Source of the DNA: Actinomycetes bacterium
GTDB lineage: Bacteria > Actinomycetota > Actinomycetes > Actinomycetales > Micrococcaceae
Assembly (NCBI GenBank): GCA_023426375.1
Contig: JAFAAV010000051.1
Location: 21,465-85,464, forward strand
DNA: 64,000 bases
Direction of reading: 5' to 3'
Positions 1 through 64,000 of the stretch are shown piece by piece. Within the stretch, counting starts at the first letter, position 1. Each line of letters begins with the position of its first letter. Below the pieces are notes generated by a model. The model searched no databases and was not told the origin of the DNA. It saw nothing but the letters and a program-made list of their open reading frames with translations. The position numbers were made by a program, and so were the translations under genes.

Positions 1-731
1 AGAGCGCCGGGTGGCGGTGGACGATGGGCCTGGTGGTGCTCATCGGCGTGCTCAGCATGGCCGCCCTCGCCGTGCGTGCCCGTACTCTTCCGCAGCTCGA
101 CTCCGCTGCGGGCGAGCCCGCGTTCCGCGTGCTGCGATCGGGCAAGGTCAGCGTCGGGATCCTCGCTGCGTTCCTGCTCGGTGTCGCGAGCCTCGGGCTG
201 TACACCTACCTGCTGCCTATGGCCGAAGCACGAGGGCTCGCAGGCTGGGGCTTCGCTCTCGTCTGGGCCTGGGGCATCGGCGGCGTCACCGGCAGTGCGC
301 TCATCGGGAAGCCCCTGGATCGCTTCGGCGCGAAACCGTTCCTCATCACCCTGCCTGCCCTTCTCGGGCTGAGCTTCACGGCCGCGTGGCTCCTCTCCTC
401 ACCGATCGCATGGCTTCTCGCCGCCGCTGTCTGGGGCGCGGCCGGGTGGGCGAGCGTACCCACATTGCAACAAGCGCTCACGGCCGACCGGCCCCGACAG
501 GCCATGCCGATCATTGCGCTCCAGATGGCGGCCATGTACCTTGGCTCGGCCGCTGGTGCTGCGATTGGCAGCAGCCTGCTTGCCGCCGGGACTGACGCGG
601 CCGATCTCGCAGCCTGGGCACTCCTCCCGGCCGTACTCGCATTGGCACTGACCTCCTGGATCGCCTTCGCCAAGCTGCGCAGGTCGACGACTTCAGCAAG
701 GACGAGCGAAGACTGCACAGTCACGTGCTAG
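1..731 (+). CDS. MFS transporter, C-terminal half (gene begins upstream of window)
   Basis: Frame is open from the window edge to the stop at 729-731. About six hydrophobic helices and an MFS-like loop (LIGKPLDRFG). Confidence 0.7.
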   Translation, partial: SAGWRWTMGLVVLIGVLSMAALAVRARTLPQLDSAAGEPAFRVLRSGKVSVGILAAFLLGVASLGLYTYLLPMAEARGLAGWGFALVWAWGIGGVTGSALIGKPLDRFGAKPFLITLPALLGLSFTAAWLLSSPIAWLLAAAVWGAAGWASVPTLQQALTADRPRQAMPIIALQMAAMYLGSAAGAAIGSSLLAAGTDAADLAAWALLPAVLALALTSWIAFAKLRRSTTSARTSEDCTVTC

Positions 732-907
732 CACCGACGCTTCATTGAGAACCTAGACCTGCTCGACCGTGGTCCTGTACGTCGGGGAACATCTGCGACG
801 AGAGTGCAAGTCGATCAGTTTGCGCTGATCGACCTGACGAGTATCGAGACGCCGCGTGCATCGACCAACAGGATGGGTCTGTAGCCGCTGCGATGTACGA
901 GTGTTGG

Positions 908-1819
908 TCACATCCGGTGATCGGTGCCTATGGGGCGCATGGCCCGGTAGCGGCTCGGGCTGAGCCCGGTGTGCTCGACGAACGCTTCGGTCGCCCGGGA
1001 GCGGCTGGACCACCCGACCTGCCGGCCCGTGGCGGCGACGGGCAGATCAGTCTCGCGCAGCAGCCGCGCCATCTCCTGCACCCGCAGCATGGTGAGGTAG
1101 GCGATCGGTGTCTTGCCGTATGCGTCGGCGAACACTCGGCTCAGTTGTTGCGGGGAGAGTCGCACGGTCTCGGCCAGCTCACGCAACGTCCACGGATGCG
1201 CGACGCGTTCGTGGAGGGCCTCGCGCGCGAGCAGCGCTTCGCGGCGCAAAGGTGCGAACTGCCGGGTACGAGGCAAGACAGGGCGCGAGCGTGCCCGCTG
1301 CAAAGGCGTCAACCGCACCGGGGAGACGCGGACATAGGGAGTGACCACGTCCATGATCGCGAACCACAGTGCCTGCAGCCGATGGAATCGTCGCTGGAAC
1401 TGCCCGTCGAGGCTGAGGGCGACCATCTCGTCCAGCCACGCCATCATCATGCCTGTCCGGTCCTCACCGAGGCGCAGGATCTGCGCCGGGTCGGAGTACA
1501 CCTTTTCAGCGAAGCCCATTGCATCGAGCCGGTCGTGCAGGATGCCGGCGTGCTGCCAGAACGCCTGATCGATCACGTAGTCAGTGTCGGCGTAGATCGT
1601 GGTGATGGTGATGTGTTCTTCGGGCTCGGACCCGCACAGCACGTTCGGGCCGAGCAGGATCACGTCTCCTGGGCGCACGGGCTTCTGCCCGAACTCGCTG
1701 AACAAGACCGCGCTGCCGTCGCGGACGATGATGACCTTCACGCAGTCATACGCTTGTGGCCCGACCGGTCGGTGGACGGTCTGAGTGCGAGCGAGCAGCA
1801 TCTGATAGTCGCGCAGCAT
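908..1819 (-). CDS. AraC family transcriptional regulator
   Basis: C-terminal double-HTH AraC signature (LRELAETVRLSPQQLSRVFADAYGKTPIAYLTMLRV...GWSSRSRATEAFVEHTGLSPSRY). Start placed at ATG 1819 (MLRDYQ) rather than the longest ORF (1978). Confidence 0.85.
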   Translation of the reverse strand: MLRDYQMLLARTQTVHRPVGPQAYDCVKVIIVRDGSAVLFSEFGQKPVRPGDVILLGPNVLCGSEPEEHITITTIYADTDYVIDQAFWQHAGILHDRLDAMGFAEKVYSDPAQILRLGEDRTGMMMAWLDEMVALSLDGQFQRRFHRLQALWFAIMDVVTPYVRVSPVRLTPLQRARSRPVLPRTRQFAPLRREALLAREALHERVAHPWTLRELAETVRLSPQQLSRVFADAYGKTPIAYLTMLRVQEMARLLRETDLPVAATGRQVGWSSRSRATEAFVEHTGLSPSRYRAMRPIGTDHRM

Positions 1820-1827
1820 GGTTTCGC

Positions 1828-2193
1828 TCACGTGGCTGCTTGAATTTCGTGAGCATCGGGAAACAGAGTGCGGGCGTCGCGGATTCCGCAGCCCATCACG
1901 ACGTAGCTCAGACCGCGGGCACTGGCAACGACGCTGAGGAGCGCGACGCACGCCAAGACGGGGATGAAGAGCACCCACGGGAAGCCGTTGAACAAGAGGG
2001 CGGCGGAGGTGCCTTGGATGATGAGCGCGCGGGCAAGCAGTCGCCAGCGGGTCGTGGTGTGCGGAACCGGTGCGAGGTAGACGCTGCGCTGCCCGAGGGA
2101 GGCGCCGTCGGTGACGAACGCTGGAACGACGACGGTGGCCAGGGCAGTGAGGGCGTTAGGCTCAACCCTCACACCAATGTGAAGGCAAATCAT
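1828..2193 (-). CDS. Hypothetical small membrane protein
   Basis: C-terminal part of ORF 1828..2649. Three hydrophobic segments. Lies 8 nt upstream of the AraC gene and divergent from the MerR gene. The start (ATG 2193) is uncertain. Confidence 0.4.
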   Translation of the reverse strand: MICLHIGVRVEPNALTALATVVVPAFVTDGASLGQRSVYLAPVPHTTTRWRLLARALIIQGTSAALLFNGFPWVLFIPVLACVALLSVVASARGLSYVVMGCGIRDARTLFPDAHEIQAAT

Positions 2194-2214
2194 TCGGCAG
2201 GAGGCACAGCTCAC

Positions 2215-2577
2215 ATGCGCATCTCGGACGTCACCGACCGCACCGGCATCCCAGCCCGCCTCCTGCGCTACTACGAAGAACAAGACCTCCTTGTACCCGC
2301 ACGCAACGCCTCCGGGTATCGCGACTACAGCGACCAGGACGTCGAGGTCGCCCGGCGCATCCGGCAACTCCTCGACGCCGGGCTCAACACCGCGACCATC
2401 CGCAACGTGTTGCCCTGCCTCACCGAACGCGCCGGCCGGCTCGCCCCGATCTGCGCCGACACCATCGACGACCTCAAACACGAGCAGGCCCGCATCGAAG
2501 CTTCCATCGAAGCGCTCACCGCATCCCGAGACGCGATTCGCAGCGTCGTCGACGCGGGAGAGGCCGCTGCGGTCTGA
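2215..2577 (+). CDS. MerR family transcriptional regulator
   Basis: N-terminal MerR HTH (MRISDVTDRTGIPARLLRYYEEQDLLVPARNASGYRDYSDQDV). GGAGG lies about 10 nt upstream of ATG 2215. The longer ORF from 1756 was rejected. Confidence 0.85.
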   Translation: MRISDVTDRTGIPARLLRYYEEQDLLVPARNASGYRDYSDQDVEVARRIRQLLDAGLNTATIRNVLPCLTERAGRLAPICADTIDDLKHEQARIEASIEALTASRDAIRSVVDAGEAAAV

Positions 2578-2592
2578 CGCTCCTGAAGCTCG

Positions 2593-2620
2593 GCGGTAGA
2601 CCGAGAGCGGTAGACCGAGA
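2593..2620. repeat. Perfect 14-bp tandem duplication (gcggtagaccgaga x2)
   Basis: Read directly in the intergenic space between the convergent MerR and EamA genes. Confidence 0.9.
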
Positions 2621-2635
2621 TCAGAACCCCGATTT

Positions 2636-3550
2636 CTACGTGAGGTCAACTGATGTCTCGTCTCTTGTTTCCGTGGCGGATAGAAGCTTCGTTGGGCTTC
2701 CTGAGAACCAGACCAGGAGTGCTCCAGCGAGCATGACGATGAGGATGCCCGCGAGCGCGTTCACGGTAATGGTCTCGCCGAGGATGACGAACCCGATGAG
2801 AGCTCCCATCGCGGGGTCGATGGCGAACAAGGTGCCGATGATCCGCGCCGAGGTGATCCGGCCGGCGATCGTGTCCACCGAGTACGGGATCACGACACCG
2901 ACCACCGCCGCGAGCACGAGGAGCCCCCAGTGCGCGGCCGTGACATCGGGGATGCGGGTGATCGCGAACGGGAGGGTCAGGATCGCAGCGACGCTGACGG
3001 AGAGGGCGAGTCCGTCGAGTCCGTTGCCGGCCTTGCCCACCCGTGCCGCGAACAGCGTGTAAAGGCCGAAGAACAGGGCCGCTGAGAGGCCGGCGAGGTA
3101 GCCGACGAGATCGAAGTACCCGGCAGGGCCGGCGGAGATCAGGGCGACCCCACCCAAGGACAGCAGCGCGCAGGCGCCCTCTTTGATTCTTCGGGAGGCC
3201 ATCAGTGCGACCGCGCAGGGGCCGAGAAATTCGAGGGTGACCGCGATGCCCAGTGGGAGGCGTTCGATCGCGACGTAGAGGCTGATGTTCATGGCCGCCA
3301 TCGCCGCCCCGTAGACGATGATGCCCGCCCACTCGGTGCCGGAACGGCGGCGCAGACTCGGGCGCAGCACCACCAGCAACACGAGGGCGGCGATCACCAT
3401 CCGTAGGGCGCTGGTGCCAACCGTGCCGTAGGAGGCGAACAGGGTCGACGAGATCGCCGACGAGGTCTGGATGCCGGCGGAGCCGAGAAAGATCAACCCC
3501 GCAGCGGCCAGCACCTGTTTCCGCGCCAACGGTGGCGCCGATACGACCAT
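2636..3550 (-). CDS. EamA/DMT family transporter
   Basis: About 10 TM helices in a two-repeat EamA-like pattern (…LRMVIAALVLL…, …PYSVDTIAGRITSARIIGTLFAIDP…). Start set at ATG 3550 (MVVSAPP); the Arg/Pro-rich upstream extension of the ORF was rejected. Confidence 0.8.
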   Translation of the reverse strand: MVVSAPPLARKQVLAAAGLIFLGSAGIQTSSAISSTLFASYGTVGTSALRMVIAALVLLVVLRPSLRRRSGTEWAGIIVYGAAMAAMNISLYVAIERLPLGIAVTLEFLGPCAVALMASRRIKEGACALLSLGGVALISAGPAGYFDLVGYLAGLSAALFFGLYTLFAARVGKAGNGLDGLALSVSVAAILTLPFAITRIPDVTAAHWGLLVLAAVVGVVIPYSVDTIAGRITSARIIGTLFAIDPAMGALIGFVILGETITVNALAGILIVMLAGALLVWFSGSPTKLLSATETRDETSVDLT

Positions 3551-3644
3551 CAGGTCAATGCTCCGAGAATGACCTGCCGCCGTCGTATCGCGGCGGCGAA
3601 GCGGGTACTCGTGCGTCTCATGGGTGCTCCTTTCGGTATGCGGT

Positions 3645-4268
3645 CTATTCGCCAGATCCGTGGCCGCCATCGAGATGTCGCGATTGCCGACCACTGCCGG
3701 GCGCCTCGGGTGCCGGCTCGACTGCCGTGGATGTGTGCGTTGATGCCTGCGGTTGTTTCGACTGCATCGCGAGCACGACGGCCGCGAGGACGGCGAGCCC
3801 GGCCCCGGTCCACATCGCCGTGGCCGGATCGTCACCGGCGAGTCCGATCACCAGCGCACTGATGGCGGTGCCGACCATGACGCCGGAGGTGATGACCGCG
3901 GTGTGCACGGTCGAGACGAGGTTGCCCGAGCCACCGACCTCCACCACGCGGGTGATCAGAGCCGGATTCATCGTCACCCCAACCAAGCCGATGACCAACA
4001 CGAACGGCAGCGTGACCGCGGGCAGGTCGTTGAACAGGCCGAGGATCACCAGGGCGATGAACACGAGAGCGTGGCCCAGCCGCAGGACGGCGACGGCGTG
4101 CCGGTCGGCGAAGCGGCCGACGATGAGGTTGCCGATGACCGTGCACACCCCGTAGGCCAGCAGGATCAACGTGACAGCCCCGGCAGAAAAACCAGCGTTC
4201 TGCTCCAGCAGCGGTGTGAAGTAGGAGAACGCGCCGTAGGTCGCCCCGCTGAGGTCATGGGCAAGGAT
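3645..4268 (-). pseudogene. MFS transporter fragment (C-terminal half only)
   Basis: Frame is open only from the in-frame stop at 4269-4271. It encodes …GATYGAFSYFTPLLEQNAGFSAGAVTLILLAYGVCTVIGNLIVGRFADRH… plus about 5 further TM helices. No N-terminal six-helix half is present; wrbA begins 18 nt upstream. Confidence 0.6.
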
Positions 4269-4285
4269 TCATGTGATCGCCCTGT

Positions 4286-4900
4286 TCAGCTCGATGCGGT
4301 GCGCGTCGGCCGGAGGGCGTCGGCAAGAGTGACGATCCTGCCCGCCTGGTAGCGGGCGAGGCTCAGGACGTCGCCGTTGGGCGGGCCGTCTCCGACGATC
4401 GCGCTGACTCCGTAGGGGTTGCCTCCGGCGGCGTGGGAGAGGTCGTAGTCCACGTATCCAGTGGGCACGATGATCGATCCCCAGTGGAACAGCGTGTGGT
4501 ACATCGCTAGCAGGGTGGCCTCCTGCCCGCCGTGGCGTTCGTCGCTGCTGGTGAACCCGGTCGCGGGCTTGCCCGCGAGGTGCCCGGCGCTCCATGCGCC
4601 GCTGGTGGTGTCCATGAACTGCTTCATCTGCGCGGCGGGCTGACCGAACCGCGTCGGCGCTCCGATGACGAGCCCGTCGGCCCATACGAGATCGTCGGGG
4701 GTGGCGACCTCGATGTGCTCGGTCGCACGCAGGTGCGCCGACCACTCAGGATTCCGCTCGATCACTGCCGCCGGCGCGAGTTCCGCAACCCGGCGCAGCC
4801 GCACCTCAGCACCCGCCTCAGATGCTCCGGTGGCGAATGCCTCGGCGATGGTGTGGTTCGCCCCGGTGGACGAGTAGTAGATGACGGCGATGCGTGCCAT
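4286..4900 (-). CDS. wrbA: NAD(P)H:quinone oxidoreductase, WrbA-type flavodoxin
   Basis: MARIAVIYYSSTGANHTIAEA… flavodoxin-like N-terminus plus …LVIGAPTRFG… and …GGQEATLLAMYHTLFHWG… motifs typical of WrbA. Confidence 0.85.
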   Translation of the reverse strand: MARIAVIYYSSTGANHTIAEAFATGASEAGAEVRLRRVAELAPAAVIERNPEWSAHLRATEHIEVATPDDLVWADGLVIGAPTRFGQPAAQMKQFMDTTSGAWSAGHLAGKPATGFTSSDERHGGQEATLLAMYHTLFHWGSIIVPTGYVDYDLSHAAGGNPYGVSAIVGDGPPNGDVLSLARYQAGRIVTLADALRPTRTASS

Positions 4901-4976
4901 GCCTGACCTCCTGCATTAGTAGAACGGGATTGCACTATATCATGCTGTAAAGTGTGGCTGGAGGAGGTGATGGCCG

Positions 4977-5591
4977 GTGGCAGCCAAGGGCAGACCCAGA
5001 GACGAGGCGGCGCGGGAGCGCATCGTTGCTGCGGCCACGGCACTGTTCGTGCGCGACGGGTACGTGGCGACCACGATCGGCGCGATCGCAGAGCAGGCAC
5101 AGGTGGCGGTCAAAACGATTTACGCCGCCTATGGCAACAAGCTCGGCGTCCTCTCCGCCGCCCACGACCGGGCCGTCCTGGGAGGCAGTGAGCCGATACC
5201 GTTGCTCGAACACCCTTGGGTTCGGGCACTTGTCGAGACCGAATCAGCACTGGTGGCCTGGACTGAGGCGGCGAGCAGACTGGCCGAGTCCACTGCACGA
5301 GTCGCGCCCGTCCTGACAGTGATCCACCAAGCCGCCGCCGATCCCGGAGTCGCCGATCTCCTGGCCGATCTGCGACGGCAGCGCCACGCGTTCAGCCTCG
5401 GCCTCGCCCGCATCCTGCTCGACTTGCCGGGCGCTTCACCCAAGGTCACCGGTCGCGTCGCGGATGTCATCTACGCGACCATGACAGTCGAGTCCTACAC
5501 GCTGTTCGTCACCGAACGAGGATGGGCGCTCGACCAATGGCGCAACTGGGCGCACGACACCGTCGCGCGAGAAATTGCCGCGGGCCTGTGA
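4977..5591 (+). CDS. TetR family transcriptional regulator
   Basis: N-terminal TetR HTH (RERIVAAATALFVRDGYVATTIGAIAEQAQVAVKTIYAAYGNK). GTG start with GGAGGAGG 8 nt upstream. Divergent from wrbA. Confidence 0.85.
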   Translation: MAAKGRPRDEAARERIVAAATALFVRDGYVATTIGAIAEQAQVAVKTIYAAYGNKLGVLSAAHDRAVLGGSEPIPLLEHPWVRALVETESALVAWTEAASRLAESTARVAPVLTVIHQAAADPGVADLLADLRRQRHAFSLGLARILLDLPGASPKVTGRVADVIYATMTVESYTLFVTERGWALDQWRNWAHDTVAREIAAGL

Positions 5592-5659
5592 TCTGAGGTC
5601 ACCCCCGCTCCGCGGAGAGGAGCCATGCGTGGCGGACTGAGAGCAACAAACGTACGATT

Positions 5660-5693
5660 CTACGCCGAGTGAAGAACCCCGTCCTCGGCGTAG
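5660..5693 (+). promoter_or_regulatory. Candidate oriT-type inverted repeat upstream of relaxase gene
   Basis: Perfect 10-bp arms ctacgccgag / ctcggcgtag separated by 14 nt, 39 nt upstream of the relaxase start. Function is inferred from position only. Confidence 0.25.
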
Positions 5694-5731
5694 CCGCGTA
5701 GTGCAGCATCTCGGGCGCTCACCTGCTAGGT

Positions 5732-8700
5732 ATGACGGTCTCGATGCGGGTAATGAGCGCCGGCGACGGCTACGAGTACCTGCTGCGCACCGTCGCCGCC
5801 GGCGATGGCGACCGGGACCTATCCACTCCGTTGACGAGGTATTACAAGGAGGAGGGAACACCTCCCGGCTTTTGGATGGGGTCGGGCCTGCCATACCTCG
5901 GCACAGGTGAGCTCACCGAGGGCGGGCAGGTCTCCGAGGCGCAGCTCCAGCTGCTGGTCGGGATGGGCCGTGACCCGATCACGGGTGAGCCGCTGGGTGA
6001 GGCGTACCGGCAGTACGCGAGCGTGCAGGAGCGCGTCGACCGTCGGGTCGCCGACCTCGACCCGGTGCTGGGGCCGGTGTCGCGTGCGGAGCAGGTCGCG
6101 GCGATCGAGTCGGAGGAATCCGAGCGTGGCACCCGTCGCGCGGTCGCGGGCTACGATCTGACGTTCTCGGTGCCGAAGTCTCTGTCGGCGTGGTGGGGTG
6201 TCGCGGATGCGGGCACGCAATCGCTGATTGCGGATGCGCAGCATCAGGCGGTCGCGGAGGTGGTTGCGTTCCTCGAACGCGAGGTTGCGACCACCCGCGT
6301 CGGCGCCGCCAGCCCCGAAGGCGCGGTCGCGCATGTCGATGTCGCCGGCGTCCTGGCGACCGCGTTCGACCACTACGACTCGCGCAGTGGCGATCCGCAG
6401 TTGCACACCCACGTCGTGGTCAGCAACAAGGTGCTGACGGTGCAGGACCAGAAGTGGCGGACCCTGGCGGGACGGCCCGTGCACGCCTCGATCGTTGCGC
6501 TGTCAGAGCTGTACAACGCGACTCTCGCGGACCGCATCACCGGGGTGTTCGGGATCGAATGGGAGGCCAGGGAGCGGGGCCGGGATCGGAACCCGGCGTG
6601 GGAACTCGCCCCGGTGCCCGACGAGCTGATCTCGGAGTTCTCGTCGCGGTCGCGGCAGATCGAGGAGGAGAAGACCCGCCTGATCGACGCCTACCGTGAG
6701 AAGCATGGCCGTGAGCCGTCGGCGACGACCGTGCTCAAGCTCCGCGCCCAGGCGACCCTGGCGACCCGTCCGGAGAAGCGGGTGCAGTCGCTCGCTGCCC
6801 TCACTGCCAACTGGCGCCACCGCGCCGGTGAGGTTCTGGGCGAGGACGCGACCGGCTGGGCGCGCACCCTCACCACCGCGGCCGGGGAGCAGACGGCCTT
6901 GCTGCGGGCCGATGATGTGCCCTTGGATACCATCACCGACCTCGGCCGGTCCGTCGTGGCGGCGGTGGGTGAGAAGCGGTCGACGTGGCGGCGCTGGAAC
7001 CTGCACGCCGAGGCGAGCCGGCAGCTCATGGAGGTGCGGTTCGCGTCGGCGGAGGATCGGGAGGCGGTCACCGGGATGGTCACCGACGCTGCCGAGCAGG
7101 CGTCGCTGCGGTTGACGCCGCCGGAGCTGGCGTCGAGCCCGCTGCTGTTCCGCCGCCCCGATGGATCGAGCCGCTTCCGCCACCCCGGCGCGGTGCTGTA
7201 TTCGACCGAAGAGCTGCTGGCGGCGGAAGACCGGCTCATCGACCGTTCCCACGCGACGACCGGGCCGACCGTGGAGCTGGCCACCGTCGAGCGGATCACC
7301 AGCAAACCGGATGCGGAGGGCCGCCGGCTCGGCCCCGATCAGGCCGATGCCCTTCAGCGGATCGCCGTGTCGGGCCGGGTCGTGGACGTGCTCGTCGGGC
7401 CGGCAGGTGCGGGGAAGACGACGGCGATGAGGGCGTTGAAGCGGGCCTGGGAGAAGCAGCACGGCGTAGGCAGCGTGGTGGGATTGGCGCCGTCGGAGAA
7501 TGCGGCGCAGGTGCTCGGCGAGGAGCTGGGGATCGAGACGGAGAACACGGCCCGCTGGTGGCAGATGCACCTCCTGCACGGGAGCACGTTCGAGAAGGAT
7601 CAGCTCGTGATCCTCGATGAGGCCTCGCTGGCCGGCACCGGCTCGCTCGATCGCATCACCGGCCTCGCCGAGCAAGCCGGCGCGAAAGTGCTGCTCGTGG
7701 GCGACTGGTCGCAACTCCAAGCCGTGGATGCGGGCGGGGCGTTCGGGATGCTCGTCCACGACCGCGACGACGCCCCCGAACTGATCGATGTGCACCGGTT
7801 CACGCAGGCGTGGGAGAAGGCCAACTCGCTGGCCCTGCGGCACGGGCGCACCCCGGCGATCGACACGCTCATCGAGCACGACAGGGTGCGCGGCGGGGAA
7901 CAGTACGCGATGGTCGATGCCGCCTACACCGCCTGGCGGGCCGACGTGCAAGCGGGGTGGGCGTCGATCCTCGTCGCCGAAACCCGCGAGACCGTCACCC
8001 AGCTCAACGAGCGGGCCCGCGCCGACCTCATCCTCGACCGCACGATCACCCCCAGCCGAGAAGTCACCCTGCACGACGGCACCCAGGCGTGCAAGGGTGA
8101 CCGGGTCATCACAAGGGAGAACGACCGGCGGCTGCGGTCGAAGAACGGCAAGAACTGGGTGCGCAACGGCGACCGCTGGACCATCACCGCCGTTTCCAGC
8201 GATGGGTCGATCACCGTCCGCCCCGCCGGACGACGCTTCGGCGGCTCACTGGTGCTCCCCGCCGCCTACGTCGCCGAACAGGTCGAGCTCGGGTATGCGA
8301 TCACCGGGCACCGCGCCCAGGGCGTCACGGTCGACACCGCGCACACGGTCGTGACGGCGACGACGACGCGGGAGAACTTCTACGTCGCGATGACCCGCGG
8401 CCGGCACGGGAACTATGCCTACGTCGCCACCGACACCACAGACGACGCGCATGTCGCCCCGCACCCCTCCGACAACCCCGACGCCACCGCCCGGTCCGTC
8501 CTGTACGGGGTGCTCCAGCACGTCGGCGCCGAGCTGTCCGCGCAGGAGACCGTCACCGCCGAGCAGGAGCGCTGGGGGTCCATCGCTCAGTTGGTGGCGG
8601 AGTACGAGACCATCGCCCAAGCCGGCCAGCACGACCGCTGGGCCACCCTCCTCGAAACCTCCGGCCTCACCGAGGGGCAGGTCGATCTCGTGCTCGGCTC

Positions 8701-9298
8701 CGACGCCTACGGTGCCCTGTCCGCGGAGCTGCGCCGCGCCGAGGCCAACCATCACGACCTCGATGAGTTGTTCCCGCGGCTCGTGGCGGCGCGGGACTTC
8801 GCCGATGCCGACGACATCGCCTCGGTCCTGCACCACCGCCTTGCCCGCGCTACCGCCCGCCCCGCCGGGTCCGGACGCACCCGCCGGTCACCGCGGCTGA
8901 TCGCCGGGCTCATCCCGTATGCCTCCGGCGTCACCGACCCCGAGATGCACCACGCCCTCACCGAACGCGAAGAGCTCATCGAGCACCGCGCATCCGCGGT
9001 CCTCGACCGCGACCTGAACGAGGGAGAACCATGGACGGCCGCGCTCGGAACCAAGCCAGCAGACGCACGCACGGCGCAGCGATGGCGGCAAGCAGGCCGG
9101 GTCGTCGCCGCCTATCGCGACCGGTACCAGATCACCGACGACACCCCGCTCGGCCCAGGGCCCGGGTCGGATGCGCAGAAACTCGACGCCGCCCGCGCCA
9201 CCGCCGCGCTCACCCGGGCCCAGCAGCTCAGCCGCCACACCCCGAACACCGAGCAGCCGGACCTCACCATGGAGGCCCGGCAGGGCCGCACGCTCTGA
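5732..9298 (+). CDS. MobF-family conjugative relaxase/helicase (TrwC/TraA-like)
   Basis: N-terminal TrwC relaxase features (MSAGDGYEYLL; His triad …GDPQLHTHVVVSN). Central SF1 helicase motifs (VLVGPAGAGKTT, LVILDEASL, VGDWSQLQAV, ITGHRAQGVTVD). 1188 aa. Confidence 0.9.
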   Translation: MTVSMRVMSAGDGYEYLLRTVAAGDGDRDLSTPLTRYYKEEGTPPGFWMGSGLPYLGTGELTEGGQVSEAQLQLLVGMGRDPITGEPLGEAYRQYASVQERVDRRVADLDPVLGPVSRAEQVAAIESEESERGTRRAVAGYDLTFSVPKSLSAWWGVADAGTQSLIADAQHQAVAEVVAFLEREVATTRVGAASPEGAVAHVDVAGVLATAFDHYDSRSGDPQLHTHVVVSNKVLTVQDQKWRTLAGRPVHASIVALSELYNATLADRITGVFGIEWEARERGRDRNPAWELAPVPDELISEFSSRSRQIEEEKTRLIDAYREKHGREPSATTVLKLRAQATLATRPEKRVQSLAALTANWRHRAGEVLGEDATGWARTLTTAAGEQTALLRADDVPLDTITDLGRSVVAAVGEKRSTWRRWNLHAEASRQLMEVRFASAEDREAVTGMVTDAAEQASLRLTPPELASSPLLFRRPDGSSRFRHPGAVLYSTEELLAAEDRLIDRSHATTGPTVELATVERITSKPDAEGRRLGPDQADALQRIAVSGRVVDVLVGPAGAGKTTAMRALKRAWEKQHGVGSVVGLAPSENAAQVLGEELGIETENTARWWQMHLLHGSTFEKDQLVILDEASLAGTGSLDRITGLAEQAGAKVLLVGDWSQLQAVDAGGAFGMLVHDRDDAPELIDVHRFTQAWEKANSLALRHGRTPAIDTLIEHDRVRGGEQYAMVDAAYTAWRADVQAGWASILVAETRETVTQLNERARADLILDRTITPSREVTLHDGTQACKGDRVITRENDRRLRSKNGKNWVRNGDRWTITAVSSDGSITVRPAGRRFGGSLVLPAAYVAEQVELGYAITGHRAQGVTVDTAHTVVTATTTRENFYVAMTRGRHGNYAYVATDTTDDAHVAPHPSDNPDATARSVLYGVLQHVGAELSAQETVTAEQERWGSIAQLVAEYETIAQAGQHDRWATLLETSGLTEGQVDLVLGSDAYGALSAELRRAEANHHDLDELFPRLVAARDFADADDIASVLHHRLARATARPAGSGRTRRSPRLIAGLIPYASGVTDPEMHHALTEREELIEHRASAVLDRDLNEGEPWTAALGTKPADARTAQRWRQAGRVVAAYRDRYQITDDTPLGPGPGSDAQKLDAARATAALTRAQQLSRHTPNTEQPDLTMEARQGRTL

Positions 9299-9306
9299 CC
9301 CGCGGA

Positions 9307-10362
9307 TCAGAGGGAGCGGCCGGGCCGGTACTGATCGACGGCATCGAGATCGCGACCGGCGCTCAGCCCCGTGGTTCGTGCCGGGGCCTGGCGTCGTCGG
9401 TCGCTGGTGAGGGTGGCGAGGTCGTGGTGGCCGGTCACGAGGGTGGCGGTGCCCTCGCTCAGCAGCAGATGCGTGCCGGTGCTCGCCGCGGACGTGACCG
9501 GCCCGGGCACCGCCCCAACCCCACGACCGAGGGTATGCGCTTCGCGGGCGACGTGCAGGGAGCCGGAGCGTGCCCCGGCTTCCACGATCACCGTCGCCGA
9601 GGACAGTGCCGCCAGGAGCCGGCCGCGGGCCATGAACCGGTGCCGGGTCGGCGCCGACCCGGGCGGCATCTCACTCATCAGCAACCCCACGTCACCCACC
9701 CGTTCGAGCATGTCGCGATGCCCCGCCGGGTAGAGCCGGTCCGGCCCGCCGGCCATCACCGCGATCGTCTGCCCACCGCTACTCAGCGCAGCGCGGTGCG
9801 CGGCACCGTCGATGCCGTAGGCACCGCCGGAGACCACGATCTGCTCCGCGTTCGACGCATCGTGGGCGAACTCGCCGGCGACGTGATCGCCGTAACCAGT
9901 CGAGGCTCGTGAACCGGTGATCGTCACCCGCGTCTCCTGCCCGCTTGCGAGGAACGAGGTCGCCCCCTTCGCCCACAGCACATACGGGGCACGATCGCCC
10001 AGCGCGTCCACCGAGACCGGCCAATGCGCATCGCCAGGGATCAGCGGCGCATACGACCCGTGCAGCAGCCCCGCCAGATCATCGCCGAGGCCGCCCCGGG
10101 AAGCGAACTGCTCCGCGGTGTGGTGCAGGATCGACGCTTCCTCAACCCGGACGCCGGGCATCGGCCCGCCCGTGTCGAGGAGCCGGAGGGTCTCGACGGC
10201 GCCTTCGCGGCGCAGCAGGCGACCGACGGTGCGGTCGGCGGGCTCGATCATCATCGAGAGCATCACGCGGGCCATCCGCTCATCGGAGGCATAGTCAGCC
10301 AGAGCAACCATGACCGGGTCCTTCCACTCACCAGGCACTACCAGCGCAGGTGCACCCGGCAC
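9307..10362 (-). CDS. dprA: DprA/Smf family DNA-processing protein
   Basis: Rossmann-like DprA core (VTITGSRASTGYGDHVA…VVSGGAYGIDGAAHRAAL…TIAVMAGGPDRLYP…RFMARGRLLAALSSATVIVEAGARSGSL). An alternative start at 10311 is possible. Confidence 0.8.
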   Translation of the reverse strand: MPGAPALVVPGEWKDPVMVALADYASDERMARVMLSMMIEPADRTVGRLLRREGAVETLRLLDTGGPMPGVRVEEASILHHTAEQFASRGGLGDDLAGLLHGSYAPLIPGDAHWPVSVDALGDRAPYVLWAKGATSFLASGQETRVTITGSRASTGYGDHVAGEFAHDASNAEQIVVSGGAYGIDGAAHRAALSSGGQTIAVMAGGPDRLYPAGHRDMLERVGDVGLLMSEMPPGSAPTRHRFMARGRLLAALSSATVIVEAGARSGSLHVAREAHTLGRGVGAVPGPVTSAASTGTHLLLSEGTATLVTGHHDLATLTSDRRRQAPARTTGLSAGRDLDAVDQYRPGRSL

Positions 10363-10517
10363 CGCGACGAGACCTTCCCCTTCGCCCGGCCCCGGCGTAA
10401 ACTAGGAGGTGAAGCGCAGGCATTCCATTTGTAGGGTCCTTCGGGATCGCCCCTTCCGGGGCCACCACCAACACGCCGCTTCTCGATCATTCGAACCGTG
10501 TTGAATGGAGGCCCACG

Positions 10518-10925
10518 ATGTTCCTCAGCGACCGCGTCCGACGCCGCTGGCGCCGGAGCGAGAGCACCGCCCGGAACCTGGAACCGGCCCTCCGGCTCTT
10601 CCCGACGAACCGCGTCCGCGATGCCGTCTACACCCGCCGTGGACTCAAATGGGGCGTTCCCGCGATGCTGCTCGCCGCCCCCTACATCGCCGCCGCCAAA
10701 CTCCTGACCGACCACATCGAGCAGGGCGGCCCCGGCTGGCTCCACCTGGTCGTCTTGCTGTGCGCATGGAACGCGCTCAAGATGCTCTGGCTCGGCCCGA
10801 TGAGCCTCATCGCCCTCGCCCGCGTCCGCCACCGCGAGCACGTCCAGCGTCGCACCGCCCGCCGCGAAGCCGAGTCGCGAGGTACGCCGGATGAGGTTCT
10901 GGTCACGGCCGGAGGTGGGTCATGA
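10518..10925 (+). CDS. Hypothetical 2-TM membrane protein
   Basis: Arg-rich N-terminus and two hydrophobic helices (GVPAMLLAAPYIAAAKLL; WLHLVVLLCAWNALKMLWLGPMSLIALA). Stop overlaps the next start (ATGA at 10922-10925). Confidence 0.5.
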   Translation: MFLSDRVRRRWRRSESTARNLEPALRLFPTNRVRDAVYTRRGLKWGVPAMLLAAPYIAAAKLLTDHIEQGGPGWLHLVVLLCAWNALKMLWLGPMSLIALARVRHREHVQRRTARREAESRGTPDEVLVTAGGGS

Positions 10926-11323
10926 AGGCTGTCATCTACCGGTACAGCGCGGCAGAGAACCCGACCTGGCTGGACCAGCAAGAAGCCGACTGCCGCCGCT
11001 ACGCCGACGAACTCGGCATGACCGTCACCGAGGTCTTCACCGACGTCGGGCGCAGTCGTTACGGTCTGCAAGGCGTCCTCGATGCCGTCGAGCGGGAGGA
11101 CGTGACCGGGCTCATCGTCACCGACCTCGCTCGGCTCGGCTCCAAGTACGCCGATCACGTCGCCGTCGTCCAGCAGCTCCACGACGCCGGAGTCGACATC
11201 CACGTCACCAAAGACCGCACGACAAGCTCCGTCGAGGAGGACCTGATCGCCGTCAGGCAGGCACACCTCGATGCTCAGGCCCGGCGGCCGTTCCCCTCCG
11301 GTGGCAACGGCTCCACGGACTGA
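10922..11323 (+). CDS. Serine-recombinase (resolvase) catalytic-domain-only homologue
   Basis: MKAVIYRYSAAE…GLIVTDLARLGS…LHDAGVDIHV resembles a resolvase N-terminal domain. It is 133 aa with no C-terminal HTH, and the canonical DRLGR motif reads ARLGS. Confidence 0.6.
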   Translation: MKAVIYRYSAAENPTWLDQQEADCRRYADELGMTVTEVFTDVGRSRYGLQGVLDAVEREDVTGLIVTDLARLGSKYADHVAVVQQLHDAGVDIHVTKDRTTSSVEEDLIAVRQAHLDAQARRPFPSGGNGSTD

Positions 11324-11403
11324 CCCGCTACGGCCGCCGAGGGCTCCCTGCGTGTCGGCCCCGAATGCGAGGGCAAACATGAGATCCTGAACGGAAAACT
11401 TGG

Positions 11404-11446
11404 GCCGTCGGATGCTTGTGCGCGCTGCGCGCACCGCCCCGACGGC
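11404..11446 (+). promoter_or_regulatory. Compound GC-rich hairpin/palindrome upstream of qatA
   Basis: Outer 8-bp arms gccgtcgg / ccgacggc enclose the palindrome gtgcgcgc-t-gcgcgcac (11418-11434). Lies about 60 nt upstream of qatA. Its role (terminator of the upstream gene or an operator) is unknown. Confidence 0.3.
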
Positions 11447-11505
11447 GGACGAGCTCGCGGCAGGTCTCACAGAACCGCCTTCGCAGCTGAACGTGAGGAG
11501 GCGTG

Positions 11506-13512
11506 ATGTCCACGATCGAGGACCTTCGCGGTCGCCTCTGGTCCGATGAGCCGTCGAAAGTGGACTTCCTCGCGGCGCGGGCCATCGCGGAAACAGTCTC
11601 CGACGCCGTGCTCGATGACGCGCTCGATCCGCTGGCGATCGGACTGTCCGGCCCGTGGGGCAGCGGCAAGACCACCGTCCTTGAACTCATCAAGGCCGAT
11701 CTTGACTCCCGCAGCGACCCCGAGAACGCCAAGATCATCACCGTCCGCACCGACCCCTGGCGTTACGACCCTGCCGTGGGCGCGAAGGAAAGCCTGATCG
11801 GTGAGGTCCTCGACGCCATCGCGGCCGAACTCACCGAACGCCTCAAGGACGTCGAGGAGTCCAAGGGCGAGAAGATCAAGAAGCTCCTGAAGAGGCTCTC
11901 TGATCGGGTCGACTGGGCCAAGGCGGTCAAGCTCGCCGCCAAGTCGTCGCTCACCCTGCAGATCCCCGGTGTCAGCGACGTGCTGAATCTCATCCGCGAA
12001 CCGGCGTCCGAGGGGACTGACGCCGGCGACCAGCCGCGGGGCCTGGCCGGTTTCAAGGCCGAGTTCGCTGAGCTGTTGGGGGCCGAGGAGATGGCTCACG
12101 TACGCCGGGTGGCGGTGCTGGTCGACGACCTCGACCGGTGCCTGGTGGATACCGTCGTGGAGACCCTGGAAGCGATCCGTCTCTTCCTGAGCGTTGAGGG
12201 CATGGCGTTCGTCATCGCGGCAGACGAGGACCGGGTCGCCGATGCGATCCGCACCCGCCTGCCAGATTCGAGCATGCCCACGGAACGTCCAGAGGACGAA
12301 GACGCTCTCCCGGCGGAACCCCCGTCCAAGCTCTATCTGCACAAGATCGTCCAGACCACCGTCCCACTGCCAGCTCTGGGTGCCTTCGACACCGAGTCGT
12401 ATGTGCTCTTGCTGCAGCTGCAGAATCGCGTTGACCAGCGTCTCACCGATGAGCAACTGGAAAAGGTCATCACCGAATGCCACCGGCTCCGCATGGCCGG
12501 CGCTCTCGACGACCTCCAGGCGCCTGACGACCTCGACGTCCAGCGAGAGCTGTCTTTCGCGCGTCGGCTCACCACGATCCTCTACGAGAAACTCCGGGGC
12601 AACCCGCGGCGCATCAAGCGATTCCTCAACGACCTGAACATCCGTCGATCCATCGCTGCGCGGCGGGGCATCGAGCTCGACTTCGACGTCGTCGCCAAGC
12701 TCATGGTTCTCGAAGTCCTCCTGCCGGATCAGTTCCAGTCCGTGCTGTCATGGTTGCGAACCGGTGAGCTTCGAGATCGACTGGAGTCGCTGGAAGCGCA
12801 AGCCAACCGGCCGAAAGAACCTCCCGTCCCCGCTCCGCCAACTGACCTCGCCGACCACGCACCGGATGAACCCGCCGAGATGGCTGCGGACGTGACCGGA
12901 GCGGAACCGGACGACACCGCGGAGGATGCGCGACCATCCGAAGCGGAAGACGCGCCGACCCAAGCAGCGTCAGCAGCCGCGGTCGCCCCGCACTTCGCCG
13001 AGGACATGATTCGGTGGGCCAAGCTCCCACCGGATCTTCATGACCTCGACCTGAGCCCGTACCTGCACCTGGCGGCATCCTTCCGCGGCGACCTCCTGGT
13101 CAGCGCCGAGCTTCCCCAACATCTCCGCGATCTGGCCGCGCAGCTGGCCTCGACCCGCACGGTGGACAGGCGGCAGCTCACCGACGAGAGCCTGCGAGCG
13201 CTCACGACCGACGATGTCGATCAGCTGCTGCGGCACCTGGGGCTGCGCGCACGAGACCGTGTCCAGGAGCAGCGCGGCGCGGTCTCCGGAATCGTCAGAC
13301 TCGCCACCGCACATGTCGCAGTGCAACCGGCCGCGCTTGACGCGTTCCGCCGGCTCCCGGCCTCCGATCTGCAGCCCGGCACCGCCGTCATCCTCGCCGG
13401 GGTCGAGATCCCCGGGATGAAGGACGTCATCAACGCGTTGGCCGCGCAGCTCCCAGACGGCAACATCAAGAAGGCGCTCACCACGCCGCCACCGAAGGGC
13501 GGTAAGCGCTGA
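11506..13512 (+). CDS. qatA: KAP-family P-loop NTPase, QatA-like
   Basis: Walker A GLSGPWGSGKTTVLE and the KAP-type box VAVLVDDLDRC. GAGGAGG RBS 4-5 nt upstream of ATG 11506. First gene of a four-gene overlapping cluster. Confidence 0.8.
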   Translation: MSTIEDLRGRLWSDEPSKVDFLAARAIAETVSDAVLDDALDPLAIGLSGPWGSGKTTVLELIKADLDSRSDPENAKIITVRTDPWRYDPAVGAKESLIGEVLDAIAAELTERLKDVEESKGEKIKKLLKRLSDRVDWAKAVKLAAKSSLTLQIPGVSDVLNLIREPASEGTDAGDQPRGLAGFKAEFAELLGAEEMAHVRRVAVLVDDLDRCLVDTVVETLEAIRLFLSVEGMAFVIAADEDRVADAIRTRLPDSSMPTERPEDEDALPAEPPSKLYLHKIVQTTVPLPALGAFDTESYVLLLQLQNRVDQRLTDEQLEKVITECHRLRMAGALDDLQAPDDLDVQRELSFARRLTTILYEKLRGNPRRIKRFLNDLNIRRSIAARRGIELDFDVVAKLMVLEVLLPDQFQSVLSWLRTGELRDRLESLEAQANRPKEPPVPAPPTDLADHAPDEPAEMAADVTGAEPDDTAEDARPSEAEDAPTQAASAAAVAPHFAEDMIRWAKLPPDLHDLDLSPYLHLAASFRGDLLVSAELPQHLRDLAAQLASTRTVDRRQLTDESLRALTTDDVDQLLRHLGLRARDRVQEQRGAVSGIVRLATAHVAVQPAALDAFRRLPASDLQPGTAVILAGVEIPGMKDVINALAAQLPDGNIKKALTTPPPKGGKR

Positions 13513-14300
13513 TGGGAACAAAAGGCTCCTACTCCGGCAGCGCCGCCGGTGGTGACCTGCGCGACGGACTCGACGACTGGCTGGCCAACCTCCCCGGGGC
13601 TGACGGCCAGGTCCCGCCGCCCTCAGGCAGCCAGCCCTCGCTTCTCTCCCCGCTGAAGCAGTCCCCGAACTCACCAGCCGGCAGGGTGCTGCCCACGGCC
13701 GCGCTCTTCCGTTCCTCCCGCGGCGGAGGGGGAAGGGGCGGGGGTGGTGGCCGCCGGAGCGGCGAGAGCCTCACGCGATCGACGGCAGCCTCCGCGCGTT
13801 CCGCCGGCCGTGGGGCCGCAGCGGCATACGCGTACCGCAGTGGCGACGCGCAGACTCTCCGCGATCTCGGCCTGGACTACGACGCACTGCGAGCCAACCC
13901 GAACATCTTTGACGTCGCCCACCAGATCGCACAGAAAGTCTGTGAGGATCTCCCCGCGGGAACGATCGAAACTGCGGAGCAGATGGAGGTCGTCGGCAGG
14001 CTCGCCGAATGGCTCGTCGAGAGCGACAGCACGGGAACGGACGTGTCGCTCGGGCAGATCGCCGAGGAAGCGGTCGCCCTGATCCTGGCCGAGGCATACC
14101 TCGTGGAGACCGCATCCAGTCTGAACACTAAGGACATGTCAGGGGCCGAACGCGCGGCGTTCGAGGACGGGATTCGTCAGGCCGCGGAAGAGCTTGCCGC
14201 GCACGCGGACCTCTCGCCCAGCGGGCCCAGCGCCGAGGAGTTCACGCGCGCGATCGAAGACGGACTGGAATATCTCAGAACCATCCATGAGGCGGATTGA
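13512..14300 (+). CDS. qatB: QatB-like protein (no recognisable domain)
   Basis: 262 aa with a Gly/Arg-rich linker (SSRGGGGRGGGGGRRSGES) followed by an acidic helical C-terminal half. Start overlaps the qatA stop (TGATG). Assignment rests on position in the cluster. Confidence 0.6.
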   Translation: MGTKGSYSGSAAGGDLRDGLDDWLANLPGADGQVPPPSGSQPSLLSPLKQSPNSPAGRVLPTAALFRSSRGGGGRGGGGGRRSGESLTRSTAASARSAGRGAAAAYAYRSGDAQTLRDLGLDYDALRANPNIFDVAHQIAQKVCEDLPAGTIETAEQMEVVGRLAEWLVESDSTGTDVSLGQIAEEAVALILAEAYLVETASSLNTKDMSGAERAAFEDGIRQAAEELAAHADLSPSGPSAEEFTRAIEDGLEYLRTIHEAD

Positions 14301-14301
14301 G

Positions 14302-15588
14302 ATGGCGCAGTTCGACCTTCGTTTCCAAGTCCCATCGGCGCTCACTCCCGAGTCCGCCGATCGCACGTTCTACTGGCCCACCGCTGGGGCCGGCACCTTC
14401 AACACCTCCCTGGGGCCCCGGCTGGGCAAGCTCGGCCCGGTGCGACGCGAGAACATCGAACTGTTCCGCCTCGCCGCGATGGTCTACGCCGCAGACCGCT
14501 CCGTCCCGCGACGGGCCGGCCGCGTCAACTGGACCCAACGCCACATTGCCCTGAGCGTCCCCGTCCACGACACGGCACCCTGGAACGCCATCACGGACCA
14601 GCTGCAGCAGCTCCTCGACTTCTTGTCGGGTGACCGATGGAGGCTCACCTTCCGTGCAGCACGCATCCCTCGTGAGGACATCGCGCCCAACGGGTATCCC
14701 GACGTGCAGCGGGTGGTGCTCATGAGCGGCGGCGCCGACTCCGCCACCGGTGCATTCCTCGCGCGCACCCGGCCCGAACCGCATCTGCTTGTCTCTCACG
14801 TCGGGGCGACATCGATCTCACCCATTCAGCAGGACGTCGCCGAACGCATCCGAGACCTCTGCCCCGAGGGCAGCACGCAGCAGCACGCGCAGATCCGCTT
14901 CACCCGACGCCAGACACAACCCGGAGGACACCGGTTCAAGAATGAGAACACCACGCGAACCCGATCGTTCCTGTTCCTCGCGCTCGGCCTCGCCCTCGCC
15001 TCGGTCAACGAGGTGGAGCTCTGGATCCCCGAGAACGGGTTCGCGTCACTGAACCCACCCCTGGGCCCTGACCAGCTCGGCAGTCTCTCCACCCGCACCA
15101 CCCACCCGTGGTTCCTCACCGAACTGTCCAGACTCGTCTCCGCCGCTGGCGCATGGGGGACCCTGTCCAATCCATTCGCGGCGCAGACGAAGGGCGAGAT
15201 GTTCCGGTGGCTGGCGGACCAGGTCGGCGATGGCCCGGCCTCGGACCTGCTCAGCGCCACCAACTCGTGCGCGTTCACCAACCGACGATGGCTCGGCGTG
15301 ACAGCGACCGATCATTGCGGAACGTGCTTCGGGTGCCTGGTGCGCCGGGCATCGTTTGCGGCCGCGGAACTCACCGACCGAAGCACCTATGTGATCGACG
15401 CCCCTCCCAGCGAGGCCGCGAGATCTCAGCTCGAAAAGGCGTCGATCCTTCCCAGCATCCGCGGATTCGTGGCCCGCGGAATCCGGGTCAGCGACATCGC
15501 AGCGATGCGCCTGCCTGACGGGTACTCCGCATCCGACGCCCGTGACCTCTGCGTCCGCGGCGCACGCGAGCTGGAAACGCTGACATGA
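14302..15588 (+). CDS. qatC: QueC-like PP-loop ATPase, QatC-like
   Basis: PP-loop VVLMSGGADSATGAFLA and a C-terminal Cys cluster (SCAF…DHCGTCFGCLVRR). No other queuosine genes nearby. Start ATG 14302 lies 1 nt after the qatB stop (alternative start at 14287). Confidence 0.75.
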   Translation: MAQFDLRFQVPSALTPESADRTFYWPTAGAGTFNTSLGPRLGKLGPVRRENIELFRLAAMVYAADRSVPRRAGRVNWTQRHIALSVPVHDTAPWNAITDQLQQLLDFLSGDRWRLTFRAARIPREDIAPNGYPDVQRVVLMSGGADSATGAFLARTRPEPHLLVSHVGATSISPIQQDVAERIRDLCPEGSTQQHAQIRFTRRQTQPGGHRFKNENTTRTRSFLFLALGLALASVNEVELWIPENGFASLNPPLGPDQLGSLSTRTTHPWFLTELSRLVSAAGAWGTLSNPFAAQTKGEMFRWLADQVGDGPASDLLSATNSCAFTNRRWLGVTATDHCGTCFGCLVRRASFAAAELTDRSTYVIDAPPSEAARSQLEKASILPSIRGFVARGIRVSDIAAMRLPDGYSASDARDLCVRGARELETLT

Positions 15589-16358
15589 CCAACTTCCCGG
15601 CCGTTGACCTCCACGCCCACATCGACCCGACGATCACCCCTCGGGACCTGCTGAACCTCCGAGCCGTGATCTTCGCGGCAAGCCGAAGCCTCGCCGAGTC
15701 GCGTCTCGCCCTCGATCGCCAGCACCACGACCTGCTCGCGATCTGGGGTGTCGGCGTTCACCCAGGAGTGAAGACCGCACTCGACGGCTACGACCCCGAG
15801 GAGTTCGAGCGTCTGATCGCCCGCACCCCCTACGTCGGCGAAATCGGACTCGACGCAAAAGTCCCATCCCGCCTCGCCAAACAGCACGAGGTGTTGGCCT
15901 CGCTGCTCACGCAACTCCAAGCGAAGCCCCGACTCACGTCGATCCACAGCTACCGGGCAACCAACGAAGTCGTGGAGCATCTCGAACGCACCCCGATCAC
16001 GGGCGCGATCCTGCACTGGTGGCTCGGCGATCGATCCACCACAAGGCGCGCGGTTGAACTCGGAGCCTACTTCTCGATCAACACCGCCACCCTGCGCCGA
16101 AGCGACGCCATCGACCTCATCCCCACGGACCGTCTCCTCCTAGAAACAGACCATCCCGATGGGAACCGCAGCGGAGCCCGCCCGCATCAACCTGGCAACG
16201 TCAGCGACGTCGAAGCAGCTCTCGCCAAGCAGCGCGGAGTCACCACCGCTCAGATCCGAGCCCACGCCTGGCGCAACCTCGCCACGCTTGTGAACACCAC
16301 TGGGACGAAGCCTCTGCTGCCACCCCGAGTCGCAGCAATCCTCGGGGCTATCGAGTAA
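15585..16358 (+). CDS. qatD: TatD-family metal-dependent hydrolase/DNase, QatD-like
   Basis: TatD motifs VDLHAHID, VGEIGLD, SIHS, ILHWW, LLETDHP. ATGA overlap with qatC (15585-15588). Confidence 0.8.
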   Translation: MTNFPAVDLHAHIDPTITPRDLLNLRAVIFAASRSLAESRLALDRQHHDLLAIWGVGVHPGVKTALDGYDPEEFERLIARTPYVGEIGLDAKVPSRLAKQHEVLASLLTQLQAKPRLTSIHSYRATNEVVEHLERTPITGAILHWWLGDRSTTRRAVELGAYFSINTATLRRSDAIDLIPTDRLLLETDHPDGNRSGARPHQPGNVSDVEAALAKQRGVTTAQIRAHAWRNLATLVNTTGTKPLLPPRVAAILGAIE

Positions 16359-16382
16359 CACCCCCGACAGGGGCGCCGATAC

Positions 16383-16763
16383 TCACCGCACTCGCCCATG
16401 CGTGTCCCGAAGCTTCACACCCGCAGCGAGGAGCGCGACACGCACGGAACTGGGGTTGAATCCAAGGCGCGCGCCCACGCTCGCCAACGACTCACCCTGT
16501 TCGTAACGGCGGCACATCTCAAGCACCAGCGCAGGAGAGGGCTTCTCTCGACGGAGCCGGACCCCTCGCTCGCGCAAATGGCTTGAGAGGCGTTCACGAC
16601 TCACCCCCAGATCCGTCGCGATGGTCCGCAGGATCTCCCCACCCCGATACCTCCGCTCGGCCTCAAGCAGCATCGTTTCCGTCAAGCGCGTCACCGGGCG
16701 CGGCAGCTGCTCCTCCTGGCGAACCAACGAGTCCCGACGTCGAATCGCGTGATGCGACGACAC
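16383..16763 (-). CDS. Double helix-turn-helix protein (paralogue 1)
   Basis: Two tandem ~45-aa HTH-like modules (LLEAERRYRGGEILRTIATDLGVSRERLSSHLRERGVRLR; VLEMCRRYEQGESLASVGARLGFNPSSVRVALLAAGVKLR). 81/106 residues are identical to ORF 24413..24856 by hand alignment. Confidence 0.65.
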   Translation of the reverse strand: MSSHHAIRRRDSLVRQEEQLPRPVTRLTETMLLEAERRYRGGEILRTIATDLGVSRERLSSHLRERGVRLRREKPSPALVLEMCRRYEQGESLASVGARLGFNPSSVRVALLAAGVKLRDTHGRVR

Positions 16764-16771
16764 GGCCCGCG

Positions 16772-16924
16772 TCAGCGCCGGGGCAAGGTTCTTTCGTTGT
16801 GGCTGGGGCTGGGGCTGGTGGTCAGGATGGTCTGGATCGCTTCGGCTGGCTGGAGGGTGGCCTCGTCATCGTCATTGTCCTCATCATCGATGACCGCCGT
16901 CTCGACGGTCGCCCGGTTCGGCAT
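16772..16924 (-). CDS. Possible small acidic ORF (50 aa)
   Basis: ATG shares one base with the hydrolase stop (TGATG at 16922-16926) and the ORF ends 9 nt before the HTH gene start. Mostly G/C at third codon positions. Sequence MPNRATVETAVIDDEDNDDDEATLQ…. No homology recognised. Confidence 0.25.
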   Translation of the reverse strand: MPNRATVETAVIDDEDNDDDEATLQPAEAIQTILTTSPSPSHNERTLPRR

Positions 16925-17799
16925 CAGACAGCGAATTCCCGATTCAGAACGGATTGATCCCATTCGACTACGAGGTGCGAGAGTTCCTGCGCCTCTTCGT
17001 ATGGGAGCAGATGCCCTCGATCTGGGAAGATGTGGAAAGTTCCGGCCCGGATGCCGGTCGCCACGGCCGTGCATGCGGACGGTGGACTCAGCGGGTCGCG
17101 TTCCGCGCCGAGGAGCAGCGTGGGCGAGGTGAAGTGCGCTGCGAAATCCGCCACGGTGGTCGATGTTGACGCGATGAAGCCTTCGAGCACGACGTCGCGG
17201 GATGCGAATGCTCCTGCCTGCCGCAAGTGCTCGTCGCGTATCCATCTGCGGAGCGTGCGGTCCTGCGTGCTGGTCATCAGGCTGCCGCCGATTCCGGCGA
17301 TGAGCTTGCTCGCAAGGAGACGGCGTCCGAGTTCTGGCGGGAGGTGTCGGGCAAGCGCGTAGTAGCTCCTCGCGGCCGCAGTCGCGATCCGTCTCGGTCC
17401 GGTGAGCGGCGGTTCGAGGATCGGGTTGATGAGCACTGTCCCATCGGGCGTGGTGCCCTGCGCGACAGCCGCACTGACGATGACGCTGCCGAAGGAGTGC
17501 CCGAGCAGCAGCTTCGTTTGCGGGAGCCGCTCTGCGAGCTCGCCCAGCCACGCGCCGTAGCCGACAGCATCGTGGGTTCCTTGAAGTGGGCTGGAGGCTC
17601 CTGCACCGGGAAGGTCAGGGACAAGCACGCGATAGCCGTGCGAGGCTAGGGCGATCGCGAGGGGTTCCAGCCCGTAGTGGGTGCCGCGGAAGCCGTGCAC
17701 CGCAAGCACGGCCGGTCCGTCCTCTGGCCCGTAGGTGTAGACCGTGGTCCGTGAGCCGCCTGCCTCAATGGGCAATGCGTCACTCTGCTCAAGCTGCAT
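16924..17799 (-). CDS. Alpha/beta hydrolase
   Basis: HGFRGTHYG oxyanion region, nucleophile elbow GHSFGS, late His (FPDRGHLLPYE). Start ATG 17799 (MQLEQS); the longer ORF start was rejected. Confidence 0.8.
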   Translation of the reverse strand: MQLEQSDALPIEAGGSRTTVYTYGPEDGPAVLAVHGFRGTHYGLEPLAIALASHGYRVLVPDLPGAGASSPLQGTHDAVGYGAWLGELAERLPQTKLLLGHSFGSVIVSAAVAQGTTPDGTVLINPILEPPLTGPRRIATAAARSYYALARHLPPELGRRLLASKLIAGIGGSLMTSTQDRTLRRWIRDEHLRQAGAFASRDVVLEGFIASTSTTVADFAAHFTSPTLLLGAERDPLSPPSACTAVATGIRAGTFHIFPDRGHLLPYEEAQELSHLVVEWDQSVLNREFAV

Positions 17800-19003
17800 A
17801 CTGCACGCCTCCGATTCGCTCGGCGTGATTCCGCTGCGCGTGAACCGCTTGCGCTTCGCGGTACAGCTCTTCGGCCTGAGCGGTGAGGCGACTCTGCGTG
17901 AACTTCTCTGAGGGCCTGTGGTGGGTTCCGTGCGGATACTCGTGCTGGACGAAGTGGCGGATGGTCTCAGCGAACGCGTCGATCGAATCATCCGCGGCGG
18001 TGTGGCGGAACTCGGCGGGAAGATCGTGGGCGATGCTCCGGTCGCGCAGGATCACCGGGGTGCCGACGGAGACGGCCTCGTAGACGGTCAGGCCCTGGGT
18101 CTCGTATCCGACGGAGCTCTGCACGACGGCATCCGCATTCCGCATCGCCCACAGCACGCTCTGGTGGGCCACGGCTCCGAAGAACGTGACACAGTGGGAG
18201 ATCTCGAGTTCCACCGTCTTCCGGCGGGCGCGGGCGAGATCACTCCCGGCGCCGTACACGTGAATGTCGGCATCGACGCCGGAGCGGGCGAAGGCCTCGA
18301 AGAAGTCGCCGATGCGCTTCTCCTGGCTGACTCGTCCGGGCCACAGCAGCACGGGACGGCTTCGAGGCGCGCGCGGTGTCTGGCGCACGATGCCGAGCAG
18401 CGCGTCGTCGACACCGGTCGGGAGGACATGGATCTCCGCATCGATGCCATACCCGTGCAGGCGCTGAGCGAAGTGGGTGCTGGGCGCGACGATCACGTCG
18501 GCGCGATCGGCGAAGGCGCGCGTGTAGTCGGCGATGCTGCGCACGTCCGCAACGTCGAGGAATCGCCGTTGCGCGAGGTACAGCAGTCGGAACACTGTGC
18601 GCGGGAAGGGGAGGATCGCGGGGAGCCCGACTTCGATGTTCGTGTGCATGGTATGCACGAGCGGCAGGCGATGTCGCGCTGCGAACCGGTAGCCGTTCCA
18701 CGCTCCCCACACGTCGCCCTGCACGTGCACGCAATCGACGGGCGGCTTCTGCGCGAAGGCGAGATCAATCGCGTCGTCGAACCTGTTGCCCGCGAGGCTG
18801 AACGAGTGCTCGCCGACCTGGATGGCCCCGATCGAGACGTCGTCGGGGTGCGAGTACTTCGGCGACGGAGTGCGCTTGGACTTTGGCGCGCACACGGTGA
18901 CCCTGTGTCCGAGTCGTTCGAGGTGCTGGCGCTGCAGCCCGAGCGAGACCTGCAGACCGCCGAGGGTTGCTGGGTGTTGGTCGCTGAAGAAGGCGATATG
19001 CAT
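17789..19003 (-). CDS. Glycosyltransferase family 4 (GT-B, GT1-like)
   Basis: MHIAFFSDQHPATLGGLQVSLGLQRQHLERLGHRVTV… N-terminal GT4 fold and a C-terminal EX7E-like region (SVGYETQGLTVYEAVSVGTPVI). The 675-aa ORF extension overlaps the DMT gene in another frame and was rejected. Confidence 0.8.
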   Translation of the reverse strand: MHIAFFSDQHPATLGGLQVSLGLQRQHLERLGHRVTVCAPKSKRTPSPKYSHPDDVSIGAIQVGEHSFSLAGNRFDDAIDLAFAQKPPVDCVHVQGDVWGAWNGYRFAARHRLPLVHTMHTNIEVGLPAILPFPRTVFRLLYLAQRRFLDVADVRSIADYTRAFADRADVIVAPSTHFAQRLHGYGIDAEIHVLPTGVDDALLGIVRQTPRAPRSRPVLLWPGRVSQEKRIGDFFEAFARSGVDADIHVYGAGSDLARARRKTVELEISHCVTFFGAVAHQSVLWAMRNADAVVQSSVGYETQGLTVYEAVSVGTPVILRDRSIAHDLPAEFRHTAADDSIDAFAETIRHFVQHEYPHGTHHRPSEKFTQSRLTAQAEELYREAQAVHAQRNHAERIGGVQYAA

Positions 19004-19011
19004 GACGGTTC

Positions 19012-19923
19012 CTAACTGTGCGAAAGATGACCGGCAGGGATCGGGGACGCCTGCGCGTGCTCGGAGGTGCGGTGCAGGCGGCTGACCCCGGCGACTCCAA
19101 TGCAGGCGAGCGCGCCGCAGAGGATCAGCCCGAGGGCGGGCAGTAGGGTGAGTGCCGCTTCGCCGAGCACGGTGATGCCGACGACGGCTGCGGTGAGCGG
19201 GTCGACGATGGTGAGCGCTGCGACGACGACCGGCACCGGGAAGAAGCGGTGCGAGCGCTGCAGCAGCACGTTCGCGACAATTCCTCCCACCGCTACCACG
19301 CCGAGTCCGAGCAGGATGTCGGGGGCTGTCAGGACGGGGATGAATCCGTCTCTGAGGACGAGGGTCACGATCGTCTTCAAGACGGTCGTGATGCTGCCGA
19401 ACACCATCGCTCCGATCACGAGCCCGGACAGGCGCGCTCCCGGATGCGAGGCCGTCCGCCCGAGGATCGCGGCGATGACCCCGAAGACGGTGAGCGCCAG
19501 GAGGATCACCGCCGCCACGAGGAATTGCGTGTGCGGGTCGAGAGACGGGGTTCCGGTGGCAGGGTGGGTTCCCAGGATCGCGATGAATCCGAGGATGCCG
19601 ATGATGCACAGCACCACGGAGGCAACGCCCGCGCGGGTCATCGCGACCCTGCCCGCGACGCCGCCGAATGCCGCCGAGGCGGCGAGGGCGACGACGCTCA
19701 TCGACTGCACGGCGCTGACCGGAGCCAGCGCGAGCGCGATAAAGTTCGTCGACACAGCGACCCCCAGCAGGAGGAGTCCGAGCAGCCACCGCGGTGAGAT
19801 GAGGAACGTGCGCCACCGGCCGCCTGCCTGATAGACAGCCCGCGACTGCAGCTCGGACCCGCTCGCGAGCAGCACTGCGCCGCCGAATGCGACGGCGAGC
19901 CCGAGGAAGAACGTCGGGGTCAC
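19012..19923 (-). CDS. DMT-superfamily membrane transporter
   Basis: 303 aa with about 9-10 TM helices and an internally repeated hydrophobic pattern. 8 nt upstream of the GT4 gene and 1 nt downstream of the permease gene. Confidence 0.6.
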   Translation of the reverse strand: MTPTFFLGLAVAFGGAVLLASGSELQSRAVYQAGGRWRTFLISPRWLLGLLLLGVAVSTNFIALALAPVSAVQSMSVVALAASAAFGGVAGRVAMTRAGVASVVLCIIGILGFIAILGTHPATGTPSLDPHTQFLVAAVILLALTVFGVIAAILGRTASHPGARLSGLVIGAMVFGSITTVLKTIVTLVLRDGFIPVLTAPDILLGLGVVAVGGIVANVLLQRSHRFFPVPVVVAALTIVDPLTAAVVGITVLGEAALTLLPALGLILCGALACIGVAGVSRLHRTSEHAQASPIPAGHLSHS

Positions 19924-19924
19924 G

Positions 19925-21268
19925 TCACTCGCCCCGTTCCGGGGCTTCGAGCACGCGCCCCAGCACAGGCCTGGTGACGGCGACCCCTGCGCGGATCAGC
20001 AGCAGGCCGAGCAGCAGAACGACGACGATCGCCGCGGTGAACAGCGGTGCGACCATGATCGCGATGGCGACGATGAAGGAGGTGACCGCGACCGACGCGA
20101 TGGCGGCGCCGATTACGGCGGTGTTCGCCGGGGTGGTCACACGAAGCCGGCGCATCCGGTTGACGTCTGCCCGTGGCATCCCGATCCTGTCGAGTGCGAC
20201 GTACAGCTCGCGATTCTCCAGGATGCCTGCGGTCTGAGTGATGGCCACCTGGCAGGCGACGACGATGAAGGAGACGGCGACGAGTGCGAGCAGCATCGTG
20301 CGGGCGTCGGAAAACATGAGCAGCTGGTCGCGCGTCATCACCTCACGGCTCGCGCTGCGGCTGATCGTGTCGAGATACCCCAGGAGGGAGGCGGCGGGGA
20401 TAAGGATGAAGGTCGCCAGTGCCAGCGTGGAGACGCTGCGCCACGCGGCACGCGGGTCGTCCTGGATGCCGCGCGCGGCAACCAACCGTGCCGGATCAGA
20501 CGTGCGTGCTGCGACCCGTCGTGAGATCAGGGCGACGGCGAACGGGCCGACCACGCCGAGCACGGCCATCACCGCGAGTACGACCGCAGTGAGCGCGCCG
20601 AGCATCACGATCACGCCCCAACTCGGGGACATCATCTGTGTCACGAGCACCGCCAGCCCGACCACGACGAGTGCGATCACGACACGGAACCAGCTCATCT
20701 TCGGGGCGTCCTGCCGGGTGCGCACCCCGAGCGGGGAGAGCACGACGCGGCGCAGCCCGAGCAGCGCGCTCAGGGCGGCGATGATCACCAGGGCGGGCGG
20801 GATCGCCACCATCAGCCACCAGGGCAGCCACAGTTCTGATGCCTGGAGCGGTTCGCCGTGGATGGACAGCAGGGAGAGCGCGTAGGGAAGCCCGGCGGAG
20901 CACGCGGTGCCGGCCAGCACACCGATCGCGGCGACGACGGTGACCTCGGCGACCGCGATCCGGCGCACCCGGCGGGCTGTGACGCCTAGCAGGCGGAGGG
21001 TCGCGAGCCGGTCATCGCGGCTGCGGGCGGCGAGCCTCGCGGTCGCGGTGCCGAGGGTGATGAGCGGCACCAGGAGCAACGCCACAAGGCCGAACGCGAG
21101 GACCTGGTAGCCGATCTCCTCGGTGGGCGCGTTCCAGAACGCGAACGCGAGCATGGCGACGGCGAAGGCCAGCACGGCGGTGACGCCGGAGGCGATGACC
21201 TGGAGCCCGGTGATCGTCGCCGAACCTCGGGTCGGACGGATGAGCAGGAGGACGGCGTGCGGGTTCAT
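19925..21268 (-). CDS. ABC transporter permease, FtsX-like
   Basis: 447 aa, polytopic, with the FtsX-type repeat (…LATLRLLGVTARRVRRIAVAEVTVVAAIGVLAGT…). ATGA overlap with the ATPase gene. Confidence 0.75.
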   Translation of the reverse strand: MNPHAVLLLIRPTRGSATITGLQVIASGVTAVLAFAVAMLAFAFWNAPTEEIGYQVLAFGLVALLLVPLITLGTATARLAARSRDDRLATLRLLGVTARRVRRIAVAEVTVVAAIGVLAGTACSAGLPYALSLLSIHGEPLQASELWLPWWLMVAIPPALVIIAALSALLGLRRVVLSPLGVRTRQDAPKMSWFRVVIALVVVGLAVLVTQMMSPSWGVIVMLGALTAVVLAVMAVLGVVGPFAVALISRRVAARTSDPARLVAARGIQDDPRAAWRSVSTLALATFILIPAASLLGYLDTISRSASREVMTRDQLLMFSDARTMLLALVAVSFIVVACQVAITQTAGILENRELYVALDRIGMPRADVNRMRRLRVTTPANTAVIGAAIASVAVTSFIVAIAIMVAPLFTAAIVVVLLLGLLLIRAGVAVTRPVLGRVLEAPERGE

Positions 21269-21996
21269 GCGTCCGCCTCGATGCGTCCGTCGCGCAGACG
21301 GATGATCCGGTCGCAGCGGGACGCGACGTGTGCATCGTGCGTGACGATCAGCACGGCACGGTCCACTCCGCGGCCCGCATGGAGCAGCGCATCGAGCACC
21401 TCGTCTGCAGTGTGTGAATCGAGGGCACCGGTTGGTTCATCGGCGAAGATCAGGCTCGGGCCGGTGATGAGCGCGCGGGCGATCGCGACGCGTTGCGCCT
21501 GCCCGCCGGAGAGCTGCCCGATGCGGCGATCGTCGAGGCCGGCGAGCCCCAGGCGCGTCAGCTCCGCATCCGCTCGTTTCGCCGCTTCGGAACGCGGCGT
21601 GCCCGTGAGCAGCAGCGGAAGTGCGACGTTCTCCGCCGCGGTGAGCTCGGGCAAAAGCATGCCTTGCTGGAACACGAACCCGAAGCGCCTCAACCGGAAC
21701 GACGACCGCGCATCCTCCGAAAGTGCCGCGAGGTCGTCGTATCCGCTGCCATCAGGACGGTTCAGAATCACCGTGCCGGCATCGGCGGGGAGAATCCCGG
21801 CGAGCACGTGCAGGAGTGTGGACTTCCCTGATCCGCTTGGCCCCATAATCGCGACAGACTCGCCGGCAATGACCGTGACATCCGCATCGAGCAGTGCCTG
21901 GGTCTGCCCGAATGATTTGCTTGCTCCCTCAGCCTGGAGCAGCCAGCGTGAAGCGATGTGCGCGCCTTGGGGGTCGCGACGGATGTCGGTGTTCAT
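21265..21996 (-). CDS. ABC transporter ATP-binding protein (MacB/LolD-like)
   Basis: Walker A GPSGSGKSTLL, signature LSGGQAQRVAIARAL, Walker B LIFADEPTGALD. Confidence 0.9.
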   Translation of the reverse strand: MNTDIRRDPQGAHIASRWLLQAEGASKSFGQTQALLDADVTVIAGESVAIMGPSGSGKSTLLHVLAGILPADAGTVILNRPDGSGYDDLAALSEDARSSFRLRRFGFVFQQGMLLPELTAAENVALPLLLTGTPRSEAAKRADAELTRLGLAGLDDRRIGQLSGGQAQRVAIARALITGPSLIFADEPTGALDSHTADEVLDALLHAGRGVDRAVLIVTHDAHVASRCDRIIRLRDGRIEADA

Positions 21997-22234
21997 CGTG
22001 GTGTCTCTCCAGCGTTCGTGGTGGTTTCAGCGGCGCTATTCACGCTAGAAATCAGCACCCATGGGTCGATACCAACCAGGGGTCGAACTCTGGTGCCACG
22101 GCGCCGACCAACGTTCCACCCGTGGTTGGTGGTCGCGGCCGCGACGCCCCGATACCGTCAAAGTGCAGGCATCACCGAGAGCCGCGTCTGGTAGATGCTC
22201 GGGGAACTACGAGACGATGGAGAAACGAGGAGGG

Positions 22235-23464
22235 ATGATGACAGCCGACGCCGCGGTATCAGATGAGCCGGTTCTCCGACGCGCCCGCATCGTGCAGTGG
22301 TTCATCGATCGTCCGCGAATCGCTGACCTTCTCGTGATCCTCGCGTGCACCATCCCCACCGTGGTGGCCCTGACCATCGCCCCACCGCACCACACCTGGC
22401 TCGGTTACGTGTGCGCAGCGGGGATCGCGGTCGCGTTCTGGTGGCGTCGCAGTCACCCACTCGTGGTGCTGCTCGTCGTGGTCGCGCTCGCGACGCTGAA
22501 TCCGATATCCGCGAACGGCATGACGACGGCCTTCTTCGAGAGCTTCTTCGCCCTGTATGCACTCGCCAGGTACTCGCGCCTCCCGAAGACGATCATCGGC
22601 TACCTGCTAGGCGAAGGCACGATCTTCGCGACTGCCGGGCTCACGATGCTGATGGGGTTCCGGGAGGACTGGCCTATCGTCCTCCTCCAACCGGCTTCCC
22701 TCGTCGCACTCGCGCTGGGTTTCGCAGCACGGGCGAGCACGTCCCGTCGCCGCGCGATCGAAGAACTCGTCACGCTCCGCGAGGACCGCGCGGCCGCCGC
22801 CGAGCGCGCCCGTATCACCGCGGAGATGCATGATGTCGTCGCGCACTCGGTCACCGTGATGGTCGCCCTCGCCGGAGGCGCCGCCGCCGGGTGGGAGAAG
22901 CATCCCGAACGCGCACGCAACGCGCTGGACCAACTCGGCGACGTCGGCGCACACACCCTCGAAGAAATGCAACGCATCCTCCGAGTCCTCCGAGAGAACG
23001 ACGCCGACCTGGACCGGAACCTTGAATCCTCCGGCCACAACCTGCCATCCCTCGAAGAACTCATCGGCGTTTTCAAGACAGCCGGCCTACCGGTCGCTCT
23101 GATCATCGAAGGCGAAGGCCCCCCTCACGACGATGCCCTCGCCGACCCGGCGCTGCAAACGACCGTGTATCGGATCGTCCAGGAGGCGCTCACTAATGCT
23201 CTTCGCCATGCGACCGACGCCACGTACGTGGAGGTGCGCATCACCCCCGATAGTGGGCGGGTCGTGGTGTCTGTGACCGACAACGGGCACGGCGCGAAAC
23301 CAGGACCGAGTGTCGGAGCAGGAGTTGGTCTCCGAGCCATGCGTGAGCGGGCGAGCGCGTTCGGCGGAGAGTTCTCCGCTGGCCCGATCCCCAGCCGCGA
23401 AGATGCTCCCGGCCCCGGGTGGCGCACCCGCGTGTCGATCCCGGTGCGAAAGCGAGCAGCATGA
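22235..23464 (+). CDS. Sensor histidine kinase (HisKA_3/NarX-type)
   Basis: About 5 TM helices, H-box AERARITAEMHDVVAHSV, HATPase_c (QEALTNALRHA…DNGHG…GVGLRAMRERA). Start ATG 22235 follows GGAGG. Divergent from the ABC operon. Confidence 0.85.
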   Translation: MMTADAAVSDEPVLRRARIVQWFIDRPRIADLLVILACTIPTVVALTIAPPHHTWLGYVCAAGIAVAFWWRRSHPLVVLLVVVALATLNPISANGMTTAFFESFFALYALARYSRLPKTIIGYLLGEGTIFATAGLTMLMGFREDWPIVLLQPASLVALALGFAARASTSRRRAIEELVTLREDRAAAAERARITAEMHDVVAHSVTVMVALAGGAAAGWEKHPERARNALDQLGDVGAHTLEEMQRILRVLRENDADLDRNLESSGHNLPSLEELIGVFKTAGLPVALIIEGEGPPHDDALADPALQTTVYRIVQEALTNALRHATDATYVEVRITPDSGRVVVSVTDNGHGAKPGPSVGAGVGLRAMRERASAFGGEFSAGPIPSREDAPGPGWRTRVSIPVRKRAA

Positions 23465-24156
23465 CTGACCCGGTCCCCGAGAAGATTCGCGTCGTCGTCG
23501 TCGATGACCAGCCGCTCGAACGTGCGGGGAACGCCCTCATCCTGGACTCGGACGATGAGATCGAAGTCATCGAAGAAGCAGGCAATGGTGTGGAGGCGAT
23601 CGCGGCTGTCGCTCGCACACGGCCAGACATTGTGCTCATGGACGTCCGAATGCCAGTCATGGACGGGCTCGCCGCGACCCGCATCATCGCCGAGCAGCAT
23701 CCCGGCGTAAGGGTCATCGTGCTCACGACGTTCGACCTGGACGAGTACGCATTCGGCAGCCTCAAGGCAGGTGCGAGCGCGTTCCTGCTGAAGAGCACCA
23801 GGCCGGCCGCGCTCATCGAGGCGGTCAAGACCGTCGCATCCGGTGCCGCTGTCGCGGCCCCGCGCCTGACCTCGAAGCTCATCGAGCACTACCTTCAACC
23901 GACCGAGCCGCAACGAGACGGTCGGGCGGGTGAGAAGAAGGAAGTACTGGACGTACTCAGCCCGAGGGAGCGGGAGATCTTCTGCTCGATCGTGCGAGGG
24001 CTCACCAACGCCGAGATCAGCGAAGAGCTGGTGCTCGCACCGTCGACCATCAAGTCCCATGTCAACTCGATCTTCGCGAAGCTCGGCCTCCGCGACCGCG
24101 TTCACGCCGTCATCCTCGGCTACGAACTCCGCCTCAACGCCAGCACGGGGAGCTGA
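23461..24156 (+). CDS. Response regulator, NarL/LuxR family
   Basis: Receiver domain (VVVVDDQ…DIVLMDVRMPVMDG…KAGASAFLLK) plus LuxR HTH (LSPREREIFCSIVRGLTNAEISEELVLAPSTIKSHV). ATGA overlap with the kinase gene. Confidence 0.9.
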   Translation: MTDPVPEKIRVVVVDDQPLERAGNALILDSDDEIEVIEEAGNGVEAIAAVARTRPDIVLMDVRMPVMDGLAATRIIAEQHPGVRVIVLTTFDLDEYAFGSLKAGASAFLLKSTRPAALIEAVKTVASGAAVAAPRLTSKLIEHYLQPTEPQRDGRAGEKKEVLDVLSPREREIFCSIVRGLTNAEISEELVLAPSTIKSHVNSIFAKLGLRDRVHAVILGYELRLNASTGS

Positions 24157-24412
24157 GGCTGCTCAGCCACTTCGAGCAGCGCCCCGTCAGCGGCGCCCGG
24201 AAAGGCGCGGAACCCCTGTGCTGAGCAGCATCGACAGCGGAAGCCGGTAGGTCGATCCATTGTGGTCGAACAGCAGGCCAGCGAGATCGCTGAGTACGAC
24301 GCCGAGAGCCCGAAGTGGTCGTGCTGCGCTCTACGAAGCGCCAACGAGTGGTCCGCCCGGGCGCTGAAAATAGCTCCGCTCTCGGTCAGTTGAGCGGGGA
24401 GTGTCTTGCTGA

Positions 24413-24856
24413 CTACCGGTCGCGGCCGTGCGGGTCGCGAAGCGCGACACCCGCACGGCACAGCTGCACCCGGACGGTGCTGGCGTTGAAGCCCATCCGC
24501 TCGCCGACGCTGGCCAGCGACTCGCCCTGCTCGTAGCGGCGGCACATTTCGAGCACTTGTTCCGATGACGGCTTCTCTCGGCGCAACCGCACGCCTCGCT
24601 CCCGCAACCGCCCAGCGAGCCGCTGCCGGCTCACGCCCAGATCGACAGCGATCACCCGCAGAATCTCGCCGGTCTTGTACCGCCGCTCTGCCTCGTCCAG
24701 CATCTCCGCCGTCAACCGCAAGACCGGGCGCGGCAACGGCCGAGAGGAGGCCGGGCCCGCCGCTCCCGACCTACGGCGGTGACGGATTGCACGGTGCGAC
24801 GAGACCGACAACTGGAGGGCCGGGGCAAGGTTAGAGCACTGTCGCGCTACCTCCAC
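24413..24856 (-). CDS. Double helix-turn-helix protein (paralogue 2)
   Basis: Same two-module HTH layout as 16383..16763. Start is uncertain (GTG 24856 or TTG 24811). Confidence 0.6.
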   Translation of the reverse strand: MEVARQCSNLAPALQLSVSSHRAIRHRRRSGAAGPASSRPLPRPVLRLTAEMLDEAERRYKTGEILRVIAVDLGVSRQRLAGRLRERGVRLRREKPSSEQVLEMCRRYEQGESLASVGERMGFNASTVRVQLCRAGVALRDPHGRDR

Positions 24857-25174
24857 TTTGTCCTGAGTCGGGTCATCGTTGACAGATGAGTCGGTAGATG
24901 GATGACAGAAGGGTCTTGGAACTTTTTGGTTCCGGGGCCCTTTTGTCGTGTCTGGGGGTGGGGGTTCACTGCTGCGTGCGCTCCTGCAATCAGACAGCTC
25001 TCAACTACACCGCTCTCTCATTAGGCAATGCGATGCTCAGTTACCGCAGAGGACGCATGGCTGACCTACAACTTGAGTAGGACTAAATCCACCCCTGTGC
25101 ATCATCACGATCTTGACCAGGCCATTGAGGAAATCACCATTGACAATGCCCAGCCATGAGGTCACCGTTCTTCC

Positions 25175-25780
25175 ATGACACGTACCGCGCACGTACTGCT
25201 CATCGACCAGGTTGCCGACTGGGAAGCCGGTCATCTGCTGGCCGAACTCAACACGGGACGATTCATCTCAGAACCGTGGAAGGTGGTCAGCATTGCGGCC
25301 ACTGATCAGCCAATCTCCACGATGGGTGGACTGAAATGGCTGCCCGACATTACGATCCATGACCTAGACCCAACCCAAAGTGACCTATTGATCATGCCCG
25401 GCGGAGTGGGGTGGCAACCGGGGAAAGAGGAGCCGTTCGTCGCCACAGCTCAGCAATTCCTCGATGCTGGCGTCCCCGTTGCCGCGATCTGCGGGGCAAC
25501 GGAGGCATTGGCACGCGCCGGTCTGCTCGACAATCGGCCCCATACCGCAGCCGCGAAGGAAGCCCTCGAAGCAACCGGCTACAAGGGCGGCGATCATTAT
25601 CTCGACCAGCGAGCCGTCGCCGACGGCGGACTCGTTACCGCTGGACCCCAATCTCCGGTGCAGTTTGCTCGCGCGACACTCGGAATGCTCGGACTCATGT
25701 CCGATGAAGTGCTCGAAGCCTACGAAGCCCTATTCCACCGTAGTGATCCGTCAGCGTTCCCTGTGCTGATGTCCATCTAA
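25175..25780 (+). CDS. DJ-1/PfpI-family (type 1 glutamine amidotransferase-like) protein
   Basis: …DLLIMPGG…, nucleophile-elbow-like VAAICGATEALARAGLL, 201 aa. Confidence 0.7.
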   Translation: MTRTAHVLLIDQVADWEAGHLLAELNTGRFISEPWKVVSIAATDQPISTMGGLKWLPDITIHDLDPTQSDLLIMPGGVGWQPGKEEPFVATAQQFLDAGVPVAAICGATEALARAGLLDNRPHTAAAKEALEATGYKGGDHYLDQRAVADGGLVTAGPQSPVQFARATLGMLGLMSDEVLEAYEALFHRSDPSAFPVLMSI

Positions 25781-25819
25781 ACTCGGAGCGCTACCACCGC
25801 TCCAATCGCAGAGGACCTC

Positions 25820-26170
25820 ATGGCCCAGCACCGCATCTACACCACCAGCTTCGCCAGCGTGTACCCGCACTACGTCACCAAGGCGGAACGAAAGGACCGT
25901 ACTAAGGCAGAGGTCGACCAGATCATCTGCTGGCTCACCGGTTATTCCCCCGAGCAACTCCAAACCCAGCTCGACAACGACGTCGATTTCCAGACCTTCT
26001 TCGCCGATGCCCCAGCCATGAACACTAACCGCGCTCTCATCAAGGGAGTAGTCTGCGGTGTACGCGTCGAAGACATCGAAGAACCCCTCATGCAGGAAAT
26101 CCGTTACTTGGACAAGCTCATTGATGAGCTCGCCAAGGGCAAAGCAGTGGAGAAGATCCTGCGCAGTTAG
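25820..26170 (+). CDS. DUF2200 domain protein
   Basis: [42 protein letters not shown]… matches my recollection of the DUF2200 family. Confidence 0.65.
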
Positions 26171-26196
26171 CTCATTCAGAGGGAAGGGTCCGACCA

Positions 26197-26871
26197 ATGA
26201 CTACCAACGAGAACTGGCCTCCGATCGTCGATCGCACTACCTGGAACGATGCCCGAGCCGTCCTGCTGCAGCAAGAAAAAGCCCTGACCCGCATGAAGGA
26301 CTCGATCAGCGCGGCTCGTCGGCGAATGCCCATGGTCGAGGTGAGAGCAGATTATGCGTTCGGAGGACCAGAAGGCACCGTCACCCTGCTCGACCTTTTC
26401 GACGAACGACCACAGCTGATTGTCCAACACTTCATGTTCGGCCCGGACTGGAAAGAAGGATGTGACGGGTGCTCGATGATGGCCGAGCACATCGGCCCCT
26501 TGTCTCACCTTCACGCGCGTCGAACCTCGTTCGTCCTCGCTTCACGAGCACCGTTGGGTCGACTGCTGGACTTCCGCCAGCGGATGGGATGGGACCTCCC
26601 CTGGTACTCAACCGTCGGAGACGAGTTCAACACTGATTTCGGAGCCACAGTGGACGGCGAAGAACGACAAACGGTCAGCGTCTTCCTCCGTAAGGGTGAC
26701 CGCGTCTTCCACACCTGGTCCACCCAGGGACGCGGAGAAGAGACGTTCATGCAAGTGTTCGATCTGCTGGACCTCACCCCTTACGGACGCCAGGAAGACT
26801 GGGAAAACTCACCGGCCGGCACCCCGCAGGAACCGACCTATTCGTGGATGCGGCTCAGTGACAGTTACTGA
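26197..26871 (+). CDS. DUF899 (thioredoxin-like) domain protein
   Basis: …RRRMPMVEV…YAF…GTVTLLDLFDERPQLIVQHFMFGPDWKEGCDGCS… typical DUF899 layout. Confidence 0.7.
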   Translation: MTTNENWPPIVDRTTWNDARAVLLQQEKALTRMKDSISAARRRMPMVEVRADYAFGGPEGTVTLLDLFDERPQLIVQHFMFGPDWKEGCDGCSMMAEHIGPLSHLHARRTSFVLASRAPLGRLLDFRQRMGWDLPWYSTVGDEFNTDFGATVDGEERQTVSVFLRKGDRVFHTWSTQGRGEETFMQVFDLLDLTPYGRQEDWENSPAGTPQEPTYSWMRLSDSY

Positions 26872-26911
26872 AGTTGCTCGGTTTAATGTCCTCGAAGTTC
26901 AGAACCGGGCC

Positions 26912-27102
26912 CAGGCCAAAGTCGACCACCTCATCTATTAGCTCACCGGCTACTTCCGAAGCAGCTACTGGCCCAGCTCGCGCACGACGTCGATTTCCAG
27001 ACCTTCCTCGCTGACGCCCTGTCCATGAACACCAATCGTGCCCTCATCACCGGCGTTACCTGTGGTGTACGCGTCGAGGAGAGCGCGGTGTTGAGACCAT
27101 GA
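26912..27102 (+). pseudogene. Decayed partial second copy of the DUF2200 gene
   Basis: The DNA aligns by eye to 25905-26095 of the intact gene (…gtcgaccacctcatc…gacgtcgatttccagaccttc…atgaacac.aa.cg.gc.ctcatca…tgtggtgtacgcgtcga…). It has an in-frame TAG (IY*L versus ICWL) and a frame shift after LTGYF. The conceptual product is …[42 protein letters not shown]…. Confidence 0.7.
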
Positions 27103-27472
27103 TTCATAACGCTACTCGGCGCTTCGGCGTTTGGATGTCTCACTTGATCCTTCCGATACCAAAGTTCATGCCACCGATACCTCGGTATTTCGAGCCGACA
27201 ACAAGCGTTGGAAGTTGAAATAATCAAGCCCGAAGAACGATCCGGAGCAAATAGTCTGACCCATAAATTGGGATCACGAATACTACCCTTGGAACACTTG
27301 GAACATTGTCATATTAATGGGAATCAGCGGCTCCGTTGATAACCCATGGTGTCAGCCCAACCAGGGCTGGACCCTCAATGTTCTCAAGAGAGAGAAACCT
27401 TCGGCCAGGTCGAGTGTCTCTCGAACCACGCCCTGTTTGCCAACCTCGCGGTCGCGGCATTCAGCGTGATGA

Positions 27473-27952
27473 TCATCGTGTTCGGTGGGTGACCGTCCCG
27501 AGTCCCCACGCTATGAGTCCGGACATCGCGCCCACGATCACTCCGGTCAAGAGGCTGGATAAAGCAGCAAAGAGACGCACGATGATTGACTGCACACCGA
27601 GATCGAGGTCCGTCAGATTGCCACCGAGTTGAGGAGGATTCTCACCGAAGCTGACATTCCAGAGCAACTGGTGGCCTATCGCAAGAAACACTCCATAAAT
27701 GGCACCAACCACCAACAAAGTGAGGAATGGGTTGGGCACGCGCTTCCACAGTGCGACAACGATCCAAATCAGCGGTGGGAGGAATACGAAAAGTGCATTG
27801 AGAAATGTTCCCTCGGAGATCAAACCCAAGTCATGGAGCACGACCCGCGGAGCCGCGAGTAGAGCGAGGCCAATAATTGCCATGTATGGCAGACCGAGGA
27901 CACTTCGGCGGGAATGAGACGGACGTTGTTGTGAAGAATGAGTGTGTGTCAT
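27473..27952 (-). CDS. Hypothetical 4-TM membrane protein
   Basis: 159 aa with four hydrophobic helices. Divergent from the downstream two-component system. Confidence 0.55.
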   Translation of the reverse strand: MTHTHSSQQRPSHSRRSVLGLPYMAIIGLALLAAPRVVLHDLGLISEGTFLNALFVFLPPLIWIVVALWKRVPNPFLTLLVVGAIYGVFLAIGHQLLWNVSFGENPPQLGGNLTDLDLGVQSIIVRLFAALSSLLTGVIVGAMSGLIAWGLGTVTHRTR

Positions 27953-28086
27953 GCATTCGACCGTAGGGAAAGCCTCCCGACTGGCGCGTCCGTCCCTGAG
28001 CCCGACTTGACTACGTCAGCAGGCGACGTCGACCGTCGCGTCGTGACGACTATCAGGCTTTGCTCCCCCGGCCTAGGCTGGGGTGT

Positions 28087-29259
28087 ATGAAAGTGGAGAG
28101 CACCATCAGACCGGACCGGCGAGTACCGCCGAGCTGGATGATTGATGGTCTCCTGGGGTTAGCGGTTGCTCTCACAATGGCAGCGGTGATCAGCGCCAAT
28201 CATGGTGGTCGCACCAACCCGGATGCGTTGTCCTATTTATGGGCTACAGGGCTGGGTGCATTGATGCTGGTCCGGCGCCGGTATCCCGTTCTGGTGCTAG
28301 CCATTACGGTGTTGGGGCTCTTCGCGTACTACGCGGCAGGCTACCCCGCAGTTGGGGTCGCAGTACCGATTGCCGCGGCTCTCTACTCGGCCGCTGAACT
28401 CGGACGGGTGGCCTGGGCAATCGGTGCCGGCATACTCGCCCTGGCGACCAGCGTTTTCTTTCGGCTTGCCGAAGGCCAGGAAGTGTCACTCGTCATCGGT
28501 TACGAGTTTGCCGGTCATGCGTTCCTGATGGCGGGTGCGGTGGCATTGGGGGACAGTAATCGTTCTCGCCGTGCGCTGGTGGCACGGGCACGTGAGGTCG
28601 TCGCACTAACTTCGGAGCGCGCCCGGCGCGAATCGGATGCGAAAACACAAGCGCAGCACCTCGCCATCGCACGCGACCTCCACGATTCCATTGGACATTC
28701 GACGTCCGTGGTCTCTCTACACGCGGACGTCGCTCGAGAGGCCATCGCGCGTGACGACAGCGTTTCCGCTACAGAGGCCCTACAACTGATCAAGGACACC
28801 ACGGCTTCAACCATGCTCGAGTTGCGCCGTACCGTTGCCGTGCTGCGCACGCCTGATCTGCCAGCGCGAGACCCGGCGAGCCTTTCCGACGTACGAGGCC
28901 TGATTGGTCTGGTCTCCGGAGTGGAAATTTCAACGGACATCCACATTCCTGTGGACCTGCCCGGAGATGTGGATATCGCCGCATTTCGGATCATCCAAGA
29001 ATCACTGACCAATATCGTGAAACATTCCTCTGCCACGAAAGCCCACATCAGGACTTCCCATCGGGGCGACTGGTTCTGGGTATCCATCACTGACAACGGC
29101 GGCCGCAAAAAATCCGGTGTGAGCACCGCGGCAACTACCGGGCACGGCCTCGAGGGCATGCTTGAACGAGCTACGGCAGTGGGTGGCACCGTAGAGGCCG
29201 GGTCAGTAAGGGACGGGTTCGCTATCCATGCCAAGCTCCCCCTCGACGGGCGATCATGA
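28087..29259 (+). CDS. Sensor histidine kinase (HisKA_3 type)
   Basis: TM-rich N-terminus, H-box LAIARDLHDSIGHSTSVV, HATPase_c (IQESLTNIVKHS…DNGG…GHGLEGMLERA). Start ATG 28087. Confidence 0.85.
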   Translation: MKVESTIRPDRRVPPSWMIDGLLGLAVALTMAAVISANHGGRTNPDALSYLWATGLGALMLVRRRYPVLVLAITVLGLFAYYAAGYPAVGVAVPIAAALYSAAELGRVAWAIGAGILALATSVFFRLAEGQEVSLVIGYEFAGHAFLMAGAVALGDSNRSRRALVARAREVVALTSERARRESDAKTQAQHLAIARDLHDSIGHSTSVVSLHADVAREAIARDDSVSATEALQLIKDTTASTMLELRRTVAVLRTPDLPARDPASLSDVRGLIGLVSGVEISTDIHIPVDLPGDVDIAAFRIIQESLTNIVKHSSATKAHIRTSHRGDWFWVSITDNGGRKKSGVSTAATTGHGLEGMLERATAVGGTVEAGSVRDGFAIHAKLPLDGRS

Positions 29260-29912
29260 CTCGAGTTCTGCTGGTTGACGATCAAGATCTCGTTCGCGCA
29301 GGACTACGCGCCCTACTCAGCAACGATCCCGACCTGAGCATCATCGGAGAGGCCACATCCGGGGACGAGGCAGTGGCCATGACGCGTCAGCACAATCCGG
29401 ATGTTGTGCTCATGGATATTCGCATGCCCGTTATGAATGGCGTCGAAGCTACACGACAGATTCGAGCTGACCCTGATCTGATAAGCACACGGATCCTCAT
29501 CCTGACTACTTTCGATGATGAGGACGAGATTCTGGAAGCTATCCGTTTCGGCGCAGCTGGCTACCTCCTCAAAGACACCCCATCGGGCGAACTCCGCGCC
29601 GCGGTTCATGCTGTTGCAGACGGGGACAACAGCCTCTCGCCAAGCATTGCTCGTCGCGTGATGGATCACATTGCCAAGACGCCCCGACCAATGATCCACA
29701 ATCAGCGGCTTGATAAATTAACCGACCGAGAACTCGCGGTGCTGCAACGCATAGCCCATGGTGAGAATAATACGGAAATCGCGGAGGTGCTTTTCATCAG
29801 TCCGGCCACGGCTCGCACCTACGTCAGCAGAATTCTCACCAAACTCCAGGCCCGCGACCGAACAGAACTTGCCATCATTGCCCACCGCTCAGGTCTCTAC
29901 AGCGAAGAGTGA
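29256..29912 (+). CDS. Response regulator, NarL/LuxR family
   Basis: VLLVDDQDLVR…DVVLMDIRMPVMNG…GAAGYLLK plus LuxR HTH (LTDRELAVLQRIAHGENNTEIAEVLFISPATARTYV). ATGA overlap with the kinase. Confidence 0.9.
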   Translation: MTRVLLVDDQDLVRAGLRALLSNDPDLSIIGEATSGDEAVAMTRQHNPDVVLMDIRMPVMNGVEATRQIRADPDLISTRILILTTFDDEDEILEAIRFGAAGYLLKDTPSGELRAAVHAVADGDNSLSPSIARRVMDHIAKTPRPMIHNQRLDKLTDRELAVLQRIAHGENNTEIAEVLFISPATARTYVSRILTKLQARDRTELAIIAHRSGLYSEE

Positions 29913-29997
29913 AACAACACGTACGGCTAGGGGCCGAGACCAGTTGCGACTGGCAAGTGGCCGGCTCAGCATGGTCAGCCCAAGAAAGGACCGCAGC

Positions 29998-31101
29998 ATG
30001 GTTTCCACATCTCGCCTCACCGCAGTCACCACCCTGACCTTCGCGCTGTTCCTCCTGACGTCCTGCACCACCGGCAACGATCAGCCCGGTGAGCCGGCCA
30101 GCAACGAAACGACCGCGGCGTCGTCGTCGTTGGGCGAACCCGAGGTGATCAGCGAGGGGCTGGAGGCCCCGTGGTCCATCTCGTTCCATGACGACACTCC
30201 CCTGATCAGCGAGCGTGACTCCGCCAGGATCGTCGAACTCGACGACGCCGGTCAGGCTCGCGAGGTCGCCACCGTCGACGGCGTGGCGCCGCGAGGTGAG
30301 GGCGGCCTGCTGGGTCTGGCGGTCAAGGACGACTATCTGTATGCCTATTTCACAGCCGAGGACGCCAACCGGATCGAACGATTCCCCATCACGGGTAACT
30401 CTGGCAACCTGTCGCTCGACGAGCCTGAGGTCGTACTGGACGGAATCCCCGCGGGCAGCACCCACAACGGCGGGCGGATTGCATTCGGGCCGGATGGTTT
30501 GTTGTATGCCACCGCCGGAGATTCCGGTAACCGCGAGGACGCCCAGGACAGAGAATCGCTATCGGGAAAGATCCTGCGGATGACCCCGGAAGGTGACGTT
30601 CCGGAGAGCAACCCCTTCCCCGATTCCCTGGTCTACAGCTATGGGCACCGCAATCCGCAAGGGCTGGCGTGGGCGGAGGATGGCACGTTGTACGCGAGTG
30701 AATTCGGGCAGAACACGTGGGACGAGCTGAACGTCATCGAGCCCGGCGGCAATTACGGCTGGCCCGAGGTCGAAGGCATGGGAGACCGCGATGAGTTCAT
30801 CAACCCCGTACAGCAATGGGAACCGAGCGAGGCTAGCCCCAGTGGTATCGCCGTCCGTGATGACACGTTGTTCATGGCCAACTTGCGCGGCGCTCGGCTG
30901 CACGAGATTCCGCTGAGCAATCACGCCGAATCGGTGGAGCATTTCACCGACGACTACGGGCGGCTGCGAGATGTCACCGTAGCCCCGGACGGTTCCCTGT
31001 GGGTGATGACCAACAACACCGATGGCCGCGGTGACCCATCACCGGAGGATGATCGGATCCTGCGGTTCGCCCCGACCAATAGCTCCTCGCCGAGCAACTA
31101 A
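29998..31101 (+). CDS. PQQ-dependent sugar dehydrogenase (YliI/sorbosone dehydrogenase-like) lipoprotein
   Basis: Lipobox LLTSC after a signal helix. Beta-propeller motifs (…HNGGRIAFGPDGLLY…SYGHRNPQGLAW…EFGQNTWDELN…GGNYGWP). Start ATG 29998 follows AAAGGA. Confidence 0.75.
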   Translation: MVSTSRLTAVTTLTFALFLLTSCTTGNDQPGEPASNETTAASSSLGEPEVISEGLEAPWSISFHDDTPLISERDSARIVELDDAGQAREVATVDGVAPRGEGGLLGLAVKDDYLYAYFTAEDANRIERFPITGNSGNLSLDEPEVVLDGIPAGSTHNGGRIAFGPDGLLYATAGDSGNREDAQDRESLSGKILRMTPEGDVPESNPFPDSLVYSYGHRNPQGLAWAEDGTLYASEFGQNTWDELNVIEPGGNYGWPEVEGMGDRDEFINPVQQWEPSEASPSGIAVRDDTLFMANLRGARLHEIPLSNHAESVEHFTDDYGRLRDVTVAPDGSLWVMTNNTDGRGDPSPEDDRILRFAPTNSSSPSN

Positions 31102-31225
31102 TCGAGGGAATCACCAGGTCACCTGCGCCCCGAAGCTGGGCGCTTGAAGCGGATTCCACACAGGCATACGTCGAGCATGGCATCCACACCGTTTTCTGGG
31201 CCGATCAGACAGTTACGGTGGACGC

Positions 31226-31849
31226 ATGAAAATCCTCGTGACCGGGTTCGAACCCTTCGGCCAAGACACGAAAAACGCCAGCGGCATGGCGGTCGAGCGA
31301 TTGCGCAAGCTCGATTGGGGTCCAGGAATCGATGTCGTCACTGCGATCCTCCCCGTCACCTGGGCTGGCTCGGTGCCCACACTCCTGGAGGCCATCGAAA
31401 CCCACCGGCCGCACGCCGTCGTCGCCCTGGGCGAGGCCGGCAGCCGCGCCGTCGTCACACCCGAGCGACGCGCCAGGAACCTCGGTCACGGCAGGATTCC
31501 CGACAACGACGACGCCGCCCGGTCGCCTGCGCCCCTCGACGAGGGTCCCGAATGGCTCAACTCCCGCATTGACCCCGACTTGCTGGTCGAGGCGATCCGA
31601 TCGGTGAACGTCCCGGTGGAGACCTCTGATGACGCGGGTGCGTTCCTCTGCAATGCCGTCTACCGTGCTCTGTTAAGTGAGACCGATCTGCCCGGAACCT
31701 TCGTTCATGTCCCCGCGGTCCGAACACAAGGAACCGCCACGGTGGGCCGAGAAACTGACCCGAGCGTGGCGGTGTCCTTATCGCAACTATCGATTGAACA
31801 ACTGGTCGACGCGGTTGCCGCGTGCGTTCGGCAGATCGCGCGTCACTGA
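31226..31849 (+). CDS. pcp: Pyroglutamyl-peptidase I
   Basis: MKILVTGFEPFG… N-terminus, catalytic Cys context DDAGAFLCNAVYY-like, late His (FVHVP). Confidence 0.85.
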   Translation: MKILVTGFEPFGQDTKNASGMAVERLRKLDWGPGIDVVTAILPVTWAGSVPTLLEAIETHRPHAVVALGEAGSRAVVTPERRARNLGHGRIPDNDDAARSPAPLDEGPEWLNSRIDPDLLVEAIRSVNVPVETSDDAGAFLCNAVYRALLSETDLPGTFVHVPAVRTQGTATVGRETDPSVAVSLSQLSIEQLVDAVAACVRQIARH

Positions 31850-32607
31850 CTGATCTTCCTCTTGTAAATCACCACCGCACCGATAATCGCGGCAACCAGG
31901 ATGCCGAGGCACCAGGCCACGGAAACCCAGATATCGTTTCCCACGGGCTGTTGAGCGAAAAGGTCGCGGATCGTATTGACGATGGAGGTGACCGGCTGGT
32001 TCTCGGCGAAGACTCGCACCGGCCCGGGCATGCTGCCTGTGGGAACGAAAGCAGAGCTGACGAACGGCAGGAAGATCAGCGGGTAGGAGAACGCGCTGGC
32101 ACCGTCCACGGTCTTCGCCGTGAGGCCTGCGATGACGGCCACCCACGTCAAAGCGAGAGTGAACAGCGCGAGTATCCCGGCAATCCCGAGCCAGGCCAAT
32201 ACCCCGGCTCCCGAACGGAAGCCCATGAGCAGGGCCACGCCCACAACGATCGCCACGGAGATCATGTTGGCGGCCAACGATGTCAGCACATGCGCCCAGA
32301 GGATTCCTGACCGCGCAATCGGCATCGACTGGAACCGTTCGAAGATTCCGTTCTGGGAGTCCATGAACAATCGATACGCGGTGTACGAGATGCCGGAGGC
32401 CACCGTGATCAGAAGGATGCCGGGAAGCATGTAGTTCACGTCGCTCTGCGACCCGGTGTCGATGGCGCCGCCCAGAATGAAGACGAACAACATCATGATG
32501 GCGATGGGCATGATCGCGGTGGTGATGATCGTGTCGATGCTTCGGGTCACGTGACGCATGGTCCGCACGGTGAGCACCGCAGTGTCACTGAAGAAATGCG
32601 TGGTCAT
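31843..32607 (-). CDS. ABC-2 type transporter permease (DrrB-like)
   Basis: 254 aa with six TM helices. ATGA overlap with the ATPase gene upstream. Confidence 0.8.
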   Translation of the reverse strand: MTTHFFSDTAVLTVRTMRHVTRSIDTIITTAIMPIAIMMLFVFILGGAIDTGSQSDVNYMLPGILLITVASGISYTAYRLFMDSQNGIFERFQSMPIARSGILWAHVLTSLAANMISVAIVVGVALLMGFRSGAGVLAWLGIAGILALFTLALTWVAVIAGLTAKTVDGASAFSYPLIFLPFVSSAFVPTGSMPGPVRVFAENQPVTSIVNTIRDLFAQQPVGNDIWVSVAWCLGILVAAIIGAVVIYKRKISQ

Positions 32608-33389
32608 AGCGAAGCCTTCTTCTCATGGTGAGTGCCACCGACGAGAGCGAGAAAGATGTCCTCGAGTGACGGTTGTTTTTCCACGTATTCGACTGTGGGC
32701 GCGGGCAGCAGAGATTTGAGTTCCGCGAGCGTTCCGTTCACAAGTATCCGGCCCTCGTGGAGAATCGCGATCTGATCGGCGAGCTGCTCGGCTTCGTCCA
32801 GGTACTGCGTGGTGAGTAGCACCGTAGTGCCCTGGTGGGCGAGCGCTTTTACCGCGTCCCACACCTCGATGCGGGCCTCGGGATCAAGCCCGGTGGTTGG
32901 TTCGTCCAGGAAGATCACCGGCGGATTGCCGATGAGACTCATGGCAATATCCAGCCGACGCCGCATACCGCCCGAGTAGGTCCCCGCCCTTCGTGAGGCG
33001 GCCTCATCCAGTGAGAAACGATTGAGCAGCTCATCAGCTATGGCACCCGGGTTGGCGAGATGACGCAACGTGGCCACTAGAACCAGGTTCTCGCGTCCCG
33101 TAAGGATCTCGTCCACCGCGGCGAATTGACCGGTGAGACTGAACGACTCGCGAACCTCCGCCGCCTCCGTAGCGACGTCGAACCCGTTCACGCTCACGGT
33201 TCCTGCGTCCTTTTTGAGCAGAGTCGCGAGGATCTTGACGATTGTGGTCTTGCCAGACCCATTGGAACCTAACAGGGCAAGGATGCTGCCTTGCGCCACG
33301 TCCAGGTCCACCCCGCGCAGCACCTCAAGTTTCTTGTAGGACTTCTCCAGTCCTCGAATGCGGATGGCCGGGACCGTCTGGGCGGGCAT
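32604..33389 (-). CDS. ABC transporter ATP-binding protein (DrrA-like)
   Basis: Walker A GSNGSGKTT, signature YSGGMRRRLDIA, Walker B VIFLDEPTTGLD. Confidence 0.9.
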   Translation of the reverse strand: MPAQTVPAIRIRGLEKSYKKLEVLRGVDLDVAQGSILALLGSNGSGKTTIVKILATLLKKDAGTVSVNGFDVATEAAEVRESFSLTGQFAAVDEILTGRENLVLVATLRHLANPGAIADELLNRFSLDEAASRRAGTYSGGMRRRLDIAMSLIGNPPVIFLDEPTTGLDPEARIEVWDAVKALAHQGTTVLLTTQYLDEAEQLADQIAILHEGRILVNGTLAELKSLLPAPTVEYVEKQPSLEDIFLALVGGTHHEKKASL

Positions 33390-33778
33390 CAGTCGGCCCT
33401 GCCCTCTGGTTCGTGACTGTCCCCGGTTGCTTGCTCAATGGCGGCGACCAGACGACTGCGTTCCTTCTGGATCCATTGGCCCTCCGAGTAGTTCTGGAGG
33501 AATGTCTCCGCGAATTCCACGGGGTCCTCTCCGACCACTTCACGCACGGGCGTACCGTCCGTTGCGCTCTGCTCGAACAGAACGAGCAGGTCATCCAGCA
33601 TGCGCAGCATGATGTTCCCGTCCGAGATCGCGCCGAAGTACATCAGGTACCTCTCCAACGCGTTGATAGCTGTTCGGTAATTGGCCGGGAGCTTCTGCTT
33701 CCGGTTCTTGTAGTTGCGGTAGCGCTTCTTGTCTTCGAGCGCTCCTGTTACTTTTTCGAGCCACTGCTGAGTCCTCAT
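33389..33778 (-). CDS. DUF1048 domain protein
   Basis: …KKRYRNYKNRKQKLPANYRTAINALERYLMY… typical of DUF1048 proteins that follow PadR regulators. 1-nt overlap with the ATPase start. Confidence 0.65.
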   Translation of the reverse strand: MRTQQWLEKVTGALEDKKRYRNYKNRKQKLPANYRTAINALERYLMYFGAISDGNIMLRMLDDLLVLFEQSATDGTPVREVVGEDPVEFAETFLQNYSEGQWIQKERSRLVAAIEQATGDSHEPEGRAD

Positions 33779-34110
33779 GACTGCCTGTCTCTTTCGCGGA
33801 GCTTGTCCAAACGTTCAGAGAGGAAGCTCCACGTCCTCCAGAACTCGTTCAGTTGTTCTCGCCCTTGGGCGTTGAGCGAGAAAACTTTTCGCGGCGGACC
33901 CTTCTCGGAGGGAACTTTCTCCACATCCACGAAGCCTCGCTGCTCGATCCTGACCAGCAATGCGTACACGGTGCCCTCAGCGATCTCAGCGAATCCTTGC
34001 TCCCGGAGCCACGCGGTGATCTCGTAGCCGTAGGCGGGACGTTCGGACAGAATCGCCAGGACGATGCCTTCGAGCGTGCCTTTCAGCATCTCGGTCGTTT
34101 GCTTGCCCAT
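33775..34110 (-). CDS. PadR family transcriptional regulator
   Basis: LKGTLEGIVLAILSERPAYGYEITAWLREQGF…EGTVYALLVRIEQRGFV winged-HTH. ATGA overlap with the DUF1048 gene. Confidence 0.9.
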   Translation of the reverse strand: MGKQTTEMLKGTLEGIVLAILSERPAYGYEITAWLREQGFAEIAEGTVYALLVRIEQRGFVDVEKVPSEKGPPRKVFSLNAQGREQLNEFWRTWSFLSERLDKLRERDRQS

Positions 34111-34124
34111 GCCACCTCACTACC

Positions 34125-34159
34125 TAGTGTCACTGATTACCACTACATAGTAACACTGA
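34125..34159. promoter_or_regulatory. Candidate PadR operator (two TAGTnnCACTGA boxes)
   Basis: tagtgtcactga (34125-34136) and tagtaacactga (34148-34159) lie 15-50 nt upstream of the padR start. Each half is quasi-palindromic (AGTG-n-CACT). Confidence 0.35.
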
Positions 34160-34268
34160 ATAGCTGAGGTGAACCGGCCTACCCAGAAGCAATCTTTGAG
34201 GGCCCCAAAGGGCCGCCCCAGTGTGAAGTAGAAAACGACGGCACTACAGACAGAGGTTCAGAAACACC

Positions 34269-35586
34269 TCAGACGGGCGGGCCTTTCGAGCCCTGCGGCA
34301 CGTAGTCCTTCTTCCGGGATGAGATCAGGGCGTTGATCCACCGAGCGTTCGGATCCGCATCGACCAGGAGGGCCTTGAGGAACAGCGTGGCCGGCAGCGC
34401 CACGAGCGCGCCGAGCCAGCCCAGAATCATGTACCAGAACATCAGTGACAAGAAGGACATGGTGGGTGTAACCCCCACGGACTCGCCGGTGAACTTGGGC
34501 TGGATCACGGACTGCACGGTGAAGTTCAGCACGCTGTAGGCGGCGACCACCGCGAGCATCGCAACCCAACCGTCGTCGAGCAGGGCCAGGATGGCCGGTG
34601 GAATCATGCCGAGCACCAGACCGATATTCGGGATGTAGTTGGTGATGAACGCCAGAATTCCCCACACCCAGATCAACTGCACACCAATGACCTGGAGCGC
34701 CAGCACGTCCAAGAACGCGGCGATCAGACCGAAGACCGTGGTCACCACCCAATAGCGGCGCACCCCCCTGGGCGAAATCAACCATGGCTCCGGCAATGTG
34801 CGGTCGGTCCTCGGCCAGGCGGGTCAACCTGCGTCCTGTGGTGGCCGAGTCCATACTCAGGAAGAACACCCCCATGACCAGCGTGGCCAACAATCCCATA
34901 ATCGCGGAAACGTTGCTCAGGATGGGCGTCACCAAGCTCATGATGTTGCCGGCGGTCACGCCTTGGAGGCTGGACTCGACCATTTCCGTGGAGATTCCAA
35001 GGGCCGCCAAACCGGTGATCGACTCATCGACTAATCGCGCGAACTCGTCCTGGTAATGAGGTAGTTCGCTCACCAACTCAGCTACGGACCACACGCCCAT
35101 TGCGACAAACAGGGCGAGCACGCCGAGCACCACGGTCAGCGCCAATGCGGCCGCCGCATAGCGTGGCATCCGTTTCGACATCCATCGCTGCAGCGGGTAC
35201 ACCACGATCAACAGGTTCAAGCCGAGAAAGATCGGCGCCACGATGTCCTGAGCACCCTGCAGACCTGCCAACAGAATCAGCAGACCCGCAACACCAACGG
35301 TGATCGCGAGGAACCGAGGCACGTGTACTGAATTCACGGGGGCGTTGACGGGCGCAGGTTGCTCGCCAGGTGGCTGCAGCTGCGATGGGTCCTCTTGTTC
35401 CGCTCGGAGCACTTCCTGGGTCGACAGGCCCTGTGCCTCGACACCATCCTCCGGGCAGGAGTTTTCGACGCCGCCAGCAGGCTCGCCTACTTCCCCGGGC
35501 TCACCTTCTTCTCGGTCACCCTCCGGCGAGGTTGCGGTTTCTTCGGATGGTCGATGACTCATCGAGCCCATGCAGCAAACCCTCAC
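34269..35586 (-). pseudogene. AI-2E (PerM/UPF0118) family transporter, +1 frameshift
   Basis: The N-terminal ORF (…HIAGAMVDFAQG) and the C-terminal ORF (VRRYWVVTTVFGLIAAFLDVLALQVIGVQLIWVWGILAFITNYIPNIGLVLG…) are in different frames. They join if one G of the G6 run (C6 on + strand, 34763-34768) is removed. Span is 3n+1 nt. Confidence 0.75.
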
Positions 35587-36077
35587 TCATCCACGTGTCG
35601 CTAATCTGCTGCAGTCTAGGAAGCAAGGGCATCGCCCAGGTGAACTCGGGACGTCCCAGGGAACAACTCGGCACCCACGAGCGACACCCGGGTGACATAC
35701 GGCAGCCGCACCACACCCTGTTGGGGGAGGCCTCGTCAACCTGTGAGCAGGCTCATAAATGCCCCACGTCGTGTCTACTGGCCAGTAATTTCTCTGATGA
35801 CCTGTAAGAACGGAAATACTCCCCAGATGTCACCCTGACCTTAATCAAATCGTTAGGTATTCCGATTGCAAATGCTTGATTAAGGCAGTTACGTTTAAGG
35901 CACAAATGAACCAGCAGGGGGATGCTGGAGATCCACCTCGCGCGACAGCATGACGCGCATCCCGTACGGTCGGGGGACCAGATCGGGAAACTTCATGACA
36001 CTAGGCTGCCACGTTTTCAAGCGGGCAGTTTTGCTTCTCCCTGCGTTACATGGTTCTTACTTGGGGGAGCTTTCTCG

Positions 36078-39000
36078 ATGGAACGTCGTCTTAATAAAGG
36101 TACGTCTCAAAAACTTGAAAGAATAGAAGAAATGGCGTCTGACCGGGCCGTATACCCGGTTGAGACACCGCCGGAACCACGAACGCTCGTAGACATCGTG
36201 CTGGACACCGTGGCCCAGTTCCCGGATGCCATTGCCCTGGAAGACGAGCAGGAGCGCGTGCCCTACGGCGAGCTGGAAGCCCGCATCGAATCACACGTGC
36301 AGCGTCTGTGGGATATCGGCGTGGGTCGTGGAGACCGCGTGGGTATCCGGGTCCCGTCCGGCGGTGCAGACCTCTACGTCGCCATCCTCGCCACGCTGTT
36401 CGCCGGTGTCGCCTACGTGCCGGTCGACTGGGACGATCCCGACGAGCGGGCCAATACCGTGTGGGAAGAAGCAGGCGTGGCCGCAATCTTCGGCCGGGAC
36501 CTCGAACTGACGCGCGTGGAGAGCATCGAAACCACGGGTGATACCGAACCACCGCGCACCCAGGACGATGCCTGGATCATTTTCACCTCCGGCTCCACCG
36601 GAAAGCCCAAGGGCGTAGCGATCACCCATCGTTCCGCCGCCGCTCTCGTGGACGCAGAAGCCAAGATGTACCTGCAGAAGCGCCCCATGGGCCCCGGTGA
36701 CCGCGTCATGGCGGGCCTGTCCGTGGCCTTCGATGCGTCCTGCGAAGAGATGTGGCTGGCCTGGCGTTACGGCGCCACGCTGATACCGGCCCCGCGCGAC
36801 GTCGTGCGGTCCGGTCCCGATCTCGGCCGCTGGATTATCAACCACCGCATCACCGCCGTCTCCACCGTGCCCACGTTGGCATCGCTGTGGCCCAGCGAGG
36901 CGCTGGACACCGTGCGTCTGTTGATTTTCGGCGGCGAAGCCTGCCCGCTGGAACTCACCCAACGGTTGGTCCGTCCCGGTCGCGAGGTCTGGAACACCTA
37001 CGGCCCCACCGAGGCCACCGTGATCGGATCGGGTGCCATCCTGACCGGTGACGCTCCCATTCGAATCGGCCTGCCCGTTCCCGGGTGGCAACTGGCCGTG
37101 GTGGATACCGACGGTCAGCCCGTGGCCTGGGGCGAAACCGGCGAACTGATCATCGGCGGCGTCGGCCTGGGCCGTTACCTGGATCCCGAAAAGGACGCCG
37201 AGAAGTACGCGTCGCTGCCCTCACTGGGCTGGGAACGCGCCTACCGCACCGGTGACATGGTCAAGGCAGACAAGGAAGGACTCGTTTTCGCGGGTCGTGT
37301 GGATGACCAGGTGAAGATCTCCGGCCGTCGCATGGAACTCGGTGAGATCGACGACTACATGAGCTCCGTACCGGGCGTTCGCGTGGGTGCGTGCGCCGTG
37401 CACCCCACACCCGGTGGCGACAACATCATTGCCGGGTACCTGGTACCTGACTTCGAAGGTGCCGTTGACCTGGTGGCCGTGCGAGCCTGGCTGTCCGAAA
37501 GGCTGCCGGGCCAGATGGTCCCCGCCCTGTGTCTCATGGACGAGTTGCCGTTGAAGACCTCGGGCAAGGTGGACCGCAAAGCCCTACCGTGGCCCATGCC
37601 GACCGACGGGCTCGATCAGAAGCCATCACTGGATCACGACCTCGAATGGCTCGCGGAGCTGTGGGCCGATCAGCTCGGTCCCCTACCCTTCACCGCGGAC
37701 AGCGACTTCTTCGCCATGGGAGGCAGCTCCGTAGGCGTCGCCCGCCTGGTCTCGGCGCTACGCCAGTCCCACCCGGACACGGAAATTGCACGCATCTACG
37801 CGGACCCCACCCTGCGCGGCATGGCCAACTACTTGGAAACGCTCGAAGCCTCCCAGGATTCCAAGCGGGAACCCGCGCCCTTGCCCGCCTGGACCGGTTG
37901 GGTCCAGGGAGCGTTCTTGGCTGCGCTGTGCGTCGCCAACGGCCTGCGCTACGTGGTGGGTTCCCTCATCGTCGTGTGGGTCCTCGCTGTGGTTGTAGGT
38001 GCCGGATGGGTACCCACTCCCCCGCTACTGCCGTTGATCATCGGCTGGCTCGTGATGTTCTCACTGCCCGGTCGCGTACTCGTCGGCTCCGCGTTCGTGA
38101 GACTGCTGACCGCCGGGCTCAAACCCGGTCACTATCCTCGGGGTAAGTGGAATCACCTACGAGTGTGGGCCGCTGAACGCCTGGTGGTTTTCAACAAGTA
38201 CGAGGTTCTGCTGGGCACTCCCATGGCCCGCACCCTCCACCGTCTCTTCGGTAACAAGGTGGGCAGCGACGCGCACCTGCATCACATGCCGCCCGTAACC
38301 GGTCTGGTCTCGATCGGTGAAGGTGCCACCGTGGAATTCGAGGCGGATCTCGCGGGTTACTGGCTCGACGGTGACACGTTCCACGTGGGCGCTATTGAAA
38401 TCGGCGCCCACTCGCGCGTCGGTACGCGCACGCTGGTCGACCCCGGTGCTCGCGTGGGCGCCCGGGCAGAGGTTCTGCCCGGTTCCCATGTGACGGGCAC
38501 GGTTCCCGACGGCGAGTTGTGGGGCGGGTCCCCCATGTACCATCGCGGTGCCGCGGCCCAGACCTGGCCCGACGTCGCTCCGGAGACCGTGGCCAACCTG
38601 CCCACCTGGGGCAAGGTCAAGTCTCATCTGGCTTACACCGGTGGTACCGCCGTCATTGGCTTGCTGCCGATCCTGGCCATCATTCCCGGTGCGCTCCTGA
38701 TCCTCCCGCAGGTCATCGGCATCCAGTTCTATGAACTGGTCTTCCCGATCCTCGCCCTGTGGGTACCGTTGTTCGTCATCCTCACCGCCGTCGTGTGGTT
38801 GTTGCTCGTGGTGGGTTGCGTGCGCCTGGTGGCAGGCATGATCAACCCCGGGTACTTCCCGCAGAACGGTCCGGTCGGTTGGGCCACGTGGTTCACCGAG
38901 ACTCTGATGCAGCGCACGTTGATCTCGACCTACCCGATCTACGCGTCCTGCGTCACCCCACTGTTCCTCCGCTTGTTGGGTGCCCGAGTGGGCCGCTCGG

Positions 39001-40148
39001 TGGAGATCTCTACTGCGGAAACCATTCCGCACCTGACCTCGCTGAAGGACGGCGCGTTCTTGGCGGATCACTCCCTGGTGGCCTCCCACCGATCCGGATT
39101 CGGCTGGGTTCATTTGGGAACGTCCGTGATCGGCGAGCGCACGTTCGTGGGTAACTCCGCGATCGTGGGTCCCGACCGTGATCTCCCCGAGGACGCTCTG
39201 GTGGCGGTCCTCAGCTCCGCACCTCACAAGGCCCCGGTCGGTTCGTCGTGGCTGGGCCGCCGTGCACAACCCATTGCTCGCGCCCACACGGAGGCCGACG
39301 AATCGGCGACTTTCCGCCCGCCCCGTCGCCTCCAGGCAGCGCGCGGTTTCGTGGAAGCGTTCCGCATGGTTCCGGCCATGGTCTCCGCATGGATCGACCT
39401 GATGATCGTGTACGCGTTGACCAGCATCTACATGAACTACGGAATGGGGCTGCAGGGGCTGCTCTACACCGCACTGTGGTCAGGTGTGGTCCTGCTGGCC
39501 GCCAGTACGCTGGCGTGTTTGGTCCCCGTGATCGTCAAGTGGGCTCTCATGGGCCGCTTCCGCACCGGCGAGCGCCCGCTGTTCAGCTCGTTCGTGTGGC
39601 GCAACGAGTTGGCGGACGTTTTCTCCGAGTCCCTGGCCGTGCCGTCCTTGGTTCGACTCAGCGTGGGATCCCCGCTGTTCAACGCCTGGTCGCGTCTCAT
39701 GGGTGCTCACGTGGAACGCGGTGTGTGGTGCGAAACCTGGTGGCTGCCCGAGTTCGACCTGGTCACCTTGGAAGAGGGCGTGTCCGTCAACCGCGGCACC
39801 GTGCTGCAGACCCACCTGTTCCACGATCGCATCATGCGCTTGGAGCCGGTCACCATGCGTCGCGGTTCCACGCTGGGACCCAACAGTTTTGTGCTGCCCG
39901 GCGCCACGATCGAAGAACGTTCCACGGTGGGCCCCGGCTCACTGGTCATGCGTCAAGAAACGGTGCCGGCCAACGGTAACTGGGGCGGTAATCCCATCCG
40001 ACATCTCGAACCCGGTGACCAGGCCATCAGTGCCCAGGTCGTTCCCGGACCGCAGGTGGCGGAACACGATCATCCGATCGTGCCCGTTGCACCCATCAAC
40101 ACATCGCAGACGGTCTCGACTGCAACGCCCGAGGAGGCCACCCGATGA
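36078..40148 (+). CDS. Pls/PosA-type single-module NRPS (A-T plus membrane-embedded hexapeptide-repeat C-terminal domains)
   Basis: A-domain cores IFTSGSTGKPKG, NTYGPTE, YRTGD, GRVDDQVKISGRRMELGEI, KTSGKVDRKAL. Thiolation site FFAMGGSSVGVARL. About 750 aa of alternating TM helices and LbH-like segments follow. No C or TE domain. Start ATG 36078 (GGGGAG RBS); alternative starts at 35922 and 36132. Confidence 0.8.
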   Translation: MERRLNKGTSQKLERIEEMASDRAVYPVETPPEPRTLVDIVLDTVAQFPDAIALEDEQERVPYGELEARIESHVQRLWDIGVGRGDRVGIRVPSGGADLYVAILATLFAGVAYVPVDWDDPDERANTVWEEAGVAAIFGRDLELTRVESIETTGDTEPPRTQDDAWIIFTSGSTGKPKGVAITHRSAAALVDAEAKMYLQKRPMGPGDRVMAGLSVAFDASCEEMWLAWRYGATLIPAPRDVVRSGPDLGRWIINHRITAVSTVPTLASLWPSEALDTVRLLIFGGEACPLELTQRLVRPGREVWNTYGPTEATVIGSGAILTGDAPIRIGLPVPGWQLAVVDTDGQPVAWGETGELIIGGVGLGRYLDPEKDAEKYASLPSLGWERAYRTGDMVKADKEGLVFAGRVDDQVKISGRRMELGEIDDYMSSVPGVRVGACAVHPTPGGDNIIAGYLVPDFEGAVDLVAVRAWLSERLPGQMVPALCLMDELPLKTSGKVDRKALPWPMPTDGLDQKPSLDHDLEWLAELWADQLGPLPFTADSDFFAMGGSSVGVARLVSALRQSHPDTEIARIYADPTLRGMANYLETLEASQDSKREPAPLPAWTGWVQGAFLAALCVANGLRYVVGSLIVVWVLAVVVGAGWVPTPPLLPLIIGWLVMFSLPGRVLVGSAFVRLLTAGLKPGHYPRGKWNHLRVWAAERLVVFNKYEVLLGTPMARTLHRLFGNKVGSDAHLHHMPPVTGLVSIGEGATVEFEADLAGYWLDGDTFHVGAIEIGAHSRVGTRTLVDPGARVGARAEVLPGSHVTGTVPDGELWGGSPMYHRGAAAQTWPDVAPETVANLPTWGKVKSHLAYTGGTAVIGLLPILAIIPGALLILPQVIGIQFYELVFPILALWVPLFVILTAVVWLLLVVGCVRLVAGMINPGYFPQNGPVGWATWFTETLMQRTLISTYPIYASCVTPLFLRLLGARVGRSVEISTAETIPHLTSLKDGAFLADHSLVASHRSGFGWVHLGTSVIGERTFVGNSAIVGPDRDLPEDALVAVLSSAPHKAPVGSSWLGRRAQPIARAHTEADESATFRPPRRLQAARGFVEAFRMVPAMVSAWIDLMIVYALTSIYMNYGMGLQGLLYTALWSGVVLLAASTLACLVPVIVKWALMGRFRTGERPLFSSFVWRNELADVFSESLAVPSLVRLSVGSPLFNAWSRLMGAHVERGVWCETWWLPEFDLVTLEEGVSVNRGTVLQTHLFHDRIMRLEPVTMRRGSTLGPNSFVLPGATIEERSTVGPGSLVMRQETVPANGNWGGNPIRHLEPGDQAISAQVVPGPQVAEHDHPIVPVAPINTSQTVSTATPEEATR

Positions 40149-41554
40149 ACGAACACAAAGTGGATGAAATAGCCGAGGGCGACCTGATGCCGGGTGAGCG
40201 ACCTCGCCCCGGTCAACGTCCTCCGCGCGAAGTGTGGACTGGCGGTTCGGACAATGGCCGCGGGGCCAGCACCGAGAACGAGCACTGGAGCGAGAACGCC
40301 CCGATCGTCACGGCACCACCTCGCGCCACGGCACCTTCGCCGCGGCAGGGCGCAGCGATACGCAACGTGGCCAGTTCGGACGGGCGGCGCACCAAGCGGC
40401 GCATCATGGGGGTCGACGCCGCTCGCGGCTTCGCGTTGATCGGTATGATCGCGGTTCACACCCTGCCCGCGTCCGTGGGCACCACCGACGAGCCCTCACT
40501 GACGTGGGTGCTTTTCGGCGGCCACTCCGCTGCTCTGTTCGCCGTCTTAGCCGGTGTCAGCTTGGCCTTCCTCACGGGCGGCAGGAACCCGCGACAGGGC
40601 CTTGACGCACGACGGGCCCGAGTGGGCATCGCGGTACGCGCGCTGTTGTTGTTCGCGATCGGTTTGCTGCTCAACACCATGGACTTCCCAGCGTTCAATA
40701 TCCTCACGTACTACGGAGTGATGTTCCTGCTGGCCATCCCCTTCACCATGATGTCGGTGCGCTGGCTCTTCGGAAGCGCCGTGTTCTTCATGATCTTCGC
40801 CCCGATGCTCATGCAGTCGACACTGGACGTTCTGCCGTCACACGTGCACGACAACGCCAACCTCGTGAACTTGTTCACGGCCCCCGGAACGGTTCTGGCG
40901 GAGTTGTTCCTGACCGGGACCTACCCTGCGCTTCCCTGGATGGCGTTCATCTGCCTGGGTATGGCGTTGGGCCGGTTGCCGTTGTCCCGTGATCGTATTC
41001 AGATTCTCCTGGTGATCTTCGGCGCCGTGATTGCGGCCGTGGCCAAGGGCTTGTCCATGATGATGCTGCTGCGCTTCGACGTGCGTGAAGCACTGGTGGC
41101 GTCCACCCCGTGGTTGACCAACAAAGAGGTCATGACCATCCAGAACTACGGTCCGGACCCCGAGCTTCCCACCACCACCATGAGCTGGTTGTTGATCTCC
41201 GGCCCGCACACCAACACTCCGTTCGCGATCGCCGTCAGCGCGGGTTTGGCCATGGTGGCGTTGGGTGCTTTCCTGTTGATCTGCCGCTGGATCGGGCGTC
41301 TGCTGGCTCCCCTGGGTGCCATGGGTTCCATGACCCTGACCCTCTACAGCGCGCACCTGGTGTTCCTGGCGTTCGTACCCATCAGCGAAACGCCCATGTT
41401 CTGGTTGATCGTCCAGATCGCGGTCGCTGCTCTGGTGGCGACGGCGTGGCAACACGCGGTGGGCTCCGGTCCCCTCGAGCGGTTGGTCACCAGGATCTCC
41501 CGTTCCGCGGGCCGCAGGTTAGTGTCCAACGGGCAGGTCGGTCCGCGGCACTGA
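40145..41554 (+). CDS. DUF1624/DUF418-type polytopic membrane protein (acyltransferase-like)
   Basis: About 95-aa disordered N-terminus, then RRIMGVDAARGFALIGMIAVH… and about 10 TM helices. ATGA overlap with the NRPS gene. Confidence 0.6.
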   Translation: MNEHKVDEIAEGDLMPGERPRPGQRPPREVWTGGSDNGRGASTENEHWSENAPIVTAPPRATAPSPRQGAAIRNVASSDGRRTKRRIMGVDAARGFALIGMIAVHTLPASVGTTDEPSLTWVLFGGHSAALFAVLAGVSLAFLTGGRNPRQGLDARRARVGIAVRALLLFAIGLLLNTMDFPAFNILTYYGVMFLLAIPFTMMSVRWLFGSAVFFMIFAPMLMQSTLDVLPSHVHDNANLVNLFTAPGTVLAELFLTGTYPALPWMAFICLGMALGRLPLSRDRIQILLVIFGAVIAAVAKGLSMMMLLRFDVREALVASTPWLTNKEVMTIQNYGPDPELPTTTMSWLLISGPHTNTPFAIAVSAGLAMVALGAFLLICRWIGRLLAPLGAMGSMTLTLYSAHLVFLAFVPISETPMFWLIVQIAVAALVATAWQHAVGSGPLERLVTRISRSAGRRLVSNGQVGPRH

Positions 41555-41623
41555 GCCGGTAGCTCCCGGTTCTCGAGGTAGTCCACGGTCCGACTGACAG
41601 AACCGGATTACACCACCACAGGC

Positions 41624-41656
41624 AAAGGCCCGAGCGAATGATTCGCTCGGGCCTTT
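41624..41656. terminator. Bidirectional stem-loop terminator
   Basis: Perfect 15-bp stem aaaggcccgagcgaa / ttcgctcgggccttt with a 3-nt loop, between convergent genes, with A/T runs on both flanks of the stem. Confidence 0.7.
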
Positions 41657-41672
41657 CCGCACGCTGAACCGG

Positions 41673-42879
41673 TTACAGCATCCCCACCAGGACACTGGCC
41701 ACGATGATCGATCCGGCACTCACGGACGTGAAGCCACCGATGAGCATGGGCGGCAGCAGGTGGTCGCGCAGCGCCGTGGATTCTTCCTCGTCACGCGCGG
41801 TGGAGCGGACGACTTCTTGGACGATCAGATAGTCGGCGGGGAATCCGTACATGGCCGTCAGGGCCACGGACATCCCCAGTTTGGGGTGCCAGCCCAGCAG
41901 TTTGGTCACGATGAACCCGCCGATCAGGATGCCTGATCATCCCGAATCCCAGGATCGCGAGAACGGGCAGCAGGGACGCAATCACATCATCGAGCGAGGC
42001 TGTCATGAGCGGTGCGACGACAATGCAGATGATGGCCGCCATGGCGATACCGAAGCTGTTACTGCGCTCCAGTACGCGGTCCGGAATGACGCCCAATGCC
42101 GTGAGGATGATGCCGAGCAGTAAGCCCCAGATGGAATAGCTGATCCCCGTCAACTCGCCCAGGTGGAAGGCCGCCGCGCCGGCGGTGAACACCAGGAACA
42201 GCAGGAACAGCTGGTTCTCGGCGAGCTTCTCCGGCAGGCGCACGAGTTTCGGGCGAGTGGCCACGGTGGTGCCCGCAGCGCCGTCGTTGTGTGCCGAGGA
42301 AGCCGAACTGGACGGCCCGGTAGCACTGAGCCGTTTGAGATCACCGGTGTCGCGGAGCTTGAGCGAGTAGCTGCGCAACAGGTAATTGGTGAGCGGCATG
42401 GACGGCAGCGACTGCAACATCAGCACCAAGGACGGAACCACGATCACGGCAGTGGCGATCCCCGCTTCGGTGAGACCTTGCGTGGTGAGTGAGGTGGAGA
42501 TGATGCCGCCGGCCAGCGGGCCCGCACCGGCGACCGAGTATTCGAATCCGAACAGCGGTGTGACGATGGCGAGCACCATGCCCACTCCCACGAGCATGCC
42601 GCCCAACGCGATCAACACAGCTTTCCACTGCGCCTTCATGGTGGACAGCGGAATCAGCGACCCCATGTGCACCATGATGGGCGGCTGAATGAGCGTACCC
42701 ACGATCACCATGGTGGATGTCGTGACGAGATCCTCGGGAATCAGGCCGATCTTGGCAAATATAAACGCGCCCAACATGGCTACCAGCAGCGAGGGCACTC
42801 GCGCCTTGGACCAAATGGACAGGATCTCTCCCACGGCGATGAACGCCAGGATGATGGCCGCCGCCAACAGTGGAGACAT
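41673..42879 (-). pseudogene. Polytopic membrane transporter (family unassigned), +1 frameshift
   Basis: ORF 41791..43029 (real start ATG 42879, MSPLLAAAIILAF…) loses sense after …LAILGFGMI. ORF 41673..41909 continues in another frame (…GILIGGFIVTKLLGWHPKLGMSVALTAMYGFPADYLIV…). Deleting one base near 41934 joins them. Span is 3n+1 nt. Confidence 0.65.
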
Positions 42880-42929
42880 GGTGGTTCCTTCCGTGGTGAA
42901 CCGATGAGGGGTGGCTGAGTGCTGCGGGT

Positions 42930-44114
42930 CTAGGCGGAGGCGAGCCGGTCGAAAGCCAGCTGTGCCAGCGCGGCAGCTTGGTCGCCCAGGACGGCGTCGT
43001 CGAAGAGCACGTTGGGTGAGTGGTTCCAATCCGCAGTTTCCGGGTCAACATCCGGCGGGCTGCACTGCAAGAAGATGAAGCAACCGGGAACGTCCTGGAG
43101 GACGTAGGAGAAGTCCTCGGATCCCATGAGGGGGTTCGGGTATTCGACCACCCGGTCCTCCCCGAAGGTCTTACTGAGCGTGGCTGCGGTGAAGTCGGAC
43201 TCGGTTTCGTCATTGACCGTGACCGGGTACAGGACCTCCCAATTCACCTCGGCCCGCACGCCGTGGGCTACGGCGATACCGTCAGCGAGTTCCTTGACCG
43301 CTCCGGGAAAGGTTTCGGTGGTCTCTGCGGACAACGTGCGAACGCTTGCGCCCAGGCTGGCGCTGTCCGGAATCACGTTGATGGCGGATCCGGCGGACAA
43401 CTGCGAGATCGACAGCACCACGGGGTCGAACACGTTGAAACGACGGGTCACCATGACCTGCAACGCGGTACCGAATTCCAACAGCGCGGGGACGGGGTCC
43501 TTGGCGGTGTGGGGCTGGGATCCGTGTCCGCCCTTGCCGTGGAACGTCACCGACAGTTTATTAGCCCCGGCCATTGCGGTAGTGGGCCAGTAGTTGAAGA
43601 CTCCGGGCACACCAGGGGCCACGTGGATGGCATACGCGGCCACGGGCTTGTCCCCGGTGACCTCCAGCAGCCCTTCGTCGAGCATCGGCTTGGCCCCGCC
43701 CGGACCCTCCTCACCGGGCTGGAACATGAAAATCACGTTGCCCCGCAGCTCATCCCGGCGAGCGCTGAGCAGCTTGGCCGCGCCCACGAGGCCCGCGGTG
43801 TGCAGGTCGTGGCCGCACGCGTGCATATTGTCGTTCTGGGAGGCGTAATCCAGCCCGGTCTGTTCGACCACGGGCAAGCCGTCCATGTCCCCACGCAGCA
43901 GCACCGTGGGGCCGGGTTGTCCTCCGCGTAGAACCGCGACCACGGAGGTCAACGACTCACCGAGGGTGATCTCGAGATCGCATCCTGCCAGCGCGTCGAG
44001 AACCTGCTGCTGTGTCCACGGCAGGTCATTGCCGAGTTCCGGGTGCGCGTGAAGTCTCCTGCGCAGCTCCACGAGCTCGGGCAACATTTCCTGGGCAGCC
44101 GCAACGAAAGACAT
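42930..44114 (-). CDS. M20-family amidohydrolase (N-acyl-amino-acid amidohydrolase/hippuricase-like)
   Basis: …LRRRLHAHPELG…VLLRGDMDGLPV…MHACGHDLH…FMFQPGEEG… M20D motifs. Start ATG 44114 preferred over 44141. Confidence 0.8.
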   Translation of the reverse strand: MSFVAAAQEMLPELVELRRRLHAHPELGNDLPWTQQQVLDALAGCDLEITLGESLTSVVAVLRGGQPGPTVLLRGDMDGLPVVEQTGLDYASQNDNMHACGHDLHTAGLVGAAKLLSARRDELRGNVIFMFQPGEEGPGGAKPMLDEGLLEVTGDKPVAAYAIHVAPGVPGVFNYWPTTAMAGANKLSVTFHGKGGHGSQPHTAKDPVPALLEFGTALQVMVTRRFNVFDPVVLSISQLSAGSAINVIPDSASLGASVRTLSAETTETFPGAVKELADGIAVAHGVRAEVNWEVLYPVTVNDETESDFTAATLSKTFGEDRVVEYPNPLMGSEDFSYVLQDVPGCFIFLQCSPPDVDPETADWNHSPNVLFDDAVLGDQAAALAQLAFDRLASA

Positions 44115-44230
44115 GACCTCACCACTTTTCGACCTGGGCATCGGATGATCAGAATTCAGTAATCCTTCACTTACCGTATGCCCAGCCCGTGATTCAAAGC
44201 ACCACCTGTCGCTTTTGTGTCACATTGTGG

Positions 44231-44551
44231 TCACTCTGTCGCGTGAGTCATCCCCAGAGACGGGCCCGGCGCGAGACGAATGGGCCCACGAACGGTCGCG
44301 AGGTCCACTTCTTGACCCTTCTGCTGCACGATCACCTGGCCTTCGTCCACGAGGTTTGCGGCGACCTCGCGGACCAGGGGCATCAGGTCTCGCCAGTCCT
44401 CTCCGCCGATGGCGCGCGCAGTTTCCGACGGACAGATCGTCTTGCCGTTGCGTTGCCGCAGCAGCTCGCGAATGGACTCCGCCGCCCGTTCCCGGAGCTC
44501 ATGGCGCTCCTGCACAGTTGCGTCGGCTTCGGCGTCGTTCTCGTTCGTCAT
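44231..44551 (-). CDS. DUF3253 domain protein
   Basis: …TICPSETARAIGGEDWRDLMPLVREVAANLVDEGQVIVQQKGQEVDLATVRGPIRL… matches my recollection of DUF3253. Confidence 0.6.
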   Translation of the reverse strand: MTNENDAEADATVQERHELRERAAESIRELLRQRNGKTICPSETARAIGGEDWRDLMPLVREVAANLVDEGQVIVQQKGQEVDLATVRGPIRLAPGPSLGMTHATE

Positions 44552-44569
44552 GTCAGAGTCTCCGCCGCG

Positions 44570-45523
44570 CTAGTCGATCAGTTTCATCGCGGCGAGGAGA
44601 CGCTCATGGCGCTTCATGCCCGCAGCGACCACCTGCGGGAAGTGCGAATACCAGCGCAAGTGTTCCGCGGCGACGTCGGCTTCCGGAACTTTTTCCCCAC
44701 CGATGGTCCAATGGTCGCGCGGGCCGCCGTCGAGATCCTCGGCGCGGTACCCCAGCGCATCCAAAGTGGATGAGTAGATGGGCGCCCGGATGCCGCCGAG
44801 CAGCACACGTCCCGGGTCCTTGACCTCGCCCGATTCGCCGAGCTCAGCGAGAATCTCTCGGGCCACGCCCATCAGCACCTCGTTGCTCGGGTGGTTGATC
44901 ACGTGCGCGGCGTTGGGTCCAGCACTTTCGAACAACGACGCCGCATCCACCGTCCCGTGGGCATCCTGCCGGGTCCGCAGCTGGTGGAGGGATTCGTCCT
45001 TGGAAGCCCGCACGGCCTCGGCCGACACCGGGTCCAACCGGACGGCACTCTTCCCCTGAGCCGCGGCCACGAGCACTCGAAGGTCGTGGTACGGCGCCAC
45101 GGGCGGGTCGGTGACACCGGCCGCACGCACGATCGCGAGGGTGGGCATGAGCGCCGTCCAACGCATCACGGGGAACTTCACCGCGCGGGAACCGGAGGGG
45201 GTGAGCGCAAGGATCTCCTCCGTGCCCAACGGCAGCCCTCGATACCCGGAGGCCACCGGCTGAGTGGCCACAAAGTTGCACCGGTTCAGGAGCCGAGTGA
45301 GATGCGGCAGGTCCTCCGCCAACAATTCGTGCACCGGTGGCACCCGCACACCGTGCCAGCGGCCCTCCCCGGCCCCGTGCAACAGCACACGCAGGGACTC
45401 AGCCTGGCAGTTACCGTGCACCATGAAGAGCGGCACGTCAGGCAGGTCGGTCAGTCCGTAGAACTCTCCGTAGTGCGCTCGCCGTCCGGGGTCGTGCGGA
45501 TCGAAACCCAGTGCCTCAGTCAT
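44570..45523 (-). CDS. WcbI-like polysaccharide-modification protein (putative acetyltransferase family)
   Basis: N-terminal HGNCQAESL motif and later INHPSNEV motif, as I recall for the WcbI family. ATGA overlap with the upstream GT2 gene. Confidence 0.45.
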   Translation of the reverse strand: MTEALGFDPHDPGRRAHYGEFYGLTDLPDVPLFMVHGNCQAESLRVLLHGAGEGRWHGVRVPPVHELLAEDLPHLTRLLNRCNFVATQPVASGYRGLPLGTEEILALTPSGSRAVKFPVMRWTALMPTLAIVRAAGVTDPPVAPYHDLRVLVAAAQGKSAVRLDPVSAEAVRASKDESLHQLRTRQDAHGTVDAASLFESAGPNAAHVINHPSNEVLMGVAREILAELGESGEVKDPGRVLLGGIRAPIYSSTLDALGYRAEDLDGGPRDHWTIGGEKVPEADVAAEHLRWYSHFPQVVAAGMKRHERLLAAMKLID

Positions 45524-46719
45524 GCCAACCGTCCTTCGATACGTTTCTCCGTGGCCGCGGGCCGAGCCGCGTCACACACGGCCGACACATTCGATTCCCC
45601 ACGATTCACACTACGTGTCTCCCGCAGAACCAACAGCCCGGGCGCACTCTGTTCACCACGCTCGCACAGCACGCTCAGCGGTTCGTCCAGGGTGAGCGGG
45701 CCCAGGACGTCCACCACGTAGCGAGATCTGTCCAGGAAATGGGGCTCAGGTTCGCCCGCGCGAACACGAGGATCCTGAGCCAGCGCCGCCGGCACGGAGC
45801 GTCGGTCCACGAACCACACACCGGCGTCCGTATCCCGTAGCAGCTGACTTGAGGTCAGGAACGCTTCGCCGTCATTGTCATGACTGCGCACCCGGACGAC
45901 CACGGTCGGTTGCTGGAAGACCAGACCGCGTCCGCGTGTACTCGGCAACGGGATGCGCTGGGCCAGCGCCATGGTTTCTGCGTCCTTGATGTCGCGGGTG
46001 TCCGGCCGGCCGCCCAGGTCCGGACCGTCGTGCCACGCCACAGCGCCCGGGACGTGCGCGAACCTCGCCCCGGCTTGCCAGCACCGGTACGCGAGATCCC
46101 AGTCCTCTCCCCCGTAGCCGGTGAGCGATTCATCGAAGCCACCCACGCGGTCGAAGAGCTCGCGGTCCACACCCATGAGCGCGCTGATGATGAGTCGGAA
46201 ATCCTCGACGCCCGCCTCCGCCAGGTCGTTGGTGCGAGCGTAACCGTCGGAAAGCCAGGCTGGGTCGTCGAGTCTGCGAGCGCCGTCGGCGCGCCCGAAT
46301 GCCAACCACTGCTCGATCTGTGGGCCCGTGCATGCGGAGACGTCCACGTGCTTGCGGGCGCCCACGGCCAGAACGCCGTGACCGTCGTCGTGTTGTTCGA
46401 GACCCGCGAGCATCGCGGTGAGGAACCCGGGCTCGGGCATCATGTCCCCGTCGAGGAACACCAGGTGGGGTGCCTTCGCGAGCGCCGCGCCCTTGTTCCG
46501 CGCGGCCGCCGCCCGGAAGCCCAGGTTCTCCTGCCGGGTCACGCTGATGACGTACGACGTCGCGGGGAGCGCGGGTGCCGCGGCAGAGCCGTCGTCGCTG
46601 ACGATCACTTCGAACTCCCTCGGCGGAAGATCTTGCCGTTCCAGCGCGCTGAGCAGCCGGTCGAGACCGCGCTGATTCTCGTAGTAGGGCACGATCACGC
46701 TGACCCTTGGTGCGCTCAC
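45520..46719 (-). CDS. Glycosyltransferase family 2
   Basis: VSVIVPYYENQRGLDRLLSALERQ…EVIVSDDGS…FLDGDM… GT-A signatures. GTG 46719 overlaps the upstream stop (GTGA). Confidence 0.8.
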   Translation of the reverse strand: MSAPRVSVIVPYYENQRGLDRLLSALERQDLPPREFEVIVSDDGSAAAPALPATSYVISVTRQENLGFRAAAARNKGAALAKAPHLVFLDGDMMPEPGFLTAMLAGLEQHDDGHGVLAVGARKHVDVSACTGPQIEQWLAFGRADGARRLDDPAWLSDGYARTNDLAEAGVEDFRLIISALMGVDRELFDRVGGFDESLTGYGGEDWDLAYRCWQAGARFAHVPGAVAWHDGPDLGGRPDTRDIKDAETMALAQRIPLPSTRGRGLVFQQPTVVVRVRSHDNDGEAFLTSSQLLRDTDAGVWFVDRRSVPAALAQDPRVRAGEPEPHFLDRSRYVVDVLGPLTLDEPLSVLCERGEQSAPGLLVLRETRSVNRGESNVSAVCDAARPAATEKRIEGRLA

Positions 46720-47837
46720 GGGATCATCCTGGTCGACGACGACGCCCGCACCTCTGGGGATTCGCCAGCCTCGTGGTCCGCGGCCGTCAGCCTGGACCAC
46801 TGGATCTGGGCCGCGCGAGCGATGGACGGAAGATCGGTGTCATCCCAGTCCCCGTCATCGATCCACGTGGAGGCGGGGTTCTCGAGGGCTGCGTTCAACG
46901 CCGACGGCAGGTCGTCGGTGATGGTCAAGGCCCACGGTGCACGATCGCGGAGTTCTTCGAAGAAGGGGTGCCGGGTGACGATGGGCCGGCGGCCGCTCGC
47001 AATCCATCGACCCACCGACCCCGAAGCGGACACGTGCTCGGGTGCGACCACCGGGACCGTGACAGCGCGGGCGGCTGCGGTGAGCTGTTCCTCCGACAGG
47101 AATCCAGTGAGGTGGAACGCGCGGCCCTGGGCGCGGGCGAGGCGTTCGAACTCGACCACGAGATCCTGGTGGCCGTCCGAAGGTCGACCCAGCGCGGCGA
47201 CGTCGGCGGGGTGAGGACTGGTGGCCAGCGCGGACAAGACCTGCTCATGACCTTTCCCCGGATATACGAACCCGAGCAACCCCACAGTGGGGCAATTCGT
47301 GGGAAAGCCCACGTGCTCAGAGACTGACTCGGCCGCGGGGGCACGATCAATGGGCAACGGGTCCACGTCCACGCGTGTCCGCGGCGAGATACCCGCGTGC
47401 CGTTGCAAGAGGCCGCGTTCGTACTCGCTGCTCACGATCACCGTGTGCGCAGCCGCGATCACGCGGGCGTAACCGGCGCAGCGGGCGGCGAACGCGTGAC
47501 CGTCGGACGGCTGCGGGATGTCGTGAAGCGTGACGGACACGGGGCGGACGGCGGCGATCTGTTCGATCGCTTCAGCTGCCTCGGCCGCGTCGCGACCGAA
47601 AATGCGATCCGTGAAGTGGACGTGCACCGGGCCCTGATCGGTGAGCAACCGCGGGAGCACCTCCGAGATCTCACCCTCGATACGCGCGGCCTGCGGAGTG
47701 TGATCGGCCAGGGCGTTCGCGTGCATCCTGACCCCGTGCTGCAGCGGTCCGACGATAGCAAGGGTGGTTACTTTCACGTCCGAAACTTTACCGGACCGTT
47801 CCTCCCCCGTGGTCGACGGCGCCGCAGCCCGGCTCAC
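46716..47837 (-). CDS. Glycosyltransferase (GT-B/GT1-like)
   Basis: …VGLLGFVYPGKGHEQVL… and …VPVVAPEHVSASGSVGRWIASGRRPIV… resemble a GT1 C-terminal domain. GTG 47837 overlaps the desaturase stop (GTGA); alternative start at 47777. Confidence 0.55.
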   Translation of the reverse strand: MSRAAAPSTTGEERSGKVSDVKVTTLAIVGPLQHGVRMHANALADHTPQAARIEGEISEVLPRLLTDQGPVHVHFTDRIFGRDAAEAAEAIEQIAAVRPVSVTLHDIPQPSDGHAFAARCAGYARVIAAAHTVIVSSEYERGLLQRHAGISPRTRVDVDPLPIDRAPAAESVSEHVGFPTNCPTVGLLGFVYPGKGHEQVLSALATSPHPADVAALGRPSDGHQDLVVEFERLARAQGRAFHLTGFLSEEQLTAAARAVTVPVVAPEHVSASGSVGRWIASGRRPIVTRHPFFEELRDRAPWALTITDDLPSALNAALENPASTWIDDGDWDDTDLPSIARAAQIQWSRLTAADHEAGESPEVRASSSTRMIP

Positions 47838-48949
47838 GGGAGGGCGAGCCGGAAGACCTTACACCACGCCTCGAAGACCTGCTTGGGCAGCGGACCGGAG
47901 GTGTAGGGAATGCCGTACTCCTCGCAGATCGCCTTGACCCTCGGCGCGATCTCAGCCATGCGGTTGGACGGCAGATCCGGGAACAAGTGGTGTTCGATCT
48001 GGAACGACAGGTTGCCGGTCATGAAGTGCATGAACTTGGAACCGTCGATGTTGGCCGAGCCCATGGCCTGACGCAGGTACCAGTGACCGCGGGACTCGTT
48101 CTCGATGTCCTCTTCGGTGAAGGTCTCTGCGCCATCCGGGAAGTGACCGCAGAAGATCACGGCGTGGGCCCACAGGTTGCGAATCACGTTGGCAGCGACG
48201 TAGCCCTTGATCGAGGACTTGGCCGAGCCCGTCAGCGAGGCCAACAGCGGTGACAGCACGAAATCCTTGGCACTCTGACGCCCGAACTTCTTCAAGACCC
48301 GCTTAAGGTCCTTGAGCATTGCCTCCTTGGGCTTGTTGCCCTCCAAGTACTGGTCGAACTCGATGTCATAAATGGCGATGCCCCACTCGAACATGGGCGC
48401 CAGACCGGCGTTGATCACCGGGTTGAGCAGGTTGGCCGGGCGCCACGGTTGCGACGGATCCATGCGCAACACGTTGTACCCCACGTCCCGGTCCTTACCG
48501 ACCACGTTGGTCCAGGTGTGGTGGGTTTCGTTGTGAGTGCGCTGCCATCCGGAAGCCGGCGCCACGAAATCCCACTCCCAGGTGGTCGAGTGGATTTCCA
48601 TGTCGTTCATCCAGTCCCACTGACCGTGCAGAACGTTGTGGCCGATCTCCATGTTTTCCAGGATCTTGCCACCCGCCAGGCAGCCCACACCCAAGAACCA
48701 CAGGGGCTTGTGCTTGGAGAACAACATGGAGGCGCGCCCCACCATTTCCAAGCTGCGCTGAAGCTTGATCACACGATTGATGTAGCGCGCGTCCGAATCT
48801 CCCCGCTTAGCAGTGATGTCATCGCGGATCGCGTCGAACTTGACCTCGAGCTCAATGAGCTGTTCTTCGGTGAGGTTCAAGGGGTTGGGCGTCGGGCGCG
48901 TCCGCTCAATCTCAAAGGTCGGTGTCTGCTCTTCCAATGTTGCTGTCAT
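47834..48949 (-). CDS. Membrane acyl-CoA/fatty-acid desaturase (DesA3/DesB-like)
   Basis: Three His boxes (HNVLHGQW, HNETHHTW, QIEHHLFP). AGGAG RBS upstream of ATG 48949. Confidence 0.85.
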   Translation of the reverse strand: MTATLEEQTPTFEIERTRPTPNPLNLTEEQLIELEVKFDAIRDDITAKRGDSDARYINRVIKLQRSLEMVGRASMLFSKHKPLWFLGVGCLAGGKILENMEIGHNVLHGQWDWMNDMEIHSTTWEWDFVAPASGWQRTHNETHHTWTNVVGKDRDVGYNVLRMDPSQPWRPANLLNPVINAGLAPMFEWGIAIYDIEFDQYLEGNKPKEAMLKDLKRVLKKFGRQSAKDFVLSPLLASLTGSAKSSIKGYVAANVIRNLWAHAVIFCGHFPDGAETFTEEDIENESRGHWYLRQAMGSANIDGSKFMHFMTGNLSFQIEHHLFPDLPSNRMAEIAPRVKAICEEYGIPYTSGPLPKQVFEAWCKVFRLALP

Positions 48950-49024
48950 GCGTTGCTCCTTCAAAGTGTTCGGGGTGCCTGTCGGCAAGATCTGCGGGGT
49001 GACTCTCGGACGGGGAAAGCTCCG

Positions 49025-50230
49025 CTACACGTCCAATGCCACCCAGGGGGCTGGTCGGTTGATACACGTTTGCACCAGGCCTGGATCGTGGGTGACCTCT
49101 CCGGTTCGAATATCGGAAACCTGTCCGTCTGTCATGGGCACCAGGCAGCTGCGGCAGATTCCGATGCGACAACCGTGCCGCAGTTGTCTACCGGATTTCT
49201 CGGCGGCTTCCAGGATGGAATCTGCGCCGGTGACCTCAAGGGTCTCTTCGGACTGTGAGAAGTACACCTCCCCGTTGCCGCTGGCGCTCGTGCGCCGGGT
49301 GACGTCAAAACGTTCCACCCGGGACTCACCGCCGAACAGGGTGGCCAATTCCTGCACTTGGCTCACGAAGGAATCGGGGCCGGACGAGTAGATCTCGCGG
49401 TCCTGATAATCCGGGCACAGGCGCGGAATGTCACCCGTCTCGGAGAAATCGATCCGGCCGTCTTCGTGACTGAACCAGAAGATGGGTTTCAAGCCGGGGA
49501 ACTGGTCAGCCAGTTCGAGGATTTCATCGTGGAAGATGCAATCTTCCGGTGTTCTTGAGGAATACAGCAGGACCACGTCGTGGTCGGGGCGGCGCGGCAT
49601 GAGCGTGCGGAGCATGGACATCACCGGGGTGATACCGGAGCCTGCCACGATGAACAGAATGCTCGCGGGAGTTTCCTCCAGCACGAACTGCCCCGAGGGC
49701 TCTTCCAAGTAGAGGAGAGTTCCGGGCTCGGCGTCGTTCACCAGGAACGTGGACACCGCACCATTGGCCTTCACCGTGATGGATGGATCGTGACCCTCCG
49801 CCGCGCTGATGGAGAACGGACGCCACACGCGCTTGCCGTTCAGGGAGACGCCGATACGTGCCCATTGGCCCGCCACGTGGGGAATCCAGCCGTCGCCGGC
49901 CTTGAAGAAGATGGTGGAGGTATCAGCGGTTTCACGCGTCACACGGGAAATGACTCCCCTGGTGTATCGTGCGCTGGTCAGGTTGTGGAAAACCTGCAGG
50001 AAGTCTTTCGGATCACGCGGATACGTGAACTGAGAGACGGCGAATTTCAGGACTTTTCGAGCGCTATTTCGCTTCACTCTGGGCCCCCACTTCTGGTCTA
50101 TCGCCAATCTTGTGAATCTGAATATCAGGTTGCTCTCTGTGCGAACGGAATCGGCAGTTTCACCGACCTCCGAAGCCGGAACCTGTTGACGATCTGCGCG
50201 GGTCCTCGGTCTCGATGGTTGTTCAGCCAC
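49025..50230 (-). CDS. Ferredoxin reductase-type oxidoreductase with C-terminal 2Fe-2S domain (desaturase partner, Rv3230c/DesC-like)
   Basis: FAD/NAD module (RPFSIS, GSGITPVMS) and plant-type ferredoxin Cys cluster (HGCRIGICRSC). Lies directly upstream of the desaturase. Confidence 0.8.
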   Translation of the reverse strand: MAEQPSRPRTRADRQQVPASEVGETADSVRTESNLIFRFTRLAIDQKWGPRVKRNSARKVLKFAVSQFTYPRDPKDFLQVFHNLTSARYTRGVISRVTRETADTSTIFFKAGDGWIPHVAGQWARIGVSLNGKRVWRPFSISAAEGHDPSITVKANGAVSTFLVNDAEPGTLLYLEEPSGQFVLEETPASILFIVAGSGITPVMSMLRTLMPRRPDHDVVLLYSSRTPEDCIFHDEILELADQFPGLKPIFWFSHEDGRIDFSETGDIPRLCPDYQDREIYSSGPDSFVSQVQELATLFGGESRVERFDVTRRTSASGNGEVYFSQSEETLEVTGADSILEAAEKSGRQLRHGCRIGICRSCLVPMTDGQVSDIRTGEVTHDPGLVQTCINRPAPWVALDV

Positions 50231-50396
50231 TCGGGATCGTGCGTGGCCGGAACGTTCTTACCTTAACAACCAGGCATGCGTGCCCACACCGAGCCTGCTG
50301 ATTGTTACCTGGACGACACCCGGGACTGCCCGATGGTTGGCGGCGACGTTGCACCGGTAACGAGCACCTTCCCGCCCACCCACTCGCCACATTGTT

Positions 50397-50422
50397 GCAC
50401 TTGTGCAAGCTTGCACGAGTGC
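50397..50422. promoter_or_regulatory. Candidate TetR operator (26-bp near-perfect palindrome) overlapping a -10-like box
   Basis: gcacttgtgcaagcttgcacgagtgc; the core gtgcaagcttgcac is perfectly palindromic. cataat (50422-50427) ends 8 nt before the GTG start of the TetR gene. Confidence 0.55.
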
Positions 50423-50435
50423 ATAATCTGTACTG

Positions 50436-51056
50436 GTGCCAGAAGAAAATGTGTCATTACGTGAGCGCCATCGAACGCAGACGTCCCGTGAGATCCACGA
50501 GGCAGCCTGGGAGCTGACCCAAGGCAACGGATACGCTGCCACCACGGTGGAGGCCATTGCCGAACGCGCCGGGGTCTCTCGTCGGACGTTCTTCAACTAC
50601 TTCGCGTGCAAGGAAGACGCCGTTCTGGGGTTGAAACCTGTCCACATGCCTCAGGCCGATCTGGAGCGGTACCAGGACTCCAGCAACGGCGACGAGTTCT
50701 CCCGGACCGTGCGTCTCTTCCAGGCCGTCCTCCGGCATTCCGCGGAGTTCGGCGCTACCGGCAAGGAGCGCAAGGACCTGCTCGCAGCCAACCCCGACCT
50801 CTCGCGCAAGATCGGGCTGCACATTACGGCGGCCGAGTCCTTGGTGGCTTCGACCGTTGCGGAGCATTCCGGCGGATCGAGCAGCACTCGCGACTCCGAC
50901 AGGTCGCAAGCGTACGTTCTGATGGCCGGCTCGGTCCTCAAATACGTGTACCGGAACAACGAAGACCTGACCAGCAATTCTGACGCGAGCGTGGTCGACC
51001 GCGCCGTGGAGCAGGCCCTGTCCGTCTTCCGATCCGCTTTCAAGGAGATCTCATGA
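50436..51056 (+). CDS. TetR family transcriptional regulator
   Basis: HTH region IHEAAWELTQGNGYAATTVEAIAERAGVSRRTFFNYFACKEDA. ATGA overlap with the MFS gene. Confidence 0.85.
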   Translation: MPEENVSLRERHRTQTSREIHEAAWELTQGNGYAATTVEAIAERAGVSRRTFFNYFACKEDAVLGLKPVHMPQADLERYQDSSNGDEFSRTVRLFQAVLRHSAEFGATGKERKDLLAANPDLSRKIGLHITAAESLVASTVAEHSGGSSSTRDSDRSQAYVLMAGSVLKYVYRNNEDLTSNSDASVVDRAVEQALSVFRSAFKEIS

Positions 51057-52702
51057 GCCAGACCACGGCGCCCGAGTCGGGCCGGAAGACGACCTCCCAG
51101 GAAACTACACCTGCACCCCGATTGGTGCTGCTGTTCGCGGCGCTCATGATGGTCATGCTGCTGGCGGCACTTTCCCAGACGATTCTCTCCACCGCCCTAC
51201 CCACCATGGTGGGCGAGCTCGGCGGGGTGGACCACATGAGCTGGGTCATCACCGCCTACATCCTGGCCTCGACCATCATGATGCCGGTGTACGGGCGGGT
51301 CTCCGACCTTTTGGGGCGTAAACCCATCCTGCTCGCGGCAGTCGTTCTGTTCATCGTCGGTTCAGTGATCGGTGCGGCGGCTGATTCCATGACCCTGCTC
51401 ATCGCGGCACGAGTGGTCCAAGGCCTGGGCGGCGGAGGCTTGATGATCCTGTCCCAGGCCGCCATCGCGGACGTGGTCCCCGCGCGCGAGCGCGGTAAGT
51501 ACATGGGCGTGATGGGCGCCGTCTTCGCGGTGGCATCCGTGGCCGGCCCGCTGCTGGGCGGCTGGTTGACCGAGGGCCCCGGATGGCGCTGGGCCTTCAT
51601 CATCAACGTTCCCTTGGGAATCATGGCTTTCGCGGCCGTGAGTGTCTTCCTGCGGATCCCGCGCCCCGAACGCGCCAAGTCCCTGCACATCGACTACCTG
51701 GGCATGGTGCTTTTGGCGCTGGCCACCACCACTCTCATTCTGGTGTGCACGTGGGGCGGCCAACAGTACGACTGGCTGTCACCGCAGATCCTGGGGCTCG
51801 CGTTGGTCACCGTGGCTGCAGCGATTGGTTTCGTGGTGACCGAATCCAAGGTGAAGCACCCCGTCATCCCGTTGAAACTCTTCGCGGATCGGAACTTCAC
51901 GCTGACCACCGTGGCCGGATTGATGGTGGGCATCGTGATGTTCGGTGCGCTGGGTTACATGCCCACCTACATCCAGATGGCCAAGGGTGTGGATGCCACC
52001 ACTGCAGGCCTGCTCATGACGCCCATGATGGGTAGCCTGCTGGTCACGTCCATCGTCTCGGGGCAAATCGTCTCCAAGACCGGCAGGTACAAGTTCTTCC
52101 CGCTCACGGGCATGGTGGTCACCGGTCTGGGACTGTGGCTCATGTCCACCATGACCGCGGCGGATCCCATCTGGAAGCTGTGCCTGTTCATTGCAGTCTT
52201 CGGCGCGGGCATCGGTTTGAGCATGCAGATCCTGGTGCTCATCGTGCAGAACTCGTTCCCCAACCGGGTGGTTGGAACCGCCACGGCCTCGAGCAATTTC
52301 TTCCGTCAGGTGGGCGCCACGGTCGGGTCCGCCGTGGTGGGTTCGGTGTTCGTGACGCGCTTGCACGACCTGCTGGCCGAGCGCATGCCTCCGGCCGCCG
52401 CGGACGCCCCGATCAGTGCCAACTCGCTGACACCGGGCACGGTACAGGGCCTGCCTGATGCCCTGCGTCTTCCCGTGATCGACTCATACAACGATGCGCT
52501 CCTGCCCATCTTCTTGTTCATGGTGCCGTTGACGATCATCGCCCTGGCTCTGCTCTGTTTCGTGGTGGAGAAGCCCTTGGCCACGCATATCGACCGCGAC
52601 GTCCACGTCCCCGAAGACAGCGAACCGGTTGATGACGCAGCCCCTGAGACCAAACGTCAGGAGATAGAACCGACCGTCACCGGGAGCCGCTCCGCACGCT
52701 GA
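51053..52702 (+). CDS. MFS transporter, DHA2 (14-TMS EmrB/QacA-like) family
   Basis: 549 aa, about 14 TM helices, motif A GRVSDLLGRKP, motif C-like segment. Confidence 0.85.
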   Translation: MSQTTAPESGRKTTSQETTPAPRLVLLFAALMMVMLLAALSQTILSTALPTMVGELGGVDHMSWVITAYILASTIMMPVYGRVSDLLGRKPILLAAVVLFIVGSVIGAAADSMTLLIAARVVQGLGGGGLMILSQAAIADVVPARERGKYMGVMGAVFAVASVAGPLLGGWLTEGPGWRWAFIINVPLGIMAFAAVSVFLRIPRPERAKSLHIDYLGMVLLALATTTLILVCTWGGQQYDWLSPQILGLALVTVAAAIGFVVTESKVKHPVIPLKLFADRNFTLTTVAGLMVGIVMFGALGYMPTYIQMAKGVDATTAGLLMTPMMGSLLVTSIVSGQIVSKTGRYKFFPLTGMVVTGLGLWLMSTMTAADPIWKLCLFIAVFGAGIGLSMQILVLIVQNSFPNRVVGTATASSNFFRQVGATVGSAVVGSVFVTRLHDLLAERMPPAAADAPISANSLTPGTVQGLPDALRLPVIDSYNDALLPIFLFMVPLTIIALALLCFVVEKPLATHIDRDVHVPEDSEPVDDAAPETKRQEIEPTVTGSRSAR

Positions 52703-52707
52703 ACCGC

Positions 52708-52771
52708 TGTAAAACGATCGACGGTACGGCCAGAAATTCGCATTTCTTGGGTCGTACCGTCGATCGTTTTA
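52708..52771. terminator. Long palindromic stem-loop between convergent genes
   Basis: Perfect 20-bp arms gtaaaacgatcgacggtacg / cgtaccgtcgatcgttttac. The 24-nt interior contains a further agaaat/atttct pairing. Confidence 0.6.
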
Positions 52772-52822
52772 CGGAGCCCCGCGGTCGCAGGGTTCTAACG
52801 TCTATCAGAGTGCACCAGTCGG

Positions 52823-54571
52823 TCAGTCCTCGTCCGGGAGTTCCCGCTGGATGTCCTCCACCAGGTCACCAATCAGCTCGGGAGCCTCGTCCAGACGCGC
52901 CCGCAGGGACGCCATCTCGATGCCGTGCAACAGTCCCACGGCGTAACGGTCCTTGCCGGTCCGCTGGAAACTGCGGGCCACGCGAGCCAGCCAGTGCTCC
53001 ATGACCGCGCAGTCCGTCAAGGATCCGAGTTCGTCCTGGTAATCCTTGGCGTACGACGCCGCTTTGGAGCGCTTCTTACCGGGATAGGCATCAGCGTGGT
53101 CCAGGGCATCGCTGACGTAACGGACGGATTTGATGGCCTTTCGGGCATCGTGCAGGTGGTCGAAGTACACCGCCAGTTCCACGGGGTCTTCGTCTGCCAA
53201 GGCCAGACGTTCACTCAGTTCTGCACCCAATTCGCTGACCTCGGTTCGCCCAGTCTCGGAGTCCACTGCAGGCTGAGCTGTAGCCTCCTGGATCACGTCC
53301 CGCAACGCGGTACTCATGACTGCCTTCGCGAACTTCTTGGTCGACAGCTCCGCGGCCTTCTCCCCGAAGGAAGCATCCTGGAACAACGCCCGCAGGTCGG
53401 TCAGCAACTGGAGGTGTGCGGTACTGTCCAGCATGCGACGGACCGCACGAGCGGCGTCGTCGGCGCCCGTTTGGGAGGCGGCGAACAAGTCCTGACGAGC
53501 GGTGGCCGAAATCTGGCCCTGGAACTCGTTGTCCAGGCGGCCGTGCAGCAGCTCCGCCGCGACTTCCTCATCGCGTGCATCGCTGAGAGCACGGGCCAAA
53601 GTCTTGAGACGTTCTTCGAGGTCCGCCCCGGTCTGTTCCGGAATGAAGTCCCGAGCGGCGTGCAAGACGCTGCGCAGAGCACGGCTTCGCACACGCATCT
53701 GGTGCACGGAATCGTCCGCACCGATGCGCACGGCGAAATCCCAGTGCTGCAGCTGGCGGGTCAGGGTTTCGCACATGGCCAGCAGCACGTCCTGACCATT
53801 GGCAGGCTCGCCCTGAACGGACTCTGAGGCTTTCTTCTTCTCGGATTCTTTCTTGGACTTCTTCGAGGTCTTGTCCTTCTTCGAAGAGCCCTTGGCATTC
53901 TTCGAAGATTCTTCGGAACTGTTCTTGTCCTGGGCGGGAACTTCCTTGACCGGGGCCTTGTCCTGTCCCAGGGCACGCGCGATCTTGGCCGGCGACTTGG
54001 ACGCCACGGCCCCCGCCTCGAAGAGCACGTCTTCCACGGCCGAGAAGACCGCCTTGGACTGCTTCTTACTCAGGTCGCTGGAGCTGAGCTCGATCTCGCA
54101 CTCGCTCCATTCGCGGTCGATCCCGGCACGCTCATCACGCGCGCACACGAAGTCCACGCACAGCACGGCATGCTGCTGGCCGTCTTGTGCGGTGATCGGA
54201 TACTCGGCGCGCTTGGTGTTGATGGTCGCCACCGGGGTGAGGGGCTGGTCCAAAGTGATCCCGACCAGCGTCTTACGCAATGCGGCGGGCATGCGAGTGG
54301 AGGTCTTGAGCGGTTCGTAATGCAGTTCCCCACGCACTTTGCCGGCCTTGTACTTCACGTGCCAGCCGTCGTCCCCGCCACCCGCACGACGTCGCACGGC
54401 CACGTTGGCGCCGCTCAGTGCGTAGTCCGCGGTGTCGTAATACGCAGCCGTCATGTCGTAGATGGCGGGCTCCCCCACCGTGAAGCCTTCGACCTTGTGC
54501 AGCTTGATCTTGGCCGCTTGTTTGGGCGACACATCGTACTTGCGTTCAATCTCCCACTGATGCTGGGCCAT
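52823..54571 (-). CDS. CYTH and CHAD domain protein
   Basis: N-terminal triphosphate-tunnel signature (WEIERKY…), a Lys/Ser-rich linker, and a C-terminal helical CHAD-like region with conserved His and Arg. Confidence 0.75.
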   Translation of the reverse strand: MAQHQWEIERKYDVSPKQAAKIKLHKVEGFTVGEPAIYDMTAAYYDTADYALSGANVAVRRRAGGGDDGWHVKYKAGKVRGELHYEPLKTSTRMPAALRKTLVGITLDQPLTPVATINTKRAEYPITAQDGQQHAVLCVDFVCARDERAGIDREWSECEIELSSSDLSKKQSKAVFSAVEDVLFEAGAVASKSPAKIARALGQDKAPVKEVPAQDKNSSEESSKNAKGSSKKDKTSKKSKKESEKKKASESVQGEPANGQDVLLAMCETLTRQLQHWDFAVRIGADDSVHQMRVRSRALRSVLHAARDFIPEQTGADLEERLKTLARALSDARDEEVAAELLHGRLDNEFQGQISATARQDLFAASQTGADDAARAVRRMLDSTAHLQLLTDLRALFQDASFGEKAAELSTKKFAKAVMSTALRDVIQEATAQPAVDSETGRTEVSELGAELSERLALADEDPVELAVYFDHLHDARKAIKSVRYVSDALDHADAYPGKKRSKAASYAKDYQDELGSLTDCAVMEHWLARVARSFQRTGKDRYAVGLLHGIEMASLRARLDEAPELIGDLVEDIQRELPDED

Positions 54572-54669
54572 GACTCTCCCTAGATATGAATCGCGCCGCG
54601 ACCTTCCCTTTCGGGTGCGGCCGCGGCGCGGAATCGAAATACTTGGTAAAAACTGTGTGGTGCTACGCG

Positions 54670-55368
54670 CTACGCCCGACGGCGCTTCAAAACGTCATCC
54701 AGGTTGAGGGCCGCGGACTCCCGCGAACCGGCCTCTGCCGCGTCCTTCAACGTGCTGGACTTGGCTGCGGGGCGCTGCGGAACCTGCAAGGGCTCGGGTT
54801 CGCGCGGGGGTACAACCGGTGCCTGGGTGTACAGCGGCTTGGGAACCGGAACGGGCTTCCAAGTGGTCTTGCCCTCGAACTTGGGGGCGGTGGAACGAGC
54901 GACCTTGAGCGCTTCCGCACGGAGCTCATCCACGGTGTAAGCCGGCTCGTGGGTCTTGGCAGCAAGCTGCTGCTCCGACTGCTCAACGTGCTCCGGCAGA
55001 TCCAGAGCGGCCTTGGCGCGACGTTCGCGGACCTGCTCTTCCTGGCGGTTCTCGTCCTCGTTGTCGAACAGCTTCTGTTCGGGCTGCTCAACGGGGGCGC
55101 TCACGGAGCCGCGGGCTCTACGCACGTTCTGTTCCTCGACAGCCAGATAACGCAGACCTGCCACGCAACCGATTCCCAAGAGAGTGAGAACGGTGGGCAC
55201 GGCCCAGGTCACGGCGGTGAAGGGTGCCATCAAACCGGTGATCAACGCGGTGAACAACAGCATGGCACCGGCCAGGAAGATCAGGGTCCGATCCCATCGG
55301 ATACGCATACCGGCCATGGGGCGGCGAGCAGGTGTCGCGGTGGACGGTTCCGTTACCGGCGTCTCCAT
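54670..55368 (-). CDS. Hypothetical membrane protein
   Basis: Two TM helices followed by an acidic/Pro-rich tail. Start ATG 55368 follows GGGAGAG. The ORF stays open to 55659, so a longer form is possible. Confidence 0.45.
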   Translation of the reverse strand: METPVTEPSTATPARRPMAGMRIRWDRTLIFLAGAMLLFTALITGLMAPFTAVTWAVPTVLTLLGIGCVAGLRYLAVEEQNVRRARGSVSAPVEQPEQKLFDNEDENRQEEQVRERRAKAALDLPEHVEQSEQQLAAKTHEPAYTVDELRAEALKVARSTAPKFEGKTTWKPVPVPKPLYTQAPVVPPREPEPLQVPQRPAAKSSTLKDAAEAGSRESAALNLDDVLKRRRA

Positions 55369-55704
55369 GGTGCTCTCCCGTTCGTAGGTTGATGTCTTGG
55401 GCCCAAGACTCACTGTAGTGTGCTGCGGGCCCCGACGGGGCGCATCGAACCGGAGGTCGCGCGCATCAACTTGGGCCAGCACGGGGGTGTCTTCACGACG
55501 CAGAATCCGAGGTGCAAGCCACACCGCGCACAACACGCACACGATGGCCAGAACGGCCGAGCTGCTTACCCACGTCAATCCCACGACCCCCACCATAAGG
55601 GAGCGCAGGACAAAAACTGCGACACGCAGCACCGTGTTGCTTACAACGGTGTAATTCACTGTCTGCTACACGGCGCTCACTCCAGAATACCTTTGCGGGA
55701 GCGG

Positions 55705-56349
55705 TCAGAATCGACCCTTGCGCACGGTCATGAGTTCATCGGATCCGGTGAAGCGGTGCACCAACCCACGGGGAACCTCGGGTGACGTGAGGGCAAAACT
55801 GCGGTGATCCCGCCAATGCCCGGAAATGTGGAGAAAGTCTTTCCGTAATCCTTCGTCTCGAAAACCGAGTTTCTGTACCACGCGCAAAGATTTGACGTTC
55901 TCCGGGCGAATGTTGATTTCCATTCGGTGCAGATTCAGATGCTGAAAGCAGTAGTCGGTAGCCATCGCAACAGCCATGGGGGCAATCCCCCGGCCTGCCT
56001 GCGCGGCATCCACCCAGTAGCCCAGGGTCGCCGATCTGAAGGACCCTCCGGTGATGCTGGAAACACTGAGCTGGCCCACTAATTCATTGCGGCCGGTGTC
56101 AGGGTTCACTTCCGTGATCAGCCACGGCAAGGAGGTGCCCTGCTTGGCCTGATCGCGCATCAGCTTCACGAACTGGCGGTAGGTGGGTGGCTCTCCCCCG
56201 GGTAGCGGATTGCTGGCCTCCCACGGTTCCAACCACTCGCGGTTCCGGTACCGGACGCTGTCCCATTCAGCCCGGTCACGCATGGACAATGGGCGCAGCG
56301 TGAGCTGCGCCCATTGCACACTTACCGGCCACACGACATCAGTGTTCAC
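55705..56349 (-). CDS. GNAT family N-acetyltransferase (RimJ/RimL-like)
   Basis: …LRPLSMRDRAEW…ATLGYWVDAAQAGRGIAPMAV…LHRMEINIRPEN…S…V…KLGFR… Start GTG 56349 avoids overlapping galU. Confidence 0.75.
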   Translation of the reverse strand: MNTDVVWPVSVQWAQLTLRPLSMRDRAEWDSVRYRNREWLEPWEASNPLPGGEPPTYRQFVKLMRDQAKQGTSLPWLITEVNPDTGRNELVGQLSVSSITGGSFRSATLGYWVDAAQAGRGIAPMAVAMATDYCFQHLNLHRMEINIRPENVKSLRVVQKLGFRDEGLRKDFLHISGHWRDHRSFALTSPEVPRGLVHRFTGSDELMTVRKGRF

Positions 56350-56362
56350 GGAACACTGACTA

Positions 56363-57271
56363 TCAGTCCTGCAGGTCCTTTGCGAAATCCTTGACCCACT
56401 CACGCAGATCCGGACCCAGATCGCCGCGTTCGCACGCGAGCACGATGTTGGCCTTGAGGTAGGACAGCTTGTCGCCGGTGTCGAAGCGGCGACCCTTGAA
56501 CACCACGCCGTACATACCGTGCGCCTGATCGCCCTTGTCGGCGATGGTCTGCATGGCGTCGGTCAGCTGAATCTCGCCACCGCGACCCGGAGGGGTGTTC
56601 TCGAGGATCTCGAAGATCTCGGGGTGCAGCACGTAACGGCCGATGATGGCCAGGTTGGACGGTGCGTCCTCCGGAGCCGGCTTCTCCACCAGTCCGTTGA
56701 CCTGAACGTACTCTTCGCCGTCAACCGCAGTGATGTCCGCGCAACCGTAGGCGCTGATCTGCTCCTGCGGAACCTCCATGAGGGCCACGACAGAACCACC
56801 GGTGGCCTGCTGGACCTCGATCATGCGTTCGAGCAGATCCTCGTTCGCGTCAATCAAGTCGTCGCCGAGCAGTACCGCGAACGGGTCGTTGCCCACGTGG
56901 GTCTTGGCACGCAACACTGCGTGGCCCAGGCCCTTGGGATCCTGCTGCCGCAAGTAGTGGATCTCGCCCAGGTCGGAGGCGTGCTCAACTTCCGTGAGCA
57001 GCTTGTCCTTGCCGGATTCCTTGAGTGATGCCTCGAGTGCGGGCACGCGGTCGAAGTGATCTTCCAGGGCGCGCTTGGAACGCCCCGTGATCATCAGGAC
57101 GTCATCCAGACCGGCATCCACGGCTTCCTGGACGACGTATTGAATGGCGGGCCGGTCAACAACCGGCAACATTTCTTTGGGCATGGCCTTGGTCGCCGGG
57201 AGGAACCGGGTACCCAGTCCTGCCGCGGGGATGACCGCCTTGTGTGCGCGCTTGGTTTGATTCGGGCTCAT
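56363..57271 (-). CDS. galU: UTP--glucose-1-phosphate uridylyltransferase
   Basis: KAVIPAAGLGTRFLPATKAMPKEMLPVVDRPAIQYVVQEA… canonical GalU N-terminus and length (302 aa). Confidence 0.92.
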   Translation of the reverse strand: MSPNQTKRAHKAVIPAAGLGTRFLPATKAMPKEMLPVVDRPAIQYVVQEAVDAGLDDVLMITGRSKRALEDHFDRVPALEASLKESGKDKLLTEVEHASDLGEIHYLRQQDPKGLGHAVLRAKTHVGNDPFAVLLGDDLIDANEDLLERMIEVQQATGGSVVALMEVPQEQISAYGCADITAVDGEEYVQVNGLVEKPAPEDAPSNLAIIGRYVLHPEIFEILENTPPGRGGEIQLTDAMQTIADKGDQAHGMYGVVFKGRRFDTGDKLSYLKANIVLACERGDLGPDLREWVKDFAKDLQD

Positions 57272-57418
57272 AAACTCAGGTTAATGGACGATTCTTCTTT
57301 GCGGCTGATTGAGGCGAAATATGCAGACTTTGTCATCGTCCCTTCATGAGGGGACACCCTCTGATCAGTTCATTGCCGAGAATGACCAAGCCTCGAAACG
57401 AACCCGAATGGATCTCTC

Positions 57419-58069
57419 ATGACGTCGGAATCGAATCTCCCGACCGGCAGTAAGGCCGATCTGCGACGGCGCATCCTGACCGAGCGGCGTCGTCGGTCAC
57501 CCGAGGTGCGGCAGGCCGCCTCGCACGCATTGATCGACCACCTGCGGCGCGAGATGGCCGTGACGTCGACCAGAGACCTGGCTGCTTTCCTCCCGCTCGA
57601 TACCGAGCCTCCGCTGCTGGCGGCACTCGAAACCGCACATCGCGCGGGGCATCGTGTCTGGGTGCCCGTGGTCGAGGCCGACCGTGCGATGCGCTGGTGC
57701 CAGTGGCGGCCTACCATCCAGCTCGCGCCCGGTTCGCTACCGGGATTGCTCGAGCCGGTGGGGCCGAGACACGACATCGAGATCTTCCGGGCCATTGGCC
57801 TCATGGTGGTCCCGGCCGTTGCGGTGAGCGCCGACGGCGTTCGGCTGGGTTTCGGGGGCGGCTACTACGACCGCTTCCTGGAACGGCTCGCGGCCGCGCA
57901 GCCGCTGCCCGAGATGCTCGCGTGCGTGTTCCACGACGAGATTCTGGCTGCCGGAAGTATCCCTCGAGAACCGCATGACGCGGTGATGACCAGGGCACTC
58001 ACCGAACGCGGCGTGGTGGCTCTGGGGAGCAGCGAGGATCACACCACAGCGCAGTCTCGACCGGAGTAG
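57419..58069 (+). CDS. 5-formyltetrahydrofolate cyclo-ligase
   Basis: …KADLRRRILTERR…AFLPLDTEP…VVPAVAVSADGVRLGFGGGYYDRFL… family motifs. Divergent from galU, as is common in actinobacteria. Confidence 0.8.
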   Translation: MTSESNLPTGSKADLRRRILTERRRRSPEVRQAASHALIDHLRREMAVTSTRDLAAFLPLDTEPPLLAALETAHRAGHRVWVPVVEADRAMRWCQWRPTIQLAPGSLPGLLEPVGPRHDIEIFRAIGLMVVPAVAVSADGVRLGFGGGYYDRFLERLAAAQPLPEMLACVFHDEILAAGSIPREPHDAVMTRALTERGVVALGSSEDHTTAQSRPE

Positions 58070-58116
58070 GATTAGCACTCGGTCCACATCAGTGCCAACC
58101 AATTGCGAGGAATCCC

Positions 58117-58446
58117 GTGCCGGTTTACGCCTACGGCTGCAAAGACTGCGGCCACGAATTCGATATCCGTCAGTCCTTCACGGATGACGCCCTGACCGTG
58201 TGCCCCGAGTGCGGCGGTCAACTGCGTAAGAAGTTCAACACCGTGGGTGTGGTGTTCAAGGGCTCCGGTTTCTACCGCAACGATTCTCGTTCGGATGCGA
58301 AGACCTCCGGTTCGAATGGCTCGGATTCGTCGGCATCCAGCTCGTCCGCTTCGGATTCGAGTTCCTCTTCATCGAGCTCATCCGAGAAAGCTGCCTCCAG
58401 CTCGGCACCTTCGAGCGCCGGCACCTCGGGTTCCTCCTCGTCCTGA
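58117..58446 (+). CDS. FmdB-family zinc-ribbon protein with Ser-rich tail
   Basis: MPVYAYGCKDCGHEFDIRQSFTDDALTVCPECGG (CxxC…CxxC) followed by a poly-Ser/Ala tail. GTG start. Confidence 0.8.
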   Translation: MPVYAYGCKDCGHEFDIRQSFTDDALTVCPECGGQLRKKFNTVGVVFKGSGFYRNDSRSDAKTSGSNGSDSSASSSSASDSSSSSSSSSEKAASSSAPSSAGTSGSSSS

Positions 58447-58587
58447 TTGCTGCTCCTCGGGGTCGACACTGACGTTCCCGCGGCGAAAGCACTCCACATG
58501 GTGGCTGCGTCCTATGGAGTCGTGCGCGAATCCCCAACCCCGTTGACGAGTCCGCCGCCGATCTGTGAGTGCTCATAGCGTTCGGGC

Positions 58588-59262
58588 ATGAGCCCACGAG
58601 CCCGCCCCAGATATCCACTGAGTCTGCGCCTCCGCACGGCGGTGAACCGCCGCCATCGGTTGGTGGCCGCTGCCCTCTGTGCGGTTGCGCTGACACTTCT
58701 GATCCTGCGGTTCGCTCCCCCGAGCGCGCAGTCCTCTCCCGTGGTGACCGTGGTCAATCCAGTCCCGGCGGGGACGGCACTGAGCGGGGCCGATGTCCAT
58801 GTCCAGGAGGTCCCCGTCGATTGGGTTCCGGATGGCGCCGTCACGGATCCTTCTGTCGTCACGGGACAACCGGCCACCGTGGCCCTCGTGCCGGGGCAAT
58901 TCCTGACGGAATCCTCCGTGCTCGGACCAGGTCTTCTGGAAGGTCAGCCGGAAGGTACGACCGCCGCGAGCATCCGAGTAAGTGATCCCGCAGTGCTACG
59001 CCACATCCGGCCCGGGGACAGCGTGGACGTCATACATCAGCCGGACAGCGCAGCTAATGACAGGCAGAAGACCGTGGCGGAATCGGTGACCGTGCTGTGG
59101 AGCGCACCCGTGGATGCTGGTCAGGACTCGTCTCTGTTGTCGGCCTCGGGAACCGATACCGACCTGGGTCTCGTAGTGCTGGCCGCGCCCCGGGAAACCG
59201 CGTCCGGACTGGCGGCACTGGACGGTTCCGGTCGGACTTCGCTCGTCCTGGTGGCCGATTAG
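58588..59262 (+). CDS. SAF domain protein (CpaB/RcpC-like)
   Basis: N-terminal TM helix, then SAF-like segment (VVTVVNPVPAGTALSGADV…VVTGQPATVALVPGQFLTES). Confidence 0.65.
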   Translation: MSPRARPRYPLSLRLRTAVNRRHRLVAAALCAVALTLLILRFAPPSAQSSPVVTVVNPVPAGTALSGADVHVQEVPVDWVPDGAVTDPSVVTGQPATVALVPGQFLTESSVLGPGLLEGQPEGTTAASIRVSDPAVLRHIRPGDSVDVIHQPDSAANDRQKTVAESVTVLWSAPVDAGQDSSLLSASGTDTDLGLVVLAAPRETASGLAALDGSGRTSLVLVAD

Positions 59263-59299
59263 GTCAGCAACGCGGATGGGGGGTGCGGAATCGACGTTT

Positions 59300-59638
59300 T
59301 CAGCCCCAGTGCGGGGGACGCTGTTCCTTCAGCCACTGCTCGTGCTCCCGCTCGGACATTGCCTCCGATGCCCCGGACACCGCGCGATCCGGGTCGTTCG
59401 GCCTGGCGGACAGCGCCGGATCGGTTACGGCCAAATTCGGATCTGGCGCACGCCCGCCACTAACCCGTCGGTGCCCCCGACGTCGGCGTTTGGGAAGCTC
59501 GGTGGCACTTCCGGAAGCAGCGTCCCTCTCCGAATCCGTCACCTGACGTGACCCGGTTTCTTGACCGGAGTCAGAACCCTGAACGGGATCCACGGGCTCG
59601 TCGGGTCCGGCCTTCGGGGCCGAGTTTTCCTCGTTCAT
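59300..59638 (-). CDS. Hypothetical small disordered protein
   Basis: 112 aa. Starts 8 nt after the stop of the helicase-like gene on the same strand. C-terminal …SEREHEQWLKEQRPPHWG. No domain recognised. Confidence 0.4.
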   Translation of the reverse strand: MNEENSAPKAGPDEPVDPVQGSDSGQETGSRQVTDSERDAASGSATELPKRRRRGHRRVSGGRAPDPNLAVTDPALSARPNDPDRAVSGASEAMSEREHEQWLKEQRPPHWG

Positions 59639-59646
59639 GGGCCTGC

Positions 59647-62600
59647 TCAGCCGTTCTCCGTGTCAGCCGACGAGTCCTCGGGTCGCTCGGACCGCTCCGC
59701 GCCACCCTGCTCACGGGACTCGGTCACCGAGGTCTTCGCCTTGGCGTTCAACCCCAGGTATCGCTGCACCAGCGAGGCCACGGTCTGCGGATCGGTGAAC
59801 ACCTCCACGGACCACAGGCTTACGTAGTTCCAGCCCGCGCGTTCGAGCTGCTGCGGAATCAATCGGGAACGCTCGCGCACACTCAGTGCGCGGCTGCGAT
59901 CCGATCCGTCGGACTCCATGGCCACGGGGATCCGCGGGGCTTGGCCGTCCTCGGTCGGCTGCACCACGGCTCCGGCCGAGAGAGATTCCGTGTCCGCGTA
60001 CGCCACCACGTCGATGATGTCCGCGTAGTCCGTGTGTACGGTGGCACCCGCGCGACCCAAGCGGTCGGCGAGATCCGCGACCAGGGCATCCGCAGCGTCG
60101 TCGGCGACCGAGGTCGGTGCCTGCGCCTTCTCGGAGGTGGTCGATTCGCCGAAGAGCAGCTCGAGCATGCGGTACATGTCCCGCGCGCCGTACTGCAGGC
60201 GACGTTCCTCGGTGTCCTTGGGGTGGATGGACGTGACGATGTGCGTGTGCCGACGCGCGCGCGTCATGCCGCGCACGAACGCTTGCCGCCCGTCCTTCTC
60301 GGACAGGGCGCCCAGGTTGGGCGTGGAGCGACCGGACGTGGTGCGTCCGAAGCCCAGGGAGAAGATCACGGTGTCGCGTTCGATCCCGGCGGCGCGGTGG
60401 AGTTCGACCACGCGGAAGGACTCACGGCCCGGTGCGAAGAAGTCCGCGGCCTCCCCGTTCTCACGCAACCTGCGCTGCACGGCCTGCGCCACACGGGTCG
60501 CGTGCATCGCGGACGCGGTCACCACGGCGAGCGAGCGCTCGGGGTGGCGGGTGGCGTGCGCAAACACAAGATCTACCGTGCGCTGCACCTCCGCCGACGG
60601 CGCCTGCACACCTTCCGTGCCGGCGGTCAGCACACCCACGCCATCCTCCACGTATTCCGCGGACATCCCCGAGGTGGGGCTGACCAGCTCGGATGCGTGC
60701 GGGAGGCGCGACAGGGCGCCGTCGTAGAACGCAGAGTTGAGGTAGTTGAACAGGCGCGGGTCCATGGCGCGACGGACCGAGGTGAGCCCGCGCTGATCAA
60801 CCACCCGGCTGAGCGCGCCGAAGGCCGATTCGAGTTCGGCGACCGGCTGGGGATCGTCCCCCGAGTTCTGCTGCGGCGCCACTGTGAAGGGATGCGGGTT
60901 GCCCGCGTGAGCATCGCCGAACGCAATGACCTGATCCGCACGAATAAGTGCCGGCAGAGTTGCGGCGAGAGGTGTGGACTCCGCGTCCAGGATGACCACG
61001 GTGTCGATGTGCTGGCCCTCGGCCAGCGTTGCCGAGAGGACCAGGGGGCTGGCGGTCCACACCGGAACCAGTTGTTTGATCAGATCTTCTTCCGCGCTCA
61101 ACTGGTCAGGGCGCACCCGTCCCGAACGCAGCATGTCCCGCAGGTTCCGGGCTGCCACGGGACTGCGCCGGATACTGTGCTTCCAGCGCGTGGCGAGCTC
61201 GTGCATCAGGCGACTGGGAGCCGAAGCCACGTGGGCGGTATCCGCGCGTCGGAAAGTGGATTCGGTGCGGCGCAGCTCGTTGCCGTGGGGCATGGCCACG
61301 AAGTCGTCTCCGCTGATCATGGCCTCGAGCACGGACTGCCACCAGGCCAGCTCCAACTCACCGCGCACTTCGTGGGCGGGCACGCGACGGTCCTGCATGT
61401 CCTGCAGAAAATCCCCGAGCCCGCGCGAGCGCAGGTCGTCCAGGAGCATGGTGCGCTCGGGCAACGTGGCCAGGTGGACCTCGTCATTGATCAATTCGTC
61501 GAGGGTTTTTTCCAGCTGCTCGACATCCGCGGATTCCAGCGTGGCCGCGGTGGGCGACCCCTCCAGAGCGATGGCGAGACCCTCGAGGTCTTCGCTGAAA
61601 CGGCGCTGGATGTCCCGGACTTCGCGCGCGCGATCGGACACGGCAGGTTGCTCGAGAGACGTGGCCCACGCACGCCAGCGGTCGCGCTCGGACTGCACCT
61701 TGACCAGGGCCGCGTGCAGGTCGGAGATGTGAACACCGGGGCGCATGTACTCCTTGGCCGCCTTACGCAGACGGGACCGCTGCAGGCCGGTCATCTCGAT
61801 CCCGTGGTCACGGCGCCACCCCGACGACGCCGTGGCGGCAATCAGATCGGTGACCGGGCGGTCGTAGATGTCCGGGGTGAAGTGCTTGAGGGAGTCACCG
61901 ACCTCGATGACCAGCGACAGCTGCTGGGCCCACTCCTGAATGGTGGTGCCCGGGCGCAGGCCGGACACCGACAGGACGCTACGAATCCCGGTCTTGAGGG
62001 TGGTCAGTTCGAGCAGCAGAGACTTGGCCAGCTGGTGTGCTTCACGAGCCTCGTCGTCATTGACCAGGCGGGCACCGTTCCAGGGACCGGAGAGGGTCTC
62101 GGCGTCGAACGCACCCAAGCGTGCGGCGCGTTCCAGCTGCTTCTCGACCTGGGATCGGTGGGACACTGCGTCGAGCACGGACCGACGGAACCGCACGGCT
62201 GTCTGCGGGCCGGGTTCGCGGGCCGTCAGCTCCGCCAGTGCCTGCATCGCCTGATAGGGCGAGGCCTGCCAACGGGGGCGCACGGCGTGCAGCGATTCCT
62301 CGTGGACGCGCAGCTGACCGCGCGAGATCCGCAGGGCATCCTGAAGCTTTTCGAGGTCCGGTTCCTCGGCACGTTCGTTACGGGCGATGGCTTGCACGAG
62401 TCGCTCGGCGATGTCGTCATCGTTGAGGTGGGAACCTAATGGCAGGACCAGCGAGTCCAAGCCCAAGCGGTTCCAGGCGCGGGTGAACGCAGAGAGGGTG
62501 GTGCGGGATTCCCCCAGCACCAGGACACTCTTGTTCTTGTACACGAGCGAACCCACGGTGGCGACCACGGTGTCGATGACAGGGGTGCCCACGGGGGTGC

Positions 62601-63501
62601 TGACCACAAAGCTTTCGCCCTGTTCGGCGAGGTCCACGACCTCCTGCTGGCTCCGGTCCAGATCCGTCAGCGCCAACTCGTGGGCGGGATCGCGAAGGTC
62701 GAGGGGTTCGGCACGGTTCTCCAGTGGAGTGACCACCGGTAGCTTGCCCACCTCGCTGTTCTTCAGCCGCGCAAGGTCTCGCACGAACTCGGTGCGCGCC
62801 TCGACGTTCTCATCCGCGGGACGCTCGTGTAGGTCCGCGAAGGTGGAGACGAGCAGTTGATGATCCACGTGCATGCCCGGTACGTCCACGGCCAGCTGGC
62901 GCAGGGTCTCCAGCACGGGTGCCGGATCAAGGCGGCGGGTGCCGTACGCCAAGCGGGACATCTCCCCCGTGGCCAGTTCCACGTCGTAATCCTCGCGCAA
63001 CCTGCGCACCAGGGCCGGGTTCAGGCGCGCCGGCGCCACGATCTGCAGCTCGAAGTCCTTGCCGTCCGGGCGCAGTTTGACCGTCACGGGGGCCAGCAGC
63101 ACGGGCGCGATGAAGCGCCGTTGTCCGTCCACCGCAGGATTGGTCAACCACGACGCCGTTCCGGCCGCCAAGTACGCGGCGTCCAGTCCGTGCATGACCG
63201 ACAGCTCATGGATCTTGGTACGTAGCGCCCGGGCCGAACGCGCGGCTCGTTCGTAGGCGGGGTCCTGATGATGAATCATCGTGGACAACCTGGTGGGACG
63301 GCCCATCAACAACTGTGCCTGTCCCGAGGAATTGGCCTCCGCCAGGTCGATGCACACGTTGTCCACGCGATTGAACTCCAGCAGAGTGTCCGGACCGGTG
63401 TATGCATCCATTTGCTGGGTCCAGGCACGCAAGGACACCCTGGAATCGGTCCCGGTCTCGGTGATGTTCTCGGGGCGTTCTTGGGGCGCGTCTGCAGACA
63501 T
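59647..63501 (-). CDS. DUF4011/SF1 (Upf1/DNA2-like) helicase-like protein with C-terminal REase-like domain; ATPase motifs apparently degenerate
   Basis: Overall SF1B layout (…LDRSQQEVV…VLVLGESRTTL…, …ERSLAVVTASAMHATRV…, …AAGIERDTVIFSLG…, C-terminal …LERAGWNYVSLWSVEVFTDP). Start ATG 63501 follows AGGAGAC. See the corresponding finding for the motif degeneracy. Confidence 0.65.
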   Translation of the reverse strand: MSADAPQERPENITETGTDSRVSLRAWTQQMDAYTGPDTLLEFNRVDNVCIDLAEANSSGQAQLLMGRPTRLSTMIHHQDPAYERAARSARALRTKIHELSVMHGLDAAYLAAGTASWLTNPAVDGQRRFIAPVLLAPVTVKLRPDGKDFELQIVAPARLNPALVRRLREDYDVELATGEMSRLAYGTRRLDPAPVLETLRQLAVDVPGMHVDHQLLVSTFADLHERPADENVEARTEFVRDLARLKNSEVGKLPVVTPLENRAEPLDLRDPAHELALTDLDRSQQEVVDLAEQGESFVVSTPVGTPVIDTVVATVGSLVYKNKSVLVLGESRTTLSAFTRAWNRLGLDSLVLPLGSHLNDDDIAERLVQAIARNERAEEPDLEKLQDALRISRGQLRVHEESLHAVRPRWQASPYQAMQALAELTAREPGPQTAVRFRRSVLDAVSHRSQVEKQLERAARLGAFDAETLSGPWNGARLVNDDEAREAHQLAKSLLLELTTLKTGIRSVLSVSGLRPGTTIQEWAQQLSLVIEVGDSLKHFTPDIYDRPVTDLIAATASSGWRRDHGIEMTGLQRSRLRKAAKEYMRPGVHISDLHAALVKVQSERDRWRAWATSLEQPAVSDRAREVRDIQRRFSEDLEGLAIALEGSPTAATLESADVEQLEKTLDELINDEVHLATLPERTMLLDDLRSRGLGDFLQDMQDRRVPAHEVRGELELAWWQSVLEAMISGDDFVAMPHGNELRRTESTFRRADTAHVASAPSRLMHELATRWKHSIRRSPVAARNLRDMLRSGRVRPDQLSAEEDLIKQLVPVWTASPLVLSATLAEGQHIDTVVILDAESTPLAATLPALIRADQVIAFGDAHAGNPHPFTVAPQQNSGDDPQPVAELESAFGALSRVVDQRGLTSVRRAMDPRLFNYLNSAFYDGALSRLPHASELVSPTSGMSAEYVEDGVGVLTAGTEGVQAPSAEVQRTVDLVFAHATRHPERSLAVVTASAMHATRVAQAVQRRLRENGEAADFFAPGRESFRVVELHRAAGIERDTVIFSLGFGRTTSGRSTPNLGALSEKDGRQAFVRGMTRARRHTHIVTSIHPKDTEERRLQYGARDMYRMLELLFGESTTSEKAQAPTSVADDAADALVADLADRLGRAGATVHTDYADIIDVVAYADTESLSAGAVVQPTEDGQAPRIPVAMESDGSDRSRALSVRERSRLIPQQLERAGWNYVSLWSVEVFTDPQTVASLVQRYLGLNAKAKTSVTESREQGGAERSERPEDSSADTENG

Positions 63502-63597
63502 GAGTCTCCTACTCACGAGTGCGCCGACCGCTCCACCCTCTCCCGGGTGGGGCGGCCGACGCACCGGCACTGATGTTCGTTCACAACGAGTGCGGGA

Positions 63598-64000
63598 TTA
63601 CTCCCACTCGATGGTTCCCGGCGGCTTGGACGTGACGTCCAGAACCACGCGGTTGATTTCCTCGACCTCGTTGGTAATGCGGTTGGAAATCTTGGCCAAC
63701 AATTCCGAGGGCAGTCGTGACCAGTCCGCGGTCATGGCGTCCTCGCTGCTGACGGGGCGCAGCACGATGGGGTGGCCGTAGGTGCGGCCGTCTCCCTGCA
63801 CACCCACCGAGCGGACGTCGGCGAGCAGCACCACGGGCATCTGCCACACGTCGTCGTCCAAACCGGCGCGGGTCAGTTCTTCGCGGGCGATCGCGTCAGC
63901 GCGGCGCAGGATGTCCAGACGCTCCTCGGTGACTTCGCCGATGATGCGGATTCCCAGGCCGGGGCCGGGGAAGGGCTGGCGGCCCACGATGTTCTCGGGC
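63598..64000 (-). CDS. guaA: GMP synthase (glutamine-hydrolysing), C-terminal end (gene continues past window)
   Basis: …[30 protein letters not shown]…[29 protein letters not shown]…ISNRITNEV…[19 protein letters not shown], the canonical GuaA C-terminus. Confidence 0.92.

Follow-up and report, generated by a model that had tools for sequence, protein, structure and literature searches.

Introduction

The QatABCD anti-phage system (Gao et al., 2020) has been structurally characterised in Pseudomonas aeruginosa, Escherichia coli NCTC9009 and Acinetobacter baumannii (PDB 9y01/9y02, 9zee/9zef, 9vlk/9vll and 9xsn). Its QatB protein starts with a Met-Gly-Thr-Ser motif, in which Gly2 is exposed after removal of the methionine (PMC13279940, PMC13639016), and a disordered tail of 30-90 residues ahead of a globular all-helical core. 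An acidic patch of QatB is the docking surface for the basic extension at the C-terminus of QatC. 7-Amido-7-deazaguanine was detected in one study; the first substrate of QatC is not settled in the published systems, and attempts to reconstitute activity in vitro did not succeed. An earlier note on the DNA studied here called the mechanism poorly resolved, a view made partly outdated by papers from 2026 that supply structures of QatBC and QatD and a model of N-terminal glycine modification.

Here, we describe a locus that is very probably a QatABCD anti-phage operon. Its genes are intact and translationally coupled, and it belongs to a divergent branch whose members occur mostly in Actinomycetota.

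Results

The window, which is the whole stretch of 64,000 nucleotides that was analysed, contains four open reading frames on the plus strand between positions 11506 and 16358:

qatA, 11506..13512, + strand: KAP-family P-loop NTPase, 668 aa from ATG
qatB (divergent subfamily), 13512..14300, + strand: 262 aa
qatC, 14302..15588, + strand: QueC-family PP-loop enzyme with N- and C-terminal extensions, 428 aa
qatD, 15585..16358, + strand: type II (HxH) TatD-family nuclease, 257 aa

The ORF list confirms the same-strand arrangement and the junctions given in the earlier note: qatA and qatB overlap in TGATG (13510-13514), a single base separates the TGA stop of qatB (14298-14300) from the ATG of qatC at 14302, and qatC and qatD share ATGA (15585-15588). 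A GTG one codon upstream offers qatA an alternative start (669 aa). The longest ORF of qatC begins at TTG 14194, and the ATG at 14302, which yields 428 aa, is the start chosen by separate gene predictions on metagenome contigs of identical sequence. The motifs that the note had named are also present, namely GPWGSGKT and DDLDR in QatA, SGGADS and the cysteines in QatC, and HxH, GEIGLD and ETD in QatD.

PADLOC recognised QatA, QatC and QatD with E-values of 1.3e-80, 5.5e-76 and 8e-36. The predicted match to all four genes came out as three of four, with the second protein unmatched even at E<=10. Together with matches to the NCBIfam Qat models and, for QatC and QatD, to solved structures, this agrees with the proposal that content and order are those of the Qat system. 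The NCBIfam scores of the three proteins all lie under the equivalog cut-offs (QatA 317 against 600 bits, QatC 276.9 against 280, QatD 125.6 against 230).

The cassette was found in 79 other genomes. The A-B-C-D order is kept in 72 of these 79 species genomes, and five of the seven exceptions are interrupted by a contig end, so that the four genes are indeed co-conserved in relatives, as the note's reading implied. Two close copies on Rhodococcus plasmids are unnamed in the NCBI annotation. The Qat HMM scores and the recurrence of the cassette rule out a chance arrangement.

The Qat genes sit in a module together with the following features, in the order relaxase, DprA, orf135, resolvase domain, Qat and HTH:

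5732..9298, + strand: MobF-family relaxase fused to a TraA/RecD2-like SF1B helicase, 1188 aa (Pfam TrwC 2e-87, AAA_30 3e-59)
9307..10362, - strand: DprA-family DNA-processing protein (Pfam DNA_processg_A 3e-57; TIGR00732 183.6 bits against a cut-off of 191)
10518-10925, + strand: orf135, 135-aa protein (gene calls on identical contigs; no Pfam family)
10922-11323, + strand: serine-recombinase catalytic domain without DNA-binding domain, 133 aa (Pfam Resolvase 1e-15)
16383-16763, - strand: small HTH protein, 126 aa (Pfam HTH_58), a 5'-truncated copy of a 147-aa HTH gene according to the junction alignment

The relaxase passes the curated NCBIfam MobF cut-off (234.5 against 100 bits) and ends 2.2 kb upstream of qatA. 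The genes for orf135 and the resolvase domain overlap, and both are conserved beside Qat in L017-L020; an intact paralogue of the HTH gene lies at 24413-24856. Copies with 93-97% DNA identity occur in Brevibacterium, Parenemella, Microbacterium and Kocuria. They carry the DprA, resolvase and HTH genes, in some cases also the MobF relaxase, and have a common right end, placed at 16790-16791 by blastn with L017-L020. The relaxase-linked module has thus been transferred between actinobacterial genera in recent times. Neither a tRNA gene nor flanking repeats were found at the element, and no T4SS, T4CP or integrase was present among the window ORFs scanned, where the relaxase was the sole conjugation machinery found; the element is therefore at best mobilisable. 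The description of the locus as cargo beside a relaxase holds, with a linkage of relaxase, DprA and Qat that recurs in other genera in near-identical DNA.

This association raises the question whether the cassette primarily serves the mobile element, for example in transfer DNA processing, exclusion or addiction together with the relaxase and DprA, rather than acting against phages. Its closest relatives show Qat tightly linked to, and spreading with, the MobF relaxase, DprA, resolvase domain and HTH genes, and in published homologues QatA binds DNA and QatD is a nuclease. Across the related loci, however, a relaxase lies within about 6 kb of Qat in only five of 79 (L018, L022, L026 and L027, which have the same relaxase upstream of Qat, and L094), and DprA adjoins Qat in five (L017-L020, L022). 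Elsewhere, the cassette is flanked by RM, TIR, SLFN or SIR2 genes, which are typical of defence islands, or by Tn7-like genes, and canonical homologues expressed without any element protect E. coli from phages. A role in the service of the element is thus unlikely, and we favour an anti-phage operon that travels with it; by analogy with these homologues, the locus would provide anti-phage activity in its present host.

The note had described the 262-aa product of the second gene as lacking a recognisable domain, which is correct for the HMM libraries: no match was obtained in PADLOC, Pfam or NCBIfam, although PADLOC and NCBIfam (NF041924) were searched up to the permissive threshold of E<=10. 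PF28083, which is carried by all 120 canonical QatB proteins, is carried by none of 99 homologues of the window protein, all of them unnamed, and neither phmmer nor hmmsearch found QatB in the PDB. With an identity of 18-26% to canonical QatB, the gene might instead encode an unrelated adaptor, in which case the locus would be QatA-X-QatC-QatD, a variant in which another protein serves as substrate.

More sensitive comparisons argue for QatB. HHalign aligned the family to canonical QatB with 92.8% probability and an E-value of 3.9e-7, although the alignment stops at column 185 of the 265 in the profile. In a Foldseek search of about 350,000 PDB chains, the best match was the crystal structure of QatB (9y02_A; probability 0.92, TM 0.55/0.48, 16-19% identity to solved QatB) with an E-value of 0.45 that is weak by itself; all other matches had TM<=0.30, and QatB was the sole outlier with two independent models. 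Moreover, the bridging sequence P0355 matches the profiles of both the divergent and the canonical family, and the crystallised-type QatB of P. aeruginosa itself scores just at the model cut-off.

The N-terminus of the protein reads MGTKGSYSG, and Gly2 is predicted to be the residue that is modified. M1, G2, S6, G9 and W23 are invariant in the family, and position 3 is T or S with M1 and G2 unchanged in 25 aligned homologues. An MGT(S/K) start is kept in nearly all of 76 loci: MGT was called in 60 (MGTS in 37, MGTK in 18), and in most of the others the start is MGx or the ORF rule overshot an internal MGTSG. In the AF2 model, a disordered Gly/Ser/Pro/Arg-rich tail (residues 1-89, pLDDT below 50) precedes an all-helical core (90-262, pLDDT about 80). 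The core is strongly acidic (32 D/E against 12 K/R) and fits the published acidic patch. MGT start, tail length and acidic helical core all fit QatB. Taken together, profile-profile comparison, fold search, N-terminal motif and bridging sequence identify the second gene as a divergent QatB, and an unrelated adaptor in its place is very unlikely. The gene was missed by the standard annotation models because the branch is so divergent.

For QatA, the Pfam KAP_NTPase model matched with 9e-37. The protein contains Walker A (GPWGSGKT, 49-56), Walker B (VLVDDLDRC, 204-212), a GNPRRIKRFLN motif and the QatA C-terminal domain, besides a clade-specific low-complexity linker rich in acidic residues and proline (about residues 435-495). 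In a full-length alignment to canonical QatA, Walker A, DDLDRC, GNPRxxKRFLN and the C-terminal W504/P509 are invariant.

QatD matched Pfam TatD_DNase with 8e-29 and displays H10-x-H12, GEIGLD (85-90) and ETD (187-189). Using motif and position from the ligand list of 9xsn (PMC13434339), the metal ligands were predicted to be H10, H12, H59, E86, H121, H144, E187 and D189, so QatD is predicted to keep the HxH two-metal site. Its best solved match is 3gg7 (4e-20), followed by A. baumannii QatD (9xsn, 2e-17). The 3gg7 entry, from Deinococcus radiodurans, bears the molecule name 'uncharacterized metalloprotein' and leaves Qat unmentioned; its sequence is essentially that of the protein annotated as QatD on plasmid pCP1 of D. 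radiodurans (E 7e-167), and it has only partial identity to the window QatD, over 187 aligned residues.

Omega values are about 0.1 for all four genes (0.07-0.19; qatB 0.065-0.13), with dS near saturation, which by sequence comparison indicates purifying selection on each of them. This bears on whether the locus is a decaying remnant that has lost its function, as might be suspected from the 5'-truncated HTH gene next to it, the resolvase without DNA-binding domain and a promoter scan that gave no promoter-like site, a scan that does not cover actinobacterial promoter types. Since the four ORFs are all complete and coupled, with conserved catalytic residues, and near-identical copies persist in four genera, decay is highly improbable.

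QatC aligned residue by residue with 9vlk (3e-46) and 9zee (1e-44), the alignment with canonical QatC extending to the C-terminus. It contains SGGADS (142-147, with S142/D146/S147), H166, the adenine-binding R221 and F225, ENG (244-246), T264-R-T266-T-H268-P269, TKGE (296-299) and the zinc cysteines C323/C339/C342/C345. The key columns are invariant across clades, and T-x-T is found in all 78 loci with alignment coverage there. These residues include the equivalents of S156/D160/S161, H180, R233, F237, T278/T280 and the four cysteines of P. aeruginosa QatC, mutation of which abolishes defence (PMC13279940, PMC13639016); every QatC residue required for defence by published mutagenesis is kept. 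All signature motifs of QatC Cluster 2 (PMC13329287) were likewise found: D(x)4R..W.R with one-residue indels, DxWxxxF, RxRxxxF, ExG, HP and P(x)4TK. The residue matching Asp63 of E. coli QatC is Glu in the window protein, at position 53. This is natural variation, since 57 loci have Asp there and 21 have Glu.

A PP-loop and zinc cysteines are common to QatC and QueC, and Pfam QueC matched weakly (23.8 bits against a cut-off of 22). However, the protein has none of the housekeeping motifs (YxQxHxxE, VPxRN, YPDC), carries Thr264/Thr266 in place of the CDG-binding Tyr/Asp pair of QueC, and has QatC as its best NCBIfam family, with no QueC model matching at E<=0.01. It is not a housekeeping QueC. 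It also stands outside a queuosine context, as the note had stated: no queD, queE, queF, tgt or dpdA domains were found in the genes called within 10 kb on each side, and none of queD, queE, queF or tgt among the other window ORFs scanned. As E. coli QatC is in addition unable to complement a queC deletion (PMC13329287), it is extremely improbable that the gene encodes a metabolic 7-deazaguanine enzyme, for housekeeping preQ0 synthesis or a DNA-modification pathway, and that the cluster is not one of protein-modification immunity.

Discussion

For the QatABCD operon favoured here, a working model can be borrowed from the experiments in Pseudomonas, E. coli and Acinetobacter and extended by inference to the window locus. 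[quoted passage not shown] QatC, a QueC-derived PP-loop ATP pyrophosphatase, would adenylate a carboxylate substrate, which the free amine of QatB Gly2 would attack, leaving QatB modified at its N-terminus. By this analogy, the window proteins would form a 1:1 QatB-QatC complex in which QatB is modified, and the pair would be the core of immunity. The QatB tail may also tether QatD, a two-metal TatD nuclease that acts as a 3'-5' exonuclease and as an AP endonuclease, and QatA, an oligomeric DNA-binding KAP NTPase, may extend protection to more phages. Queuosine is predicted not to be used by many Actinobacteria, and a deazaguanine donor may therefore be unavailable in these hosts.

Compared with housekeeping QueC (PF06508; PDB 3BL5), the window QatC has the Rossmann-like PP-loop fold, SGGxDS and a zinc-binding cysteine cluster in common. 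In contrast to QueC, it lacks the catalytic signature motifs and que/tgt neighbours, and has large extensions and a partner protein.

Another relative is Cap9 of Type IV CBASS, which deazaguanylates the CD-NTase (Wassarman et al., 2025; PDB 9NTO). It is a QueC-family enzyme that takes the Gly2 N-terminus of its partner into the PP-loop site, and this chemistry has been proposed for QatC and QatB. Cap9 is minimal (about 185 aa), with the Tyr/Asp CDG site retained, whereas the window QatC has 428 aa and Thr/Thr. Type IV CBASS was rejected as an assignment: the neighbours contain no CD-NTase or TGT-like (Cap10) domains, and the top family is QatC, not Cap9.

The closest system is QatABCD itself (Gao et al., 2020), with the same four genes in the same order and overlapping junctions. 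The window proteins share with canonical Qat the KAP NTPase and C-terminal domain of QatA, the Met-Gly-Thr start, long disordered tail and acidic helical core of QatB, the SGGxDS, Thr-x-Thr, four cysteines and both extensions of QatC, and the HxH TatD site of QatD. They differ in their low identity (23-37% for QatA and QatC, 18-26% for QatB), in the fourth residue of QatB, which is Lys (MGTK) in the window subclade and Ser in canonical proteins, in the extra linker of QatA, in small indels in the D(x)4R...W..R motif and Glu for Asp63 in QatC, and in their hosts, which are mainly Actinomycetota. The locus is a new, under-annotated member of the known QatABCD system and not a separate kind of system.

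The qat genes of the window

The ORF check bore out the earlier note, which had placed four same-strand ORFs at 11506-16358:

11506-13512, +, qatA, 668 aa from ATG; the mechanical ORF start is a GTG one codon upstream
13512-14300, +, qatB, 262 aa
14302-15588, +, qatC, 428 aa from ATG; the longest ORF runs from a TTG at 14194
15585-16358, +, qatD, 257 aa

The junctions it had described are exact, namely TGATG at 13510-13514, TGA at 14298-14300 followed after 1 base by ATG at 14302, and ATGA at 15585-15588, and all motifs it had quoted were found in the Qat proteins. Genes called independently on metagenome contigs of identical sequence gave the same products of 668, 262, 428 and 257 aa. The scan for promoters and terminators revealed none exceeding the shuffled expectation.

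QatA, QatC and QatD are Qat-type proteins

QatA, QatC and QatD of the window are clearly Qat-type yet divergent. The NCBIfam families agreed with the PADLOC assignments, and all three NCBIfam scores lay below the equivalog cut-off.

Table. Profile matches of QatA, QatC and QatD (protein; PADLOC; NCBIfam score and equivalog cut-off; Pfam)
QatA; 1.3e-80; 317 bits, cut-off 600; KAP_NTPase, 9e-37
QatC; 5.5e-76; 276.9 bits, cut-off 280; QueC, 23.8 bits (weak)
QatD; 8e-36; 125.6 bits, cut-off 230; TatD_DNase, 8e-29

Among solved structures, QatC matched the crystallised QatC chains 9vlk (3e-46) and 9zee (1e-44). QatD matched the A. baumannii QatD 9xsn (2e-17), and its top match was 3gg7 (4e-20). The latter is virtually identical to the QatD annotated on the D. 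radiodurans plasmid pCP1 (L009 5125-5859; E 7e-167), so a QatD structure sits in the PDB under a name without Qat ('uncharacterized metalloprotein'). No solved relative was found for QatA. Its alignment to canonical QatA runs from end to end, with Walker A, DDLDRC and GNPRxxKRFLN all retained.

The residues of QatC were placed on the P. aeruginosa numbering together with a nine-sequence alignment. S142/D146/S147 (P. aeruginosa S156/D160/S161), H166, R221 and F225 (H180, R233 and F237) and T264/T266 (T278/T280) are kept, as are the cysteines C323/C339/C342/C345. In the model systems, serine, threonine or cysteine mutations in QatC abolish or severely reduce defence. All signature motifs of QatC Cluster 2 (PMC13329287) are present in the protein, and it has none of the motifs typical of housekeeping QueC (YxQxHxxE, VPxRN, YPDC). 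At the position of E. coli QatC D63, a residue on which no text was found in PMC13376578, the window QatC has Glu53; among 79 loci with related Qat genes, 57 carry Asp here and 21 carry Glu. QatD keeps H10/H12, H59, E86, H121, H144, E187 and D189, which match by motif and position the 9xsn ligands listed in PMC13434339.

The second gene encodes a divergent QatB

PADLOC, Pfam and NCBIfam gave no match to the 262-aa protein, not even with the threshold relaxed to E<=10. Against the PDB, phmmer returned low-complexity noise only and hmmsearch with the family profile returned nothing; the solved QatB was matched in neither search. Nor did NCBIfam at E<=10 return a QatB match for any of the 25 family members. 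All 99 homologues, mostly from Actinobacteria, are unnamed, and Pfam PF28083 was found in 0 of the 99 versus 120 of 120 canonical QatB proteins. Ten distant full-length matches from an exhaustive search with the profile were assigned to no Pfam family, which is uninformative as this Pfam copy had no QatB positive control; NCBIfam was used with such a control instead. The P. aeruginosa QatB of a canonical plasmid locus scored exactly at the NCBIfam QatB cut-off and is unnamed by NCBI, so QatB models are known to be leaky.

Five independent lines identify the protein as QatB. First, its N-terminus reads MGTKGSYSG (family-invariant: M1, G2, S6, G9 and W23) and distant family members start with MGTSGSYSG; an N-terminal MGTS motif with an essential Gly2 is the hallmark of QatB (PMC13279940, PMC13639016). 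An MGT start was called in 60 of 76 related loci (MGTS in 37, MGTK in 18), and most of the remaining ones have an MGx start or an internal MGTSG that was overshot by the ORF rule used. Secondly, AlphaFold2 predicted a disordered tail (residues 1-89, pLDDT < 50) followed by a confident all-helical core, which is the published QatB architecture. Thirdly, QatB ranked first in Foldseek searches against about 350,000 PDB chains with both the full-length and the core-only model. The full-length model gave a weak signal (TM 0.31/0.36); the core was then re-predicted alone, and a match to QatB chain 9y02_A was obtained (probability 0.92, TM 0.55/0.48; all other matches TM<=0.30). Fourthly, HHalign aligned the family with a 19-sequence canonical QatB alignment over 173 columns (92.8% probability, E 3.9e-7). 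Finally, the exhaustive search with the family profile yielded 220 representative clusters, one of which (P0355) bridges the two groups, matching this profile with 3e-10 and the NCBIfam QatB model with 1.5e-9. With 32 D/E versus 12 K/R, the core has a strongly acidic character, consistent with the acidic patch by which QatB docks on QatC in crystal structures.

Distribution and selection of the clade

Scanning one genome per species with the QatC clade alignment resulted in 79 loci, mostly from Actinomycetota and a few from Saccharibacteria, Chloroflexota, Acidobacteriota and others. Hosts of the clade include Timonella sp. A28, Pseudarthrobacter sp. J47, Mycolicibacterium sp. SCSIO 43805, Brevibacterium senegalense JC43 and Kocuria soli. 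According to tblastn with the four window proteins, the order A-B-C-D on one strand is found in 72 of them; of the seven exceptions, five are truncated where the contig ends, and in two (L070, L092) one gene each was undetected. The flanks of the Qat genes vary between genomes and are of the defence-island type:

type II restriction-modification pair
two TIR genes and a Schlafen/AlbA gene
DnaB and TniB
Rhodococcus sp. AH-ZY2 plasmid NZ_CP126459 (L011): SIR2 and N6-methylase, with a complete cassette of this clade at 3321-8057

Nei-Gojobori omega between the window and five diverged relatives was about 0.07-0.19 for all four qat genes, with 0.065-0.13 for QatB and 0.04-0.09 for its core, all of these values being approximate because dS is near saturation.

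The cassette recurs next to a relaxase

The Qat genes are flanked by the following features:

5732-9298, upstream of Qat, MobF relaxase fused to a TraA/RecD2-type helicase (NCBIfam MobF 234.5, cut-off 100)
9307-10362, -, DprA-family gene between relaxase and Qat (dprA equivalog 183.6, cut-off 191)
10518-10925, +, orf135, 135 aa, no match in any library; 4-nt overlap with the resolvase start
10922-11323, +, serine-recombinase catalytic domain, 133 aa, without DNA-binding domain, just 5' of qatA
16383-16791, -, small HTH gene downstream of qatD, 5'-truncated (126 aa versus a 147-aa HTH_58 protein)

Copies of qatC with 97-99% identity were found in Brevibacterium senegalense, Parenemella sanctibonifatiensis, a Microbacterium and Kocuria soli, and blastn showed a stretch of DNA 93-97% identical to the window sequence in each of these four genera. 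The shared DNA covers 9928-16791 in Brevibacterium and Kocuria, 9636-16790 in Microbacterium (bounded by the contig start) and 8305-16791 in Parenemella, where it reaches into the relaxase (bounded by the locus edge); its right end is common to all four. These near-identical copies represent a recent intergeneric spread of a defence cassette, in some cases beside a relaxase. A relaxase also lies upstream of Qat in the more diverged copies of Tessaracoccus, a Propionibacteriaceae MAG and Luethyella. Near-identical DNA and diverged relaxase-linked copies together support the description of the locus as cargo next to a relaxase, in the sense of a recurrent linkage and a recent transfer between genera; within about 6 kb of Qat, a relaxase is present in only 5 of the 79 clade loci.

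Among the window ORFs scanned, we found neither a T4SS nor a coupling protein nor an integrase. The tRNA scan gave no tRNA gene, and the repeat search for island borders gave only short repeats at chance level and no flanking repeats. No empty-site contig was found, and the context was unchanged on every contig that carries the TetR gene of the flank in identical form. The sole megablast match to plasmids was the relaxase (76%, Microbacterium plasmid). A terminal motif at the right junction was considered as an att site and rejected, being the start of the HTH coding sequence.

Synteny with the four genera is lost at 16791, within the truncated HTH gene at its 5' end, and in all four the homology stops right at the HTH start codon, which suggests a recombination hot spot or the end of an element. 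An intact HTH_58 paralogue (71% identical) is located 8 kb downstream at 24413-24856 (-). The DprA-family gene accompanies Qat in five other genera; based on its match to PADLOC ShosA (5e-43), ShosTA was considered and rejected because no ShosT-like partner is present. Orf135 is conserved (50-90% identity) beside Qat or a relaxase in seven other genomes. In canonical loci of Deinococcus pCP1 (L009 6010-6567) and a Planococcus plasmid (L010 6233-6796), a 'recombinase family protein' just follows qatD, and Qat cassettes may repeatedly be accompanied by serine recombinases.

Other features of the window

A 1307-aa protein at 59647-63570 (-) carries the domains DUF4011 and REase_MTES_1575 and matched PADLOC PDC-S37 (4e-88) and Hhe (1e-23); with NCBIfam anti-phage ProA it reached 257 bits, a long way short of the 1500 required. 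This gene may encode another defence helicase-nuclease of the window, one of the single-gene type. The stretch 25000-36000, with genes for DJ-1/PfpI, DUF899, a HisKA_3 kinase, glucose/sorbosone dehydrogenase, pyroglutamyl peptidase and an ABC transporter, has a lower GC content (0.54-0.63 versus 0.65-0.72 elsewhere) and may be a separately acquired segment.

Proposed mechanism and the substrate of QatC

From 2026 structural and genetic studies of other Qat systems, we infer the following steps for the window system. QatB would lose Met1 and its tail would thread into the PP-loop site of QatC, which would adenylate a carboxylate substrate that is then attacked by the Gly2 amine. QatBC by itself would protect against some phages. 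QatD would bind the QatB tail and act as a 3'-5' exonuclease and AP endonuclease, and QatA, as a putative oligomeric DNA-binding NTPase, would broaden the range of phages stopped. Among these studies, one group obtained an NDG-modified GTSKAY peptide in low yield; two groups failed to reconstitute activity and noted that the Thr-x-Thr site may bind a molecule other than 7-carboxy-7-deazaguanine (CDG).

Many species of Actinomycetota are predicted not to use queuosine (PMC10570037). If the hosts have no FolE/QueD/QueE-derived CDG, QatC cannot use host deazaguanine. It would then either join another carboxylate to Gly2 of QatB or use a 7-deazaguanine that the infecting phage supplies; in the latter case, the QatB modification itself would be the infection sensor. 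Under this reading as a whole, which we regard as unlikely, the clade would serve as a natural experiment on the 'first substrate' of QatC. A phylum with many predicted non-users makes the substrate question testable, and the hosts of the clade could show whether QatC needs host deazaguanine.

Annotation and comparison with known Qat systems

The practical value of the locus lies in annotation: with 79 species genomes and 220 QatB-profile clusters, current models miss part of the clade. NCBI left the Qat genes of two close Rhodococcus plasmid copies unnamed; the NZ_CP126459 cassette is annotated as 'P-loop NTPase fold protein', two 'hypothetical protein' entries and 'TatD family hydrolase'. 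As QatB is without library match and QatA, QatC and QatD score below the NCBI naming cut-offs, model-based surveys likely undercount Qat in Actinomycetota.

The locus belongs to the known QatABCD system, with every testable defining feature present except QatB recognition by current sequence models, and falls into a divergent, mainly actinobacterial Qat branch. The clade differs from canonical systems with identities of 23-37% for QatA and QatC and 18-26% for QatB, and its QatA additionally by a low-complexity acidic/Pro-rich linker at residues ~435-495. At this QatB identity, the MGT(S/K) start, the Thr-x-Thr pair and the acidic QatB core are kept; since these features show what survives deep divergence, they strengthen the published model of N-terminal glycine modification.

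Follow-up and report, generated by a model that had tools for sequence, protein, structure and literature searches.

A predicted epsilon-poly-L-lysine synthetase gene (pls) of Kocuria overlaps at its 3′ end with a gene for a transmembrane acyltransferase, and the two genes were found together throughout one clade of pls loci. The window, i.e., the whole stretch of 64,000 nucleotides that was analysed, harbors a locus assigned to Kocuria (93% to K. carniphila). Judged by its sequence, the synthetase is an intact relative of epsilon-poly-L-lysine synthetase. The clade-wide pairing of pls with the acyltransferase gene appears to be undescribed, as no paper tying AT3/DUF1624 proteins to pls was found in the literature search. 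On balance, it seems probable that the locus encodes a lysine-polymer synthetase along with a translationally coupled member of the transmembrane acyltransferase (TmAT) superfamily, which acylates an extracytoplasmic acceptor in the course of making or tolerating the polymer. The features of the locus are given below with their coordinates in the window, their strand and the basis of the assignment.

35810..36077, + strand: conserved proximal leader of pls, including the ribosome-binding site GGGGGAG at 36063-36069 (alignment with K. carniphila, locus L001)
36078..40148, + strand: pls, single-module synthetase of the Pls/PosA family, predicted epsilon-poly-L-lysine synthetase, 1356 aa (domain searches, specificity code, alignment)
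36207..37607, + strand: adenylation (A) domain, residues ~44-510, code DAESIGTVIK (PF00501, 7WEW match, 1AMU numbering)
37644..37835, + strand: carrier (T/PCP) domain with the FFAMGGSS phosphopantetheine site (PF00550)
37956..39998, + strand: Pls/PosA terminal membrane polymerisation domain, in which three transmembrane (TM) hairpins and three beta-helix-like soluble segments are predicted to alternate (TIGR02353, hydrophobicity, Hexapep)
40131..40137, + strand: ribosome-binding site GAGGAGG of the acyltransferase gene, within the 3′ end of pls (sequence reading)
40145..41554, + strand: TmAT-superfamily (HGSNAT_cat/AT3) protein, 469 aa, ATGA-coupled to pls (Pfam, motif, AF2 fold)

The longest open reading frame for pls opens at 35922. 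The ATG at 36078, which the first-pass annotation had taken as the start, was supported over it, and the open reading frames were as described there. This ATG and its ribosome-binding site are both kept in K. carniphila, in which the longer frame is broken by 1-nt and 3-nt indels just 5′ of the ATG. Relatives in RefSeq are annotated 37-40 aa shorter, and hence the exact start is slightly uncertain. Alignment with the K. carniphila locus, inspected by eye, showed that the proximal part of the leader is visibly much better kept than the distal part (~35650-35800). The search of the 490-nt non-coding leader against Rfam (E ≤ 1) revealed neither a lysine riboswitch nor any other RNA apart from one chance lncRNA match. 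A scan with the sigma-70 consensus found no promoter-like site, and terminator-like sites were no commoner than in shuffled sequence. The search for transcript evidence returned no RNA run with the stretch, only DNA-like contigs and unrelated metatranscriptomes.

Domain searches placed PF00501 at residues 44-364 of the synthetase (4.2e-61) and PF00550 at residues 523-586 (1.7e-9, 38.2 bits), where FFAMGGSS supplies the phosphopantetheinyl serine; TIGR01733 reached 315.0 bits, slightly below its cutoff of 317.4. The terminal domain TIGR02353 matched residues 627-1307 over its full length (model positions 20-695 of 695) with 565.8 bits, well above the trusted cutoff of 423.1. This C-terminal region carries three hydrophobic hairpins (~613-671, 851-926, and 1097-1159), a Hexapep match and weak matches to left-handed beta-helix (LbH) structures in the PDB. 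No condensation (C) or thioesterase (TE) domain was detected at E ≤ 0.01, AMP-binding, PP-binding and Hexapep being the only matches. The single-module architecture noticed in the first-pass annotation, i.e., A-T without C or TE and with a membrane and hexapeptide-like tail, is thus borne out by these matches, including the terminal domain on which that reading hinged. Of the 343 columns conserved to at least 95% among 79 relatives, the protein retains 337; the six differences are all conservative and all fall in the A domain, which holds 192 of these columns. The same A-T-(TM hairpin + beta-helix)x3 arrangement without C/TE is found in Pls of Streptomyces albulus (A domain 7WEW) and in that of Corynebacterium variabile, a proven Pls. 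With the S. albulus enzyme, the A domain shares 58.8% identity, and homologues of the Streptomyces type show ~48-51% identity over the full length, whereas in phylogeny the window pls falls in a separate, uncharacterised clade.

The substrate specificity code had earlier been derived by hand as DAESIGTVIK and described as lysine-like. Numbering against a GrsA fragment that matches 1AMU residues 234-452 exactly reproduced it with the same single gap before 322, giving D235, A236, E239, S278, I299, G301, T322, V330 and I331; the tenth residue, K517, lies within SGKVDRK. The code is of the basic-substrate type. Its first eight positions are identical to those of 7WEW (DAESIGTVV), and the ninth is a conservative V331I change. 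The pattern DAESIGT[V/I][V/I] was present in all 79 scorable nearest genome relatives. The A domain of S. albulus Pls was also the top match in the PDB (7WEW; E 2.4e-181, 58.8% identity over 490 positions), followed by chains of linear gramicidin synthase at ~1e-111, with other A domains far lower. PosA, the delta-poly-L-ornithine synthetase of Acinetobacter baumannii, belongs to the same TIGR02353 family and shares the overall architecture but has the code DMEHNGTVSK and a far lower A-domain similarity to the window pls; the code of the poly-beta-lysine enzyme reads DGESISVVNK (PMC10522769 for both codes). The second code position determines the length of the side chain accommodated, with Ala for lysine, Met in PosA and Phe in the PDAP/PDAB synthetases (PMC10522769).

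The gene downstream of pls is coupled to it by an ATGA overlap, as noted earlier; its ATG occupies 40145-40147 and the TGA of pls 40146-40148, and the ribosome-binding site is GAGGAGG. The DUF1624 part of the label first given to its product, DUF1624/DUF418, stands: PF07786 (formerly DUF1624, now HGSNAT_cat) matched with 6.5e-18 and 65.5 bits (cutoff 22), and PF01757 (Acyl_transf_3) with 2.1e-9 and 37.3 bits (cutoff 31). The DUF418 part was not sustained, since Pfam DUF418 (PF04235, the YeiB C-terminal region) gave no match at E ≤ 10 in the protein or in two orthologues, although NCBI names the orthologues "DUF418 domain-containing" and one paralogue of Arthrobacter pullicola showed a weak DUF418 match (2.1e-4). 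The catalytic DxxRx10H motif defined for AT3-type proteins (PMC12423673) was found in helix 1; its residues D91, R94 and H105 are shared without exception by 35 homologues. The N-terminal 85 residues show little conservation and are disordered, and a 10-helix core spans ~86-460. PDB sequence searches with the acyltransferase, and with the alpha/beta-hydrolase of related loci described below, found nothing, and matches came from fold comparison alone. The AF2 model of the acyltransferase (pLDDT 83.7, pTM 0.80) had human HGSNAT as all of its 13 best PDB matches with probability 1.00, the similarity being moderate (TM 0.42-0.46, ~15% identity); GWT1 followed at 0.89. Acyl-CoA-dependent transfer to an extracytoplasmic acceptor is predicted from these features. 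The protein shares the 10-helix core, DxxRx10H and PF07786 plus PF01757 with the AT3 O-acyltransferases (OafA/OafB, OatA) and human HGSNAT (PMC12423673, PMC9833829, PMC7448272), but it differs from them in lacking a fused SGNH or luminal domain, in its 85-aa disordered N-terminal extension and in its predicted operon context with a polyamino-acid synthetase, which was not found in the literature searched.

The genomic organization was compared across 80 related pls loci. The first-pass annotation had named a peptidase gene as the neighbour of Streptomyces pls, and rightly so: there the next gene codes for the M1 peptidase PldII (PMC8117764), and an M1 (PldII-type) peptidase gene lies near pls in 67 of the 80 loci, directly downstream in nearly all of these. 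No M1/PldII homologue occurs within the 64-kb window, which thus departs from the classical pls-pldII arrangement, and no peptidase gene lies within 6 kb of pls in Kocuria and the two Corynebacterium. The acyltransferase gene occupies the slot of pldII, immediately downstream and co-oriented. Like the membrane-bound M1 endopeptidase, the acyltransferase presumably relates to how the cell deals with the polymer, but the two are unrelated in fold and chemistry.

The pls genes partnered with an acyltransferase group in a single clade (SH-aLRT support 100%) comprising Kocuria, the two Corynebacterium, Nesterenkonia and Arthrobacter pullicola; a long branch in the pls tree separates it from the clade of the characterised genera, and no characterised member of it was found in the literature. 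The topology of the acyltransferase tree largely agrees with that of pls. Only pls and the acyltransferase gene are common to all loci of the clade, and the flanks differ. The acyltransferase start overlaps the preceding stop in the window and in L001, L002, L003, L081/82, L083/84 and L088; the preceding gene is pls, with the exception of L008, in which it is dapA. In Nesterenkonia, the cluster reads pls-dapA-acyltransferase, with a phosphopantetheinyl transferase (PPTase) gene on the opposite strand and then an M1 peptidase gene. Both the acyltransferase and an M1 peptidase are present in Nesterenkonia and A. pullicola, which branch earliest within the clade in the midpoint-rooted tree; the acyltransferase is thus not a simple substitute for the peptidase. 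The earlier suggestion of a distinct partner in place of the peptidase therefore holds as regards a kept, coupled and monophyletic pairing, but not as a plain replacement. In most relatives, a gene for a membrane-anchored, orphan alpha/beta-hydrolase lies beside the pair; it is absent from the window and from K. carniphila. The window contains no homologue of PldII, PPTase, type II thioesterase, DapA or the alpha/beta-hydrolase. An M20 amidohydrolase gene and a broken transporter gene located just 3′ of the pair were considered as cluster members and rejected, as they are absent from K. carniphila and all other loci of the clade.

In the proposed mechanism, pls and the acyltransferase gene would form a single operon on the Kocuria chromosome. 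The A domain would, going by its code, adenylate L-lysine and load the carrier domain. The C-terminal membrane domain would join the lysines via the epsilon-amine and export the cationic polymer, as suggested by homology to Pls of S. albulus and C. variabile. The acyltransferase would be translated by coupling to pls and may acylate an extracytoplasmic acceptor, serving the making or the tolerance of the polymer. Enzymes of the TmAT superfamily carry acyl groups from cytoplasmic acyl-CoA across the membrane to an acceptor at its outer face. As acceptor, we tentatively favour a glycopolymer of the cell envelope, the acylation of which would confer self-protection or retain the polycation. To our knowledge, no TmAT member acylates a peptide or a peptide amine, which argues against the polymer as acceptor. 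The TmAT acceptors named in the cited literature are all sugars: glucosamine (HGSNAT), inositol (GWT1) and surface carbohydrates (AT3) (PMC9558356, PMC12423673).

The polylysine chain itself ranks second as acceptor and is rather unlikely. Here, the acyltransferase would N-acylate the exported polylysine (with acetyl or succinyl groups, for example) at its alpha-amines or N-terminus, yielding a modified or transiently masked, non-toxic polymer. The coupling of the gene to pls throughout the clade would fit such a role, as would the presence in the superfamily of a true transmembrane N-acetyltransferase, HGSNAT, which acts on the amine of glucosamine and is also the top fold match. The loops predicted to face outward carry a net negative charge, about -4 in the loop 310-358, and the membrane-anchored alpha/beta-hydrolase of the relatives could remove or relay the acyl group. 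N-acetylation is also the route of self-resistance to streptothricin, an antibiotic containing beta-lysine. Against this, Kocuria genomes carry several acyltransferase paralogues each, away from pls, which share the conserved residues and have loops that are just as acidic, and the hydrolase is missing from the window and K. carniphila. Comparison of pls-linked with unlinked copies showed a difference only in the C270 column, which is not informative; with a single column separating them, the sequence gives no pointer to polylysine as acceptor. The broader proposal is less probable still, namely, that polylysine in the Micrococcaceae/Corynebacterium clade is tied to a transmembrane acylation system, joined in most relatives by the orphan hydrolase, in which the TmAT acylates nascent epsilon-polylysine to give an N-acylated or reversibly masked polymer that protects the producer.

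It is improbable that the adjacency has no meaning for polylysine, i.e., that a general envelope-modifying paralogue came to lie after pls by chance and was co-inherited. The family is expanded in Kocuria, some of the unlinked copies are found in unrelated surroundings, close to copper/cytochrome or nitrite-reductase genes, and no residues are specific to the linked copies. Yet the pair is retained although the genes on either side change, it occurs in four genera, including an apparent transfer to Corynebacterium as a unit, the start codon overlaps the previous stop in nearly all cases, and the Nesterenkonia genes (pls-dapA-acyltransferase, PPTase and M1 peptidase) make up a coherent lysine-polymer cluster. 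A different product of the synthetase, whether another cationic homopolymer (of ornithine, diaminobutyrate or beta-lysine) or a differently linked lysine polymer, is very unlikely: the clade paired with the acyltransferase is uncharacterised and differs from the peptidase-partnered clade at 19 fixed positions, of which several lie in the C2 segment, and the window pls has I instead of V at position 331, but code positions 235-330 are the same as in proven Pls, the second position carries the lysine-length Ala, and the A domain reaches 607 bits against Pls compared with ~135 bits against the 399-400-aa "non-ribosomal peptide synthetase" chains 8gic/8gjp/8glc, which we tentatively take to be PosA.

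Epsilon-poly-L-lysine is an antimicrobial polymer approved for preserving food, and actinobacteria of skin and cheese commonly carry Pls genes. Public records name the members of the 90% protein cluster "Pls/PosA family NRPS [Kocuria ...]," and antiSMASH-based papers list epsilon-polylysine clusters in Kocuria; hence, the synthetase itself is an uncharacterised example of a known enzyme type. If the coupled acyltransferase only modifies the envelope, the locus would be a Pls cluster of the ordinary kind whose accessory gene is specific to the lineage. Acylation of polylysine, if true, would be the first case of a peptide-amine acceptor for the AT3/HGSNAT superfamily and could account for the polymer escaping cationic-dye assays of coryneform bacteria. 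Pls of C. variabile is silent in its native host (PMC8117764). The conserved, predicted pls-acyltransferase operon provides a concrete two-gene unit bearing on self-protection, on modified polylysine and on non-sugar TmAT acceptors, and the orphan secreted hydrolase present in most relatives adds to this testable unit.

The ORF from 35922 to 40148 (+ strand), which contains pls, is followed by a second from 40145 to 41554, and G+C around the locus is 62–68%. Pfam analysis of the synthetase revealed the features listed below and neither a condensation nor a thioesterase domain.

Pls residues 44-364: AMP-binding domain (4.2e-61)
Pls residues 523-586: PP-binding domain
Pls, one repeat: Hexapep

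The NCBIfam model TIGR02353 (Pls/PosA family non-ribosomal peptide synthetase; curated cutoff, 423.1 bits) matched residues 627–1307 over model positions 20–695 of 695 with 565.8 bits, and a hydropathy scan placed three hydrophobic hairpins at ∼613–671, 851–926, and 1097–1159, setting apart three soluble segments. This alternation is the published layout of Pls (PMC8117764). Pfam, TIGR02353, and hydropathy thus agree with the first-pass annotation, which had described a single A-T module lacking C and TE domains and ending in a membrane region.

The closest solved structure was 7WEW, the A domain of the Streptomyces albulus ε-poly-L-lysine synthase (E 2.4e-181, 607 bits), with 58.8% identity to the window A domain over 490 aligned positions, followed by linear gramicidin synthase chains (∼1e-111). 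The 399–400-aa "non-ribosomal peptide synthetase" PDB chains, which we tentatively take to be PosA, matched at ∼1e-38. The numbering of the specificity code was fixed by an exact match of the GrsA fragment to 1AMU residues 234–452, and the alignment contained the same single gap before position 322 that had been drawn by hand. At positions 235/236/239/278/299/301/322/330/331, the window code read DAESIGTVI vs. DAESIGTVV in the 7WEW Pls and DAWTIAAIC in GrsA, bearing out the proposed Lys-type code. The pattern DAESIGT[V/I][V/I] was present in all 79 of the nearest scorable genome relatives. The codes of PosA and of the ε-poly-β-lysine enzyme are DMEHNGTVSK and DGESISVVNK, respectively, and code position 2 tunes chain length (Ala for Lys, Met for Orn, Phe for Dap/Dab) (PMC10522769). 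Lys517 was located in SGKVDRK. Of 343 columns with a conservation of 95% or more in the 79 relatives, the window protein retains 337, and its six departures are Ala/Val- or Leu/Ile-type changes; the synthetase therefore looks catalytically intact.

The nearest pls locus was that of Kocuria carniphila CCM 132 (93% identity), followed by K. tytonis (80%). Records in the 90% cluster of Pls (K. carniphila, K. atrinae, K. gwangalliensis, and Kocuria sp.) are named "Pls/PosA family non-ribosomal peptide synthetase," a Kocuria genomics paper reports antiSMASH-derived ε-poly-L-lysine and NAPAA clusters (PMC12149201), and the Corynebacterium variabile homologue is proven to make ε-PL (Jiang et al., 2021; PMC8117764). 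Hence, the window synthetase is an uncharacterized member of a known, already annotated kind. Pls genes occur in many coryneform genera (Jiang et al., 2021), and a synthetase of this type is nothing unusual among Actinobacteria.

The ATG at 36078, originally proposed as the pls start, has the strongest support: GGGGGAG lies ahead of it (36063–36069), alignment showed both to be kept in K. carniphila, and the longer frame is disrupted there by 1- and 3-base indels directly upstream of the ATG. The codon of internal Met19 is ATA in K. carniphila. The first 40 residues are uncertain as RefSeq annotates pls relatives 37–40 residues shorter; the domain, code, and comparative results are independent of them. 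The leader was also aligned with K. carniphila.

35810-36077: proximal part of the 490-nt pls leader

By eye, conservation here was much higher than in the distal leader, and the segment contains the perfectly conserved stretch CCTTAATCAAATCGTTAGGTATTCCGATTGCAAAT. It matched no Rfam family and may be regulatory.

The ATG of the downstream gene (40145–40147) overlaps the pls stop codon (40146–40148), as first described, with GAGGAGG 7 nt upstream. A search for transcripts of the locus gave none. The DUF1624/DUF418 label given to its 469-aa product held for DUF1624 (now HGSNAT_cat, PF07786; 65.5 bits, above cutoff) but not for DUF418, whose Pfam model gave no match; Acyl_transf_3 (PF01757) also scored above cutoff (37.3 bits). 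D91, R94, and H105, invariant in an alignment of 35 homologues, form a DxxRx10H motif in helix 1, the motif that defines AT3-type members of the transmembrane acyltransferase (TmAT) superfamily (PMC12423673). An AlphaFold2 model (pLDDT 83.7, pTM 0.80) showed 85 disordered N-terminal residues and then a helical membrane core. Its best 13 PDB fold matches were human HGSNAT (probability 1.00, TM 0.42–0.46), followed by GWT1 (probability 0.89). Given a cytoplasmic N-terminus, we infer that helix 1 has H105 at its outer end, like in AT3 enzymes.

An M1-family peptidase (assignment checked by Pfam) was found in 67 of 80 related pls loci, usually with its start no more than ∼100 nt from the pls stop. 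Such loci show the classical pls-pldII arrangement, with the peptidase that the first-pass annotation had named as the neighbor of pls in Streptomyces. The acyltransferase was borne by 10 sequences, namely the window, five Kocuria, two Corynebacterium, Nesterenkonia sandarakina, and Arthrobacter pullicola, which formed one pls clade (SH-aLRT 100%). The idea of a distinct partner was thereby strengthened, the coupled acyltransferase being conserved across this clade. The overlapping pair also recurs in additional Kocuria genomes and in metagenome contigs. Apart from pls and the acyltransferase, no gene is common to the whole clade; flanking genes vary. The two Corynebacterium pairs (L006, L007) are nested inside Kocuria on long branches, which suggests that the pair moved horizontally as a unit. 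Two clusters carry both the acyltransferase and the peptidase.

L008:9936-14627: Nesterenkonia cluster with dapA between pls and acyltransferase, PPTase, and M1 peptidase
L009:2896-14994: A. pullicola cluster with dapA between pls and acyltransferase, PPTase, and M1 peptidase

The Nesterenkonia order is pls, dapA, acyltransferase, PPTase (opposite strand), and M1 peptidase; in A. pullicola, a comparable gene set is joined by a second acyltransferase copy. Since both genes occur together here, the acyltransferase is an added, conserved component of its pls clade, and the M1 peptidase would have been lost later from the pls neighborhood in Kocuria and Corynebacterium. The dapA gene encodes dihydrodipicolinate synthase and serves lysine supply. 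In some Kocuria genomes, namely K. tytonis (L002) and the genome of L081/L082, two genes directly follow the acyltransferase in convergent orientation; neither was found within the 64-kb window.

L081:8478-10021 (-): PPTase (ACPS) and type II thioesterase
L002:11604-13129 (-): PPTase (ACPS) and type II thioesterase

Kocuria genomes carry an expanded acyltransferase family, with several paralogues each (45–50% identical) in unrelated gene contexts; some adjoin copper/cytochrome oxidase assembly or nitrite reductase genes.

L085:1528-2763 (-): HGSNAT_cat/AT3-like paralogue
L085:7001-8230: HGSNAT_cat/AT3-like paralogue
L083:13925-15148: HGSNAT_cat/AT3-like paralogue
L087:6001-7266: HGSNAT_cat/AT3-like paralogue

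Conserved residues were equal in 44 linked-clade and 77 unlinked-clade acyltransferases (membership assigned from the tree, with gene context checked for some members), a single column separated them (C270 vs. L), and their outer loops were similarly acidic; no acceptor-indicating feature was thus found in this comparison. The sequence itself names no acceptor, and those given in the cited TmAT papers are all sugars (PMC9558356, PMC12423673); a cell-envelope glycopolymer is therefore tentatively ranked first. The polylysine chain itself ranks second and is rather unlikely. That the two genes adjoin by chance is improbable because the pair is conserved.

A third gene lies beside the pair in most clade members and is absent from the 64-kb window and K. 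carniphila.

L081:1618-2565: orphan α/β-hydrolase-like protein
L083:1566-2606: orphan α/β-hydrolase-like protein
L002:4676-5629: orphan α/β-hydrolase-like protein
L007:4717-5811 (-): orphan α/β-hydrolase-like protein
L008:14776-15696: orphan α/β-hydrolase-like protein

Its product (300–350 aa, N-terminal membrane anchor) had no Pfam or PDB sequence match and contains invariant HGDG, GYSGG, Asp, and His. The AlphaFold2 model (pLDDT 83.8) matched α/β-hydrolase esterases and the DPP-IV-type peptidase catalytic domain (probability 1.00). Speculatively, it might serve as a substitute polymer hydrolase or, by analogy with SGNH domains for AT3 domains, as an outer-face partner of the acyltransferase.

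Two blocks flanking the pls pair are missing from K. carniphila, whose locus is otherwise syntenic, and look like strain-specific insertions.

31843-34110: PadR-DUF1048-ABC efflux block
41673-44141: M20 amidohydrolase (CpsA/DoeB2-like) and broken transporter block
41673-42880 (-): polytopic membrane protein, frameshifted, no Pfam match

A frameshift near 41934 splits the last of these, which lies within the second block; a close relative's contig in public run X1 has one base fewer exactly there, so intact copies exist.

Sequence, domains, code, and comparative context confirmed the first-pass observation and support its interpretation. With its conserved, coupled acyltransferase partner, the pls locus appears to be a previously undescribed variant.
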